The translations under genes were made by a program, and so were the position numbers. 64,000 nucleotides of DNA, from positions 15,376,142-15,440,141 of the forward strand of contig CAJINV010000001.1 of the NCBI GenBank assembly GCA_905178155.1, written 5' to 3'. The stretch's first letter is position 1. Each line of letters begins with the position of its first letter. Positions 1 to 64,000 of the stretch are shown one piece after another. The notes beneath the pieces were generated by a model, which did not search any database, was not told the origin of the DNA, and was given only the letters and a program-made list of their open reading frames with translations. The stretch comes from Amoebophrya sp. A120. Lineage: Eukaryota; Protista; Dinoflagellata.

Positions 1-1
1 A

Positions 2-3000
2 AAAGAGGACAAGGTGGAAGAAAACAGTCAAGGGAGTAGCCTTCACAAAGCAGTTCTTGGGAGGTGCACCCCGCTGACCGACGCTACGACCAAAGAAGCG
101 TGTCGCAGTGAGCGGGAGGTGTCGATCGGGGCCAGCAGGGATAATCCGGACAACACGAACTTCTACCTGCGCAAGGGCATGACCCGGTGGGTGACGAAGC
201 GGCACTTGAAGTCGGGATACGACCCAGAGAAGGACCCGTGGGAGGCCAAGCTGTGGTGCGGAGACGACGAGTTGGGGCCCGTCTTGGATCCCTCACTCTA
301 CAAAGATATGCGGCACTCGAAGCAGTGGTTCGATCATATCAAGATCGGGTACAGCACTGACTCAGGTAAGGTGGAACTCACTCCGGTTCAGTGCGACCCC
401 GGCGGCTATAGGCTTTTGGGCTGCTACAAGGACAATGAGGATGACCGAATCTTGTTGGGACTGCAGCCGGCTCTCTCCGTGGGCCCGTACTCTCTGCGCG
501 AGTGCGCCTTCATTTGCAAAACCGGGAACGTGCAGCAGCGAGCGTTCGACCTCTTCGGGCTGCAGGACGGCAACCGGTGTTTCTGCGGTGTGCGCGAGGA
601 GCACGACTACACCCGGTTTGGGCCAGTAAGTGGGGAAAACGCGTGCAGCACCGAGTGCATGTACATCGACCCCTACGACCAGTCGGTCGGGAACACCTGT
701 GGTGGCCACCTTCAAATGTCGGTCTATGAGTTTGGGTGGCCGCTGCAGGAGCTGGGGTCGGAGAGCAACGAGTGCCGCGAGCTGACCGACGGCGCGACAA
801 TGGAGCGGTGCGCCTCGCGGCTCTGGGTGGCCTTCGGAAACGCTAACGGAAAGCAGGAAGGGAGCAAACGCGGCACAATCAAGTACGCGCGCAAGGAGAT
901 GAGGCGCACTTTCGTGAAGCGCGAGCTGGGGATGCTCGAGAACGAAGCGGGAGCGGTTCTGTACATGGGCTGCGGCACTGGAACGGGACAAGAAGGAGAA
1001 TTCCACAAAGACGGCCAGCACAACAAAAACGATATCATGAGGGTCCGTATGAACCCGGGAGATAAAGCGGGGGGGTTGAATCCGGCGAATTGGGTGCACT
1101 CGAATGTGTGGTACGACCACGTCATTGTGGACTACAAAACCGGGGGCGGCAAAGTGAACTTCACGCCCCTGCAGTGCGATCCTGGTGGCTACGAATACCT
1201 CGGCTGCTTCCAGGACCAGCGGGAGGATCCAGCAATGGGTGCCGACCATCCCGCCGTCACCAAGCCCCGCAGCGTGCGCGAGTGCGCCCACGACTGCCGG
1301 AAATATCTGCACTTTGCGCTTCGAAACCAGGATGAGTGCATCTGCGGGGGTGGCCTGAAGTCCTCCGCCGCTCCTGCCGCGTCTTCGTCTTTCCTTGACG
1401 AGGCAAGATCAAGAAAGAAGGCCACCATCACACATATGGTGGCAGAGCACGACAACCCAGCATTGGGCCGCGTCAGTCCGGGGCTGAAAAGCGATGACGT
1501 GGAGGATAAGTACGAGGAACCCGACGTTAACCCGCCAAGCTACGCCCGCCACGGGCCGGCCAAGCGGTCGGACTGCAGCAGCCCCTGCCTGGCTTCTGTG
1601 GGCGACGACTATGACCAAAGCGTGGGCAACATGTGCGGAGCCACGGACGGCGACAAAACCGTGACGCGAATCTCGGTGTACAAGTACGGGTGGCCGATGG
1701 CCGGACAGGACGGGTGCCTCAACCTACTGAACGAGACGCAGAAGGAGGGCGGCAGCACGATTTCCGCGGACGAAACCATGGAGCGGTGCCGAGGAGAGTA
1801 TGCCGTGCAGTTCGGCCGCGTGGATTCAGGCGCGGACGAGGAGACGAAAAAGAAAGAAAGGGCCGCGCTCCCCTGGATCCGCAAGGGCATGAAGCGGACG
1901 TTCGTAAAGCGCGAGCTCGGCGGGTTTACCGACGAAGGCTACCTGTTTTGCGGCAACGACGAGCTTCGCATGAAAATGCACCCAGAGATCAAGGGCGCCA
2001 GTGCGGGGGAAGTCGCTGGAGACATGTTCGCGGTGGGCGCCGCGGTGGGCGCCACTGTTGCGTTGGGGCCAGTGCTTGGCGCCGCAATAATGTACGGGCG
2101 GCAGCTATGGAAGTGTCAGGACTGAAATCGTCAGAGTTGAAATAGTTTGCCATGCATAAAATGCAACCCACAGAATGCCTGTCTTGCAGAGTAGGCAAGT
2201 GAGGCAGATTGTAAGCCTCTTGAGGGGTAGAAACTGAGCTGCTAAAGTAGCACGACAAAAGGCGTCTTCCTTACCCAAACAGCATGACAAACTGGATTTC
2301 GGTTCTACCCAAATTTGTCATGCGCCACTTCGAAACTCAAACTGGGCCACAACTTTCATCCATTTTATGCATTACAAGTCTTCAACTTTGTGGATTTCAG
2401 TCCTGACACATCCATAGCAGCCGAATCCAAATGACTGGACCCCGTCGAGGCTGTGGTACGATCACGTGGAGATAAACTACGAAGAGAAAACCGGCGAATT
2501 CCGGACGACACCACTCATGTGCGGCATCGAAGGCTACGAGCTATCTCATGCAAAATCGCCATCACATCAACATCATTGAAGTAAGTACTTAACTCAATAA
2601 TTATTTGCCCTGTGTGTGTACGGAGTACAAAGAAATGCATACAATAAAGCAGCATGACCAGAAGAGTTTCAGTCTGAGTATATATAAGCTTTGCATTGCG
2701 ATTTCGGGGACTTGATTGTGAAGGCGATTTTGGTTAGGATACGAGCTGCTGGGGTGCTACAACTTCTCACCCGGAGATGCCAAGCTGATGGAAACGATGG
2801 CGAGTAGCACGCATCAGAAACCCTTGTTCCGAAAAGTTTCCCCGATGCCAACGCAGCCGCGCTCCCCTCGTGAGTGTTCGCACGACTGCCGGCATTCGGG
2901 ATTCTTCTTTCTTGCAAACGGCGTAGAGTGCTACTGCGTAGACGACGACAGGCTGAAGAGCGAAGCGAACCTGTTGGTTCCCTGCATGCCCTTCCGGGGC

Positions 3001-6000
3001 AAGCAGCTTCCTCCGACGGAATGCTCGCTCGACCACTGCGCGTCGCAGGAGGCTCCCGGCTACGACAGCGCGAAAGGCAACACATGCGGGGGTAAGCCCG
3101 GAAAGAACACCGTGTCGCTCTACCGTCTTGGCTACCCTAAGAGTGAGGCGACAAGCGACATATCGAGATGAAAAATACCCCCTTCATCCCATACTCGTCC
3201 GAAAGAATGTCTGTGACGCTAACAATGTGTATCAATGAATCCACCAATCCCATCGATGCTCTGCCTTTTTGCAAAAGGGGAAGCAGAGTAGACGTATGTC
3301 ATGCTGAAGAACTACACTACTTCCACTTTTACGGCTCCTCACTCAGGCTGGGAATCTGACCACGCTGGTCTGTCTGTGCCTGGTCAGAAAGCGATGCGTG
3401 TTCGCAGAATAACGTCACTAGGCACGACCCTTGTGAGTATGGGCGGGAGAGATTTTTCTTCTTTTTGATACGACGGGTGCGAAAAACTGACAGACGCGCA
3501 TACGATGGAGCGATGCCGTGACCAGTTTGAAATCCGTTTCCAAAAGACCTACGTACGCAAGGGTATGACCCGTGTTCTCGTGAAGCGGCACGCGAACGTG
3601 AACATGCACCAGGAAGGGGAGATGCAATGCGGGGAGGACAAAATGAAGATTCGCATGGTGCCGGGCAGTGACGCGCTAACGTCAAATCCGCTGCGCACCT
3701 CGGAGCATGTGGAAGTGAACTACCTGGCGCAGGGGGGCCAGGTCCACTTCACGCCCCTGAAGTGCGACCAGGGCGTGACCCCGGAGTTTATCGGGTGCTA
3801 CCGCGACTCGTGGAAATATCCCGCCATGGTCGGGCGGCGACCGGTACCCAGGCGCTCGGTGCGCGAGTGCGCGCACGAATGTCGCGACTTCGGGTACTTT
3901 GGCCTGGGACCGGGCGGCCGGTGCTACTGCAGCGCACACCTGACGAACGAGGGTCCCGGGTGGACGGCGGAGCACGAGATTCCGATCGGACAAGCCCCCT
4001 CTAGGTTCGCGGACGAGTCCCTACCAAAACTGAGCGAGCTGAATTTGCAGGACGCTGCGGGTAACCGGCTTTCGGTGGGGGAGATGCTGCATGTGACGGA
4101 CCCTGCTTCCTCACCAGCAGGAACTAGTACTGCTGCCTCTTCCTTCTCGCAAACACCAAGCTCGCAAACAAGTTCGCTCCTCGAAAACAAGCAGTATCGC
4201 CAACAACAAGGCGGATCGGACCCGTTTCATTTAGCACCGGATTCGTCCTCCGAGGGAGACACGACCACGGATGCGACTGGCGCGCTGAACGAACCCGTCG
4301 TAACGGCCACAGCCGGGGAAGACGCGCCGATTCTGGCTGGCGGTCCGGAGGAATACGATTTTGATAAGTACGGCCGCGTGCCAGACCGGTTTTGCACGCA
4401 TCCGGACGCGGTCCGCGCCAACTGCGTGGACAGCTTCGACGGAAGAGCCAACTACAGCTGCGGCAGCAAGGAGGACTACGGGCCGTTACCCATAGACGTG
4501 GATTCGCTCAGCGTGCTCCTCGACCACCAAGAAAGGGTCGAAGAGTTTAACAAAGAGCAGGAGGAGGTGAAGCGGCTCGAAGAGCAGGAGGTGCGGAAGG
4601 CACAGGAAGTTGGCGCGGGGACAGCAGCAACAGGAACAACGCAAGTAGGGCAGACGTCTCCTCAAGTGCTAGAAGAAGGGCACTCGTTTACCCAACTGCG
4701 TGCGCGGGTCGCAGCGAGGAGCAAATTCGCAGCTGCGGAGGGCGACGCAGCAGTAGCCACCGACAAAGTCTTCAAAGGTAGAACGGAGGAGATGATAAAC
4801 AAAAACGTGCTGGATGAGGACGACGCTGCCATTCCCTCTCCTGGAAAGCCAGGTGAAGGTGTTCCGGAGGCCGCAAAGTCCAGCTCTGAAGATGAGGACT
4901 CAACCGCCACGTCGACGACGACCTGCACTTACGACATTTTTGCCGAGGAAAACGAGGACCATCTCCAATACATATCGGTCTACAAGAATGTCCACGGAGC
5001 GCCAGATGCGGACTGCGAGAACCTCGGGCACACCGCAGAGGCCTGCCGCGGCGAAGACCATGTGGACTTCAATTGGCTGGGGCTCCGCAAGGGCGAGCAC
5101 CGGGTGGTGGCCAAGCACACTTTGCGGTTCCTGGAGAAGCAGGGAGGCACGGTCACCTGCCACAACAGAACTGAGGGCTACACGCCGGAGCACGACCCGA
5201 GCTTCATGTTCGTGCGGATTCAGGGAGTAGGCGACTACGAGTGGGTCGGTTTGGACTACAATTGGGACACGAAAAAGGTGAACTTCAACGCCCTCAGCTG
5301 TCCAAAGCGAAAGCTGCCGCCGACATCGCCGCACCTCGATCCGGAGGGGTACCTCGGATGCACCAAACTCGCAGACACGATGGAGCGCTGCCGGGGCGAC
5401 AATAAGATCACCTTTTTCAGCGGCGAGGCGAGCAACTCCCAGTTTCCGGCGGTCACAGTGCGCAAGGGCGACTACAAAATTTTCGCCCGGTGGCGCCTCG
5501 GCGTGCTAGCCGAGAACGGGAGCACCGATATGGTTGGTATTATGAAATGTCAGGGAGAAGAGCTGACGATAAATTTGGATCCGGAGGGAGCCGCCCAGCA
5601 GCCGGCCAGTCCGGCGATGCAGACGTGGTATCACGTCGGAATTGACTACTGGCACGACGGCGGGAGAGTGAATTTCTACGCCCTGCAGTGCGTGAATACG
5701 GTCGATAACACAGGTCCGCCGCCAGAGTTTTCGTACTCGTCTGATGTGGCGCCGTTTGGCGCACCGGCGGACACTGAAAACCAAAACTCCTTCCTCTACA
5801 TCGTGTGCATAATCATCGGCTTCATCGTCCTACTCGCCGGAGTGGGCATGTGGGTCGTCTATTGTCGTCAGAGGAGGAATAGAGACCTGGAAATGGTAGA
5901 TGATGGGGAAGACGGTTGGTACCTGGATCCTCAAGAAAATCACGCTCTTGGGAGCTACAGCTACCACGATAGCAGTTGGGACGAAGTGCCCTTCTTGGAG

Positions 6001-6237
6001 CCCGGGAATAGCTATTATGAAACTTCTACGTACAACCCGTTTCACCAAAGCGACGCCCAAAGAGCTCAACAACAAGCCTTCTATAACGCCTCCTATGGAG
6101 CAGGAGGAGGCACTACTAAAGGCAAAGGGAAAATGACGAACCCAAACTACTACGGTACTGCATCGTATGGCGGCCGTCCAGGAGAGCGCCAAATCCCATC
6201 AGACGATGACACGTTCGACTTCTGCAGTATCATGTGA
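2..6237 (+). CDS. Large type I membrane/surface protein with 4 WSC domains alternating with 6 copies of an unnamed Cys-containing repeat; 5'-truncated; exons ~<2-2105, 2422-2541, 2747-3159, 3475-6237
   Basis: WSC-like motifs (YRLLGCYKD...SLRECAFIC...FGLQDGNRCFCG...C...C...CGG...SVY) occur 4 times. A TM helix FLYIVCIIIGFIVLLAGVGMWVVYC (~5791-5865) is followed by RQRR. ORFs 14..2125, 2788..3171 and 3505..6237 join in frame after three inverted-repeat inserts are removed, restoring the repeat consensus (WYDHVEINY...TPLMCG-IEGYELLGCY; SDGCEKLTDAHTMERC). Confidence 0.85.
2106..2416. mobile_element. TIR element acting as intron (introner) #1; TAT...ATA ends, 5-bp direct repeat GCAGC
   Basis: GCAGC at 2101-2105 and 2417-2421. 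Arms 2104-2129 and 2393-2418 are reverse complements at 25/26 positions, and weaker pairing continues to ~60 nt. Removing 316 nt gives YGRQ|PNPNDW in frame. Confidence 0.9.
2542..2741. mobile_element. TIR introner #2; TAT...ATA ends, 5-bp direct repeat CGAGC
   Basis: CGAGC at 2537-2541 and 2742-2746. CAAAATCGCCATCACATCAA (2551-2570) pairs with TTGATTGTGAAGGCGATTTTG (2712-2732). Removing 205 nt gives GYELLGCY, the start of a WSC domain. A GC-AG reading of the same length (2533-2737) is also possible. Confidence 0.85.
3161..3470. mobile_element. TIR introner #3; TAT...ATA ends, direct repeat CGACA/CGACG
   Basis: CGAC at 3156-3159 and 3471-3474. TATCGAGATGAAAAAT...CCCATACTC pairs with GAGTATGGG...ATTTTTCTTCTTTTTGATA. 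Removing 3160-3474 gives TSD|GCEKLTD. An in-frame TGA at 3466-3468 excludes upstream AG acceptors. Confidence 0.85.
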
Positions 6238-7227
6238 GAAAATTAAGCTTAAGACCACTGATCATGAACGTGAATGAGCATCTCTGGCTCTAAGGGTTTT
6301 AGGATTTAGGGCTTCTCCACAGTTGAGACAAGGAGCGTTCAAAAAAATAGGAATTCGAATGCCATTAGACAAGTCTAAGTCTCAAACGACGGACCGCAGT
6401 ACTAATACAGTACATCAACATGTCGACACAATTGCAAGAAGAATGTTAGCCGCTAGTGCCTTTCACGGTGCTACGCATCAATCCAAAAAGGCGGAAGACA
6501 AATCTCGTGTTCCCACCACTTTTGTAAAGAGAAAGTCATCTGAATCTGATTGTTCATCTTTATTTGCCCAGCGAGCTGCGCCGCTCGATGTGGCGTGATC
6601 GAGGTCGGCCCTCCTTTAGCTCTGGATCATGATGTAGTCGGGCCGCAAATCAAAATTATGGTGGAAGGAGTCCAGGAATTTGTACTCGATCTATGTACCG
6701 CAACACGAGCACGAGCAGCAATCATTCTTATACCACGGATTAAATTCAACTTCAACGAGCGTCAAGCAGGGCCCAGTGCAGGTTTTTTCTTCATGGGGCC
6801 TGGAAGACTTGCGAAGAGTCACTACTAAGCAGTATGGACAGTGTCAAGCATGTAGGTCAGGAAGTACCTTCTTCCTTCTCTGTGCATGATGTCTGTGTAA
6901 GTCTATAATTGCCACCAACAGCAACATCTTTTTCCCTCGTCCCTGTTGCAGCCACTTCCGTGAAAATGATGAACCCCCTTTTACCCTAAGGACACATGTG
7001 GATCCAGTACGTCTTGAATCTAGTTGTTACCTTTGTGTCCCCCGCCCCACATTTTGTCCGCATGCATGGAGCAAACAAACACTTAGACCACGATCCCTTT
7101 CTCATTGAGTATTTACTGTCACACAACGAAGAACAAGAACCCAACCGCAACCCCCAGGCTCAGTGTCTACTTAGCGATGAACGCGGGTAGCAGCGTACCC
7201 GTAGTTCTAGACCCCAGATGATACGAA

Positions 7228-10200
7228 ATGACAGTCGACCAAGAAGTTGAAAGCAACGAGATGGGAGCAGGTCGCAGGGGTCAAGGGGAGGATGCAAGTA
7301 GCTCCATGCACGTCGTGGATCAGGACGACTTTTTTGCGGAGCTGGAAGAAATGATCTTCCAAGAAGACGAAACGGAACCAGAACCGGCAAAAAACCGTGT
7401 CCGGCGAGCATCAGAAGAGGTGCAAGAACCTGAAAGAACCTCCCAAAGACGACAAATGGGCCAGCGCTTCGCCACACCAGGCAACTCTAGTTCGTCCTCA
7501 GCCCGCAGAAGTGCTTACGCAGATTTTCCACCAGGAAAGCTTGTCGAATCGAGTGTGAATAACTGTGCTCCTTCCGCCGGCAAGGGCAAAGCGTCTATGA
7601 GGACTTCATCACCAAAGAGTTCGAAAAGTCTCCATCCGATCGCCCCCTGCCTCGGTTCCGCGACGGGTAACAAAAGACGAAGAGAGCATAACCAGGAACA
7701 CGAGCTATTCTTGCGTCCGGTTCCGGTTGTAGATATGAACACGGCTTCGTCTAGCACACACGAGCCTTTCTGGGCGACGTTCGAAAAACCGACGAAGCGA
7801 CAAAAACGGGCTAGCGACAAGGTATTTTCCCCGAAGTCTGAGTGGTATCTACGAGAAGAACTGAGGTACACGCACAACTCGGGTATGTTGATTTCATCGG
7901 CCGCGGCTGGAACGACGAGATCTGCGGGGGAAGAGGCGACCTACAGCCAGGACGTGAACAAGACCCTGATCCGGGATGGTCTGTTTCACCCATCGTTGCC
8001 AGACCTGGTCGTCGCGCGGATCCTGGACTACGTTCCCTGGCAGAACTTGGTGCTTCGGGTGGCGCTGCTGAACAAGCGGGCGTATGCGCTGGTGTTCACT
8101 ACCGAAGAATTGTGGTACAACGCGTACTATCCTGTGCAAAAGTATCGCACTCGTCCTAATTGCAAATATGCATGACAAATGTTTTTCCCAAGGCAAAACA
8201 GCATTACAAATTCCACTTCCCTTTTTGGCAAAATTTGCAATGCAATTTCTACTAGTACGATAATTTTGCAATGCATACGTACAAGCAGTACTTTTCCCGC
8301 ATGTTCACCCGCCAAGTGATGGAGGGCGATTTCAAGGGCTGGACGCAGCGCGGCGTGCAGCTTTTGTCCCGGCGCGATGGCGTTTTTCCCTGTCTGCCGC
8401 CGCTGCGACAAGGGTACCTGCCGCAGCGGGAGGATCTTTGTAAAAACTCGTCCTGCTGGCTGCCGGATTGTGTGGCCGGCTTGTGGGCAGCCTCTTCGGC
8501 GACATCTTCGGGCACACACAATTTTAATGCGTCGAGTCAGAAGATAGATCGTGCGGTGGATCACCGGTTTCGCACAGTACAGGCGCCGCATCAAGGCCAT
8601 GGTACCTCAGAGACCGACTTGGCACGACGATTTACAAGTGGGAAGCGGGACGGGAAGAATTTGGTCGGTCTTTCATCTACTGCTGCCTCGGCTTCTCCTG
8701 CGAAGGTAGCCACCACGTCGTCAAACAGCCACCAGGAGGAAAAGAGAAACAATGAACCACGACCCGAGCAAAAGAAGAGAACACTGCTACCCTTCTGGTT
8801 TCTCTTCTTTCGCCATCTCTACCTCACCAAGGAAGTGGAGCGCGTGTCCAGCCAGGCCGAGGACTGGAAGGATTTTAGCACACTGATGCGGACGGTCGTC
8901 GCTGCCGAGGAGGGTGAAAATCTCAGAGGAGACCACTCAGTCTCCGGCGCGGCTACGGGAAACAAGCGAGCGCCGCGTACGATCGCAGACCTGCTGGATG
9001 CAGATGCTATCATCGAAGATTTTCAGCAGCAGGTGGTCAAAAACCGCACGAACCGCCTGGTCATGTGCACAAATAATGAAAAAACAGCGAATGGCAATGG
9101 TGCGACTTCTTCAGGGTCACCAGGGAGGACTACAGAGACAGTGACATCCACCGCTCCTGCGGTCAAGGTGGAGCGGGGGCAACTAGAAGTGAAACATGAT
9201 CGCAAAAGAAGCTTAGAGCAGGAGCTACCGGACGAGGGTAAGAGCAAAAAGACAAACTCCATGTCGCCGTCGCCCGCTGGTGCCTCAGTTTTTCCACCCT
9301 TCGGAGACGGTGTGTACGGGCTTTCGCTTCATGCTAAGGGATCTTCTGCACATCAAATTCCGCCAGCTGTATCAGCGGAGCCGACGGTGTCGGTTGTTCA
9401 GCCGAAGGACCTGAACGTCCCGACCTCGAGCAGTAGAGCAGGGCAGCACGCTGTGTCTGCACCCCCACCACCTCTGCATAAGACTCGGGCGAAAGAGGTT
9501 TCGCAGTCCCGCGCGCAGAAGCTGAAACTCCACACATTGCCAGATGAATTTTGGTGTCAGGCGGTGCCATTGGACAACGTCGGCAGGGACGATGAGGGCT
9601 CGGCGCAAGGAAAAACGGTGTCACAAACGACCAAATCTGAGCTAGGCCCGACGAGAGTGGTCACTGTTGACCGTACAACCACGCGTCGTTGGCACGTGTG
9701 GCAGAGCTTGTGGCACGGGCCCTGGCCGCGCACCGACAAACGAAAAACGCGGATCCTGGGGTGCGTGGAGTGCGGGTTTGTGCACCGGTGCCGCGAGAAC
9801 GAGCTGTGCGAGTTCACCGTCGAGGCGGACAGCCACACGCACGTGTGCGCGGTGTCCGGGGAGGTAAAAAGTCGCCGTTTAGTCGCGGAGCGGCCGGCGA
9901 ACAACGAGGACGCGTATTACGTCGACGACGAGTATCAAGTACCGCAGGAAATGTTCCCCAGAATAGCAGCCTACAACCCCAACTCGCAGCGGCACCAGCA
10001 GGAGCAGCAGCGTGGCGAGCAGCTAGGCGCGGGCCTCCGCGAAGATGACGTGCTTGTGGTGGAAGATGAGGAAGAGGAGGAGGCGGTCGAATCTCGCTTG
10101 GACCGAAAGCGCGTCGCTACGAGAACGCACATCCACGCCGGTGGTGTGCGGGAGCACCTGGTTTACTCCACGAGGCACGACAGGAACGACTTGTGCCTTC

Positions 10201-10241
10201 TGGAAGGCGACGACGTGGATGAGGAAATGAATCTGCTGTGA
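7228..10241 (+). CDS. F-box protein with C-terminal Cys/His (Herpes_UL92/SKIP31-like) domain; exons 7228-~8134, ~8272-10241
   Basis: F-box motif SLPDLVVARILDYVPWQNLVLRVALLNKRAYAL...ELW. The C-terminus has CVECGFVHRC...CEF...HVCAVSG. The two ORFs join after removal of a 137-nt inverted-repeat insert (YYPV|HTYKQYF). Confidence 0.75.
8135..8271. mobile_element. Inverted-repeat non-canonical intron #4 (TGCA direct repeat)
   Basis: TGCAAAAGTATCGCACTCGT...AATTGCA pairs with TGCAATT...ACTAGTACGATAATTTTGCA. TGCA occurs at 8135-8138 and 8272-8275. The 3' junction has no AG. Confidence 0.7.
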
Positions 10242-10873
10242 AGCTGAAACTGGCATGAAAAGTTGTGTAGGTCAACTGGGATTTCTTGGCAGTCTTCATA
10301 CATAACGAACGCAAAGGAAAATCAATCTCGTCACTTGCCGACACGACTAAGTCAAGAAAATTCCCAGCAACATCTTGAAGATCGAGGGCATGCCGCCCAG
10401 CGAGCACGCGGCACACGCAGCGCCTCACCTGTTTTTGATACGTGTTCGGAGGAACAATTTTCTGTATCTTACAACTAAAAGATCTCTGTCCCGGAGGACG
10501 AGGTGAAAAATATCACGCTAAAGCTTTGCGGGCACTTGTGCTAGATTCTTTGCGTGTAGTACCTCACGATGCAGTGAATCAACGTGCATGAATTTCCATC
10601 GGAAAAGGACGAAGACTTCAGCTGTGGTTTATCATTATTTCGAGAAAGAAGGTGCAGCTACGGTGTGACCGTGATCGTGAAGTAGTAGATCTTTCTGTTG
10701 AGAATAAAGCAAGCTGAGCAATCTAAGAACCGAAAGGCAAACTCCAGAACGAAAAAATCAAAATGTTGGACGAAAAGAATCTTACGGCGATCATTTTCTC
10801 GAGGCCTGTGCCTGCCTCCTAGGCTCTGCGTGTGCACGAAATTGGTGAACTGAAATCAGGACCCACGACCGTC

Positions 10874-11706
10874 ATGTCCCTGGTCGGAAAGTTGGCTGAG
10901 GCGTTCAGCGTCTTTGCGGGCAGTGCGCGGGCAAATCTTGATGGAGTAGATACGGATGCCGTCATTAGTAGTCGCGATGTGGTGAAGGAGGGATGGCTGA
11001 CGAAGCAATCAAGGAATGTTAAGGAATGGCGAAAAAGATACGTCGTGCTTACGAAAGATTGTACTTACGACTTGTTGATTATCTTTTGCTTGTGGGCATG
11101 CATTTCGTTGTGCTTGTGGTAGCTGCGTAGAAAGTGAGGTGAAATCATTAGAAATTGTTGCGTCTGTGTGGACGTCACGCAAAATTAGTGAGAATTTGCG
11201 TCTGTGTAGGTTGCACGCATGATTGATTCTTCTTTACTCCGAGCACTGCGTTTGCATTTCTCGGAGGTCCGCATTAAGTGGATGAATTCTTGAAACAGGC
11301 CTCGCAACTTTTCGAAACGGACCGCAGCAAGTGTACAAGTGTATCGAGGCAACAGAACTAGTTTTCTTCGGGCACATGATGACAGTGCGAAGCGCTGAGC
11401 AAGACACGGGCATGGATAACAGCTTCTGCATGCAGCGACAAAAGGATGCAAAGTTCTTCTATTTCATCGCCGAAACAGCAACTGAGAAAGAAGGTTGGGT
11501 CGGAGCGATAGGACGACAAATGGTACAAATGACCTGTATTTCTACCGAATCGTTTTTCTTTTTGACTATGTATATCTACTCGCTGGCTGAACCTGGAATA
11601 AACTTTGCCTTCCAACGAACGTGCGCGAGCCGTCTTCAGGAAAACCAAATCACACTTGCTTCAGGTGAGACGGACTGTCATGATAGATGAACAAGACGGG
11701 GACTGA
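10874..11706 (+). CDS. Small PH-domain protein; GT-AG introns 11061-11298 and 11523-11664
   Basis: VVKEGWLTKQSRNVKEWRKRYVVLTKDC|LATF...FYFIAETATEKEGWVGAIGRQM|VRRTVMIDEQDGD*. These are classic PH beta1/beta2 strands and the C-terminal Trp helix. Both introns keep the frame. Confidence 0.9.
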
Positions 11707-12603
11707 CAGCATGGGTTCATACATTTTATTCGCCTAAGTACTCTTTCTGTCCCTGAGACTAAGGCTGGTACAAAACACCCGCGCCTGCACTTTCATTATC
11801 ATGATCTCTCGAGAAGTTTTTGTTTTCAGTTTTCTGCAACCAATTAATTTGAGCTGCGCGAACATTACACGGACACAAGTCAAATGAAGTGTCTTGGCTC
11901 ATGATCTTGAGGAGCGTTATTTGCTGTGCGGACAGCCTGACAAGACGAGAAGCTCAAGCGGCATATTGTTCGGAATTTCAGTGGTGCCTTTGTCCAAGTG
12001 AAATAGGTGAGGTGGCTGGAGTTGTCAGACATAGCTTTTGTTTGTCTGTGGAATAACGATAATTGTATGACGAAGATAGGATTGTTGATCATGTTGTAGT
12101 TGTGTCCGCTTCGAAGCCCGCCCGTCGAAGTTCTGTTTGAGGTTGATCATTATATATTTTGATTTTCGCGGAAATTTTTTGTGCAAAATTCTTGGATCGA
12201 TCGTTATTGTATGTAGTGTCATTTCCGAAGCAAGAGATCCTGAAAGAGATCGCTATCCGCATATTGATTTTTTTCGGTGGAAATGATGGCGTTGCTGTTG
12301 CAGCAGATGTTGAGTGTTGTGGTTTCCTTTTCCGATTTGTGGAGATCTGTATCTTATTTCGCTCTTGAGACCTCATACATAGAACGCCCGTTTTCACATA
12401 TTGTTTTTCGCAGTTATTTTTTGATTTTGAGGCGTTGAGAGACCCTTTTGGCTTGTCGCAGCAGTATCTAATCTTAGTAATATTTTCCCTAACTTTATTG
12501 TTTGTTTTTGCTGACTCATCCACCCACGGCTTTTGCCCTTGCTCTCAAGAGGAAGACGGGCACGGCGACCTTTCCTCATCTCATTTTTTTGCACATTTAC
12601 ACC

Positions 12604-14062
12604 ATGCTCCCTTCAGTTTTGCACCAGGCCCCGCCGGCGCGGTTTCAGAAACTTGTTCAGGCGGTGGAGCAGTTGGCGCCGCCGAGTTTGGCGGAAGGTT
12701 GGGACAATGTCGGACTGCTGCTGGACTGTCTAGACGAAACTAGATGGAGCGAATCTTCCTTCAAGCCAAGAATATTCCTCTGCAACGACTTGACCGAACG
12801 CGTTGCGGAGGAGGCAATTACCAAAAAGGTCGACTGCGTTGTCACCTATCACCCCACACCGTTCGCGAAGTTTAGAACCGTTACGCGAACGACGCACATT
12901 GGTCGTGTTGTGCTATCTATGGTACAACAACTTGTATATTGATTTACACGACAGAGCTCTTGTTCTTAGCTTCCTTTTTCTTCCACACCTTCAATAGCGC
13001 GCTCGGAATCAATTCTTTTTCTTCCACAGCGTCACACTGAACGACGTCGATGACCCATCAGAAACGCATGGTGGATGTTCTTCTGTCACAACTACTGTCT
13101 TGCAACCACAAAATAAACGCAGATAACGAACCGTATCCCGGTCTACGCAACGCACACCTGCCTGGACTGTGTCAACAACGGGTTGAATGATTGGCTCATC
13201 AACGCGTTTCCCAATGTCGGAGAGATTCTTCCGTGCAACCCACTAGATGCGAAGCGACCAAACCTCGGCTCCGGCCGCGTTGGAAGTTTGCCCATGGCAA
13301 TCACAATCGACGACGCCGTCGGCCACGTCAAGACACTCACAGGGCTCAAGCATGTCCGCAGAGCCGACCCAGTCGATGGTGCATTTTTTTTATAACAGTT
13401 TTTCACTGCTTCTGGTTCTGTCTGGCAACTTTTTGTAGAGGAAATTTATTTTGTTTTTTAGGTGGGTGAGCAACGGCAAACAAGTTCCCTCGCACGGTTG
13501 CCATGTTGTCATTCATGTCTACTTCAATACGGACCGAACGCAAATCAGGCTCGCAGAAACCAATCCGAAGAGTCGCTGTTTGTGCGGGGTCGGGCGGCAG
13601 TGTGTTTAAGGATTACACTATCCAATGTAAAAGCGTACCTATCTTCCCTACTTCATCCTCGCGATACAGATTATTTGCATGCCCATGACGTGGGTCATGC
13701 GTGCCCCTGTGGCACCCATTTTGTAATCGCGTTTGGAAATTTCTTATGCTGTAATCAGAAAAAGAGAGCGCAAGCGGGTTTGTGCTGCGGATAGATTAGT
13801 TGATTGTGGGGTCGGTACGTTTTTACTCAGGAGATAAATGAGCAAAAATCCGGGAAGCGTGCCCGATCTTTTTCTCACCGGCGAGATGTCACACCATGAT
13901 GTGCTGGAGCTGAACCAAAATGGCGCCTTCGTCATCCTCACCGAGCATTCCAACAGCGAGCGACCCTTTCTCCCCGTGTTTCGCGAACGTCTGTTGGGCC
14001 TCTACCCCGACGCAGAAGTCGTGATCAGCGAAATAGACGCGGATCCCTTGTTTGTGGCGTAG
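12604..14062 (+). CDS. NIF3: NIF3/YbgI (DUF34) family protein; introns 12922-13122 (GT-AG), 13379-13548 (GT-AG), ~13617-13840 (non-canonical)
   Basis: Motifs LAEGWDNVGLL, VVTYHPTPF, VYATHTCLD...GLNDWL, RVAVCAGSGGSV, DLFLTGEMSHHDVL, ILTEHSNSERPFL and ISEIDADPL. Confidence 0.92.
13617..13840. mobile_element. Degenerate inverted-repeat non-canonical intron #5 (boundaries approximate)
   Basis: TATCCAATGTAAAAGCGTACC (13619-13639) pairs with GGTACGTTTTTACTCAGGAGATA (13814-13836). An in-frame TAA at 13835-13837 forces the acceptor downstream. I found no phase-compatible GT/GC-AG pair and no clean direct repeat. Confidence 0.6.
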
Positions 14063-14575
14063 ATTAAAAATGTTGAGTTGCACAGTCAGTGCACTGAAGC
14101 CAACAGCAAACCGGGATTGATTTCTTGTACTCAACATGATTTTACCGACGCACGAACAAGCCTACATTTATACGCATCATAGTCATACATGGATGAATCT
14201 AACTTGGGAATAGAGAACTTTTCGGAACGAACAAAAGTCCATGTACTAAAGCAGCTCAATCCACCACGCGATACATGTGTATAACGCCATAGCAGTGCAA
14301 ATTGCGTTGTGCCGATGTGCATCGAGATTTTCTATCTGGGTTTGCACTTGACTGTATCAGTCTTTTTACAGGTCGCGCCCTTGTTCCTGTCATCGCGTTG
14401 TCGTTGCAGTTTCGTTTTTCAAATTCACTCATGTGCACTCGTTCCGACGCAGTAGCAGAGTCTGTTGACATTTTTGTTTCTCAGGCCGTAGGTGGGTGTG
14501 CAGCAGCCAGTAGAAGGTTGCCGATCGTCCAAGTGAGTCCAGCCGAGGCAAAAAGTGGATCAGAAAAGTGAAAAA

Positions 14576-17401
14576 ATGGCAAAGCACGGACTGGAGATGA
14601 TTGCGTTCGCTCTGCAACTTGCCACTTGCTTCTTGCTGCTGCCGACCGATGCCTACGACTCGTGTCGGGCCGACGAGCATGCGGGGTCCGTGCTCACAGA
14701 ACTCCTTGCACCGTACTGGGAGTTTATCCGACCCGGCCCTGAGGCGCAGAAGGAACTTGCGCACGCCGAGTCTGTCGGCGTCAAACTCAGATGGCTCGTG
14801 GAAAAGGCGCTAGAGAAGCGAATACCCAGGGGTCGCGGCATTCCCTGGCCGGAGGAGCGAGCAATCATGCTACGAAACCGGGGGCTTATGGGAGAAGGCG
14901 AAGCGGGCATGGTCGTACCACGGAACAAGGAAGGGACTTCTGGCGGCAGACCTTTGGTTTCTTCAGATCCGCGCAGAGAAAATGCGGAGAGAGAGGCCTG
15001 GTTGGTTACAAACGAAGATGTGGCTTGTGCGTTTCATGAGGGCATCGCCCTTCAGCAGCTGTGCGAGACGGTGTAATGTGTTTTTCAGTACGAAGCTTTG
15101 AGCTCGTTGCGACTCTATCATGAGTACTAATCAATACGTACATACAACGTCATCTTCATTAATTATATCGATTGTGGTGCTTCATCTGCATCGGGAATGT
15201 TGCTGACTTTGAAACCTTCGTCAGGTCTACAACTTCTTCAATGCGCACATTGGGCCGTTCATGGAGCAAAATCGCTGTGGCAACCTAGACGCAAGTTCTT
15301 GCAACATCGAGCCCTTTATTCAGAAGTTGACAACCAGCCGTGTTCTGGGTGACGCGTTGCGTGATTTCGTGGAGTCTTGGGTACAAAGTTCAAAAAGCTT
15401 CGAAGAACTGGTGGCGCAAGACTACAGCACGGAGTCATCGGCTGCCGCACCCCCGGCAGAGATTTTCTCGGACGCCAAACGGTTGGAGCGTATCCAAAGC
15501 CGGCTACTAGACGAAAATTTGCTTCTCGCCGCGGGCAGCACCACCACTGCAGAGACGATTGCAGGAAAAACAAGCAAAACGCTTCTAGAGGATGTTGACG
15601 GCGGTAGAAGTAGTAGAGAAGCAGCAGCACAAGAAGTGCGCGACATTCTTGCAGGCTCGGATGTCTCGGAATTGCGGGACACGGACCTGGAGGGCGAACT
15701 AGTGCAGCACGATTTGCTCCTTTTGCCGCGGCTGGAAGATCAATCCGAAGCCAAAACAAATCCAACGGGGGAGACAAAACAAGGGACAGATCATGCCAGT
15801 AGTTTCGCAGAATTGTCACCTTTTTCGTCGCGAAAAAAACAACTTACGAGCCCCTACCAGTGCCCTCGGTTTCTGAATATGCACCTGGATCTCATCGCCC
15901 AGGGCTCAAACGGGCACTGGATTTTGCAGACTTTGCGCGACTACGAGTCCGTCGACGATCGGTTCCAGCTTCAGCACCGTTTTCGACACTGGATGAACGG
16001 GTTTCTGGAGGCACGGGAGAAGCTGCTGCAGATTATCAAAGTCAAAAAAGCCCCCACCCCATATCGGACACGAAATTTGTGATGCTGTATTTGAGTACAC
16101 AAATCGACTTGTATTGCTAGAAGGCCAAGAGACGCAGCTGCGGCCTGAATTGCAGGCAATCTGTCATGCTGTTTCCCACTTCCAGTTGCCTCCTGTCATG
16201 CTGGAGCTGCAAGCCTTTCCCACGCTAGGCAGCACTACAGTCCGCATCTTTTGCCTTCTAGCATCACAAAGCCACAAATCTGCATCACAGATTTCCGTTT
16301 TGATATGGGGAGGGGGCATTTTTCCTCACAATGCAGATCTGGAAAATGAGGAAGGACATCACCGGGATGCTCGCGCCGCACCGACAGTACAAGTCCATGG
16401 ACGACTTTCGCGACTTTTCCCAAATCGACTGGAACTGGCTACGGCTACCGAACTCGTGGTCGTTGGACCGAGGGCTGAAACGGTGGAACGTCGTTTGCGC
16501 CTTGGTGGAGCAAGCCGTGTGGGAAAAATTTCGCGTCTGGCGCGGGACGGAGTACACCGACGCAAAAAGTAGAACTTCGAAAGGACGATTTTCGCAGAAG
16601 AACGTGATCCACGTGGCGGAAATCGGCGTCTTCGTCGGCGAGACGTCACTGTATTTGCTCAGCCGCTGTTTTCGGCACCTCTACCGAGAGTCGAATATCC
16701 TGGTCCAGTACCATCTCATCGACCCGTGGGAAGTGGATGCATTCGGCGGCTTTCTCGACTTCTATCGTGCGACCAAGGGCTACACGGAGCAAACCGGGCA
16801 CGACGTGTATCGAAATTTAGTGCAGAAGCTCGGGAATGCAACCAGTTTGTATGAAACCAGCGACAACGAGGACGTCGCAGGGACCACGCCGGAAGGAACA
16901 TCAACAAGCAAGGTAGCGGAAGATGAGATTTCGACGGTTGCGGGAGAGGAGCAACGCACGAACTCCGCGCTTTGTTTGAAAAAAAGAATTAACCACGAGC
17001 GCTCCCCCGTTCCGCTTTTCGAGGTCAAGTATCGCGACCTCCACGGGAAAGAAATGTGCGCGGGAGAAAAGATTCCGGAAAATAGGCCGGGCGTGTTCTT
17101 CCACCGGGTCTTTTCGCACCAGGCGAGCAAGAGGCTAAGTGTCCTCGATGTCCTTTATGTGGACGGGGAGCACAGTTTTCACGGCGTGCACACGGATCTG
17201 AAGCACTTCGTGCCCCTCACACGGTACGTGGTCGCGGGGCACGACTTTGACTACTACAAATTTCCGGGGGTCACCATGGCCGTGTTGAACGCCAAAGTGC
17301 CTACCACGGACGCGTTCCGGCAGTACGGATTCAGGTTTCAACAAGAACTCTACCTCGACTCTGATACCACTTGGTGGAGTCGACTGAATAGAATGAAATA
17401 A
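14576..17401 (+). CDS. Signal-peptide class I SAM-dependent methyltransferase (Methyltransf_24-like), paralogue A; introns 15071-15224 (GT-AG) and ~16032-16336 (introner)
   Basis: Hydrophobic N-terminus IAFALQLATCFLLLPTDA. Motifs VAEIGVFVGETS, YHLIDPW, LDVLYVDGEHSFHGVHTDL and VVAGHDF. It is colinear with paralogue B. Confidence 0.82.
16034..16333. mobile_element. TIR introner #6; TAT...ATG ends, 5-bp direct repeat CAGAT; absent from paralogue B
   Basis: CAGAT at 16029-16033 and 16334-16338. AAAAAAGCCCCCACCCCATATCGGACACGAAATTTGTGATGC pairs with GCATCACAGATTTCCGTTTTGATATGGGGAGGGGGCATTTTT. Removal gives KLLQIWKMRK, matching the uninterrupted KLIQIWKMRK at ~19608-19637. Confidence 0.9.
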
Positions 17402-17820
17402 AAAAAAGACGACGTCTTGATGCTCTATCTAAAAAAAATAAGACATTCGAGAACGGATTGGACTTCGCAAAAAGACGAAGGAAATAACGCGCGAACCGAT
17501 GACGGCCATGGCTATGCGTAATACATGGTTTATCAAGAAACCATGTGTGAATGTGATTCATCATCTGAAGTTTCTGCTTTCCACTCCTCCCGCAGTGACT
17601 CTCAAACAATACGATCGGATTTTCGAACAACTCCTTCGTGAGTGCTGACTCTGCGTCGTCGTGTTGTCGTGTTGTAAGAGCCACGCAAAAAAACGACACC
17701 GTTCAGGTTTTGCTGGCAAAACAAAGAAAAACAAAGCACGCGCAGGACTAAGGCGACTAGAAACCCTCTGAGCCTTTACTTCATGTTGTTGGGTTCTACT
17801 TCTACGTTTCATCGCTCTCT

Positions 17821-20800
17821 ATGGCTGCTTTAGATGAAAAATCCAAAATGGCGACTCGCAGACACCACTTGGCTGCTGCACCTTCGACGGCTAATATGAG
17901 CGTCAAGCTTCTTTCCGCCGTATTCCTATCTGTTCTGATGAATTCGTTCTGGCCATCCACGACGACCTGGAAGGTGATGATTTCTGCGTCGAGATCATTT
18001 CCGTTCGACTCGTGTCGAGGGGATCTACATGCGGGCGCAGTTCTGACGGAGCTGCTCGCGCCCTACTGGGAGTTCATCCGACCCGGGCCTGAAGCTGCGA
18101 GAGACCTCGCACATGCGGACTCAGTCGGGGTGAAGCTAAAATGGCTGATCGACAAAGCCCTGGAATATTCCTTGAAAATTTTTACCATCCTAATCCAATT
18201 TGTCATGCTAAACATGGACGAGATCGAGAAAGAGAATCGGCTTTTGTGGTGCCAAAAACGGATGGGGATGGTAAAATTTCAGGGAATATGGAAAAGCGCA
18301 TCCCATGAGGTCGTGGCATTCCATGGCCGGAGGAGAGAGCGGTAATGCTTCGAAATCGCGCTAATCGCGAGCGAACTGGAGATCCAGTTCCAGGGGATCC
18401 TGGGGTTGGTGGAAACAGCAGGGAAAGTAGTACACCAAAGGCGACATCCAGACATCAAGCCGACGGGACTAAAGATGGCAAAATTACCGTAGTGGCCCCC
18501 GCAAGAAGTATGTCCGGACTACTTGTCAGCTCAGATCCTTCACCAAGTAGAGAAGTTGCTGCACAGAAGGAGTCCTGGCTCGTGACGAATGAGGACGTGG
18601 CGTGTGCTTTTCATGAAGGAATCGCCATTGAGCAGCTGTGCGAGACGGTGTAATGTCTTTTCAAATTTTATTGATTATTCGAATCGATCGACTTCACGCT
18701 GAAGCTACAAAAGCAACATGAATGCTTGAAGAAAAGGTGCTATAGATTATAAGAACAGCGGAATCGCTCTTCTTTTCTGTTTACCTTTACCTGCGGTGAT
18801 TTTTTTCCTCGATTTTTTTATCAGGTCTACGACTTCTTCCGTGTACACATAGGCCCCTTCATGGAGGAGCACAGATGTCCGCTGTTAGACTCGAACTCTT
18901 GCAAGATCGAGCTCTTCGTCGAGAAGCTGGCGGAGAGCCGTGTCCTGGGCGACGCATTGCATGGCTTCGTGGAATCTTGGTTGACAGCAGCAACGAAGGT
19001 TGAAAGAGCTGCAGCGAAATTACAGGTAGAAGGCAGCGACGTCAGCAGTGCGTCCGAGTCCGACAGAAACAGTACGATGGCAGGTGGCGAACGCCTGAAG
19101 CGCATTCAGAGCATGTTATTAGACGGAGACCTGGCCCAGTCGCGCAAGCGAAGTACTAAGGAAAGAGAACGACCTCCCGAGGATGCATTGGTCGACCACG
19201 TGGCAGCTGAAGCTGTTATCGCACTTTTCGCGAGTAAAGCGGACGGCGCAGAATTGCGAGCCGCGGAGCTGGAGACGCAGTTGCCACAGCACTACGGGCT
19301 TGTCGCTCTCGATGAACCAAAAACAGTACCACTGGGGGAAAATGAACAACTAAGGCGGGTATCATCAAATGAAGACCTCACACCTCGAGCTCCTTCCAAG
19401 CAGCTTGCTGCAACCCGGCTCTTTTCCCACCAGTGTCGTCATTTTCTGAACATGCACCTAGATCTCATCCAGCAGGGCGCCAATGGACACTGGATGTTGC
19501 AAAGCCTGCGCGAGGAGGACCCGTACGACGAGTCGAGGGACAAAGAACGGCTTCAGCTCGAGCATCGTTTTCGTGACTGGATGAACGGGTTTGTGGACGC
19601 GCGGGACAAGCTGATACAGATTTGGAAGATGCGCAAAGACGTCGTCGGGATGATGGCTCCGGACCGCGAGAACTACTATCCTTTGACGGAGAAAAACCGC
19701 GACTTTTCCCAAATCGACTGGAACTGGTTCCGGCTGCCGAACTCCTGGTCGGTGGACCGGGAGATGAAGAGGTGGAACGTCGTTTGCGGCCTCGTGGAAC
19801 AAACTGTCTGGGAAAAATTTCGCGTGTGGCCGCGGCGGGGTACAAGATCACCGCACCGTTATAACAGCACCGCGTTTCGCCCAAGACGAGCGAAGGCTGC
19901 GAAACAGGCTAGTACAATGGGGCCCCCGAAGGTTATCCACATAGCGGAGATTGGCGTGTTCGTCGGCGAAACTTCGCTGTACTTGCTCAGCCGGTGCTTT
20001 TTGCGCCTCTATCAAGAGTCGAATGTCCTCGTGCAGTACCACCTGATTGACCCCTGGCAGTCGAACACTTTCGGCGGGTGGAACCCCTGGGAAGTCAAAA
20101 GCTGGCTCCTCGATTTCTATCGCGCGACGCGGGGAGACACGGCGAAAATGACGGGGAGCGACGTGTACAGAACCCTCATGCGGAGAGTCGGGAACGCCAC
20201 GACCTTGTATGGGGATCGTCGTTACGGGGACGCACCCGCAGCGCCAGAGGCTCTCGGAAGGCCGCCCACAGGACGAACGAGAGGGGGCTCTGATGCTACG
20301 CTGAGGAGTGCTTCTGTTGCCGATGGCACCGGCGGTGGCGGTACAGCCGCGAGCTTTGCCTCGGCGTTAGCCGGAAATAAGGAGATGTCCTCTGCGACGC
20401 CGTGTCTGCGGAAGAAAATTCACTCCAGGAAATCTCCACTTGCTGTGTACGAAGTTCAGTATCACGACCTCCACGGACGGAGCGCGTTGTGCGGTGTGTC
20501 CGAAATAAAGATTCCGGAAAATCTGCCAGGCGTATTCTTCCATCGCGTCCTTTCGCACAGGGCAATAGAGCGGATAAGTGTCCTAGATCTGCTTTACATA
20601 GACGGGGATCACAGCTTTGCTGCCGTGCATGCCGACCTCCGAAACTTTGTGCCGATTACGCGGCATGTGGTCGCTGGGCACGACTTTGACTACTACAAGT
20701 TCCCAGGAGTTTCGATGGCTGTTATGAACGCCAAAGTGCCCACGACGGACGCTTTTCGGCACTTCGGGTTCAGATTTCAGCAAGACCTCTACCTCGACTC

Positions 20801-20843
20801 AGACAATACTTGGTGGAGTCGATTAACCTCTATGCCTGAATAG
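17821..20843 (+). CDS. Signal-peptide SAM methyltransferase paralogue B; introner 18166-18293, GT-AG intron 18648-18824; in-frame TGA at 18306-18308 (possible pseudogene or null allele)
   Basis: It has the same motifs as paralogue A (IAEIGVFVGETS, LDLLYIDGDHSF, VAGHDF) and shares the canonical intron at CET|VY. The spliced frame reads KALEKRIP*GRGIPWPEER versus KALEKRIPRGRGIPWPEER in A. The start codon is uncertain (17821, 17848 or 17896). Confidence 0.75.
18166..18288. mobile_element. TIR introner #7; TAT...ATA ends, 5-bp direct repeat TGGAA; absent from paralogue A
   Basis: TGGAA at 18161-18165 and 18289-18293. TATTCCTTGAAAATTTTTACCATCCTAATCC pairs with GGATGGGGATGGTAAAATTTCAGGGAATA. Removing 128 nt gives KALEKRIP, identical to paralogue A (14803-14827). 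Confidence 0.92.
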
Positions 20844-21344
20844 AAATTTAGAAAAGCGAGAACAAATTGATGTGCTCGAATCTTCTCGGTGGAATGTCAA
20901 CTGCATAAACTACTCATGGGGAGACGCATCAACCACCCAGAAGAACTGAACCAATTTAGCAACGTACGAGCGCGGCACCCGTTTTTGTGCCTGTGTCCTG
21001 TTGCGCTTGTTGCTTCACGTTCGTTTTGTCATTCGGGAGAGAGCTGGCAGTGGAGCGGAAACCAAAATCTGCAAGGCAAGGGAGTGAAACACACAAAGAC
21101 GCAACCAGTTCAAGTTTTGCAATGTCGATGGCAGCGAGTGCGTGGGTGAGCGCAAACACCTTCTGGCAGAGCACCAGTTCGCTCTTTTTCCATAAGATAC
21201 TGTTTTCAGCTGTATTCTCGTCCGTATTTGATTTTGCCGGCGATTTGCACGCAGAAAATTCGCTCATGGAAGCGGACTCGAGGAACTTCGACTTCCTCAC
21301 GTAAAGGAGGTCGTTTTCGCATAGTCGGTGATCGGACCTCCGAC

Positions 21345-24300
21345 ATGCCGGAGCGTACAGGCCAGGAAGAAAGGCCCCACCAGGAGGTGGTGCATTTCCT
21401 TGGGAAGACGCAAGATGCGAAGATCATCAGCAATGACATGTGCAGGAGTCAGGTGTTGCGAATGCTTCAGGGCGGTGTCGCGACTGTTTTGCAAAAATCC
21501 TCTGGCGCGTCAGAAAACGGCACGCTTTCGCAGGACCCACGCTCCGAGCTCTTCTTCGCCTGTTCGAAGCACCTGTTTGATAATACAGCTGCTGAGAGCA
21601 GTGCGTCCTCAGCAAATGGGGTCGGCGAAGCTGCGTCCTCCTCCTCTTCAAGAGAGCGAGACGCGCCGCCAACTCTCGAAACACTGTCCGAAGAGAAGAA
21701 AATCCAGATCGCATCGTTCCCGGTGCGCAGTGGCGGACAAGGGGATGACAATTTTGGACTCTCGAAGGTACAACTTACGACTCTGCGACTGTTTCGATGG
21801 TTCTTTACCCATCTCATCCTGTAGCTTCGCTGTCGCTTTGCTGGCTTCATGATCTTGTTGACGTTGAGGGAAATGCGAAAATGAAGATTTTGCGCCATTA
21901 TCAGGTTTTCGGATTATCCTCCGAGCTAGAAGGCTTAAACCACGCCGAGCTCGTGAAGCTGAACCCACACCTCTTGGGCCTGTGCCGGATGCGGACCTCG
22001 CGCCACCCGTTCAGCTACAGCAGTTGCTACAGTATCGGCGGTCCGTTTTTGCAGAAGAGCAAGCGGCCGCTGGCGAGCCGCATTTGCCTGCACAAGCAGA
22101 TGCTGGCCATGGACAGTGACTTCGAGCGCGTCTTTTCCGGTTTCGTTGACAGCATACTGGAGGACATCGAGTACCTCCGCGAGAAGGAGTCCGAGTTTCT
22201 GTTTTTGGGCTTCGTCTTCACACCACTGGTCCACAGTCAGACCTCCACCAGACACGCCGCCGGAGGTGCGAGCGCGAGCGACTCCGGTAAAAATCATGCT
22301 GCGGACGCCTTGGAGTTTCGTTGGAAGAAGCCGGACAAGTTCATCACGGTCGACTACGTGAAAGCCCACAAACGGTCTTTCTGTGCGCAGATGCTGGGCC
22401 ATTACTACGCACAGCTGTACACCACTGGCGCAGGAGGCTCGTTGCTACCCGCGATGTCGGGAAAGGCTGGAAGTGGGATGCTGATGGATAAGAACAACAA
22501 CGCCGGCCGGAAGGTGGTGACCTTTCACTTCCTGACGAAGCAGGGAAAGGAGGTGATCGAGTGCAGCACGAGCTTCCACCTGTTTGTACAAAACACCGAG
22601 ACCAAAACGTGGAGCGCGTACTACACCTACCCTCGGTGGCAGCCAGTTCTCGATGGCGCGGTGCTGCTGAGTCCGAAGTTCGCGGCCGGGCTGGCGAAAG
22701 CTGTGAGTTTCAAGACCAAGCAAAAGGAATCCAGCGGTGGCTTTTTCGGCGGTTCAACGAAAAAAGAGGACCCGGACGAAAAAAACCGATCGGCGGAAGA
22801 GGTCCAGCTACTTCGTATGATTTCCTACCAATTGCCGGAACCATGCTTGGAGGTAGAGAAGTACCTGACGGAAAGGTTGAAGTCATTAGCTTCTGACTTC
22901 GAACTGGTTCCGTTTTTTACCGAGCTGAAGTGCCTGGAAAGCCTGAAAATCTGCTTTCGCTCCACCTCGAATAAAGGTTCCTCTTCGAGCAAGTCCGCCG
23001 GAGACGGAAACAGAACCGCTTTGGCGAAAGACTGTGCGCGCGTACTCGAGAATCCTTTGCTCTGCCTTGTCCACCGCGCGAGGTCCTCGCTCCACTTGCT
23101 GCTCAGCATCGGCAAACGCAACCACTTCGCGTCGCACGTGTGGGCGCTGTTTCGCAGGCAGTTCAGGAGCCTGCTGCAGGACGTGCAGGAAGGGATTACC
23201 CCGGACCTGAACCTGTTTTTCTTGTATCCGGCGCTCCATCGCTATTTGGTCTACTTCGAAGACCAAGACTCCATTTTCTCCGTCAGTGTCGAGTCTTTGC
23301 GCACGGTGTCCAACCTTCTCCGCGTGTCCGAGTGGTCGTTGCTGCTTCTGCTCGCGCAAGGTTTTTCGGTTGATTCCCTAGCGAAGATCGATGAGTACAT
23401 GGGCCAGACGCTAGAAGACTCCTTTACCCTCGCCGGTTTGGCAGCAGCGCAAAATTCCGATAGCGGGGGCGGAACCACGAGCGGACAGCAAGCCTCACAA
23501 CAGTCCGCGAAGCCATATAGCTTTCGCGCGTTGCTTGCGCAGCTGAATCCGTACATTCCCTCGAACTCATCGGAGGCCTACGCTGCACCGGCCGCCGTCG
23601 CCCGCAACTTTCCGCCCTCCGTGTCAGCCGCGTGCCAGCTGTTTTTCTTCTTGACCAAGGCGAAAGTAGATGCGGTGGTCTCGAGTGCGTTGCGCCCCTT
23701 GACCTGCGCGCGCCCAACGCCGGAGCACCGGTCGTGGCGTGCGGCTTTTCTTCGGTCGTACCTGATCGAGCTCGTGCGGCCGGTTCTGCTGCAGCATGTG
23801 CTCTCCAACGCAGCTCGCACGAAGTTCCTGAAGGATTTCACCTTCACCGGCATCAACGAAGCGTACGCTCGGCGGGGTCACGCGAAGCAAGCGAAGAAAC
23901 GGGAGGGAAAAAGCCCGCGTGCGGCGGAGTCGGTAAAAAGCAGCGTTAACTTCTGCGGGCCGAGTTTGTTCCGTGGCTCCTACCCGGACGGAACCTCCAC
24001 ACCGCGCGTGCACCAACGCGTCGAGGTCAGTGGCGCCCTTGGCAACATTTTCGCAATCACGCCCGCGTTTTTCGGCACTGGTTCTTCGGTGAGCCGGAAG
24101 GTGTTTGTGCGGCAAGAGGACATCCATTTTCACCATCTGTACGTTGAGAAGAGCAACCTGGAATTCCTATTTCACCACGCGCGCAGGCTCAGCGATACCC
24201 TTTTGTCGCCGTCCGAAGCTGCGGGGGGATCATTTTTCGTTGCGGGCCGAGGGAACACAGCAAGCCCACGTAGTTCAGCCACGCATTCTGCCGCGGGGGG

Positions 24301-26529
24301 CGGGACCCCCGAACCGCGATCGCCAGCGCCGTCCGCAGCCGTGCCCGGCAGCCCGAGAGCCGCTGCACTCGCAGCGTTGCCTTCCTGCAAAATGCATGCC
24401 TCTCTCGGTCCAGTTGCCCTCGCAGGCGCCTTTGCCCAGGGGTCCGGGGTTTTTCCGAATCTGGTCGCGCTGGAAGCCTATTGCGAGCCGGACGCCCGGG
24501 CGGATCCCTACGAGGCCTTCGCAGCCGAAGTTGCGAAGATCGTGCGTCTGATGTTCGAAAAGGACGAGCATTTTCTCCCAAACTGCGTCGTTTCTCAGCC
24601 CGGGAACAAGATCTTTCCGCTGCACACAGGCGAATTCTCGAAGGACATGCTGGATCGCTCGACCGAGAGCGTTTGGATTGACGGCGTTTACTTTCTCGAG
24701 CCAAGCACGAGCCTGCCGCGGGGCTTGCTTGAAGCGAAGAGAAAGCTCGCGCGATCCTCTTTCAGCGAGGCGCGCGCGCAGTCGTGGAGTCAGAAGCCGC
24801 GCTACGTCCGTCTTCTGGTCCAGGTGACGCGCCGACTCAGCAACAGCAGCCCGCGGTACTTTCTTGCGAACACGCATCCGGGCCTCTTTGTCGCGGAGGA
24901 AACCGCCGCAGCAGACGCAGAACCCCACCCGCTGCTCTCTCCCGAAGGCATCAATCGCGCAAACAACTTCGACGGCCTGTTCGGCGGCGATCTGCTTGCG
25001 GATGACGGCAGTCCGGCAGACTTCGTGAAAAACCTGAACGCTGGTCGAGCGAAAAGCCGTGGGGCTTTCAATTTTGACGACGACACAGATCCTCATCTTC
25101 CCGTGACCGGGCCCAGCAGCCCGGAGCCAATGGTACAACTCCCGGGCGCGCTGGGTTCCCCGCTGGCCTTCCGAACTAGCGTAGCAGAGTCCACGAGCCC
25201 GCCTGCCTTTCCGCAGCAATTCACTTTCCAGAACGGTGGAAGCGCGGCGTCGAACAGCAGTGCAGTTCGCGGTGTTGACGGGAGAACGAGCAGCGCGAGT
25301 GCGCATTCGGGCTCGGCGAGCAACGGGGCGCCGGTTCACGTGCGCGACGTGGATGTCAAGACTGCAGAGCCAGGCAGACATGAGGTAAGTAAGTAGTTGC
25401 GGAGTTTCGTTCTTTCGATACCGGCGTGCATGGCATTTTTATCTTCCAGATATCGAAAACTAAAGCACAGACTGTTTGCTGTTTTTCATGGCCAAACAAC
25501 ATTGTTCTCAATGACAATGTGAGTGTCATTTGAATTCCAATCGTGACGCTTCTCCCCGTTCCACCTCAGGCACGTCAGCGGTCTGGTTCTAGCTCTCCCT
25601 TCGCCGCAAAGCGCGGGAGAAACTTCGGAGAAGCAGGTCCGGACAAAACCCCAGATCCCGAGCCAGATCCATTTGAACCGGACTTCAGTCGCCTACTCTT
25701 CTGCGACGCAGTAACGCTGGACGCGCGGCGCGACGTTGCCTCGGATAATCGCGACATCGCTTCCACTCTGCTGGGAGAGGACGAGGTAGATGCAACTGAA
25801 GCAGCGGTGGCAGGAGCTTCGCGCAGTCCCGCGCGTCGCCCGGTCGTGACCTCCGCAAAAGCAGCGCTGGCGATGCGGTCCCGGCCGCCGGCCCCGCTGG
25901 CCAAAAACGTGCTTTTTGGCCTCACAGCGTGGTCTTTCGAGGGGTTCGACGCGATCACGGAGCTCGCGCGCTGTCTGCACCCGCTCCCCAACGGTTTTTT
26001 CCTGCAGCAGGTTTCAAACGGGCGACGGTTGAAGTGGAAGACGCGCACTCTGAATGCCCATGAGCTTCGGGCCGTAGCCCGGCGGAAGCTGGAGAAGCTC
26101 ACGCGTTACCAGGACCGGGTAGTGGGTTTGTTTGACAGCTGGGTGTACACGCTGAAATATTGCTTGCTCGAATTGGACACCATCATCACGATCTCGGATT
26201 CGTCCGGCGTCAATTTCGCGGCCCTGCAAGAGATGTGGACCCAGTGGGTGGTCACGCTACGCGACGACGTACTGCACAGCCGCTTGTTCGTGCTGCCGCT
26301 CTTCCCGGAAGTGCAGCGAGCGTGCCTGGGGCGTACAGTAGAGCAGCTGGACGCCTTCGCAATTCCAACCTACGACGAAGACCAACTCCGCGATTGGCTG
26401 CGTCTCGCACGCAACTGTTTGTCGGTGCTGGAATGCTTTTGCGTCCTGGCCCAAGGCGTGTGGTTGCACGCGACGGGCAGTCCAGAGGAGCTGAAAGCGG
26501 TGCGCCAGCCATTGCTACCACATGCGTGA
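21345..26529 (+). CDS. Large hypothetical protein; GT-AG introns 21768-21904 and 25385-25569
   Basis: A 3.6-kb ORF plus flanking ORFs are joined by phase-0 canonical introns (AAG|gtacaa...tcag|GTT; GAG|gtaagt...ctcag|GCA). I recognised no domain. Confidence 0.7.
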
Positions 26530-27250
26530 AGAACAAACACGCGGGGACGCAGGGTCATAGAATACTACAGGACAAGCAGATGATGAAAGAACGGATGACT
26601 CTTGCTCTACAACACGAAGTGACATACTCGAGCGGCAGTAGTGCACGCCAGAATGCCCGCCGGGCAGGTTGCGGTGGTCCTGAGGTAGCCGTTTCAATCT
26701 GTGTTCCTTCCCTCGGCACCAAAGCGAGACGTTGCTGCAGTGTGGCGTGCACTCCTTCTCGATGGTGTGCGTTTTTCCGAGCCGGATCTTGTCTGATTTA
26801 GAACGCAGGCAAACGCAACTCAAACTTCAAACTTGGCCTACATTCAAAGCTGGGAGCGACCCACAATCAAAGCGATCTTCCATCGAAGTGTCAGTTTGTT
26901 TCAGTGCTAATCGATTTTCAGGATGGCATTCATTTTTCTGACTTTTACAGTTCACGTCCGAGATGGGCCACGGATTTCTGCAGATTTTCGAAACGTCACT
27001 ACTTTGAATGTCTAGGAAAAACTAAAACAGCAGTATAACGAAAAACTCGCCACATCATCCAATATCTCCGTTTGAATCCCGAACCTACAGGACCTCTGTC
27101 GAATGGAAACAAGCTTTACATACACTTCATGCGAGTTACATTTTTCTTGGAAGAATAGGATAGCATCGAGGTACTTAGTACAACAGGAACAGGCGACTTC
27201 TAGATCCGTAGCTCTGCCACTTGCGCAATAGATTCACGCTTGACATCAGA

Positions 27251-28837
27251 ATGTTCGGATTCGGGGGCAGTAACAGCGGTGGTGCGTTCGCCGCCCAATT
27301 CGGTGGAGGCAACGGTGGCTCCACCGACCAGCAGCAGTCGCAGAATTTTTTTGGCAGTGGCGTGGTAGCGCAACCCGGCGGCCTACAGGGCGGCGGTGGC
27401 TTTTTGCACGGTACACCGACACAAGACGCAACGGGCGGCGAGCAGGCAGGTGGTGGTGCGCGGACAGGCGGTGGCAACGCCGGTGGGAATACCGGGGATC
27501 AGATAAGTCGAAAAACAACGTCGGTGTCCTGCTACCAAGTGCACCAGATGGTCAGCGAGAACATGAAAAACGGCTCTGACGCCACACTCAAGCTCTACGG
27601 GGAGGAGGTACGTGTACAGTTATAGAAAAGAAGTAGTCGTGTGAACGTGAAGACTAAGCTCAAAAAACAAATAACTCTGCGCTGGTGCAAATGAGGGAAG
27701 GGACATAACTCCTGGTAAGCTTTTAGTTTTTTGATGTTTTTTCTGCCAACGCGTTGGCCTGTGCTTCTTCCCAACCGCGACCTACAGAGGCGCATCTAGT
27801 ATATGTTTTCGTGCGAACACTCCCGCAATTCTATTTCTAATACATACGTCGCTCCTCACTTCCAGGTGCAATACTTGGCTCTGACGGGCGTAATACGGAA
27901 GTGCAACAACGAAGAACGAGACATGGACACGGCTTTGGAGATTTTTCTGGATGACCAGACCGCGGTCGTCAAAGTGCGCAAGTATTTCGATGGGACCAGC
28001 GAGCACGAGGCAGCGCTACACGAGTATACAACAAAGCATATTTTGATGATTTGGCAGACTAAAGTAGATTCTCACTCTCGATCTCGTTTCGATTTCGCCT
28101 ATGGATGGAGTATAATTACTTCTGCCCAGAGGTGAGCTTCACTTTCTCTCTAGCAAAGCAAATACTTGTTCGCCAAACCAAAGAACCTTCACAACAGCTC
28201 TCTCGCCCCGTCCATGATGATTCGTGTAGTTGGAACGGTGCGGATGCACGGTAGCATGTTTTGGCTAGCCGCGATTAAGCTCGAAAAGTTGTCAGAGCTT
28301 GGGCAGATGTATGCCGACGCTATGACTCAGTATCGGCTCCTGCAGAAGTACATGATGAAGAGACAGGAAGAACTCGCACAGCAGGGCCAGCTACAACAAC
28401 CAGGAGCGGCCGGCGCTGTTATTAATGCTGGAGGCCAGCACCAGCAACCATTAACTGTAGGTAGCAACAATCTCGTTTCTGGTGGCCTTCCCCCTTCTGC
28501 CGCTGCCGGGCACCCCGCCGGCGGGTCTGGGCTGCCGCAGATGAATGTCGTGAACATGATGGCGCAGCAGCGGCAGCAGGCGCAAATGCAGCAGCAAATG
28601 CAGCAACAACACGGAACGTTGTCGGGCACGCAGCTCCGCGACGGCATCTTGCGTGTTTTGCGGGACGGCACCAAGGACATCGAAAAGCCGGACGGACTGA
28701 CACTAGACGATATCACCGCGCAACTGGGCGCCGGTGCCGACAAGCAGGAAGTGGCGCGATTTGTGCAGGACCTCTGCAACGACGGACAGATTTTCACTGG
28801 CGACACGGATGACAGGTATCTTCCCTCAGACTGCTGA
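27251..28837 (+). CDS. RPA2: Replication protein A 32-kDa subunit-like; GT-AG introns 27608-27865 and 28024-28197
   Basis: Gly-rich N-terminus (GGGGFL), an OB fold (VQYLALTGVIR...FLDDQTAVVKVRKY...IRVVGTVR), a Q-rich linker and a C-terminal winged helix (GLTLDDI...LCNDGQIFTGDTDDRY). Confidence 0.85.
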
Positions 28838-29780
28838 GCAGAGACACGAACTGATTGCATCGCATACTATACGCGCACAGTACGCGGTCGCGGTCGCGGC
28901 CAGCACGGACGGACGACAATATTCCAGCCATGTTATGGATACGGCGCTCGAAAAACGACCACGAAATAGAACTTCCTTTGTTCGATGCATGGGTCGTCCG
29001 CTTCCGCCCTATTCCAAGAGCGAAAGACAGTGTTTTTATGTTTCTGTTTCGGAACCTCAACCTCAAACACGACAAAAAAATGATCAAAGCGCTGTATCTG
29101 CCTCCACTGGAGACGGCCATAAGACTGTTCAGAGACCCGATCCTCAGGAGTAGTTTCTATTTCTTCATTGGCTGGTCTGAAGCCGCAGTTGAGTGAATCG
29201 TCCATCCATAAGATCACCTCGAAGATGAAACCCAGAGTACAGCGCAGCACGCTTCCACCAACTCGCATTGTTCGATGTTGCGTGTCGTGTTTTTGCCGTA
29301 TGGCAGACGATTTCTTTTACACAGACTCGGATTCATTCGTCTGCACGTATAAAAGCTCCTCATCGATAGATACAAGCTCAAGATCCAGCGGTCTGATTTC
29401 CTATGAGGGATGTGAAACAAAGTGTTTCACAGCGATGACTTCTTTTTTGTCCATGTGTAAACGCCTTCCGCTTCTCCACATCAACACAAACTAGATACTG
29501 CCTCACCTATCTCTCGTACTACACCCTGTGCAGTTCTTGGTGATCATTTTTAGCTACAAATATGCAGAAATAGGTGGACCCATGATATGAGGCTATAGAT
29601 GATGGAGCTTGCGCTTGCCTCGGCCGCCTGTGCAAAAATGAATCTCATGCCTAAGCCTGTGCTCGGAAGGTCGTTCTGCAAAAAGAGACATCTTCCGCGC
29701 TCGCGTGGTCCTGCGCGAAGCCCGAACCCAATGTAGATACGTTCCACTGGCGCAGCGGATAAATCAAGACGACGAGGACC

Positions 29781-32700
29781 ATGAGAGGCTCCAAAAACCA
29801 TGAAGCTTCTTCATGCCTCGGGCGGCCCAGCAGATTTTCACCATTTCCCTCACTGCCCCTCGCGGTACTGCCTCTCCTACCTCTACTTTTTCCGGTCCAG
29901 TACGAGGTACCACACGTTGAAGGTGCTGCGTTTCGTGAGCTTTTTCGCTGCTCCGGCTTGCGAAAAGAGGACTGCGTTGGGAGACGTAGCAGACGTACCT
30001 GGGACGAAGACGCGCGCCTGCAGGAAAGAGTGTACCTGGGGACGGGGGATTTGTTTGCACCGATTGACTTGCAGGAGCAACAGCGTCCGTATGATGATCA
30101 CGAGGCGTTCTATTCGACGAACACGACTCCACGCGGGGATGATGACCGAATGATCCCCGGACGAGGACCGGGCAGTGCAGTGGCGAGCCAAGCGCAAGCG
30201 CGTCCTTCGGAAAGAACAACTCCGATGAAAACTGAGAAACCACCCTTTTCATCTACTTCACAATCCAACGTCGCTCGAGGACCTGGACCCAAGGAACAAT
30301 CAGCAGCTACTTTCAGCAGTACGGGAACAAATCGCCGTGATGCCGCACTGCAGACCGCGCTTTTCAATGTGTCCCAAATTGCACAGCTGGGGGGCTTCGC
30401 CAGTTTTGCCCCCGGGGGAATACTGCAGTCGGCCCTAGTACATCCATCGCTCCCTGCTCCTGTACCGGGAGCATTGTTTGGGTTTCCACGCCCGCGAGAG
30501 CTGGATGACGAAGTTGTGTTCTACAATAACGGCCGCGCGCCATCGCGTGACAAGAATTTCATACCCGTTTACAGTCGTCATGATATAGAGGCAGAGTATG
30601 AAGAATTCCGTACCCCGCCTGGGTCCGAGCGCGAGCGACAGGCAAGGTTTCCAGAGCCGGGAGACTCAGCTGATTTTAAAGCTGACGAGGAGCTGCCGTC
30701 TGCCTCTGCACAGCATTATGCGGGTGGGAATGGCGCTGCAGCTGGCGCGGAAAGTCTTCTCCTGCAAACAAACAGGGATCGCAAAAATGCGGAGGGGAAG
30801 CAACACGAATCCAAATTTTCTGCAACCAGTAGTGATATCACAAGCCATCTTCAGTGTCAGAGTGTTGAGAAGCGGTGTGACGGATCAACAAGTAAAATTC
30901 CTAAGATCGACCACGATGCGGACCTGTCCGCATTTGAGCCTCCCTTCTCTCGGTCCACTTCGCAGGAAGGGCAAATTTCCCGGCTGTCCTCCTCGTTTGA
31001 ATTGGTGTACCTGGATGACCCCAAGGGGACTAACGCTGTCGTGAATGAACTGCCGCGACTCGAGACGGATCCGAACTTTTTGGTCGACGTGAATAACTTC
31101 TTGAACGCGTGCGCGCCCCCTGCAAAAGGAAGCAGCCTCGAGCAGCCGCGCCCCCCGGAGCCTTGCCGCACGGAGCAGATGAACTGCGGACGTGCAACAA
31201 CAGCAGGAGAAAGGCCCCTAACTCACTCGAATCAGGGAGGTTATGCTGACGGGACTGCTTTTCCGAAGGAAACAGAAACGCGAGCGCCGCCATCTCCTTT
31301 AGAAGACGTGCCGCAGCCGAAGATTCTCCGCCACGTTCGGAAATCCCGCCGGGATGTTGAAGCGCCAGGCCGCTCCCCCAAAAGCGGCCAACATTGGATG
31401 GCTGACAATCCTGAACAAAATCTGCTACGCCCGCACCTAGCCCCAAGAAGAACAAAGGGTGACCCGGTTGAGGAGCTCGAGGCCAGCTGCTGTAGTCCTG
31501 GCTACGGCCTAAGTGAGGAGGATTACCGTTGCGCTGCTGAGGCCCGCGCGCTGCGAGAACGACTTGCCCTGCGAGTGGCGACGGGAGCAGCGCCAGACTT
31601 CGCGGAGGTCCTTCTCCCGGGCCCGCTCGAGCGCACCGTGCAGCGGCACCGCCGAGACGAGCACCTCATCCACATTGGACCACGAGACGAGCCTCCGGCC
31701 TGCTTTTCGGCCGCGAGCATGCATGATCCGATCGGAAACGCGGCGGCCGCGGTTGTGTACCCCTCGGTCCAGCAGCACGCAGCGGAGATTCCCGGCCTCA
31801 GTTTGAGCATGCAGGACTTTCTGCTCCTCCTCCAGGCGTATAACCTGGACGAAGCGCGCGTCGCGCTGAGTCCCGTGATGGAAACCACGGTCAGTGCGCT
31901 ATTGTCCGAAGAAGACGCTCGCAAGTGCTTTCACTACGCTTTGGTCTTGAAATTGGTGCCGAAGCACGACGGGCTTGAGAATATGGTTTCTACGCCTGAG
32001 GAGCAACAGGATGACGAACGCGAAGATTTACAAAAGCCGGGTGCTCTTTCACCGGATTCTGGTCTGGACGGCTCATCACCGTCGGGCCCCAGAACTGCGC
32101 TGAAACGCAGTGACGGTAGTATTGATGATGTCGTGCAGATGCAACAAAATAAGCAGGATCCGAAAGGTGAAGGTGATCTTCAAGAAGCTCGGGATTCAAC
32201 AATTGCAGAGCCGGCATCTTTATCTCCCGAGGACCCCGACAGCGAACGGCTCGTGCAATCCTCGCCTGCAATGTTGCGAAGCGCAAACCTACAAAAGAAA
32301 GGAGCACAAAGATCGACCGGCCCAGGAGGTTCTTCCGATGAAGTTGTGTCTTCCACCGGTAGAAGCGCAAGTCCGGTACTACTTACAGCCGTGGCAAGTA
32401 GTCAGGGTGATAGAGGCATGGGTGGCAGTGGCAGCGCTTCCCCCATGGGCCTCACTCTGAAGAAAAATCCCTACAGCTGCAACAACGTGACGGAGGCCAT
32501 CAACGATTATGGCGTTGAGTGTGACCTGTTAGTGCACCGACTGGAGCTGGAGCGCGATTTCCTTGAGGATCGAGAGGAGCTGGAAAAAGCCTCGTGTCGG
32601 CCGCGGGCTGGCAGCAACGTCACTGCCACGATTCCCGAAGAGGAAGAACACGAAGATGAGGCAGAACAGTCGCAGTGGAGTCTGCGAGTGCAGCACCCCT

Positions 32701-34448
32701 CCGGAACGGACCTCTGCTCCTCGGCTCTGCGCCTTTTAGAAAATAATAGCGCAGATGTTGAAGAAAAAGAATGCGAACAAAGTGGTCAAAGGTGGCCACC
32801 TCGTCCGTGGTCTTCGTCCCAGCACGCGCTGCATTCCGAAAAATCAGATCAGATGCATAGAAGGCCGGCCACGGTGGACGGGAGTTCCGAGCAGCTGAAG
32901 CTGAAAAGGGAGAACACCGACGAGGAAAACAGCGACTGGGGTCTAGACGCTACGACCTGCAGTGGGCGGAGTCAGCGAACCACGTCCGCGTGTTCCTCTT
33001 TCGGATCTTCTCAGTCTGCGGAAACGTCATCTGTGAACGGAGGAAACGATGCGTTGAAACGAACAACATCCGGGCACGTCGGTCTCGAAGGAGAGTTCTC
33101 TCCACCTCTACCGCAGCGCGCACCAGCGGAATCTGAAGAGAACAGTTTTTTACGCGAGGGCGTTGACGCGGTGATACAAACCATAACACACGCGGATTCC
33201 GCGAGCGACTTGCGCGGGAATTTGAAGATGAAGTCCGCTAGTTATCCTTCCTCAGCTTCATTTCCGAGCAGTTCTAGCCGGACTCCGAAAAGTCGCGGTC
33301 CCGACCACTACGCGTTCGTGAGAATCGAGCGGCTTAGCACCGGAGAAATCTCGCTGAAGTATCACCTGCATCCGCTGGGTAATAGAGGGAAGAAAAAATT
33401 ATCTAAAAGTAGTTCTGAACCGACGCGAGCCACCAGCACTTTCGATTTGCCATCAGATGATGTGCACGAAGATGAAAGCAGTGCTGCTAGTAGTAGCACA
33501 CCTTCACCGGAACCACAGGAGATTGACAGAGAGTGGCAAGCTTACAGAGCACGGGAAACACAGGGTTTGCGTGCATTGGCGCAAGGATCTTCTGTTTCTT
33601 CTACTGAAGGAGCCGGTCATCTGCACGACAACCAGCGGAGTAGTACCGAAAAGATCCTCCTCGTTCCGGAGGAGCATGTGGCGCGCGTGTGGCGGGCTGG
33701 CCCCGAGCACAAGCAGCGCGGGGTGCCGATCGACGGTCTGAAGTGGATGGAAGAGGAGGCGCTTTTGGGAGGCTGGTACAAGGAAGCGCAGCAGCACCAA
33801 GCGAGTTGGCCGTCGCGGGGCGGGCAACACAAGAAGTACGGGAATCTGGACAGTTACGACGTGGGAACCAACAACTGCCAGCATTTGGTATTCCGGTTTT
33901 TCCGCGACGTCATCCACCTGCCGCAGTGCGGCGTGTACTACTCGAATACGCTCGAGACCCCGCTCGAACGCAGCCGGTCCGACAACTTTGATTCCCGCCG
34001 GCCGACGAAGATCGACCCCCTGTCTACCTCCGAACACCCCTTCGCCTGGGGTTTGCTCGGCGTCAAAGGTAAGTACGTACTTAAATAAAATACAAACATA
34101 TCGAAGATCAAGATTTACGTTGGTTTTCACGAACATACCTGCTACGCCCGCCCACCCTACTCGAATGATACTGTCCACCGGTGTTTGTATGTAACTCCAC
34201 GAGTGTTCAACAGCAATCTGAATCTTCAACGTGAATCTCCATCTGGTGGTCTCTCATTTATTGCCTTTTGATACTCTATACGTATACCTTCATCAGGTTT
34301 GAGCGACCTCTCCGACCAGAGCGATGCGCGCATGGCCTGCATCAGCAATTTTGAGGCGTTTCAAGAGGATTTGGCTACGGGCTACTACGCAAAAATCGAC
34401 CCGCCTCTTTTTGGTCCCAGAACGGATCACAGCCACTTCTTCGACTGA
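29781..34448 (+). CDS. Large low-complexity protein with hydrophobic N-terminus and C-terminal permuted papain-like (PPPDE/LRAT-type) motif; GT-AG intron 34069-34296
   Basis: A 1435-aa ORF with G|gtaagt...catcag|GT leading to a terminal exon ending TGA at 34446-34448. Motifs DHYAFV and YDVGTNNCQHLVFRFF. Confidence 0.65.
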
Positions 34449-36030
34449 AGAGTTCGGATAAGATACAGATGAGAATATTAATCCTACAGTTCAGGAACAG
34501 GATCATCATCATATTTGTTTCGACCCGTGCGGGCTTGAAGTGAAAGATGGCATGGTAAAAGTTCTTGCGCTGGTTCCAACTTCAGTGCTCGTTGTGGCAC
34601 CTGAGTGACACAGTGGCGCGGACGACGTAATTTGTGCACAGCTTCCTGAAGATGCCAAGATTTTGAATCTACTTGCCAGCTTCACCGGCATTTTTGTTAT
34701 TTGGTCTTCACTTTTTTTGCTGTGCACGACGCCGTTCGTCCAGTCCGGTTGTTTTCGAAGGCAGGCTGCCTACAGTTTTTATAATTACGTTATAGAAGAA
34801 AAAGTCGGATGTTGCCAAGGCCATGGCCAACACATACGCACGCGCACTTCATCTCAAAAAATGCAACTACAATAATGAATGTGAATCAATACAGCAATCG
34901 CGAGAAATGTACTCTTCGCACCAAGATCAAGAAAACATGCAAAGAAACGTAATGAATGTTTATTGAATTCATCATGTGTGTATCATGTATCTGTGTACCG
35001 TAGTACAGTAGAAATTGGCTACGAGAACGTTTTTGGTTCTGGAGAAGCAGAAGCTCCTTGTCCAGCCGTAGTAGAGATAGAGACCGAATTCTTCGTCTTC
35101 ATCATCTTGTCTTTTCTGTGAAACGAAATTAAATTGTTGTCGAGCCAACGATGGAGTTTTCTGTTGAAACAAAAAAGTCGCCATCTCCTTCTTTCCTGCT
35201 TGTATAGTATAGTCGGAAATTGGCGATGTGTTTCACAAAACGATCACATCCATCTCGACCGCACTGGTCAATGTTTCAGTTTCTTCCTTCGTGTGTTCAG
35301 CGAAAATTCGTCTGGATTTCTTCATTTCGATGAAGGTAAAAAGGCTGAAGGTTCGCATTGTTGCACGACTTGATGTCGACGCTCAAATGAATCGTACCCC
35401 GTTATTTGTTCTGATGGCGTGCAGCGTGTGTTGATGTGCGTGGGTATCATGATGTCGAAAGTGATAGTGATTCCTGATGTTGCATGAGCAGCGAATTGGC
35501 GAGCAGGACAATCTACGTGTCGGAGATCTCGTGCCTGATATAACAGGATCAACCGAGCAAACGGATGCTGATCATGTCCTGTTCCACATTGCAGCTGCGT
35601 TCGCGTGAGACAACAGTAGCGTCGTGGTCATTTTGGTTCCCTAGGACACTCCTGAATTATTGATTTGATCTACATATGTATGAGCATGATGGCAATTCAG
35701 TAGCTAGCGCTAGTTTCGTAGTGGTACTTGCGTGAGAAGTAGCTGTCGTTTCTTTGCGAGGATGATACCACAAAATCCTCGCCTACATCGTGCGCATACA
35801 CACAATCACGGATCTCTTCCACTAGTTGGGCTATTATTTCCTCCAATCGGTGAAATTCATGATAACTCCGGCGGAAGCGTACCACAAGAACTACTACGAT
35901 GTGTTTTAGAGAGAGAAACGAAGTTTCCAACAAAAATATCGTACACAACTTCATAATCATACCGGTGTTTTGATGCGTAGTTGCTTTTGAAAATACGAGT
36001 AAACACAAATAGAAATAAGACGGAGAAACA

Positions 36031-39000
36031 ATGTCGCCCCCGGAAGACGAGGATCTGGACGAACTGCCCCTGGTGGCAGAGCTGCGCAAGCGCCAGGAGC
36101 GATCGATCGAGTTAATCGACTCTCTGCGACGCGGAATTCTGAATCAGGGGGAGGACCAAGATGAACACGGCACCGACGAGAAGATGAATGTCGAAACTTC
36201 TGACCCTGTGGTCAATCATGTAGGAGCTGGTCGTGCTGACAGCAATCCGCGAAGTAGACCCCACGAGGCTACAGAAAACGGCGCACGAGTCGAAGAAATT
36301 TTGAATGTTACAGAGAGCTTTTCGACTTCGTCACGTGGCTTGGATCCTCTCAGGCAATCCGACACCCACACGTACACAGTCAGCTGCAACACGCCAACGC
36401 CCTGTAAAATTTCATCGGAGCATTCAGTTGTAGATCAGGATCTATATGCAGTTGCAGACGATGGGCGAAATGCTGTGACGCGGCACGGGGATGATGAAAC
36501 AGGCGAGAGCACTATCCGCAAGAAGCCGTGCAGTGACAATCGGAATTATCCTATTGGAAATACGCCTGAGAAGACAGATCCGGAAAAACCCACAGTGCAT
36601 GAGGAAGGAAAGCCGACAGACGAGGACGAAGTCGGAGATGAGCCCGATCCTCCTCACTGCGAAAGCGACGATCGTGAAGAAGATGACGACGCGGTGTTTA
36701 TGGTGGATAATTTCGAGCCTAAAGGCGTCTTCGGTCAACGAGCTGGCGCCTGGTCCGTCTATAATGACATAGGAAACAAGAACCAAAGCTCGCTGGTCCG
36801 TCCAGTCGTCGGAAAAAAGTCTGAGAGCACGACGGGAGATCATTATCCTCGCACAGAGGTGGATGAAGAACAGGGCAGAAAAACTGGCAAGAATAGCGCC
36901 GACGGCGCCGTTGTTCTCACAGGGGAGGAAAACCAAAACGAAAACCTTAACGAAGATGCGCATTCCAATCCAGCAACCGGGTCATCGCCATCGGGACGGG
37001 GTAGGCCGTCGGTTCGAATCACTACGTGCCGCCAGCAGCCGGACCAGGAAGTGCTTGAAAACTCCAATGCTGATGCTGATGCCGGGGAGGAGGAGGAGGA
37101 GTATGCGAGTGAAAGAAGTCCCACCTTTATCGATGTAGAAGAACAACCAGAGCAAGACAGTCGCTATTCGCCTGGAGGGGGCGAGGAAGCGGTATCACTG
37201 GAATCGTCATTCAACGAACACGGGCCTTTCGTCGCAGCCGCAGAAGCAAACCAAGCACGGGAGGACCGACTTGACGAACAAGCGCAAATCGCTTCAAACA
37301 AGGCTACTTGTACTTCTGCAGCAGTTCATAGTTCTAAGAACTCGGAAAGCTGCGAAGATCAAAGCACGCCTCATTTTTTCCAGAGGAAGTGCAGTACTGA
37401 AGTACACGAGCTGCAACAAGTAGTCCTCCGGGAGGAAGCAGAAGAGCCGGATAGGAATAAAAAGAACACAATCTTCGTCGAGGATGTTCATCGAGATTCC
37501 GCGACTTCACATTTGGCTCATATGGTAGAACAAGCAAGCGATGATCTCCACGAGAAACAGACAACGAGTAGTGTGTCTGACGGTTTTGTGCAACGCCGAT
37601 CGGATATCGACCAGGTACTGCGAAAGGAACACATACTTCTTGGCGGAATAAATCCTGGAGCTGGAGGAGGTGGTGCAGCTTTGTCCTCCCTACTCGCCCA
37701 GCAGCGGCCGTGGACGGACAGCGAGAAATCTCTGTTGGATTTGGTGCGGTCCTGCACTTCCAATAAACCGGTAGACAATAATGGTGCGACAAGCAACAGG
37801 CAAGGTGGATCCACGTCATTTGTTCGCGATGACGTTTCGGAGAAGAGCTCCCGGACCAGCTGCACCATGATGAGAGAACACAAGGAAACGCCGACAGCCG
37901 ACCCAGCTACCGTTTTCCCCGGCGTGTCGGCGGAGCAGGAGTCGAGCCTCCTGGCCGAAACGAAATTCATCCCATGCAACAAGGACCAGCTGCTGAAAAA
38001 TCAAGCCTGTACTGGTGGTTCTTCGGGTACGATGATTTCCGCGAACACTGCAACCTCGCGTGGCCTTGCTGGTGCTCTGAACTCCAGCAGTGCATCCTCC
38101 GCGGTATCAAATTCAAACTTGACTGTGACAACGACAGCAGCGGCGCCAAAAACGGTCGCAGCTCCCGCGCTGTCTTCCCGTTTGGCGGAGCTGGGACGGC
38201 GATTCGTGGCCCACCGCACCAACGCCCACGCGTCACCGTTGACCCGAACGAGGTCTCCGCGTTTAGCAAAAGCGGACGGCAGTTCGCAGCGGACCTTCTC
38301 GATCGCCGGCAGTATTGCTACATGCGGGGCGACGTCGCGAAAACCGCTATACACTCCGCAGCAGAATTTGGTTGCGAAGAAAATGGGGGTGCCTGTGGGG
38401 GGAAAGAAAGTGGGACTAGGAAATATGAAAGGCGTGACCGAACAACAACAAACATCAGCAGGGCGGTCGTTCTCTCCGCAACCGCGTGTGCAGACCCATC
38501 ACACAGTCCTTGCTCCGAATTCATCAGTGCGTGCCCCTGGATCCCGGAGTGGCGCAACGAAAAAGGTACCACTATCCTCAGCTCCGAACAACGTGTCTGG
38601 AGGTGCAAAGCCGCTGAAGACCACGCCGCGCCCCGGTAGCCAGGGGCGCAAGGCAAATTTGCAGACCCCGACGACTGCCGCATCAACGAATTCAGGAACA
38701 ACTGGCTCGATGAAGAACAGGAGAAAAGATGCTACACCATTGTCGAACGCAAGCGGTAAAACACTGGTGGAAGCGGCAGCACAAGTAGGTCGTAACGACC
38801 AAGCAGCATCAGCGCTGCAATTCGGGGGCACCGCAGCGATAGGTGGTCCTGCTCTGCGCTCGCGTGGGCAAGGTAAAGCACTGCGGCGCGCGTTCACAAG
38901 TCCGTCAGGCGAAATTGGTCAACTTCATCAAAACGAAAAGGAAAATTTTGGGCCGCTTGATGATGCCAGAAACAATGAGCAGTCGTGTCGGCGACTGATC

Positions 39001-42000
39001 AGAACCAAAGCAAGGCAGGATTTTGGTAGCGGAACGAAGATTCCGGTTCCGCTTCAGCGACAAGTGGTTTGTTCCGCAACTGACATACAGCAAGCTCGGG
39101 CGGTGCAACAGCAAATTCGTATTGACCTCGGAGATGAGCTCAAGTTACCGGCGCCTTCAAATGCTTCCTCTGGCTCCTGCTCTGGCGCTGCCAGTAACGC
39201 AGGATATAATTCTGGGACGAGCGGAAGAAGTCCTACAAGTGTATCGAAAGTTTCGCACTCTTCTGGTGGCATCAGCACTGCCAGTAGTGAAACTACAGGC
39301 CGAAACTCATGTTTCATTCAGGGCAGTGGCATCAAGCAGCCCGAGAAGCAAGGATCGCAACACGGTACTGGTTCATCTGCGACATCTTCAAGCACTAGGC
39401 CGAAACTGCTGATTACCCCCCGTGAACACACTGGTGATCGATTCACGTCTAGGATACCGACGCCTCGTACTGGGCGCAACCTGCAGGAGAGGAGGATCGC
39501 AGAAGATCAATCAAGTCGGTGCGGACGAGATGCTATCGCTAGCGTAAGTGAGGACACGATGTCACCGTATCCCTCATCTGCCTCTGCTTCGCCGCAGGCT
39601 GTGCAAACAGCGCAAGTCGTCGTCAGGCACAATTCGTCGCGCGAACGATCGGAAGCTGGTGTGGCCGCAAAAGCAAAGCCAGATTGGAACTTCAGCAGCC
39701 GTGTGGGAGCGTCGACGTGGGCAAGCGGCGGCACACCCACCAGTATTGGTGTGGGCGTGGACCACAAATTTTGCAAGCCCCAGCGCAGCCGGGGTTTCCA
39801 GGTGCTAATGTCCTCTGCGTACCCAATGGCGCGACCTATGTACACCGCTCGGCCGAGCGACCGCCTCCGCCGAATGGCCTGCGGACCGAAGTTGCATCAC
39901 TTGTCGAGCCTGTCAGGCTCCCATAACACTGGACAGTATCCGTTTTCGGTATCGTCCACGGACAGAAGCCCGAAGAAAATGCAACTGCTTCGGGCCGCGA
40001 AAGCCGCGGGAAAACGTGCGCGCCGGGTTTCCACGAAGAAGCCACTCATGGTGCTGAAAAGGAAGAAGTATAATAACCTAGTGAGCTTTAAATTTTCGCC
40101 ACAGCATGGCGGCGCGGCGAAACTTTCGTCCTACGAGCGCCACCTATACCAGCCGGAGCGGGGCGAATGCATTTTTTTGTCTCAGCCGTCGATGCTGGAA
40201 AATTCGACTGTACATGAGCAATATGAGCTTGCAGTGGAAGATGGCGCGGCGCAGCCGCGTGGAATAGGAGAATCCCGGAAAAGAAGTCATCAGAGGCGCG
40301 GCATCCAAAAGAGCCCAAAAGCAAAAGGAGTTCTTGCCCCTGGAACAAGCTCAGTGAGAACGCAAGACCCTTCGAGGACACGACACTTGACACAGAAGCG
40401 CGCTTATGATTTCGAAACTTCGCCTGTGAATCAGGCTCACGAGAAAGTTAACGAGCCAGTAGAAGTGATGAAAATCGACCTCGACACGACCCCTGCTACC
40501 GCTACGTGCGTTCTTACCATTCCAGCCATGGCTGGCCTTATCGCGGGTTTTGTGACCGTGGCTGCAGACGATCCGGAGGATCCTGTGCCAATCGTCGCTG
40601 CGTCGGTGCGTGCGACCAGGAATCCTGAGCAGACGCTGTACCGTCTGATTTTCCAAGCCTGTTCACTTCTACCCGAGCCGAGTTCCGGAATCATGCGCAA
40701 AACGGTCACGAAGTCAAATATCCCTCAGGCCCAGCTGCTCAGCAGATGCCTGCGTAGGCTTTTGGACAGGTAAGTACTAACTTACTTTCTGTTCGATAGA
40801 CACACTTCTTGGGTCTGAAGAATGTGACGCAACACTTGGCTTTTGATTGTTTAGCACGGCGAGCTGACGTACTAGATCGTCCGTTCTGGTGTCCATAAGA
40901 GTCCATTGACATGACTGCTTCATACAAAATCCAAACAATTACAATGAATTAGGTTGATTGCCAACGGTACCCTTCGCACGGAGGCTCTCGACGGGTTACA
41001 AGCTCTTCTCGACACCGGAAGTGCTTGTGAAGGTACTTCTAACGGCACTGTTGAAGGGACTCTACCTACACAGAGCGAACAACAAGCCTCACGCTCACTA
41101 TCCGGCAGTGCAAGCAAGGCCTGCAACATTGGGAACAAGGAGAAAGTAAGAGATCGCAGCGTCAACACCAACAGCACGAGCCGAACCGAAAGCAAACTGC
41201 ATCAAAATGACCAATTTGGACGCGTTGGCAGCTGCACGGTCATCGACGGGGAGAAAATCAGCGCGATTCCGGAGGAGAGCGAGTCTGTCACCAGTGTAAT
41301 GAACTGCTCGGAGGAGACCAACATCGTGGTGCACGACAATCCTCCGCGCCCTAGTGGGAATCTTGCCGATCATTCAGGTGAGGCAGCAGCTGCAGTGCAG
41401 GTGTCGTTATCCTGCGACGGAGAGCAAAGAGCAAGAGAACGGGTTCAGTTCCTAGAAGAAATAGAGGGGGACGACGAGGTACGGCTTGAGTTCTCTTCTT
41501 CGTCTGGCGAAAAGATGAGAGGAGTGAAGGGGTCCTCGAGCATTGTCAACCATCAGCCTACTAGAAGTCGTGCCAGTCTTACCGTTCCGCCGGACGTCGA
41601 GGCCGTTACTGAGAAGATTTCGGGACTGACGGCAACGAGCAGTGCGGCGCTTGACGAACTGCAGGTGGCTCACATTGCGTCTTCCTCCTGCTCATTGGTC
41701 GACGAGGAGCCAGACCAAGATCATGCTTCTGCGCGGGGAACTGCGTGTATGTCCTCTAGTGGCGGCGAAAACTCCGCAAGGGTCGGCGACAGCGGACTCG
41801 AGCGGGGAGCCGCAGTAGAGGAGATGAACGGTCATGATCACGACGATCAGTTTCCTTCTACCGCTGGGATGAATGTGAATGTCGACAGCAGTTGCGACTC
41901 GATTTCGTCGCTGGAACAGGATATTCCCGCCGCCACTCCTGTCGAACGCGCGGAGAGGAGCGAACAGAGCTCCTCCAATTTAGCCGAAAGCGGCCGTGCG

Positions 42001-43981
42001 TTTTCTTCTAGAAATAGCGATTCCCAGCTCGGGCTCGGTGGTTCTGCAGCATCTCCCGGGCAGGGGGGAAACGAGAAGAGCAGAGTAGATGCAGGTAGCT
42101 TGTCGCCGCATGTAGCCAATCGAACAACTGGTGATGATAACAATTGCGATCCATCAGAAGAAAGAGAACGTCGAGACGTTTCGTCAGGGAATTCGGATGA
42201 ATCAGGACCCGGCTTCGAGGACCATCACGTTGCCGATGACGAGGGCGATTCCTCTTGCAGCAGTATCGAACAGCAGTACGACAGTGCGTGCCCCGATGCC
42301 ACCGGCGACAGCGCAGTTGTGGCACACATGCTGGACCATGTAAACCTCGATGTGCGAGCGCGTTCCTCACAAGTGGTACAGGAGCTGCAGAACGTTTCCA
42401 AAGAAAATGAGGTGGACGGCGACGCAGCCGGTATTGCGGATGACGACGATGAGCTGGCGCAATGTAGTGCTGTAAGCGATCAGCAGTGCGTGTCAGACAA
42501 GTCTGGTGATGGAAGTGGAGTGAAGGTGGAGGACAAGTTTTTCGCGCACGACACGCAGAACAAAGGCGCTGAAAACAGCGCACATCATGGTCTGATTCTC
42601 GGACCAGTGCCACCTGAGGACGAGGGAAAGTTGAAGCCTTTCGCCCTAGTGTCGGTTTCCGCAACCGAAACCGCATCATCCGCTTCGCAAAACCGCCCGC
42701 GCGCACCGCGCGACGTCTGCACCCCCAGCGAGGTAGGATTCGAACACGTGGAGGCAGCACACCAGTCTGCGATGGTGCAGCAGGGTACTGGAAATTACAA
42801 TCGCGTGGACGCCGAACGTCGTACCCGCTTGGCACCGCCGAGGATCTTTGCCTCATCGGCGGCAACTGCAAGTAGTAGTACAGATGAAAAAGGGCAACTC
42901 CAACCACAACCAGAAAGAGATGTGAATCCCGCTTGTGGTACAACTGGGAAAGCACAACTAAAGTCCAGCACTGCGCCAGCAGGTGTAATCGAAACAAGCT
43001 TATCGTCTCCTGACAAACTGCCTTTAGCTTGCGCCGCTTCCTCCAAGAAGTCGCCATTTCCCTTTGCGGGCTCACCGTCGCTCTCTTCGATTCGCGGCAG
43101 CCCAAATCAATTCGAGACACCGGCCCGCAACATTTCCTCATCGGGGCAGCAGACCACGCCAGACACTACAAGGACGCTTCCTCACGGAGCGCTCGTGCTG
43201 CGCAACACTGTACAGCATAAAACTCCCATGGGCGGCGGGTGCAGCTCTCCTGTTCGCAGAATCACAAACCGGAGCGCAAAAAATCGGCACACCGTCTCCT
43301 CCTCCGGTCCCCGTGACTCCCCCTCGTCCACTGGTGCCGTGATCGGTGGGGCATGTGCAACATCGACTCCGCAACGAGAGGCCCCAGACGGGGACCTGCG
43401 TCATTCAGGCCCCCCGACGCCTCTATTCGTCCACGATAAGCTTCCACTGCGGAAAATGACTGAACAAGCTCTATCGCCTCGTTTACAACAAGACGAAGCT
43501 TGTTCTGCGAGAGAGAAGAATCTGAATCTTTTCTGCACTGGTGCAGCCATCCGACGGGGACAGGTTTCGGCACCCGTTTCCTTTCCGATGATTCGAGAAG
43601 AAGATCGGGTGGAGAACGGACGAGGAATTAGGGCCTTCAGAAGTTGCGCATCGAGCTTTGCCGGTCCGAGCAGTCACGCGGTCGGTGCGCCAATTCACGG
43701 CGCACGCAGGGGCGCCTTCAATTCTCTTTACCTGCAGCCCCGGTCCATAACGCCGCCGCCCACTGTTGGCACCAGCTCACTGTTCACCTGGGCCCAGCAA
43801 TATCGAAGCCGAAGTCTCAGCCGCCCGAAAGCGGTCGAGCTCAAGTCCGCCAAGGAATCCGAAAAACCATAGAGCGGCCGATTTGCGCTCTTTTCTACCG
43901 CGAGAGTTTTGCCGGGGGTTCATAGATTTTTTTGGTGTTAAGCTCATACCTCTCAACCGGAGCGCAGTCAAGCAATTCTGA
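36031..43981 (+). CDS. Very large (~2550 aa) disordered Ser/Glu/Thr-rich hypothetical protein; GT-AG intron 40770-40952; ends at 43872, or at 43981 if 43840-43942 is spliced
   Basis: The 1580-aa and 972-aa ORFs are joined in frame by AG|gtaagt...ttag|G. I recognised no domain. Confidence 0.7.
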
Positions 43982-44464
43982 CCAAAAACCTGTCCAGCTC
44001 CGAAGTCCAATTTTGAATCAAACAAGCAGATGCAAGGAAACCGTTTTGGGTGGTGGATACAACTCTGTTTCTTGTGTACGCATTTGTTTGATGAGCCGGG
44101 AGATGAGCGTCTGCCGGTGCTGTTGGACCTTGCCGCGCGATGATGTATTTTTTCCCTTTTACTAGACCTAGAGTAGAAAGATGGTTGAATTCAGGTGGGA
44201 AAGCCAAAGCGTAAAATCATTCATCTGAGAGAAAGTGCAACACACAAGCGCAGATGGCAAAGCCCACGGATTCAACGAGAGACAAAAGTCGCAAAACAGA
44301 AAATTTTTAATGCGCGGAAGGGAACACATGCACAAACGTGATTCGAGAGGGAGAAGTGTCGACAAACGACTCGGATAGTAGTTGTAGACGTGTAATTGTG
44401 TCAGTTCTTTCGGTAAAAAGTGAGTTTCGGCTTTTTTGCACACGAGCAATAAGAACAGGAAACC

Positions 44465-47400
44465 ATGCCGAGCCTTGTGCGCGAGGCGAGCGCGACGGAT
44501 CCGGACGATCATACTACGACAAGCGAGATGGCGCCGCCTTTACCAGGCGAGACACCCGTGGTCGACCCGACGGCCCAAATCGCCCAGCTGGAGGAGCAAA
44601 ACGCCTATCTCCGCCGGATGACGCAGCTGAAGACGCGGTCCCTGGTGTCCGCGCAGGAAGCTCTGGCGGAACGGAAAGAGAACGAGGAGCTGCTGCTCGA
44701 ACAGGTGGAGGAACTGTCGAAGGAACTCCAAGATCTGAAGACCGACTTGGACAGCGCGAAGGCAGAAGCCCAGCGGCAAATCCGCAAGGCCAAGGACCAC
44801 CGCACCGACAATCTCGAGGAGATTCGGCGGGAGAACCTGCGGCTCCGCACGGAACTGGCGAACTGCGAGAAGAAAGCGGTCGTGGCTAGCGGTCACCACC
44901 AGAGCGAGATGGCAGCCCTGGTGCAGAAGCACAAGATCGAAGTGTCCCACCTGCGGAACGAAATGGTGTCGCTACGGAAGAGCACGCGGGAAAAGCTCGA
45001 CGCCCTCACCGAGCACGAAGACGACCGTCGGCTGTTGGCGCAGGTGCGAACCGAGCTGGAAAACGCGCAGCAGGAAAATACGCGGTTGTTGGCGCACCAG
45101 AGTCACGTGTTGCGCGATCAGGAACGCAAGTTGTTGGACGAGCACGACTGCGTGCTAAAAAGCAGTCAGAACGAGATCACCCTGTTGCGACAAAGGCTAC
45201 AGGTACAGCTGGAGGTTGTGTGATTGTGTGAAGAAATTTTCCAGACAAGATAGATCGGTAGCGAAAGGATGCAACAAACCTATTTACGTAGAACCTCAAG
45301 AAACTGCGAATCGCAATCCGTAGTCAGATGTAGTTGCTAGCGTTCTAGTGATGTCAACTACACTCACATGTTGATCTTTCAAACTATCCAACACCTTTCT
45401 GTCCAATCCCCAGGAAGCCGAAGCCGAAGTTGGCTACCTCATGGACCAGCTCGCAGAAAAGGACGAACGGTTTACGGAACTCGGCGCCGACTGCGCTTCG
45501 CTGCAGGAACTGACAGAGCTGCTCCGGAGCATGCAGGCCAAGCAGGACGCGCTGGAAAGCGAGCAGCTGACGGAGGAGGAAAAAATATCCAACGCGTGTG
45601 AAGCCTTCGAGAACGTCGTCCGCGAGGCGTATCGGGAGAAATGGCGGATTTTGTCCGTATTTGAGCAATGATGTTTTAGCAAAATTAGGCGAGCATCGTG
45701 TCATTAACTTAATATCAAGATCAAGAAGAAATAAAAAATGCGAGGAATCTACGAGGATAGACAGCCAGAGCGCGCGTGGGCGTAAAATATCGAAAATTGA
45801 ATTCAGGCCGACGTTGCGGCCACAATCACGGACTACGAGAAGCGTTTCGTTTTGCAGGAGGAGCACACGCAAGTGCTTGAGCTTGCGTTGGAAGACCTGC
45901 GCTTGCGGGAAAAGTACGTCATCTCGGAGCTCGAGAACAAGGCTTCTCAGGCAGACCAGCAGGCGCAAGAGCAGCAACGACGAAGCGCGGTTCGCTTTGA
46001 GCAGCAAGAGGACGGCGCGCGCCGCGTTACCATAACGGACGAGGTTGTGGTTCCTGATGCCGGAGGCTGTGGCGAGGAGAGGGCACTGCAGCTCCTCGAA
46101 GGGCGTAGCACAGTTGAGGTACCTTTGGTCGTGCAGGACGAAGTAAACGTAGCTGGCGCAAATCCTGCCCGGGTCCCGCTAACGTACGCCGAGCAAGAAC
46201 AGTACGAGGGCGGCTACCTCGAGGAAAACTATGGTGTCGTCGAGTGGGCAGACCAAGACGTCGGGGCCGAGTTAGTGGACAACGCAAGTGAGCGGGAAAA
46301 CGATGCTTACAACGACGAAGCCGCAGTAAACGATGCCGTGGCCCTGGCGAGGCAGAGTTTTTCCGCACTAGATGCTGGGTGTGCTCAAGGGGAGGAAGAG
46401 ATGCCCCGCGTTTCCGCAGTTTCGGCAGTGACGCTGGTCGGCGAACACGAGCAGGAGTGGTTGCTTAGTAAAAACGACGCAGGAGTCGCACCGAGCCATG
46501 ACGCGACCGCAGTTCGCCACAGTCAAGATTCATTCGCTGCGGACCACGCACGTCGCTCTGTTGAGGCGATTCCAGGCTCTACGCGAATCGCGCCTCCAGC
46601 ACCACATCCTCAGCCAGTCGCAAACCAAGGCCTAGGATTGGAAGGAAGTGCGAATTTCGCATCTGCTCTACAAGTAGACGGGAAAAAGGTCCAACATCCC
46701 GCAGGCGCCTTCGTTTTTCCCGGATTCGAGTCGCTCGAACAGGCACAAGGCAGCACGAAGGCAACGGAACACCAAGTATCGCATCCGTCTTCGAAGGAGG
46801 GAATGGGCGGCGCGATAGCGGTAAGTAAGTGTGGTGCGAACGATTTTTTCTTGATGTTGACACGCGATAGCTCTAGTAGTGTTGCTAGTGCAGCAGCAGC
46901 TTGATGAGTCATCACCTCCAACTCTCGAAAACAACATACAGATGACAAATTTTTTGGCCACCTCCGATACGCCCGCGAGCTTCGTCTCGCAGCCCACCGC
47001 GGAGTCCGCTCAAACGAAGCGTCCAAGTGACCACTCAGAGCAGGTCGGGCCCGCCTTGTTGAGAGCTGCGGCCGTGGTAGCACACCAACAGAGCGCTGGC
47101 GCACTTCCGACGAGCAGTAAAAGCAGCATGGTGCATAAAAATCTTCCGCAGCTGACCAAGGCACTTATCTCCCCCACGATGCAGCACCGCGTTGTCCGAT
47201 CTCCGGTACATGGGACGACGATTTTGCTGCAGCAGCACTCCGCCTCGGCGACCGGTTCTCCACAACAGCACGACCCCGGCGCCAAGATTGAACAGATTGG
47301 AGGCTCCTCGGCTAGCGGATTACGGTGGAAGCTGACGAATCTCCCGAGCGTGGATTTGAAAGTAACGCCGAACATGTTCACCGTCGGCTCCCCGGCCTCG

Positions 47401-48636
47401 AAATCCCCCGTCACGTCGCCGAAACGGGGGACGGTGCCGCTGGCAGCTGGAGGAATTAGTATCGCTCAACAACAGCACGTGTCGTATAGTAGTATCAAAA
47501 GGAAAACGAAAAACAAAAACGCGACCTTTAGCGTCGAGGAGGAAGAAGTTGCGTCCATTCCTGACGAAGATGCTGGAACTGCTGGATATGGCGCTACTCC
47601 GGGAAGGCCGGAGTTAGGTTTCCAGCCGCAGCGCACACTGCAGCCGGCTGCCAGCAGCGCGGTGGTGCCACCACCAGCAGAAGAACGAGGCAAAGCCTCT
47701 GTCAACGAGCACGTCTCGCCGGTGCAACGCAACGTCTTAATTTCCGCTGGCCAGCAGGCACACCAGATGCCACGAGCGAGTTCTGCCACTCCTGTTCCGA
47801 CATCAAGTTCTAGTGCGAAGAAACGCGCATCGCAAGAGCAACAGCAGCAGCCGGTGCAGACACGGCACCATCGGCGACTCCACGTGGAATCTCCTGCGCA
47901 CCTGAAGTTCATCACGTCCTCCCAGTGCGCATTATTGGAATCCGTTCCGGCCAACCTGCTCTCCCCTGGAAGCACGGTCCGCTCGCCGCAGGGACTCGGA
48001 GTGTCGCTGTCGCCGCATAATCGGAAGCGCCAGGTAGCAGTTGTGCCGCTCGCGGGAAACAGCCGTAGTGGTACAACTTCTGCGCAGCAAGCAGTAGACC
48101 ACGAGGCAGCAGCTGCAGCAGCACCAAACAAGCCTGTTTTTGCTGGCCCACCGGGACTGGGACTGCCGCCGCCAGCACCTGGCACGGGGAAGTTGGCGAA
48201 GAAGGGCCTGGGGCAGTTGTTGAAGCCAGTGACGCTGTCACCAGTCCTCCAACCGCGATCCCCGGCTTTGACCGGTGTTTCCGCGAAGCAGGGGCAGCAA
48301 GTGGGTACTCCGCCAGGGGCTCCTGTTCCTGGGACGACTTCTAGTGTAGATAAAGCTGTGTCGAGTGTAGTTGTATCTGCTTCCAGTTCCACTTCGCAAA
48401 ACGCAGCGATTCCAACCTCTGTTCCGCTGTTTTCCACGCTCGCGCAGCCGCCGCAGCACGTCATTAGCACTGATCCCAAGGTGTTGGCGGCCACGGGTGC
48501 AGCAAACGGCACTGACCAGACTGGAGCATCATCTTCCTCCGAGGTGGCAATGTGGACCAAAGTCGCCACGACAGCGCTCGATTGTGATTTGGACGCGATT
48601 AGAAACGCGAATCACGCTCTACGCCGTGGGAGCTAG
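44465..48636 (+). CDS. Coiled-coil protein with long low-complexity C-terminus; introns 45203-45413, 45627(GC) or 45657(GT)-45806, 46821-~46941
   Basis: Heptad E/L/Q/K-rich N-terminal exons. Four ORFs are joined by phase-0 canonical-type introns. Confidence 0.7.
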
Positions 48637-49318
48637 TAGACGTATGTGCGTTGTTTTTACTTACTGCGCTTCGAGGACACGCCGTTGGCCTGGGCTGTGA
48701 TTGGGTTGGAAGTGACGTTTTGAGCCATGCAGGCTGGGATACTGGAGGCCCGTGTCGACAGCATCAGCAAAAACCTATGCCTTGGACGGTCGTTAGCGTA
48801 CAGAAGGGTGAATTTGCAGTGAATTTGTATTGCATGACTTGCATTTAAGTACTTAAAAGAGAAGTGCGCTAGGTATTAGACACACGAGCCCAAGCATCCC
48901 ACATAGCGTGAAGGGCTGTTCGTCGCGTGGTGGCGCTTGCAGGACCGAAAGAAGTGGTCTTGCGGGGGCGAGCCTCAACGGGCTGTGTAGCGCGTATTTA
49001 GCGACCAGAGAAGGTGGTGGATCGGGTGGCTCTTACTCTTCTGCGCGTCTGCCTGAGAAGTTCCTCTCCGGAATTGTCGAAAGGGAGGGCGACGGGTGAA
49101 CACAGGAGCACTAGTTCAACATGTATGCTCTCACGAGTTGTGGTTGGCTCGGCTTGGACTTGGATATCTGGGAGCAGCCTCGGGTGGAAGGGGAGGCACG
49201 ATTCGGCCGCGGACGCTAGCTTGCTGCACCTGCTGTGCTCTGCTCACAACTCCCCAGGCGTGTTTTTGCCTCCGGAGCGAGGCCGTTTCGACGTGGCCCC
49301 CAGGGCAGGAATTCCCTT

Positions 49319-49461
49319 GGTGAATTTTGGGGCTTTTTGTTTTGGCGACACTTTTTTGAAGCCCCAAAACCCGAAGTTTCTCGTGCGTTAGCGAATTTTG
49401 AATAGGCACCTCGGGCCAAAATTCGCCCACGGTTTTTTCAAAATTCACCCCAAAATTCACC
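49319..49461. repeat. MITE-like foldback with 14-bp perfect inverted repeat and internal CAAAATTCRCC motifs
   Basis: GGTGAATTTTGGGG (49319-49332) and CCCCAAAATTCACC (49448-49461), with nested hairpins TTTTGGGGCTT/AAGCCCCAAAA and GCGAATTTTG/CAAAATTCGC. Confidence 0.55.
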
Positions 49462-50320
49462 GGGCCCGCCTTTTCGACCGTGATAAGCAAACTTTAGCGC
49501 AGAAAAGTGCTCAAGGAAGTCAGCAAATAGGCCCTGGGAAGTGGGGCCGAGGGGGAAAGACAAGCGCCCTCTGCTGCCCTCAGCCCGGCTATATTCTGCC
49601 GAAAAGGTCGGGAGGGGGAGAGTTCACGCGCCTGCCGGATAGACGCGTCAAAGCTCTCGGCCTGGTCCTTTACCCTTGCCTCCGCGCCTTCTTGCCTAAT
49701 TGCATTTGCTTCGCAGCACTTGCTTTTTGGCGTCTTTGCCGCGGCTGCTGCAGTACTCTTGTGCGAGCTCAGGGAGACGAATAGACATGGCCAAAGAACG
49801 GCACCCAGGCCATGTCTAGAAGCTGCCCGCCGCATAAGCCTTGACTTTTGCGGTGTCTGTGCAGAACCCACTTCCCAGAACAGGGCCAAGAGGGACAATG
49901 TCCCGGCGGACTCATCTGCAATTTGTCACGCAAAATTCACTAGAGATTCACCACGTCTCATGCTAACGCGTGTTAAAGCTCTAGGCAAAAACGTTACGTC
50001 TGGTGGCAGCGGATATTAGAAATGATTTGCTTGTCATTCTGAAAGCACGGCTGTGCTTGACACAACATCAAAAATTTGAGTTCGTCCGTTTGCTCTCCTG
50101 GGTACACAGACACGGTGTTCTGAAGCACCATTTTTGCGCGGTTGATGTCCGAATTTAATTTCTGAACTTATAGTTCGCCTAGCAGTCTTTTGCTGGGACG
50201 GAAAGGATCCTCGTCGGTCACCATCATGAACAAGAAAGACTCGACGATATTTCTGATTGCATTTTTTTTCTTCGTCGTTAGAGTATCTATACTCCCAGAG
50301 ACAGAAAGGTAAGCACCACC

Positions 50321-51631
50321 ATGCGGCGGTCCTCCCAACTCTGTGACGTGTCACATTTCCAGACGCACCGCATCAAAACGCGGCTCCCGACCTTCACAAA
50401 GCACAGTCTAGTCTGGAATCCCGCCGCGCGGCGTTGCTGTGTCAACGAGTGGCACACGAGGCAGACGGAAGGACGTGCTGGTCGAGAACAGGACTACGTA
50501 GGGTCTCAGAGTAGTTCTTCTGCTTATTCGGAGAACAACGACGCGTCGTTGGTACCACCAGCGGCAACGCCAGACACTTACAGCGGTGCCACAGGTTCTT
50601 TCGCAGAACAAGATGCACTCGGTGGTGGCGTGGAGGTACAGGCGACGGCACCACTTGTGTCACAACCTGGCCTTAGAATTTCTGTCTCGTCATCGAGCAC
50701 ATCATTTGCTTCCAGTTCCTCTTCGACGATTCGACTCACCGATCACCTCCAGAAGTTCACTTTTGGATCTCGCACGCAGGCACAAGCGTGGCTAGAAACC
50801 GGTCGGGTGACGAATGGAAACACGGGAGAAGTGATCTTGCGCGACTGTCGAATACTGTCTGAAGTCGGAATACGAGGGGCGAAAACTTCAGGATCTTCTG
50901 GACGAGAATTCCACCGAAAAACTTCCACGTCCAACCTTTTCGTCGACGGGCGTCCGCTGGAATTCGAGACTTACCGTTTCTTTCGTGGCCCGTTCTTGAA
51001 CTTGCCGCGGTGTGGTGGTGATGAAGCTTTCTTCCGCGAGCACCAGAACACCGAACTTGGCAGGAAATGCAAGCGGTTGAAGGTGTTTGGCATGGATTTA
51101 TTGCAGGCAGCGCCAAACAAACTGCATACGGGGCTGCTGGTGCTCACGAATGATCCTGGAACGAAGCGGGACATTTTGGAAGGAGGAGTCGAAATTTGTT
51201 TTGCTGGTAACTCGATGATGTCAGAAGTTGAAATCGAAAGAATCGAAAAGATATACAAGTGCCGGAGATTATCGGACGTCAGACTTGCAGTGTCAAACGA
51301 ACACGATCACCAGCATAATTCGGCGACTGTAGCAGGGCGGCGTAATGACGAACATCTTTATCTGAAGCCGCAGCTGCTCACTCAAGAAGGGCGTTGCGCT
51401 CTTGCGTTTTCATCTTCTAGCACAGTGTGCAAGCAATCTACCTTGCGTGGTCACAATCGAACGAATTCTGCACTTCAACCTCATACCTTTGGACGCCTAA
51501 ACTTCTTTCATCTTGAGCATGCACGGGCCTGGCTGCAAGACTATTTCTTTCTTTCCGCAGTGGTCTATCGACTGGGAAGGCGAAGCCTTGAAGAGATGAC
51601 GCCCGGCGAGAGGAAGCGGACCTTTATTTGA
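50321..51631 (+). CDS. Divergent RsuA/RluB-family pseudouridine-synthase-like protein with S4 domain
   Basis: S4-like IRLTDHLQKFTFGSRTQAQAWLETGRVTNG, then TGLLVLTNDPG and C-terminal RLGRRSLEEMTPGERK. The catalytic GRLD motif is not visible. Confidence 0.6.
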   Translation: MRRSSQLCDVSHFQTHRIKTRLPTFTKHSLVWNPAARRCCVNEWHTRQTEGRAGREQDYVGSQSSSSAYSENNDASLVPPAATPDTYSGATGSFAEQDALGGGVEVQATAPLVSQPGLRISVSSSSTSFASSSSSTIRLTDHLQKFTFGSRTQAQAWLETGRVTNGNTGEVILRDCRILSEVGIRGAKTSGSSGREFHRKTSTSNLFVDGRPLEFETYRFFRGPFLNLPRCGGDEAFFREHQNTELGRKCKRLKVFGMDLLQAAPNKLHTGLLVLTNDPGTKRDILEGGVEICFAGNSMMSEVEIERIEKIYKCRRLSDVRLAVSNEHDHQHNSATVAGRRNDEHLYLKPQLLTQEGRCALAFSSSSTVCKQSTLRGHNRTNSALQPHTFGRLNFFHLEHARAWLQDYFFLSAVVYRLGRRSLEEMTPGERKRTFI

Positions 51632-52882
51632 TTTGATTGGTTTGGAAATCAGGAAAGCTAGTGGCCGCAGGACCGAGCAATTTAAGAGAATGCAAATTAG
51701 ACGCAATTAACCGAAGGACATGAACAAGAACGAAGCGGCACAGTGTGCTGCTTGATCGCATCACGCTTCGCCAAGCAAAAAATGATGCAGATCAATAAAT
51801 GAAAACCAAAGAAGAAGTAGCCAGCCACAGCGAGCGGCACCACCGTTCAGCTCCAGCACGACCAGCAGACCATCATGATATAATCAAGTGATACTTGAGT
51901 AGCTGCGCCGCTGGCTTTGCTTTTGCTCTTGTTGTGGTCTTGAACCTGCGCGCCGATGTACACGTAATTTTGAACTATAGCAAAAACAGTAGCAATACTA
52001 TCATATCACAATGATCTGAAGAAGTGATATTTCTATTTGTCGACTGCAGTGGAGCAGAATAGCTCTCTGCGGCCTTCTATTATTTTAGTCTGGAAGTGAG
52101 CGCCAATGAATGACGACATTGATTGACAACGAGGGATGTCGAGCGCGAGAGGAAAATACGTTTAGTGACATCTTGATCTTGGCGTCGCGAGTGATCGGAC
52201 GGAGCGTCTTTGTAACAGGATTTTTGCTGTCCGAGGAGAGTTGTTCTACCTAATATTCATGTACCCCGTCAGGTTTATTTCTATGATTAAAATTGACTTC
52301 ACTTTGGAAATTGATGTCTATGATTGACGGCTGATGTAGTTGACATTTGATGACAGGTAGATCAATCTCGACGGGGAGAAATGTTCGTGCATTGCGTGTT
52401 GTATTCGCTTGCGCGTTCGTCTTCACCTTGACTTTTATTCATTTCGATGTACGAACCGTAGCGAGCAAGAGTATCGATGTTCGAATGTGCTGAGACATTG
52501 TTGATTTCGCTCTGCGGAACTTCTTAAGCGGCACGTGCAACACTTACTCGTTCGCGGCCTTGTTCGGACGCGAGCACACAACTGAGATTGTTCGGCGCAA
52601 TACTGTTATTGATTTGTTTTCAGCTCGTAAGTCTTGTGGAACGGCCGGCAGCTGCACACGAAGGTGTTCGAGTTCGTGTGAAAGTTTAAAGGGACCGTGG
52701 AGAACTTGCAGTCTCAACGTTTCCAAAAACCCTCAACCGACCGTAGGAGTGGGAGTAGGAGTATTACTTGACCAGGCTCTGCAGAGCCTTTTCTTTGGCG
52801 GGCGTAGTAGATTCTGCAAGTTTATCTACGACAATCTCTTTTCGGGATTTGGCTTTTTTCTTTTTGTCAACTGAAAATCAAA

Positions 52883-53272
52883 ATGGTTAAGGTCCAGGAT
52901 TACTTGTGTAAGTTCTTTTACGACCTCGGAGCAAAGGCCTGGGCCGCCAACGAAACCGGGGAGTTTGTCGACGGAAGCCATGATAGCAACTTCTGGACGA
53001 TAAAACAGGACGGCGCTCTTGCATCCCTTAAAGGAGAAGGGGACCCGAGCAAGACTTGTTCCTACCACGAGGATCCGAGAGTTCCATGGGATGATCCGCA
53101 AGGGGCGCCTCATCAAAGAGCTTGCAACTTTGTCAAGGATGACATCATTAGGGAATGCAACAAGCGACTTGGTGGACTCATTCACGAATGGTATTTTATG
53201 CGGGGCGCACGTAACGACATGCACCAGGGGAGGTTGTTGAACCTCCTGCATCCGCTTCCTATGATTCAGTGA
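52883..53272 (+). CDS. Small hypothetical protein (129 aa)
   Basis: Compact ATG-TGA ORF with globular-like composition in AT-richer surroundings, AAAATGG start context, on the same strand as the cluster. Confidence 0.5.
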   Translation: MVKVQDYLCKFFYDLGAKAWAANETGEFVDGSHDSNFWTIKQDGALASLKGEGDPSKTCSYHEDPRVPWDDPQGAPHQRACNFVKDDIIRECNKRLGGLIHEWYFMRGARNDMHQGRLLNLLHPLPMIQ

Positions 53273-54874
53273 GCCTGACGAGTGCTACTGCCTCAGCGTC
53301 AACGACTTCTACTTACTTTCTAATCGTCTTGAAGTCTTAATATGTGTAGAAAGTATCATAAAAATAAATGATTGCATGCACTGAATTCGCGAAGATGTAC
53401 ATGAACAACAACACCTGTGCACTTATTTTGTCTGTGCGATTTTTCTTTTTTCATCACGCAAAAAATGAAAACAGCCACCACTTTGTATGCTGGCGGAAAT
53501 TACGTTTTTGAGCGTGAGAAAATGAAAAAGCAGGTTTTCGCACTCTCACAAGCGGCTGCTTGATTCTGTCCACTAGGGTTTCAAAAAGAAATTGCACTAG
53601 GCCCGGTAACGCAAAACAAGTGGTGCTCTTTCGCGAAAAAATCTCTTGGCGATGAATTTCGGAGGTCAAAAAAACAAAGGGGCTTATCCACAGGCCCACC
53701 GCGTGAGCATTATATATATATTTTTGCCGACATCTGTTCAGCTTCAGATGTCGGCAAAAATAAAAATAATGCCTCCCCCTCGCGAAAGCGGCCATGCCAT
53801 TCGGCAGTTCGTACTTTGGCGAGCTCTAATTCACTAGAGCAACGTAGTCGGTGAGCTCTAATTTACTAGAGCAAAGGCCCAACGACAACGTGGGAGCATG
53901 CCTAGCTAGCAGCCGCAACACCATCGACCGTGCGGCAGCGGGTTGTCCCGCTCCTTGCGGCCGCAAGCTTTTCTTTTACGACGGATGTCTTGTTGATTTT
54001 GTTCGCCTGAAACAACAGCTTAGAGCGTGGCCCGAAGCGGGCTGCAGTGTTGGACCGCGAACCCTGAGTCGCGCCTCAAAAGTGGCGTCCGCGAGGGCCG
54101 CGCTCTCATCCTCTAACCAGACAGCCAAGGGCTGCGTTGCATCCTTCGTGCGTGTGCGGTTTGCGCGCACCACTTCCTGTGCACTGCAGTCGTCACCACC
54201 CCGCCCTTTCATTGGTCGTTCCCGCGCACCACTTCCACTACCTTTCATTGGTCGTGCTGCTCCTGATTGATTGCAGTCGTATGCATGACAACCGAAACTA
54301 CGACGGCAGGCGGTTAAGCCCCCCCCCCCCGCCCACGACTTTTCGCCGTAGTTCTCCAGGGCGCTTGTCGTTTTATATATTGTCGCTTGTCTTGTAGATA
54401 CTTGTACTCGGCTGAACCTGCTGAAGGAATGCAGCGGGCGAGCATCTGAACTCTAAATAAAGAGGGGACAAAATATCGCTGTAGATTTTGATTATAATCT
54501 TGATGAACAGATTCATTCAGTTTCAGATTGATGTAGAGTGTTTGCAAAACAAGCCATAATCCCCCATCCACACATTGCGCTCGCGTGAAAAGCAAAACGG
54601 CAGCATTGTGTGCCACTCTTGGTAAACTCGGCTCGCCAAGAACTGCCATCGTTGTCAGAGCATGCCCATGCGCTATCGGTAGTTCGCCGTGCTTGGGCTG
54701 CGCCACTCGTGGAACGCGAAACTGCGCAGCTTTCGTAGACAGTAAGTAAAATAATTCATCTCATGACTTCAGACGCAAACTAAAGAAGGCAAGTTAGTAA
54801 ATGTTGGCACTGGCGCTGATTATCAAGTCATAGCCGGAAATCTGTCTGGCAGTGCAGGTGCAGGAAGCACGGAG

Positions 54875-56130
54875 TTGGATTCTACCGCCAGAGACGCTGC
54901 ATTGCCTATGGAGCACCAACGGGGTGAGGAGGAGAAAGAAAGCGGTGACGTTCTGTTGACATTTACCCCGCACAATGAACCAGTAAAAGCGGACGCTGCG
55001 GGTGCGGACATTTTTCTGATATGTTCAAACTATTCGCCGACAATATCCATAACCATATGCGTAGCTGTGCTGGATAGTTTGTAGTAATACAAAGTTCTTT
55101 TATATGTAAAAAGATGTCTCAGTGTGTGAAGCTGAAGACTCACTATCAATCAAAAAACGAATGATCCTTGGCAATGTATGTTGTTTCTTTTATTGATTTT
55201 GTAATCAATAATGCACCATATTCCCACCGAGACACTAAGTACTGTTTTTTCAGGTGATAGTTCCACATCCGTCGGCGCAGCGGCAGCTGGCGCGGAACAA
55301 GCAGACCATCTACCACTCGCCGCTCCGAATCCCGCCAACGCTTCCGCACCACAGTTTACTGCAGACGTTGCAGTAACTGTTATCAGACAGCGACCTGGGA
55401 GCATCTTCGGTGCAAAAGACGCCGGCAATCTGACAGTGAATAATGCTGCCACGGTTTCATTTGTCGCTGAGTATCAACAAGCGCAAAGGCCCCTACTTGC
55501 CCATTTGGATCAATCACCTGGTTCTAGTAGTGACCAAGAATTTGTTATGCTGCGCAGAAGGTTTGCGTTTGAGTTTGGATTTGATATATTACCTTGTGAT
55601 CGTTGGTCTTGGCGCTGTTCCTCGCGCCAATGCCCCAGAAAATAAATACATGATGTTGAAGGAGAAGATAGCATGAAAACTTCACTAAGTTTTTCGTATA
55701 GCAATCGGGAATAATATAATTTTTAGATACAGTACTAACTTCTACTTGTTCATCTTCATGATGAGGGGATAAAGAAAATCGTCAATGTTACCTCACTGAG
55801 CAGGTCGTCAGCTACAGGGGCTACGGCTAGCATGATTAATTGTCGTTTATCTAGTTCACTTTCGAAAGTAGATTTTGACCGAGATCCAAATCGCAATAAG
55901 GAAAATTTGCCCAGGATGCCGAGGACGAGTCGCAGCAATTGCTCCTTAGCACCCCCGCGTCCTCCAATTTCACAAATACGCACATTCGCCCGGACCTGAT
56001 TCTAGCGGAGCGGCCGGTAGAACAAGAAGAAGGAGCTGGGGACGCGAATCATATAGCTGTGGAGATAGAGAAGACCAGGCATAAAAGGTACTGCGGTGAT
56101 TTACATGTAGTGAGGTGGCGACGCTTCTAG
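54875..56130 (+). pseudogene. Possible decayed gene
   Basis: ORFs 54875 and 55211 join in frame via GT-AG 55002-55253. The sequence downstream of ~55640 has several in-frame TAA/TAG codons. Confidence 0.3.
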
Positions 56131-58400
56131 TCGGACATTTTTCTTGATTTGAATACAGCAGAATGATCTGTAAATAAATTCCTAAGCCAATAGCTCGAGC
56201 ATTTTTCATGTACATAAATAAAAGCTACACCTAAATATTGGTTCCGAGCATTTAATTTTACGCCGGTCTGGCTTCTGGCTTTTCCGGCCTCGAATCGAGA
56301 GAGGGCTCCATCGAAAACCGCACACAAAAACGAAAAAGGTATCCGGCTGCACCCTTTCGAGGCGCCCGCCGCCTGCGGTTCTGGCCGATTGGGGTGCCCA
56401 AAGAAGCACCCACACAAATCGCACGCAAAAGAAAGACAGCAAAGCGGCTGCCGTGCGGTATGGCTGTAATTTTTGGCCAGTTTGGGCGACCTCCACAGCG
56501 GCCGGCTCTTCGCCGGCTAGCTAGGCCTTTCCTTACCCGCGAAGGCTATAATTCCCGTAAGAAAGTAAAACGAAAATAAAAACGCATGCCTTTCAAAGTC
56601 CTGAAGCTGGCCCGCATGGTTATGGTATGGGGGCGCTTTTCTACCCGTTCTGTGACCCCTTGGGCCGCGCCTAAGACGGGCCCGTGCTCTCGGGATTAGC
56701 ATCCGGGAGCACGCCAGCAAAGCTCGCAAATTTTTTGGCCGTAAGAGAGCGGGCGGGCCCAAAGAAAGAGAGCGGAACGCAGCAAAAGCAGCGCCCATGC
56801 CGATTGCCGCCTCCGCGTAGTCAGGCTCCGGCCACTTTCCGGCGGTGTTCTCGGCGTCTGTGCTGAAGTCAAAAGAGAAGCAGCAAAGTTGAGCCTCCGC
56901 GCAGCAAGCATGCTATGCAGCCGGTATTATTTGGCCACCCACACTTTGGGTTGCTTTCTTACTCTTGGTCATGTTCGTTGCGCGCCGGCTCGTCGGCCCG
57001 ACGGGGGCAGAAAACCAGAAACAAAACGCCAACCGCGTCAATACCTCGCTCGTCCCGCGCCAGCGGGAGGCTCTACTTGGCGCGTAGACTCTACGCGATC
57101 CCCGATCCCCAATCCCCCATCCCCCAAAAATAAACATCCCCAATCCTCTCTAAGAGAGGATTGGGGATGAGCCACGTGTGTCGACTTCTTGGCTGTGGAA
57201 CAAGTCTGAAGGAAAGCGCGACCATTCCGCTACATCGAGAACGAAAGTAATAAATGCCAGAGCATGTTGTTGTAGTTGATGGGAAAAAGGGGAGTACGAG
57301 ACGGCTCTCAATTTGATAAACACTAGCGAGGCTGTGGCTCGGACAGGCCGGGCCTGGCGAGGCCGGCCGGGCCTACTGCATTCTGCTGGCCGCCCCCCGC
57401 CACAGCTTCCTCCTGTTTAGTTTCCGCCGGCCGCTTCGAAGTCCGCCGAGGTTTTCGGGGTTTCTCCGTGTGCCGGCCCCTGCCCTAGCCCTTGTGGTCT
57501 GATGGCCGGGGTCAGCCGGGGACGGGCTCTTGAGAGTCCTGTGAAGATCAACGATGGCGATGACTCAGTTTTTGTTTTACAGCGCATGCGCATTAAAAGC
57601 CTTAGCCTTTCTCTGCGCAAGAAATTGCAGGCGTTGGGCCGCGCGACCCCCTCCGTTTTCTGGTCTCGTTTTACAACCAAAAACCGAACAGAGGCAGGAG
57701 CCATGTATCGGCCGGGGGGTTGGCGCGTGCTCCTTCCGTCGAAGCTCGGCCGGATGCAGTCGCCAGCTACTTATATATGAGGTGCCATTCAATATCAATC
57801 CGCACTGTGGCGGATACAGAATGGGGGGGCTTGTTGGTCGCGCTATACTAGCTTCGGGGCAGCGTTGTGCATAGGTGAGTGCGTGCATGTGTGGGGTCGA
57901 GGGACCCTCTGCGTCAGGCCTGAAAAACACGGTTGTTGGGAAAGCCGTGGCCGCGGGGCTGGCCGGTCCGCCTAGCACCGACCGAAGCACGCTGCTTCTG
58001 GGTGTGTGTTTCCGCGCCTCCCGAACGACGTCGACCCTTACGGGAGCGCGAGCTCTCTAAAGGGTTTCGAGGACGCACCCAATTCCGAATAGGTTTAGCC
58101 TGATCCCTTTGGTGTTCGCGCTTGAAGGAAGCAGCCGCGCCGCTCGCGTCATTAGTAACAAGTTGGCTAGCCGCCGTAAAATGTGTGTATTTGTCTTCTC
58201 CGGGCCCCTGGAGGAGGGAGGGGCGCGTAGCAGTTCGCGCACGGGCGCGCTGCCAGCATCGCCGGCATTGCAAGACCTGTCCGTGTCCGCGTCGATCCAT
58301 AGACGCGACCGATTGATGGGGGCCGAAATGTGTTACCAAATGAAGCCAACATTGGTGCGCGATTATAAATCGATTAGCTTCTCCTGCTCAAGCAAATTGA
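56130..58400. repeat. Probable repetitive/transposon-derived GC-rich non-coding region
   Basis: It has no long ORF, a composition unlike the local AT-rich spacers, many GGCC-rich palindromes and a 35-bp palindrome. Copy number cannot be assessed from this window. Confidence 0.35.
57135..57169. repeat. 35-bp palindrome
   Basis: CATCCCCAATCCTCTC-TAA-GAGAGGATTGGGGATG has perfect 16-bp arms. Confidence 0.9.
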
Positions 58401-58504
58401 AGTCGATGGAAGATGAATAAGAATACTAGTAGAATTTGTCTTATGATAATGGTCGAAGTGGTGGATTATTTGAATGTAGTGGAGATTGTTATTTTACATA
58501 AATA

Positions 58505-59422
58505 CTCTATCTTATCCACAGCACGCCGCAAAAACAACTTCCTGCAACCGCGCAGAATTTCACCAACTCGGGAAGTCCCCTCCAGGTTCCCGTCCCGGGT
58601 GTGTTGGACAAAACTGCAAACAAGTTACTTGAGGACTTCAAGGCCTCTTCCTCTGGATCTGAGGCGGCCGTGCAGAAGAACGAAGAAGCAATAGCACAAG
58701 ACAAGTTGACCGACTTCAATCCGAATCCACAGGAAGAAGGCAACAAGTACAAGGAATTCAGCAAAACGTCCAACGGGAATTGCTTGGACTACTTGACAAA
58801 GCGCGTTTTCGGTGCCGAAGCCCATCGAAAAACGAAAGCGGCGATCTTGCAAGCGAAGAAATCCTTTGACTTTGAAATCGATGTGAACTACTTTTTCAAC
58901 TACAAGATTGATGCGGACTGGACCTTGAATAGAAGCGTTCCCATCCGCATCCCATCTTCATCTCCTGAGTCAGCAGGAAAAGGAGCAGGTGCTTCTGGTC
59001 AGCCAGTTTCCACTGCAGATGGACCGTCTCCAGCACCAGTGGCGTCTCCAACACCAGCGGAGGTGCCTGCAAACGGAGACGGCGCAACAACGGCACCGGC
59101 AGCGGTTCCGGTACCAGACGCAAGTGCCGGCTCCGCCGCGGTGGTGCATTTGACAACGGAAGGCCCTACACAGGGTAAAATGAGGCTCAAGCTGTATGCG
59201 AAGAAAAGCTTAATTCATGATGAGTACAAGGCAAAGTCGATGAAGACGAGAAACTTAGTTGACGGGACCGAGCCCGCGGAAACCGAAAAGTATACCAAAG
59301 AGAAAATTCAAGAACTTTTCTCCAAGTATCTCGTGGCGCCCGATTCGACTTTCGAACTTCACACACCACGTCCTCAAGAAACGTTTTCTGAAGACCCGAG
59401 GTCATTTCTGTCCTCTGCTTGA
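58505..59422 (+). CDS. Hypothetical protein, 5' end unresolved
   Basis: The frame of ORF 58601..59422 is open back to ~58502. It has K/E-rich segments flanking a Pro/Ala linker. I could not identify the upstream exon or start. Confidence 0.55.
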   Translation, partial: LYLIHSTPQKQLPATAQNFTNSGSPLQVPVPGVLDKTANKLLEDFKASSSGSEAAVQKNEEAIAQDKLTDFNPNPQEEGNKYKEFSKTSNGNCLDYLTKRVFGAEAHRKTKAAILQAKKSFDFEIDVNYFFNYKIDADWTLNRSVPIRIPSSSPESAGKGAGASGQPVSTADGPSPAPVASPTPAEVPANGDGATTAPAAVPVPDASAGSAAVVHLTTEGPTQGKMRLKLYAKKSLIHDEYKAKSMKTRNLVDGTEPAETEKYTKEKIQELFSKYLVAPDSTFELHTPRPQETFSEDPRSFLSSA

Positions 59423-60272
59423 GCTTTTTATACTTCTTCTATAACCCATGCAAGCAACTGGAAGTGGAACTGCCTGATCACCCACCTGTCAATGGGGAGG
59501 CTTGCAGTATAGGAGCTATTGTATAATATTAATCTCACGATTATCCTTATCGGGTGTACGTATAGCAAATAATGCGTGGAGGTGGACCGTGTTGCCTGCT
59601 AGGTTACACCGAATTTCCCTGACTCCTTGTGAATGATGACAATTGAAGATACTTCTCAGTACTCGAATTTGAATTTCGTGTGTATTCATGCGGTGTTGAT
59701 GACAAGTACAAGTTCGAGTTCTCTCCGATGCCCCCAGCTCTTGTTTTTGGTTCGTGGAAAAAACGGAGGATTGGCGTGCCACCGAGCGCATAACGGCCTG
59801 CGTTGGCAGTTCTGGGCCAGAAACTGCTTCCTAGGAGATAGACGATCTGTCGGTAGAAGGGTATTTGAGGCAGAGCAGAGTGGAAAAGTGTCCGTCACTT
59901 CAACGACAATGACAATGATCGGCGAAAGTGTGACCGACGGATGTTTATGTTACAGTCTTTTTGACTTGTTAGATCGCACGTCGCGAAGATAGCAGTGAAA
60001 ACAATTCAGCACCATCGCGAGCTTAAGTCGAGCTTTGGTGTCACGGCTTCTGATCATGGCAGTGACCACTTATCCAGGACGAACGCAAATCAATGCGGCG
60101 AGTCGTACATGATTCGAGGAAACACTGCGTAAGGTAGCTGAGGCGACGAATCTAATACTAGCAATGTGAAGATGTGTGATTACGATATGCATAGGCATAG
60201 CCATAGGTTCGTTTTGTTTTCAGGTGCAGTAGAAGTCTTAGTGTTAGTGCCGTCCTACTACCACGCACTAGA

Positions 60273-62236
60273 ATGCCATCTGTCGACCAGGGAGAGCGCT
60301 CCTGGTCCTCGTCTTCGGCGACAAGTTCGCCCGCACGCGTGGGCCGCGAGAAGTGCTCTAGTACCTCACTCTGTGTACCTTCGCCGGATGCGTCTCGACC
60401 TGGTCCTACCGTGGAGCCGGGCAGGAAGAGGACTGAAGATGAGCTCTTGCTCGAATTGGGACGCATGCATGGCGCTGCGGTATGACCAGCAACATATTTT
60501 TTGCATGTTGTAGTTGTTGTCTCTTGGTCAATCTTTTCTGCGGCCCTCTTGTTTGCTTGCGTTTTTCGCGTTGGTTTCCCGCCCTGAACATTTTAGAAGT
60601 AGGTCAATGATCGTTGCCTGGACCACATGGCCTGTTGCACGTGTACTTAATGTAAGTAACAACTGTGGGTAGAGGAAGAGGTAGCGTAGTTTTTTTAAAA
60701 TATCACCTGAGTACCAGCTCAAGAAAAAGTCTTTTTAGGCAAACATACTCTTTTCAGTCTACCAACCCATCGCCATCAACCTCGGAGGACAACGAGCTGA
60801 AGACAATAGCAGATGTCGAAAAGGTTTGTGCGTCGACGGAAAATGTTGATGAAGATGAAATCGAAAGAGATATGAAAAGGGGACATGCTCACGCTCATCC
60901 AGGAGGTTCCCGCCCAAATCACGAACATTCTTCTCAACACCCGGCTCCACCCCCGCCGCACGACTATCAATACGAGTACGACGCCGAAGAGTACTACACC
61001 GAGGACGGGCTGAGCGTGAAGGCCTCACCCCCACGACCTCCAATCCGCGGCGGTCGTCCTACCCCGGTGATCACGTCGCGCAGCAAAGTGATTACCAGCC
61101 CGAGCAACGCCGAGGTTTGGTACAACACAGTTCGGGAGCGACAGGAAGCCGATTTGGCCAACGCGCTCCGTTCCAACGGCTGGCTGGTAGAGGAACTGAA
61201 GCGGAAAACCGACCTGCTAGACGCGGCTAGACAAGAGCAGGAAGCCGAAGCCCAGCGGTGGCGCAACGAGCGCGCCGAGCTGGAGCGCGACGCAGCGCAG
61301 AAGGTAGAGGCCTTAGAAGGCGTGCTGGAAGATTTGCGGGCCCAGTTCGCCAACACAAAATTACAACTTGAGCACCAGGCCGAGGCGAAACGTCGGGTGT
61401 GCGAGGCGCAGTGCGAGACCATGCGCGAGGAGGTGGCGGAGAAAACTGGCGATATGAAAAAGCAGGATGAGCAGATACAACATCTCCGACAGCAAATCTG
61501 CAATCTGTGCCGCAGTCTGCAGGACAACCGCGACGCGACGCAGAAAGCGCTTCTGTCAGCGAAGGACGCAGTCGTGAGTGCTAGCAAAAAAGCGCAAGAT
61601 AACTACCGGGAATGGAAGAGCCAACAGAAAACGCAGTGGCCTTTGGACAAATTGTACTTCTCGCGACTGCAGGACGCGCTGCACACCATCGAGCTGAGGT
61701 GCACACGGTTGCTCGTCGATACGGAGAAAAGGTTCGGGTTTTTGCAAGAGGACGAAACTCGCTCTGCAGGAGGAGGTGGCCACGCTGCCGCAAAGAACGT
61801 GCGGTCTTCTGGTAGCAATGTTGTGAATGCAGGAAGGTGTGGGCCCACCGGTTCATCTTCATCAGCTAGTTCATCATCAGTCCGCCCAAGAAGTACAATA
61901 GCAGTACCACAGTCCACCGCAACTACCTCAGTTTCCCGCAGCAGCTTCACGCCGGGTCATCGGTCGTCGAGTTGTCAGTCGCCAGGTCGTGTCGCTGCTC
62001 CACAGAAAACGAGAACGATGGCAGCCGCACCGCAGCTGAACAAAGTCAAAAATAAGTGTTTGAATTTGTTTTTGGACGATTCGGTTTTGTCCGAAACGGC
62101 CGCGGAAACGTACCTGAACAAGATTGTGGAGAGGAGCAAACAAGAAGATTCGGAGGGGGTTGGTGGCGGTGGCCGTGGTGGGGTCGGGGGACGAGTGGTA
62201 AAGACAAGTTACAATCCGAATCGGTACAACACGTAG
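60273..62236 (+). CDS. Coiled-coil hypothetical protein; GT-AG intron 60480-60757
   Basis: GCG|gtatga...tttcag|TCT joins ORF 60273 to ORF 60665..62236 in frame. The central region is heptad-rich. Confidence 0.7.
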
Positions 62237-63066
62237 TGACGACCACACGATGCGTTTTGTATCTACTTTGAGGATAACCGAGGAACGCGACAAGAACACG
62301 CTTGTCCAAATTGGTTCTGGACTGGACGTGAGTCGTTTCCTTGTCGAGGGAGCGCACAGATTCAAAGAATACAATTAGAGCATACGAATAAGAAAAAAGA
62401 CGTCTTTAGCGACGCCCTGCTCACCGGTGTCGACACGCTAGTAGTCAGGTTTCTTCGCGAAAATCCTCCCAAGTGAGTTTAAGTAAGGCAAGCAGTTGGT
62501 TTTGATAGTTTAGGACTGAGATCATGTCGCTGCCAAATAATAGAAGTTGCCGGAAATCAAATAAAAACGATGTCAAGATCGAAGTCATGTTCATGATGTG
62601 CAGCGCAGGTGTCGTCTATCGGCGGCACGAAGATCGTAGAAAAGTCAGCCAAGTGATTTTGAACAGTGAGGCACTCAGATCTGCGTTCAAATGTGCAACA
62701 TGCAATCTAGATCCCAAATAGAATAAAACGGGCTTAATAATCGTCGCTCCGTCACGATCACGTGCCTTACCAGAGCACGGCGGTTCAGAATTTGCAAATA
62801 GTGGATCAGCAGATCGCGGCTCAGAATTCATGTGGTAGCTCTCGAACCATTACTGGAAAATTCAAATTGTTGACTACGACCAAACTACTTCTCTCGATTG
62901 ACTTTCTTAGTTCGCAATTGAAGCTATGACCATCATCATTCTCACCACCCCAGCATAGAACATACCGGAAACGAATAGCGTTCTAACACACTAGCGTCTT
63001 CAATAGAGCCTATCCGTATTTTAACCTCCCGCACAGCGTTTCTCGCAAAGCCCAGAAGCAATCAAA

Positions 63067-64000
63067 ATGAAGGTGAAGATGAAGAAGAAGGTTCTGGTGA
63101 AAAAGAAAAAAGGTTCGCTCAAGAAGCAGGCCGCTCCTGCTGCTCAAGAGACTGTCGCGCCTTCCAAGACTACTGCTACCAAGACTAGGCAGGTTGCGGA
63201 CATTGCACCCGTCCACTTAATACAAGAAGAGAAACAAGTGGCAGCAGATGAAAATGGTGCAAGCGAAGATGCTGACATGGAAAGCGATGAGGAAGGTGCG
63301 GCATCTACTGGAGACAACGATGACATCGACGAAATGGATGCTGATGATGTCGTTCCGGTTGAGCAGAAAAACCAGCAGAAAGGCGGTTCTTCGTCCTCCA
63401 CAGGCTCTTCTTCAAAAGTAGATTCTAATGAATCCGAAAACGCAAAGCAAGACATCGAAAACGCAACTTTTGCCTCGCTCGGCGTGTGTCCGGAACTTTG
63501 TCAGGCGGTCGAGGTTCTCGGATGGAAGCAGCCCACGGAAATCCAGCGTGTCAGTATTCCCCCGGCACTGGAGGGCAGGGACATTATCGCGCTGGCGGAA
63601 ACGGGAAGTGGGAAGACCGGCGCGTTCGCACTGCCGATCGTGCAGGCATTGCTGGACAAACCACAGCGGTTTTTCTGTGTGGCGCTGAGTCCGACGCGAG
63701 AACTGTGCGTGCAAATCGGGGAACAGTTCAAGGCACTCGGTGCAGCGATCTCATTGCAGGTATGCGTGCTGTTGATGAAGATACAAAATGCGGCTGCTTT
63801 TTAATTTTCTGAATCATTCCGTACGGTTCTCGTTTTTCAGTAAATTATGCAAGAAACGAAAATGTTCATCCGATAAAAAATCGATTTTCAATATGACACC
63901 TTCATCAGGTTTGCGTAATTCTCGGTGGCGTCGACATGGTGACGCAAGCTCAGCAGCTGGCCCAGCGGCCGCATGTTGTGGTCGCGAGTCCGGGTCGGCT
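63067..64000 (+). CDS. DDX47: DEAD-box RNA helicase DDX47/RRP3, 3'-truncated; GT-AG intron 63760-63908
   Basis: Q motif (TFASLGV...[10 protein letters not shown]), [57 protein letters not shown]. Confidence 0.92.

Follow-up and report, generated by a model that had tools for sequence, protein, structure and literature searches.

The window, by which we mean the whole 64,000-nucleotide stretch analysed, carries four genes that are interrupted by six short elements, and a possible seventh element lies in a further gene (Table 1). A piece of a DDX47 helicase in the window has its best named homologue in Amoebophrya sp. A25 (89%, the next reaching at most 80%). Protein searches with the third exons of genes 1 and A returned, respectively, no match among 94 candidates (proteins of up to 2000 aa) and a sole match to the window's own gene B product.

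Table 1. Genes and inserted elements of the window, with GTCATGC motif copies and predicted fold scores
Feature	Position	Strand	Structure	Motif copies (strand)	Fold z	Remarks
Gene 1	2-6237	+	5′ end beyond window			WSC-domain protein, internal repeats; hosts elements 1-3
Element 1	2106-2416	+	311 bp; GCAGC repeats 2101-2105 and 2417-2421	2282 (-), 2317 (+); degenerate 2250 (-)	-7.8	
Element 2	2542-2741 (whole 2537-2746)	+	200 bp; CGAGC repeats	2652 (-)	-0.95, not beyond shuffles	
Element 3	3161-3470 (whole 3156-3475)	+	310 bp; CGACA/CGACG repeats	3298 (+)	-1.3, no better than shuffles	
Gene 2	7222-10241	+				No Pfam family; hosts element 4
Element 4	8128-8277 (whole 8123-8282)	+	150 bp; CGTAC repeats	8170 (-)	-3.0, moderate	
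Possible seventh, decayed element	13619-13836	+	TAT...ATA ends, weak inverted repeat			In NIF3 gene
Gene A	14576-17401	+	Ordinary GT-AG intron about 15071-15224			Methyltransf_24 domain; hosts element 5
Element 5	16034-16333 (whole 16029-16338)	+	300 bp; CAGAT repeats	16163, 16195 (+), 32 bp apart		Right end decayed to ATG
Gene B	17821-20843	+	Ordinary GT-AG intron 18648-18824			Gene A paralogue; hosts element 6; premature stop
Element 6	18166-18288 (whole 18161-18293)	+	123 bp; TGGAA repeats	18202 (+)	-5.8	
Premature TGA in gene B	18306-18308	+				Fifth codon past second repeat of element 6; Arg codon in paralogue

The initial annotation had listed five inserts, at 2106, 2542, 3161, 16034 and 18166, that share one layout of a 5-bp direct repeat, TAT, inverted arms, ATA and a second copy of the repeat, and for all five the coordinates and flanks hold. 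The inserts at 2106, 2542 and 18166 have a perfect repeat and TAT...ATA ends, the repeat of 3161 agrees at four of its five positions, and 16034 combines a perfect repeat with a right terminus of ATG. All five are real, and a scan of the window added a sixth, at 8128-8277, which that list had missed; five of the six elements are thereby flanked by perfect 5-mers, and the same holds for the two complete elements of L021, an independent metagenome contig. The layout exceeds chance: a filter for repeats with at most one mismatch, TAT...ATA ends, a length of 40-1000 and a terminal score of at least 18, which does not capture 16034, returned five matches in the window, while among 100 block-shuffled windows 93 gave none and seven gave one. 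Scanning for the repeat without the TAT requirement is a weak filter by itself (37 matches, with 2106, 8128 and 2542 within the top five, versus 15–23 in shuffled windows with best scores of 14-15/20), and the remaining matches in the window stand at the shuffle level.

Eleven of the 12 termini start with TAT. The full pattern of TAT, seven variable bases and at least three A is found on seven of the 12 and in five of the six elements, element 1 having no such A-run, and this pattern has 26 further matches elsewhere in the window. Inverted repeats of 8–20 nt or more are present at both ends, the outer end of element 5 being decayed. The elements are also repeated in the genome. Summed contig depth exceeds 10,000 over elements 1, 4 and 5 versus ∼27 elsewhere, a figure that is not a copy number; numerous contigs of the DNA-like run are related to element 1, numerous contigs are likewise related to element 5, and elements 2, 3 and 6 show little depth excess at 92% likeness.

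Removing each element together with one copy of its repeat should, according to the initial annotation, restore the reading frame and the conserved residues, and this is what we see for two genes that it considered: gene 1, after three such removals, reads through 1800 codons and gene A through 790, with the terminal stop as the sole stop in each. Gene 2, after removal of element 4, is a single frame of 955 codons. Gene B departs from this claim, since the in-frame TGA leaves its protein unrestored although the removal of element 6 mends the frame. The X1 DNA contig agrees with the window at this codon without other letters, and a database protein (P0001) begins downstream of it; from its sequence gene B looks dead, and element 6 therefore need not be spliced. 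Inactivation of the host gene by the insert is plausible for gene B, given the stop beside its element, but as a general account it deserves very little weight, as genes 1, 2 and A are otherwise unbroken and transcript-like contigs cover genes 1 and 2.

As had been claimed, no position within the direct repeats yields a GT-AG intron: across 36 cut registers (six for each of the six elements), GT-AG, GC-AG and GA-AG never occur, AT-AC occurs in one register of 3161, and no dinucleotide is common to either end. Frame-keeping GT/GC/GA-AG pairs do occur near all six elements, and at least some inserts might be removed at such pairs by an ordinary spliceosome. For element 2, a GC-AG pair at 2533-2737, named as an alternative in the initial annotation, is of equal length and gives an identical protein, and the protein evidence is therefore undecisive there. 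Another named alternative, GT-AG 16041-16336, adds three residues, whereas exact removal of element 5 reproduces the intron-less paralogue; in both elements 5 and 6 the alternative pairs gain or lose residues relative to the paralogue, and for element 1 the GT-AG alternative hits a stop.

A junction in the transcript-like run X3 bears on this choice directly. One X3 contig joins 8122 to 8278, skipping 155 bases with five ambiguous letters at the contig's full depth, which is the exact loss of element 4 plus one repeat copy, and an equal-length GT-AG pair at 8134-8288 differs from the joint used and is excluded for this element. The loss of element 4 from a transcript-like contig thus involves no GT-AG ends. 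With this joint and the residue changes above, ordinary splicing at neighbouring pairs seems to us an improbable account of the set, notwithstanding the pairs near all six and the silent one at element 2. This is the direct junction for one of the six elements among the joints listed, from one X3 contig, and that X3 is RNA is a guess; its coverage tracks genes, is uneven over them and is empty over 12007-16008, with gene 2 covered by one contig, and X1 is mostly flat at ∼27 away from repeats.

For elements 1–3 the removal from RNA is indicated indirectly, by a gene-wide signal, and at elements 5 and 6 no RNA junction was found among the joints listed. Of the words of positions 1-6000, runs X3–X5 contain 0.80–0.82 and X1–X2 contain 0.98–0.99, where 0.85 would be expected without elements 1–3. 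At element 3, an RNA-like contig is identical to the window from 3471 on and carries 213 further letters, and the bin depth is consistent with zero coverage of 3336-3470. This contig has the last base of the downstream repeat at the 3161 element, and the 5′ cut would therefore lie at least one base before TAT.

Could the elements instead be removed at the DNA level, in a subset of cells or at some stage, like the internal eliminated sequences of ciliates, with X3 deriving from such cells? The guessed nature of X3 leaves room for this, as does the loss of rare variants from contigs, but DNA contigs retain element 4, elements 2, 3 and 6 lie intact within X1 contigs, the joint from 8122 to 8278 has zero depth in X1 contigs, and X3 follows genes. 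We give excision from DNA almost no credence.

A different concern is that the junctions are artefacts of reverse transcription, the enzyme jumping the hairpin between the direct repeats while the RNA keeps the inserts or splices elsewhere. Such a geometry gives false introns in cDNA, in up to 70% of reads and absent in direct RNA sequencing, according to the available text of PMC8240250; the X3 junction is probably cDNA-derived, and Farhat et al. likewise derived their introns from mapped RNA-seq reads (PMC7789003, available text). Retention, however, would bring five of the six inserts to a stop within 16 codons, yet the flanking frames are intact over 790–1800 codons, gene 1 has three inserts and one L021 frame has two, and in the contig over element 4 the joined form is the main path although the fold of this element is only moderate. 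We therefore regard an artefact as very unlikely.

The independent contig L021 provides a comparison outside the window. Deleting both of its elements leaves a single stop-free frame of 210 codons, and one of them is a full-length relative of element 1 (78%) that lies in different flanks with its own perfect 5-bp repeat. Because of this relative, we consider the direct repeats to be, very probably, target duplications made on insertion, in line with the proposal in the initial annotation that these are non-autonomous elements with terminal inverted repeats (TIR) and 5-bp target duplications. A metagenome scan with a 15-base word of the arm found 120 loci from seven of 64 collection parts, among which L021 is the only true relative, the others being matches of 20 bases or fewer.

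The same annotation had called the cores of the elements unrelated. Whole-element pairwise scores are indeed at or slightly above shuffled maxima, but the heptamer GTCATGC is common to all six elements, which make up 2.2% of the window's bases and hold eight of its 12 GTCATGC matches. Neither 2000 shuffles nor 2000 random window sets yielded a 7-mer shared by all six. We identified the motif post hoc in these six and checked it in two more, the complete elements of L021, of which one is related to element 1; both contain it. In other copies, the majority variants at 2253 and 16161 shift the sequence toward the motif. The matches at 177, 48832 and 54283 lie outside any element bounded by a 5-bp repeat and matching ends, and a metagenome scan with a paired-motif pattern gave no stretches. 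Candidate 13619-13836 contains two opposed motif-like copies and its DNA contig depth is raised in its bin; it has no 5-bp repeat and is surrounded by frame-keeping GT-AG pairs, and we list it as a possible decayed member. A further candidate, 9933-10304, was rejected: it lacks the motif, its start is in frame with gene 2, and an X3 contig reads through it.

Orientation of the motif relative to the gene varies, with plus and minus copies both occurring. Element 4, with the motif on the minus strand, is removed, and for element 3, with the motif on the plus strand, removal is apparent; because the motif is found in either orientation, removal of the elements seems, as far as sequence can tell, to be blind to orientation. 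The shared motif looks like a new observation: our literature search, judged by the titles of the papers listed, found no link between GTCATGC and introners, nor any for Amoebophrya with GTCATG or with an internal motif, and the string CATG is absent from the main text of PMC7789003. The motif is likely a binding site of the mobilising enzyme.

The class of the inserts is itself known; they match the published A120-type introner elements, and the TAT signature points to A120 as the probable strain. Farhat et al. (2021) describe A120 introners with inverted repeats of TAT, seven variable bases and at least three A, direct repeats of 3–5 nt, a mean size of 240 nt and, in the legend of Fig. S19, an example with a 5-bp repeat (PMC7789003, available text). 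Our elements resemble these in genus, TAT inverted ends, bordering direct repeats, lack of GT-AG, predicted hairpin, repetition and size. The initial annotation named Amoebophrya introners as a parallel, whereas the window itself comes from an Amoebophrya and the ‘shared rule’ that it put forward is the published A120 signature. The points of difference are a uniform 5-bp repeat here versus the 3–5 nt range there, and a shared internal motif and an orientation test, neither of which the available text of that account reports.

Contrary to the view of the initial annotation that the transposase is unresolved, a candidate type is in print. Gozashti et al. (2025) list A120 family 38 as Ginger with a ‘5-bp TSD, TA/TA termini’ (PMC12130899, available text), and our elements share the 5-bp duplication and TA termini, at 123–311 bp versus about 810 bp there; lacking coding capacity, they are likened to family 38 by description and not by sequence. 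Ginger elements, as far as the available text of PMC2836005 describes them, have TGTNR termini, unlike the TAT seen here, and mostly 4-bp duplications, the 5 bp found here fitting TDD-4/5 only. GingerRoot elements share TA...TA termini but make 6-bp duplications (PMC6839031), compared with 5 bp here. Similarities extend to the nonconventional introns of euglenids, which in the available texts of PMC11282704 and PMC12501133 have ends paired by inverted repeats, TSD-like junction repeats and no GT-AG, coexist with ordinary introns and have a probable MITE origin. Euglenids are a distant lineage for which circular excision products have been shown (same sources), and the Euglena 5′ signature N3CDG (available text of PMC12501133) is found in none of our 36 registers. 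The introners of Micromonas, Aureococcus and Polarella are likewise non-autonomous TIR elements that create introns upon insertion, but those of Aureococcus retain canonical splice sites, whereas our elements carry none.

The layout, the host genus, the repetition of the elements, the frames left intact by their removal and a single precise transcript-like junction are observed; beyond these, we propose with fair confidence an explanation that joins integrase-type insertion to hairpin-guided removal of A120-type introners from pre-mRNA. An integrase-like transposase likely put the six short non-coding elements into Amoebophrya genes, and their removal from the pre-mRNA likely takes place where an end-to-end hairpin juxtaposes both repeats. 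Given the 5-bp duplications, the TA termini and the proposal for family 38, we lean slightly toward a mobilising enzyme that would be an LTR-integrase-type DDE transposase, similar to Ginger or GingerRoot. Because the TGTCATGC box occurs in both orientations relative to the gene and recurs at a 32-bp spacing, it is reasonably likely that the transposase, or a helper, recognises it in the form of double-stranded DNA.

As to removal, the terminal stem rather than splice-site letters is probably what guides it, and the exon would be restored if both repeats were cut at an identical offset; Farhat et al. also inferred structure-guided removal (PMC7789003, available text). A strict model with the stem at the junction is weakened because elements 2 and 3 fold like shuffles and the outer 15 bases of element 5 stay apart in the predicted fold. 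For the chemistry, a non-lariat cut-and-join reaction by analogy with euglenid nonconventional introns has, in our judgement, an even chance, and we rank a U1-less U2/U6 spliceosome below it. In its fuller form, the latter idea is that a modified major spliceosome works without U1, with the stem replacing 5′ splice-site recognition and the box, which offers a U-n-A-y run on either strand, perhaps serving as branch site. The same genes contain ordinary GT-AG introns and thus imply a working spliceosome, U2, U4, U5 and U6 but not U1 were found in A120 (PMC7789003, available text), and the available part of a review describes a Fritillaria U2 spliceosome that handles non-canonical MITE-derived introns. 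Nevertheless, the 36 registers share no end dinucleotide, the box sits about 87–173 bases from the 3′ end of the element, within the hairpin loop and in both orientations, and its likeness to a branch site is weak and judged by eye, which makes this fuller form rather unlikely in our view.

Returning to hairpin-guided removal, a broader and more speculative reading, which we hold only tentatively, is that the hundreds of seemingly unrelated A120 families are one system with TAT termini, a 5-bp duplication and the unreported TGTCATGC box, with its 32-bp spacing and its occurrence in either orientation, in which the box would be recognised at the DNA level by one integrase-like transposase and removal from RNA by cutting and joining would be hairpin-guided, orientation-blind and non-lariat.

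While the recognition of the inserts is a rediscovery, the motif is a new handle on the question posed by Amoebophrya, namely how tens of thousands of introns are removed without splice-site letters. An internal box ties together families without alignable sequence and could be used as a probe for the mobilising protein. It also gives the elements a polarity, so that one could ask across the whole genome whether splicing is indifferent to orientation, an indifference expected of a symmetric hairpin mechanism and not of an ordinary spliceosome. The position of the cut is bounded by elements whose repeats are imperfect, 3161 among them. If the one-system reading is true, every coding insertion would be harmless, and the TGTCATGC box would serve both as bait for the transposase and as the element to mutate in a splicing reporter.

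The initial annotation had described five inserts in coding sequence, each bounded by a 5-bp direct repeat and TAT...ATA ends. All five lie where they had been placed, with elements 3 and 5 departing from the strict form, and the same scan of the window returned a sixth, element 4, which that list had lacked.

Elements found by the window scan, with host genes
Element	Position	Host gene	Flanking repeat and ends
1	2106-2416	gene 1	perfect 5-bp repeat; TAT...ATA ends
2	2542-2741	gene 1	perfect 5-bp repeat; TAT...ATA ends
3	3161-3470	gene 1	4/5 repeat
4	8128-8277	gene 2	CGTAC repeats
5	16034-16333	gene A	perfect repeat; right end decayed to ATG
6	18166-18288	gene B	perfect 5-bp repeat; TAT...ATA ends

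A filter for this layout (repeat mismatch of at most 1, TAT...ATA, length 40-1000, terminal score of at least 18), outside which element 5 falls, gave five matches in the window, against none in 93 of 100 shuffled windows and one in the other 7. The GC content of the inserts is 0.35-0.48, compared with 0.55-0.62 in their flanks. Every element that could be recognised falls within the first 19 kb (2101-18293); the remaining ~45 kb (21000-64000) has GT-AG introns and several frames that are long and single, and yielded none with both matching ends and a 5-bp repeat. The decay of the right end of element 5 lengthens the direct repeat to 7 bases (16027-16033 and 16332-16338) and leaves an AG at 16335-16336, possibly a step towards an ordinary acceptor.

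According to Farhat et al. (PMC7789003), the ends of A120 introners begin with TAT, followed by seven variable bases and then at least three A, and the direct repeats are 3-5 nt long; a 5-bp example is named in their Fig. S19 legend. Since 11 of our 12 termini begin with TAT and 7 fit the whole pattern, the rule proposed in the initial annotation is the published A120 signature; the class of insert is known already, as very probably are these individual copies. For the DDX47 helicase piece at the window end, the best named homologue is from Amoebophrya sp. A25 (89%), with the next matches at 80% or below, which places the window in another Amoebophrya.

The element cores had been taken to be unrelated. 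Aligned at full length, the elements do score close to shuffled sequence, yet GTCATGC is present in every one of the six cores. The elements' 1394 bases hold 8 of its 12 matches in the window, and sharing of a 7-mer by all six was seen in none of 2000 shuffles and none of 2000 random window sets; the motif was identified post hoc, on a basis of eight elements, six in the window and two on an independent metagenome contig, L021. Its wider context is often TTTGTCATGCT, and at 2253 and 16161 the majority variants of other copies shift towards the motif. In elements 3, 5 and 6 the box is on the plus strand, which is also the strand of all host genes; elements 2 and 4 have it on the minus strand, and element 1 has copies on both. 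Pairs with a 32-base spacing occur in elements 1 and 5 and in a relative of element 1. Given either orientation and this fixed spacing, the box is most simply a candidate binding site on double-stranded DNA. Targeted literature searches did not return GTCATGC as an introner motif, which the logos S19-S25 of PMC7789003 could show.

L021 came from a metagenome scan that returned 120 loci (from 7 of 64 parts of the collection) and is the only one with a full-length relative of element 1, 78% alike, with its own perfect 5-bp repeat and other flanks. A second element there, 240 bp long and of another family, also has its own perfect repeat; both carry GTCATGC, and their removal leaves a stop-free frame of 210 codons. 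The 7-mer is present somewhere in 11 of the 120 loci, so a single match is not rare in 1-kb stretches. On the minus strand, the last 45 bases of L021 begin a third element, of the 240-bp family, which the contig end truncates, so that one frame holds three insertions in 1.2 kb. Of the eight element lengths in the window and L021, five are exact multiples of 10 (200, 310, 150, 300, 240; the rest are 311, 123 and 307), a post hoc observation on a small set (binomial chance ~0.0004) that could reflect helical phasing of end synapsis.

Two further stretches recall the elements. In the NIF3 gene, 13619-13836 has TAT...ATA ends, an opposed motif-like pair near 13684-13700 and raised DNA depth, is without a 5-bp repeat, and is spanned by frame-keeping GT-AG pairs (13604-13842 and 13604-13857); it is possibly a decayed seventh element. 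A 39-base stretch at 28050-28087, within an apparently ordinary intron of a gene that we take to be RPA2-like, is 82% like the core of element 6, which may be relic or chance.

Deleting each element with one repeat copy gives frames of 1800 (gene 1), 955 (gene 2) and 790 (gene A) codons with a terminal stop only. The proposed restoration of the frame thus holds for genes 1 and A, and also for gene 2. Gene B, the paralogue of A, differs: after element 6 it keeps an in-frame TGA (18306-18308), at a position that is an Arg codon in gene A. A DNA contig agrees with the window letters at this TGA. Coverage of gene B by X3, an RNA-like run, is low at 17859-18117 and 19630-19916, so the gene may be a transcribed pseudogene or may use a downstream start. 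An X1 contig also places 17205-17383 further along, as expected from tandem paralogues A and B. The initial annotation had found no position within the direct repeats that gives GT-AG, and none of the 36 cut registers there gives GT-AG, GC-AG or GA-AG; one is AT-AC.

Four of 11 sequencing runs were compared with window 1-20000; X9 and X10 gave no reads there. X1 behaves as DNA: its depth is mostly near 27, elements 2, 3 and 6 are found whole within its contigs, and many related contigs bring its summed depth above 10,000 over elements 1, 4 and 5. Some DNA contigs join one family's element end to another's start over 30-40 bases, and some begin like element 3 and go on like element 5; both patterns suggest that elements lie close together elsewhere in the genome and that arms are shared or hybrid. 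X3, RNA by automated guess only, has uneven coverage of genes and none over 12007-16008. In one of its contigs 8122 is followed directly by 8278, a skip of 155 bases with five ambiguous letters that amounts to element 4 plus one repeat; this joint has no X1 depth. A GT-AG pair of equal length (8134-8288) is not the one used. Removal without GT-AG is supported for element 4 by this transcript-like contig, and no junction for elements 1, 2, 5 or 6 was among the joints listed for the four runs. At element 3, the match of one X3 contig starts at 3471 and shows no other letters, and 213 further letters of this contig are unplaced; the bin depth of 13.9 agrees with the 13.88 expected without coverage at 3336-3470. 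If this contig joins the upstream exon, the message would keep the last base of the downstream repeat, and the 5′ cut would lie at least 1 base before TAT. X3-X5 contain 0.80-0.82 of sampled words of 1-6000, where 0.85 is expected with elements 1-3 removed.

Such junctions could also arise as reverse-transcriptase jumps, since a hairpin between direct repeats is a geometry that yields false introns (PMC8240250), but the frames that run unbroken over long distances around several inserts favour genuine removal. Predicted folding is far better than in 60 shuffles for four of the six elements (z -3.5 to -8.4) and not beyond them for elements 2 and 3 (z -0.95 and -1.3). The predicted structure pairs the two ends in five of six; the outer 15 bases of element 5 are left unpaired with each other. 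Paired ends would set the repeats side by side, and a cut at the same offset in each would give back the exon. If the box is taken to mark polarity, removal is observed for an element in the minus orientation and apparently also occurs for one in the plus orientation, which favours symmetric signals. Removal may proceed by a non-lariat cut-and-join of the kind proposed for the nonconventional introns of euglenids, described as released as circles (PMC11282704), and this is slightly favoured over a U1-less spliceosome; U1 was not detected by Farhat et al. (PMC7789003).

Insertion by a DDE enzyme of LTR-integrase type would fit the 5-bp duplications and the TA termini; no transposase was seen in this material. 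For A120 family 38, Gozashti et al. (PMC12130899) report Copia/Gypsy-like frames flanked by inverted ends; the supplement lists the family under Ginger with '5-bp TSD, TA/TA Termini', whereas their main text has it without the expected Ginger termini and TSDs. GingerRoot is described with TA termini and 6-bp duplications (PMC6839031), in contrast to 5 bp here, and Ginger with TGTNR termini (PMC2836005), in contrast to TAT. The elements work like Ginger/GingerRoot-type MITEs yet fall outside both groups as these are delimited. What the window adds is the shared box and the orientation test of splicing that it allows.

Follow-up and report, generated by a model that had tools for sequence, protein, structure and literature searches.

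Tandem Paralogues with Reciprocal Private Introns in Amoebophrya sp. A120: a Probable Case of Independent Intron Gain after Duplication

Introduction

When each of two tandem paralogues contains an intron that the other lacks, were the two introns gained after the duplication, or were they lost? The question is raised by a gene pair, here called A and B, located in a 64-kb stretch of the Amoebophrya sp. A120 genome (the window). According to an original prediction made from the sequence, A and B share one canonical intron, each carries an additional insert with terminal inverted repeats (TIRs) that is absent from the other copy, and two independent insertions after the duplication account for the pattern. 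The features of the locus are listed in Table 1, and intron positions are designated by the flanking residues, separated by a slash.

Table 1. Coordinates, within the window, of the paralogues, their introns and empty sites, and the comparison elements.
Feature	Position	Strand	Remarks
Element E1	2106..2416	+	TAT...ATA, direct repeat GCAGC
Element E2	2542..2741	+	TAT...ATA, direct repeat CGAGC
Element E3	8128..8277	+	TAT...ATA, direct repeat CGTAC
Paralogue A	14576..17401	+	788 aa spliced, hydrophobic N-terminus, C-terminal Methyltransf_24 (PF13578) match
Empty site TAGAG in A, opposite the insert of B	14811..14815	+	
Shared GT-AG intron in A	15071..15224	+	154 nt; GT-GT in tandem at the donor, the second GT (15073) out of frame
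Left direct repeat CAGAT (A)	16029..16033	+	
A-only element	16034..16333	+	300 nt, TAT...ATG ends, long hairpin, removed exactly in P0002
Right direct repeat CAGAT (A)	16334..16338	+	
Paralogue B	17896..20843 (start approximate)	+	880 codons spliced, one internal stop, Methyltransf_24 match
Left direct repeat TGGAA (B)	18161..18165	+	
B-only element	18166..18288	+	123 nt, TAT...ATA ends, hairpin, removed exactly in P0096
Right direct repeat TGGAA (B)	18289..18293	+	
In-frame TGA in B	18306..18308	+	opposite AGG (Arg) in A; P0096 ends here
Shared GT-AG intron in B	18648..18824	+	177 nt; first 9 nt same as in A, interior alignment unclear
Empty site CAGAT in B, opposite the insert of A	19617..19621	+	

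Results

Two Colinear Paralogues

Splicing by coordinates joined the exons of A (14576–15070, 15225–16033 and 16339–17401) into 788 codons with no internal stop, and those of B (17896–18165, 18294–18647 and 18825–20843) into 880 codons with a single internal TGA. Two further in-frame ATGs of B were found at positions 17821 and 17848. The codon-level alignment that had been proposed as a check showed the two genes to be colinear, with 444 of 768 aligned residues identical, and placed both private sites. Both products have a hydrophobic N-terminus and match the Pfam profile Methyltransf_24 (27.2 and 26.7 bits, with a gathering cut-off of 26.3), an assignment that is marginal, as about 40 of the 105 profile positions were covered. 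Several in-frame insertions were private to B (17896–20843), and protein evolution since the duplication was asymmetric, with a branch of 0.67 for B and of 0.11 for A, an approximately six-fold difference.

In the public annotation, the A120 model P0002 (CAD7929068.1) corresponded to residues 178–788 of spliced A and spanned LLQ/IWK, whereas P0096 (CAD7929070.1) corresponded to the spliced 5' part of B, spanned ALE/KRIP and stopped at the TGA. B was annotated as two pieces, a 119-aa model and a 660-aa protein. As described in Farhat et al. (2021, PMC7789003), the Amoebophrya gene models were derived from aligned transcripts and proteins, and ab initio predictors were not used. All seven unspliced ORF variants looked up were absent from the protein collection. 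Elsewhere in the window, Pfam matches identified neighbouring genes with a NIF3/DUF34 domain (12493–12942), an RPA C-terminal domain (28154–28837) and a DEAD-box helicase domain (63025–63804); 18 of the 23 window ORFs scanned had no Pfam match.

The Shared Intron and Its Tandem Donor

The canonical intron predicted at CET/VY was present in both paralogues, with the GT and AG ends at the expected coordinates. The donor is a tandem GT-GT in both genes, and the nine first intronic bases were the same in A (15071–15079) and B (18648–18656) although dS exceeds 1. Over the whole intron the alignment score was −4, barely above the shuffles (mean −15, maximum −2). In GSA25T00014218001, the model of the homologue from strain A25, the junction at this intron was located 2 nt further downstream, out of frame. 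Residues 1–16 of this model matched the conserved CAFH...CE block read in a shifted frame, followed by VY after two extra bases; 11 of 15 positions were compatible with A or B and 10 with A alone, where the null gave a mean of 3.5 and a maximum of 10 among 1256 windows. This fit suggests that the same intron is present in A25, which would support an ancestral origin, and that splicing takes place, on occasion at least, from the donor located 2 nt downstream. Inspection by eye revealed no microexon inside the shared intron that could cause the +2 junction. For A as for B, the public model begins at the first Met 3' of the shared intron; this may reflect the +2 junction, which predicts such starts, but truncated transcripts give the same pattern. 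The in-frame donor is favoured for the working mRNA because conservation is seen on both sides of the junction. Among 979 longer candidates, no full-length protein was found in which exons 1 and 2 are connected in frame across CET/VY, which is weak evidence, and in a search with exon 1, P0096 was the sole match among 51 candidates.

Two Private Inserts Facing Empty Sites

Each of the private inserts was found where it had been predicted, at LLQ/IWK in A only, between two copies of CAGAT, and at ALE/KRIP in B only, between two copies of TGGAA. The paralogue facing each insert had an empty site with a single copy of the target, at the coordinates given in Table 1. The description of TAGAG as a synonymous variant of TGGAA held in that both differences are synonymous, but only 3 of the 5 bases match. 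At the other empty site, CAGAT is largely dictated by the Q-I codons. The excised lengths, 305 nt in A and 128 nt in B, equal the element plus one repeat copy, and of 11 removal lengths per insert these alone restored a colinear protein. It is likely that both inserts leave the RNA along with one copy of the repeat, as suggested by their exact removal in two transcript-based public models.

Both elements were predicted to fold strongly (z of −8.3 for A and −6.0 for B). The inverted-repeat arms extended over 42 nt at 81% identity in A, with a poor match in the outermost 10 nt, and over 25 nt at 80% in B. Of the equivalent boundaries, 8 for A and 6 for B, none gave a GT-AG, GC-AG or AT-AC register. 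The left end of both elements had the form TAT-N7-AAA; outside of a 13-nt motif the two could not be aligned with each other, and no second copy of either was found within the 64-kb window. Inside the A element (16098–16280), the two copies of an 8-nt repeat, CACAAATC (16098 and 16273), lie on either side of a second, internal inverted repeat (16109–16128 and 16250–16269). These inner repeats possibly correspond to a nested insertion, or just to repeated subterminal motifs. A 39-nt reverse-strand match to the interior of the B element (82%) was observed at 28050–28087, upstream of the RPA_C ORF; no element ends were seen around it.

Five Elements with 5-bp Direct Repeats and a Common Motif

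Three further elements, E1 to E3, were used for comparison. Removal of E1 and E2 opened one reading frame and removal of E3 opened another. An exact 5-bp repeat adjoined the TAT...AT[AG] ends in all five window elements, with five different 5-mers, and none of the five offered a GT-AG or GC-AG register. The TAT-N7-AAA terminus was present in four of them; E1 does not fit. A scan for TAT/CAT...ATA/ATG hairpin pairs, blind to direct repeats, returned 15 pairs, and the five with a perfect 5-bp flank repeat were precisely the five elements, whereas four shuffles produced no such case among 24 hairpin pairs. The other ten pairs consisted of three that lay inside the five elements or were offset from their ends, four pairs at the score threshold, two corresponding to a 61–64 nt hairpin and one 650-nt pair. 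The short hairpin (53708–53771) is AT-rich and apparently non-coding, and has no flanking direct repeat. A 5-bp repeat also flanked twelve further TAT...AT[AG] stretches, which were attributed to chance, as they lacked inverted repeats and scored −9 to 1, compared to 11–22 for the elements.

The five elements could not be aligned end to end. GCATGAC was nevertheless present in all of them, in many cases more than once and in either orientation; in random AT-rich sets of the same lengths, a 7-mer common to all five occurred in 19 of 5000 draws. The extended pattern GCAT[GCT]ACA[AG] had 12 matches in the window, 11 of which were inside the elements (1.7% of the bases), in four of the five, a concentration that is partly circular as the pattern was derived from them. 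GCATGAC is possibly a transposase-binding or splicing motif.

Divergence and Phylogeny of the Pair

The synonymous divergence between A and B was 1.32 in conserved blocks (401 codons) and 1.89 over 767 codons, with an overall range of 1.1–1.9, and 111 of 200 four-fold sites differed. The dS estimate, which had been proposed as a bound on the age of the insertions, was obtained but is near saturation and gives only a loose upper bound. The closest outside homologue was the A25 protein P0003, found in a protein collection clustered at 50%, in which a second A25 copy could be hidden; a search scoring 7998 candidates missed P0003. A and B grouped together against P0003 with supports of 100/98 in a ten-row tree and of 99/97 in a seven-row tree from which the long-branch rows P0007, P0009 and P0012 were left out (AU p = 0.023 against a grouping of A with A25), the outgroups being distant (approximately 25% identity) and the B branch long. 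Because of this grouping, the tandem duplication likely postdates the A25/A120 split. Metagenome scans for the orthologous locus gave none among 57 candidates with P0002 as the query, and with the alignment query A2 one match among 218, of 34% over 62 residues, which was judged a non-orthologue.

An In-Frame TGA in B

The TGA of B, absent from the original prediction, is located four codons 3' of the insert. A single stop, without any frameshift over the 880 codons, corresponds to approximately 0.01 substitutions per site of neutral decay, with an upper bound of 0.047, and the coding sequence 5' of the stop bears the mark of purifying selection (pN 0.105, pS 0.88). The TGA would thus be very recent, or mark a split gene, or be an assembly error. 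An altered genetic code for TGA was rejected: the codon aligns with Arg and not Trp, standard-code ORFs reach 1584 codons, and the public model ends there.

Discussion

Gain or Loss

The independent gain of both inserts after the duplication is, in our opinion, quite probable. It is the most likely reading of the tree, the divergence and the repeats together. The reason originally offered for it was weak, as a single-copy empty site cannot separate gain from loss: a precise intron loss also leaves one copy. It is unlikely, on balance, that one or both elements were in the gene before the duplication and were then precisely lost from one of the copies, for instance through cDNA recombination. 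This scenario does profit from the ambiguity of the empty sites, and Farhat et al. (2021, PMC7789003) describe gain and loss as indistinguishable in orthologue pairs. It requires, however, that the insertions fall between the A25/A120 split and the duplication, and with reciprocal loss the count rises to four events, two insertions in that interval and two precise losses, compared to two events for gain. Furthermore, A must have lost its 5'-most intron yet kept two downstream introns, both repeats of B show the synonymous state proper to B, and retroposition is described, in the available text, as rare in another Amoebophrya strain. Introner families are strain-specific in the account of Farhat et al. 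(2021, PMC7789003), in which 98.6% of the introns at positions conserved between strains are canonical. The neutral survival of both intronic repeat copies over half the divergence would have a probability of 0.011–0.0006. This calculation is void if splicing itself needs identical repeats, in which case their perfection is uninformative on age, and the presence of perfect direct repeats beside decayed inverted repeats allows that.

The same observation bears on the nature of the repeats. Repeats of one length but of any sequence are the hallmark of staggered cutting. The constant 5-bp length with five different sequences, beside the TAT terminus, is the reason why we read the repeats as target-site duplications (TSDs), as did the original prediction, for which the single-copy empty site was an insufficient argument; this remains the most likely reading. 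That they are instead splicing signals, or chance microhomologies selected at intron ends, is decidedly unlikely. It speaks for such selection that the direct repeats are perfect in all five elements, in contrast to the visible decay of the inverted repeats, but five unrelated sequences of one length in a fixed place by the terminus are what a staggered cut predicts. Selection could also maintain the repeats while leaving their origin unexplained, and is compatible with insertion as its second step. It is very improbable, finally, that what B carries is a transposon inserted into a dead gene and not a gained working intron. The TGA four codons past the insert and the longer branch of B (0.67 versus 0.11) point in this direction. 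Against it, the insert is removed exactly in P0096, selection has acted upstream of the stop, and the arms of the B element differ far more than the decay of about 0.01 substitutions per site (at most 0.047) would allow. The insert of B likely predates the TGA.

A Proposed Scenario

We propose that a one-intron ancestral gene was duplicated in tandem after the A25/A120 split, as suggested by the trees, and that a non-autonomous TIR element with TAT ends then entered each copy via a 5-nt staggered cut, by which the target would have been duplicated. Duplications of 5 bp are typical of LTR-type integrases. The mobiliser might be an integrase-like DDE enzyme acting in trans, a guess made because the 5-bp duplications fit such integrases and because one A120 family combines TIRs with Copia/Gypsy-like ORFs, a candidate mobiliser type (Gozashti et al. 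2025, PMC12130899). In the available text of Farhat et al. (2021, PMC7789003), no transposase was found in A120. In the RNA, the folding of the terminal inverted repeats, which was computed, may juxtapose the two repeat copies, and excision of the element with 5 nt restores the original codons, as seen in the two transcript-based public models. The removal would be guided by the hairpin instead of splice-site dinucleotides; U1 snRNA was undetected in the Amoebophrya lineage according to Farhat et al. (2021, PMC7789003). The nonsense codon would have been acquired later by B, leaving what is likely a very young pseudogene or a split gene.

A more speculative proposal, which we consider doubtful but worth stating, is that the numerous and seemingly unrelated TAT-ended introner families of A120 form one superfamily, recognisable by the 5-bp TSD and by GCAT[GCT]ACA[AG]. 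Together with the hairpin and a direct repeat under active maintenance, the motif might then act in cis as the signal recognised by a single mobilising enzyme, or as the one that directs a U1-independent excision without splice sites. If this were true, one genome would suffice to date and polarise gains, by means of paralogue pairs like the present one. One paper was found to contain both Amoebophrya and GCATGAC, the latter in a primer; the motif may already be visible in Figures S19–S25 of Farhat et al. or in the Gozashti et al. datasets.

A tandem pair that arose once the strains had separated, each copy being filled where the other is empty, makes a compact case for gain and illustrates, in the public models, the removal of an element with one repeat, leaving no trace in the protein. 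On its own, the case is a confirmation. The common internal motif and the uniform 5-bp duplication could matter more, as through them one may test what recognises and moves introns that lack splice sites.

Comparison with Known Introners

The inserts of A and B fit the introner elements described in A120 by Farhat et al. (2021, PMC7789003), and the element class, the 5-bp repeats and the TSD reading are already published. The non-canonical introns of that study have terminal inverted repeats, a hairpin and no transposase, and a direct repeat over the boundaries of 3–5 nt (5 bp in the legend of Figure S19), compared to 5 nt in the present inserts; the left ends of both inserts also fit the published terminus of TAT, 7 nt and AAA. 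The two analyses differ in the comparison made: orthologues between strains, with gain versus loss left open, in the text available from that study, and here paralogues within one genome. An internal motif common to families is not reported in the same text, whereas GCATGAC is present in the five elements analysed here. Gozashti et al. (2025, PMC12130899) likewise attribute A120 introns to diverse TIR DNA transposons; as far as the available text goes, paralogous genes were filtered out and not used, and the elements considered here measure 123–311 nt. In the texts searched, we found no paper with a paralogue-based polarisation of intron gain in Amoebophrya.

All five elements display the TSD of constant length and variable sequence by which MITEs and other non-autonomous TIR DNA transposons are recognised. 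Introner-like elements of Polarella glacialis and the Symbiodiniaceae (Roy et al., bioRxiv 10.1101/2020.10.14.339549) and introners of Micromonas and Aureococcus (reviewed in PMC11282704) are also transposon-derived, with a class-specific TSD length that includes a 5-nt class. As described in these sources, they differ in that the element or the TSD provides a G(T/C/A) donor and an AG acceptor, whereas a GT-AG or GC-AG register existed in 0/5 of the elements from A120.
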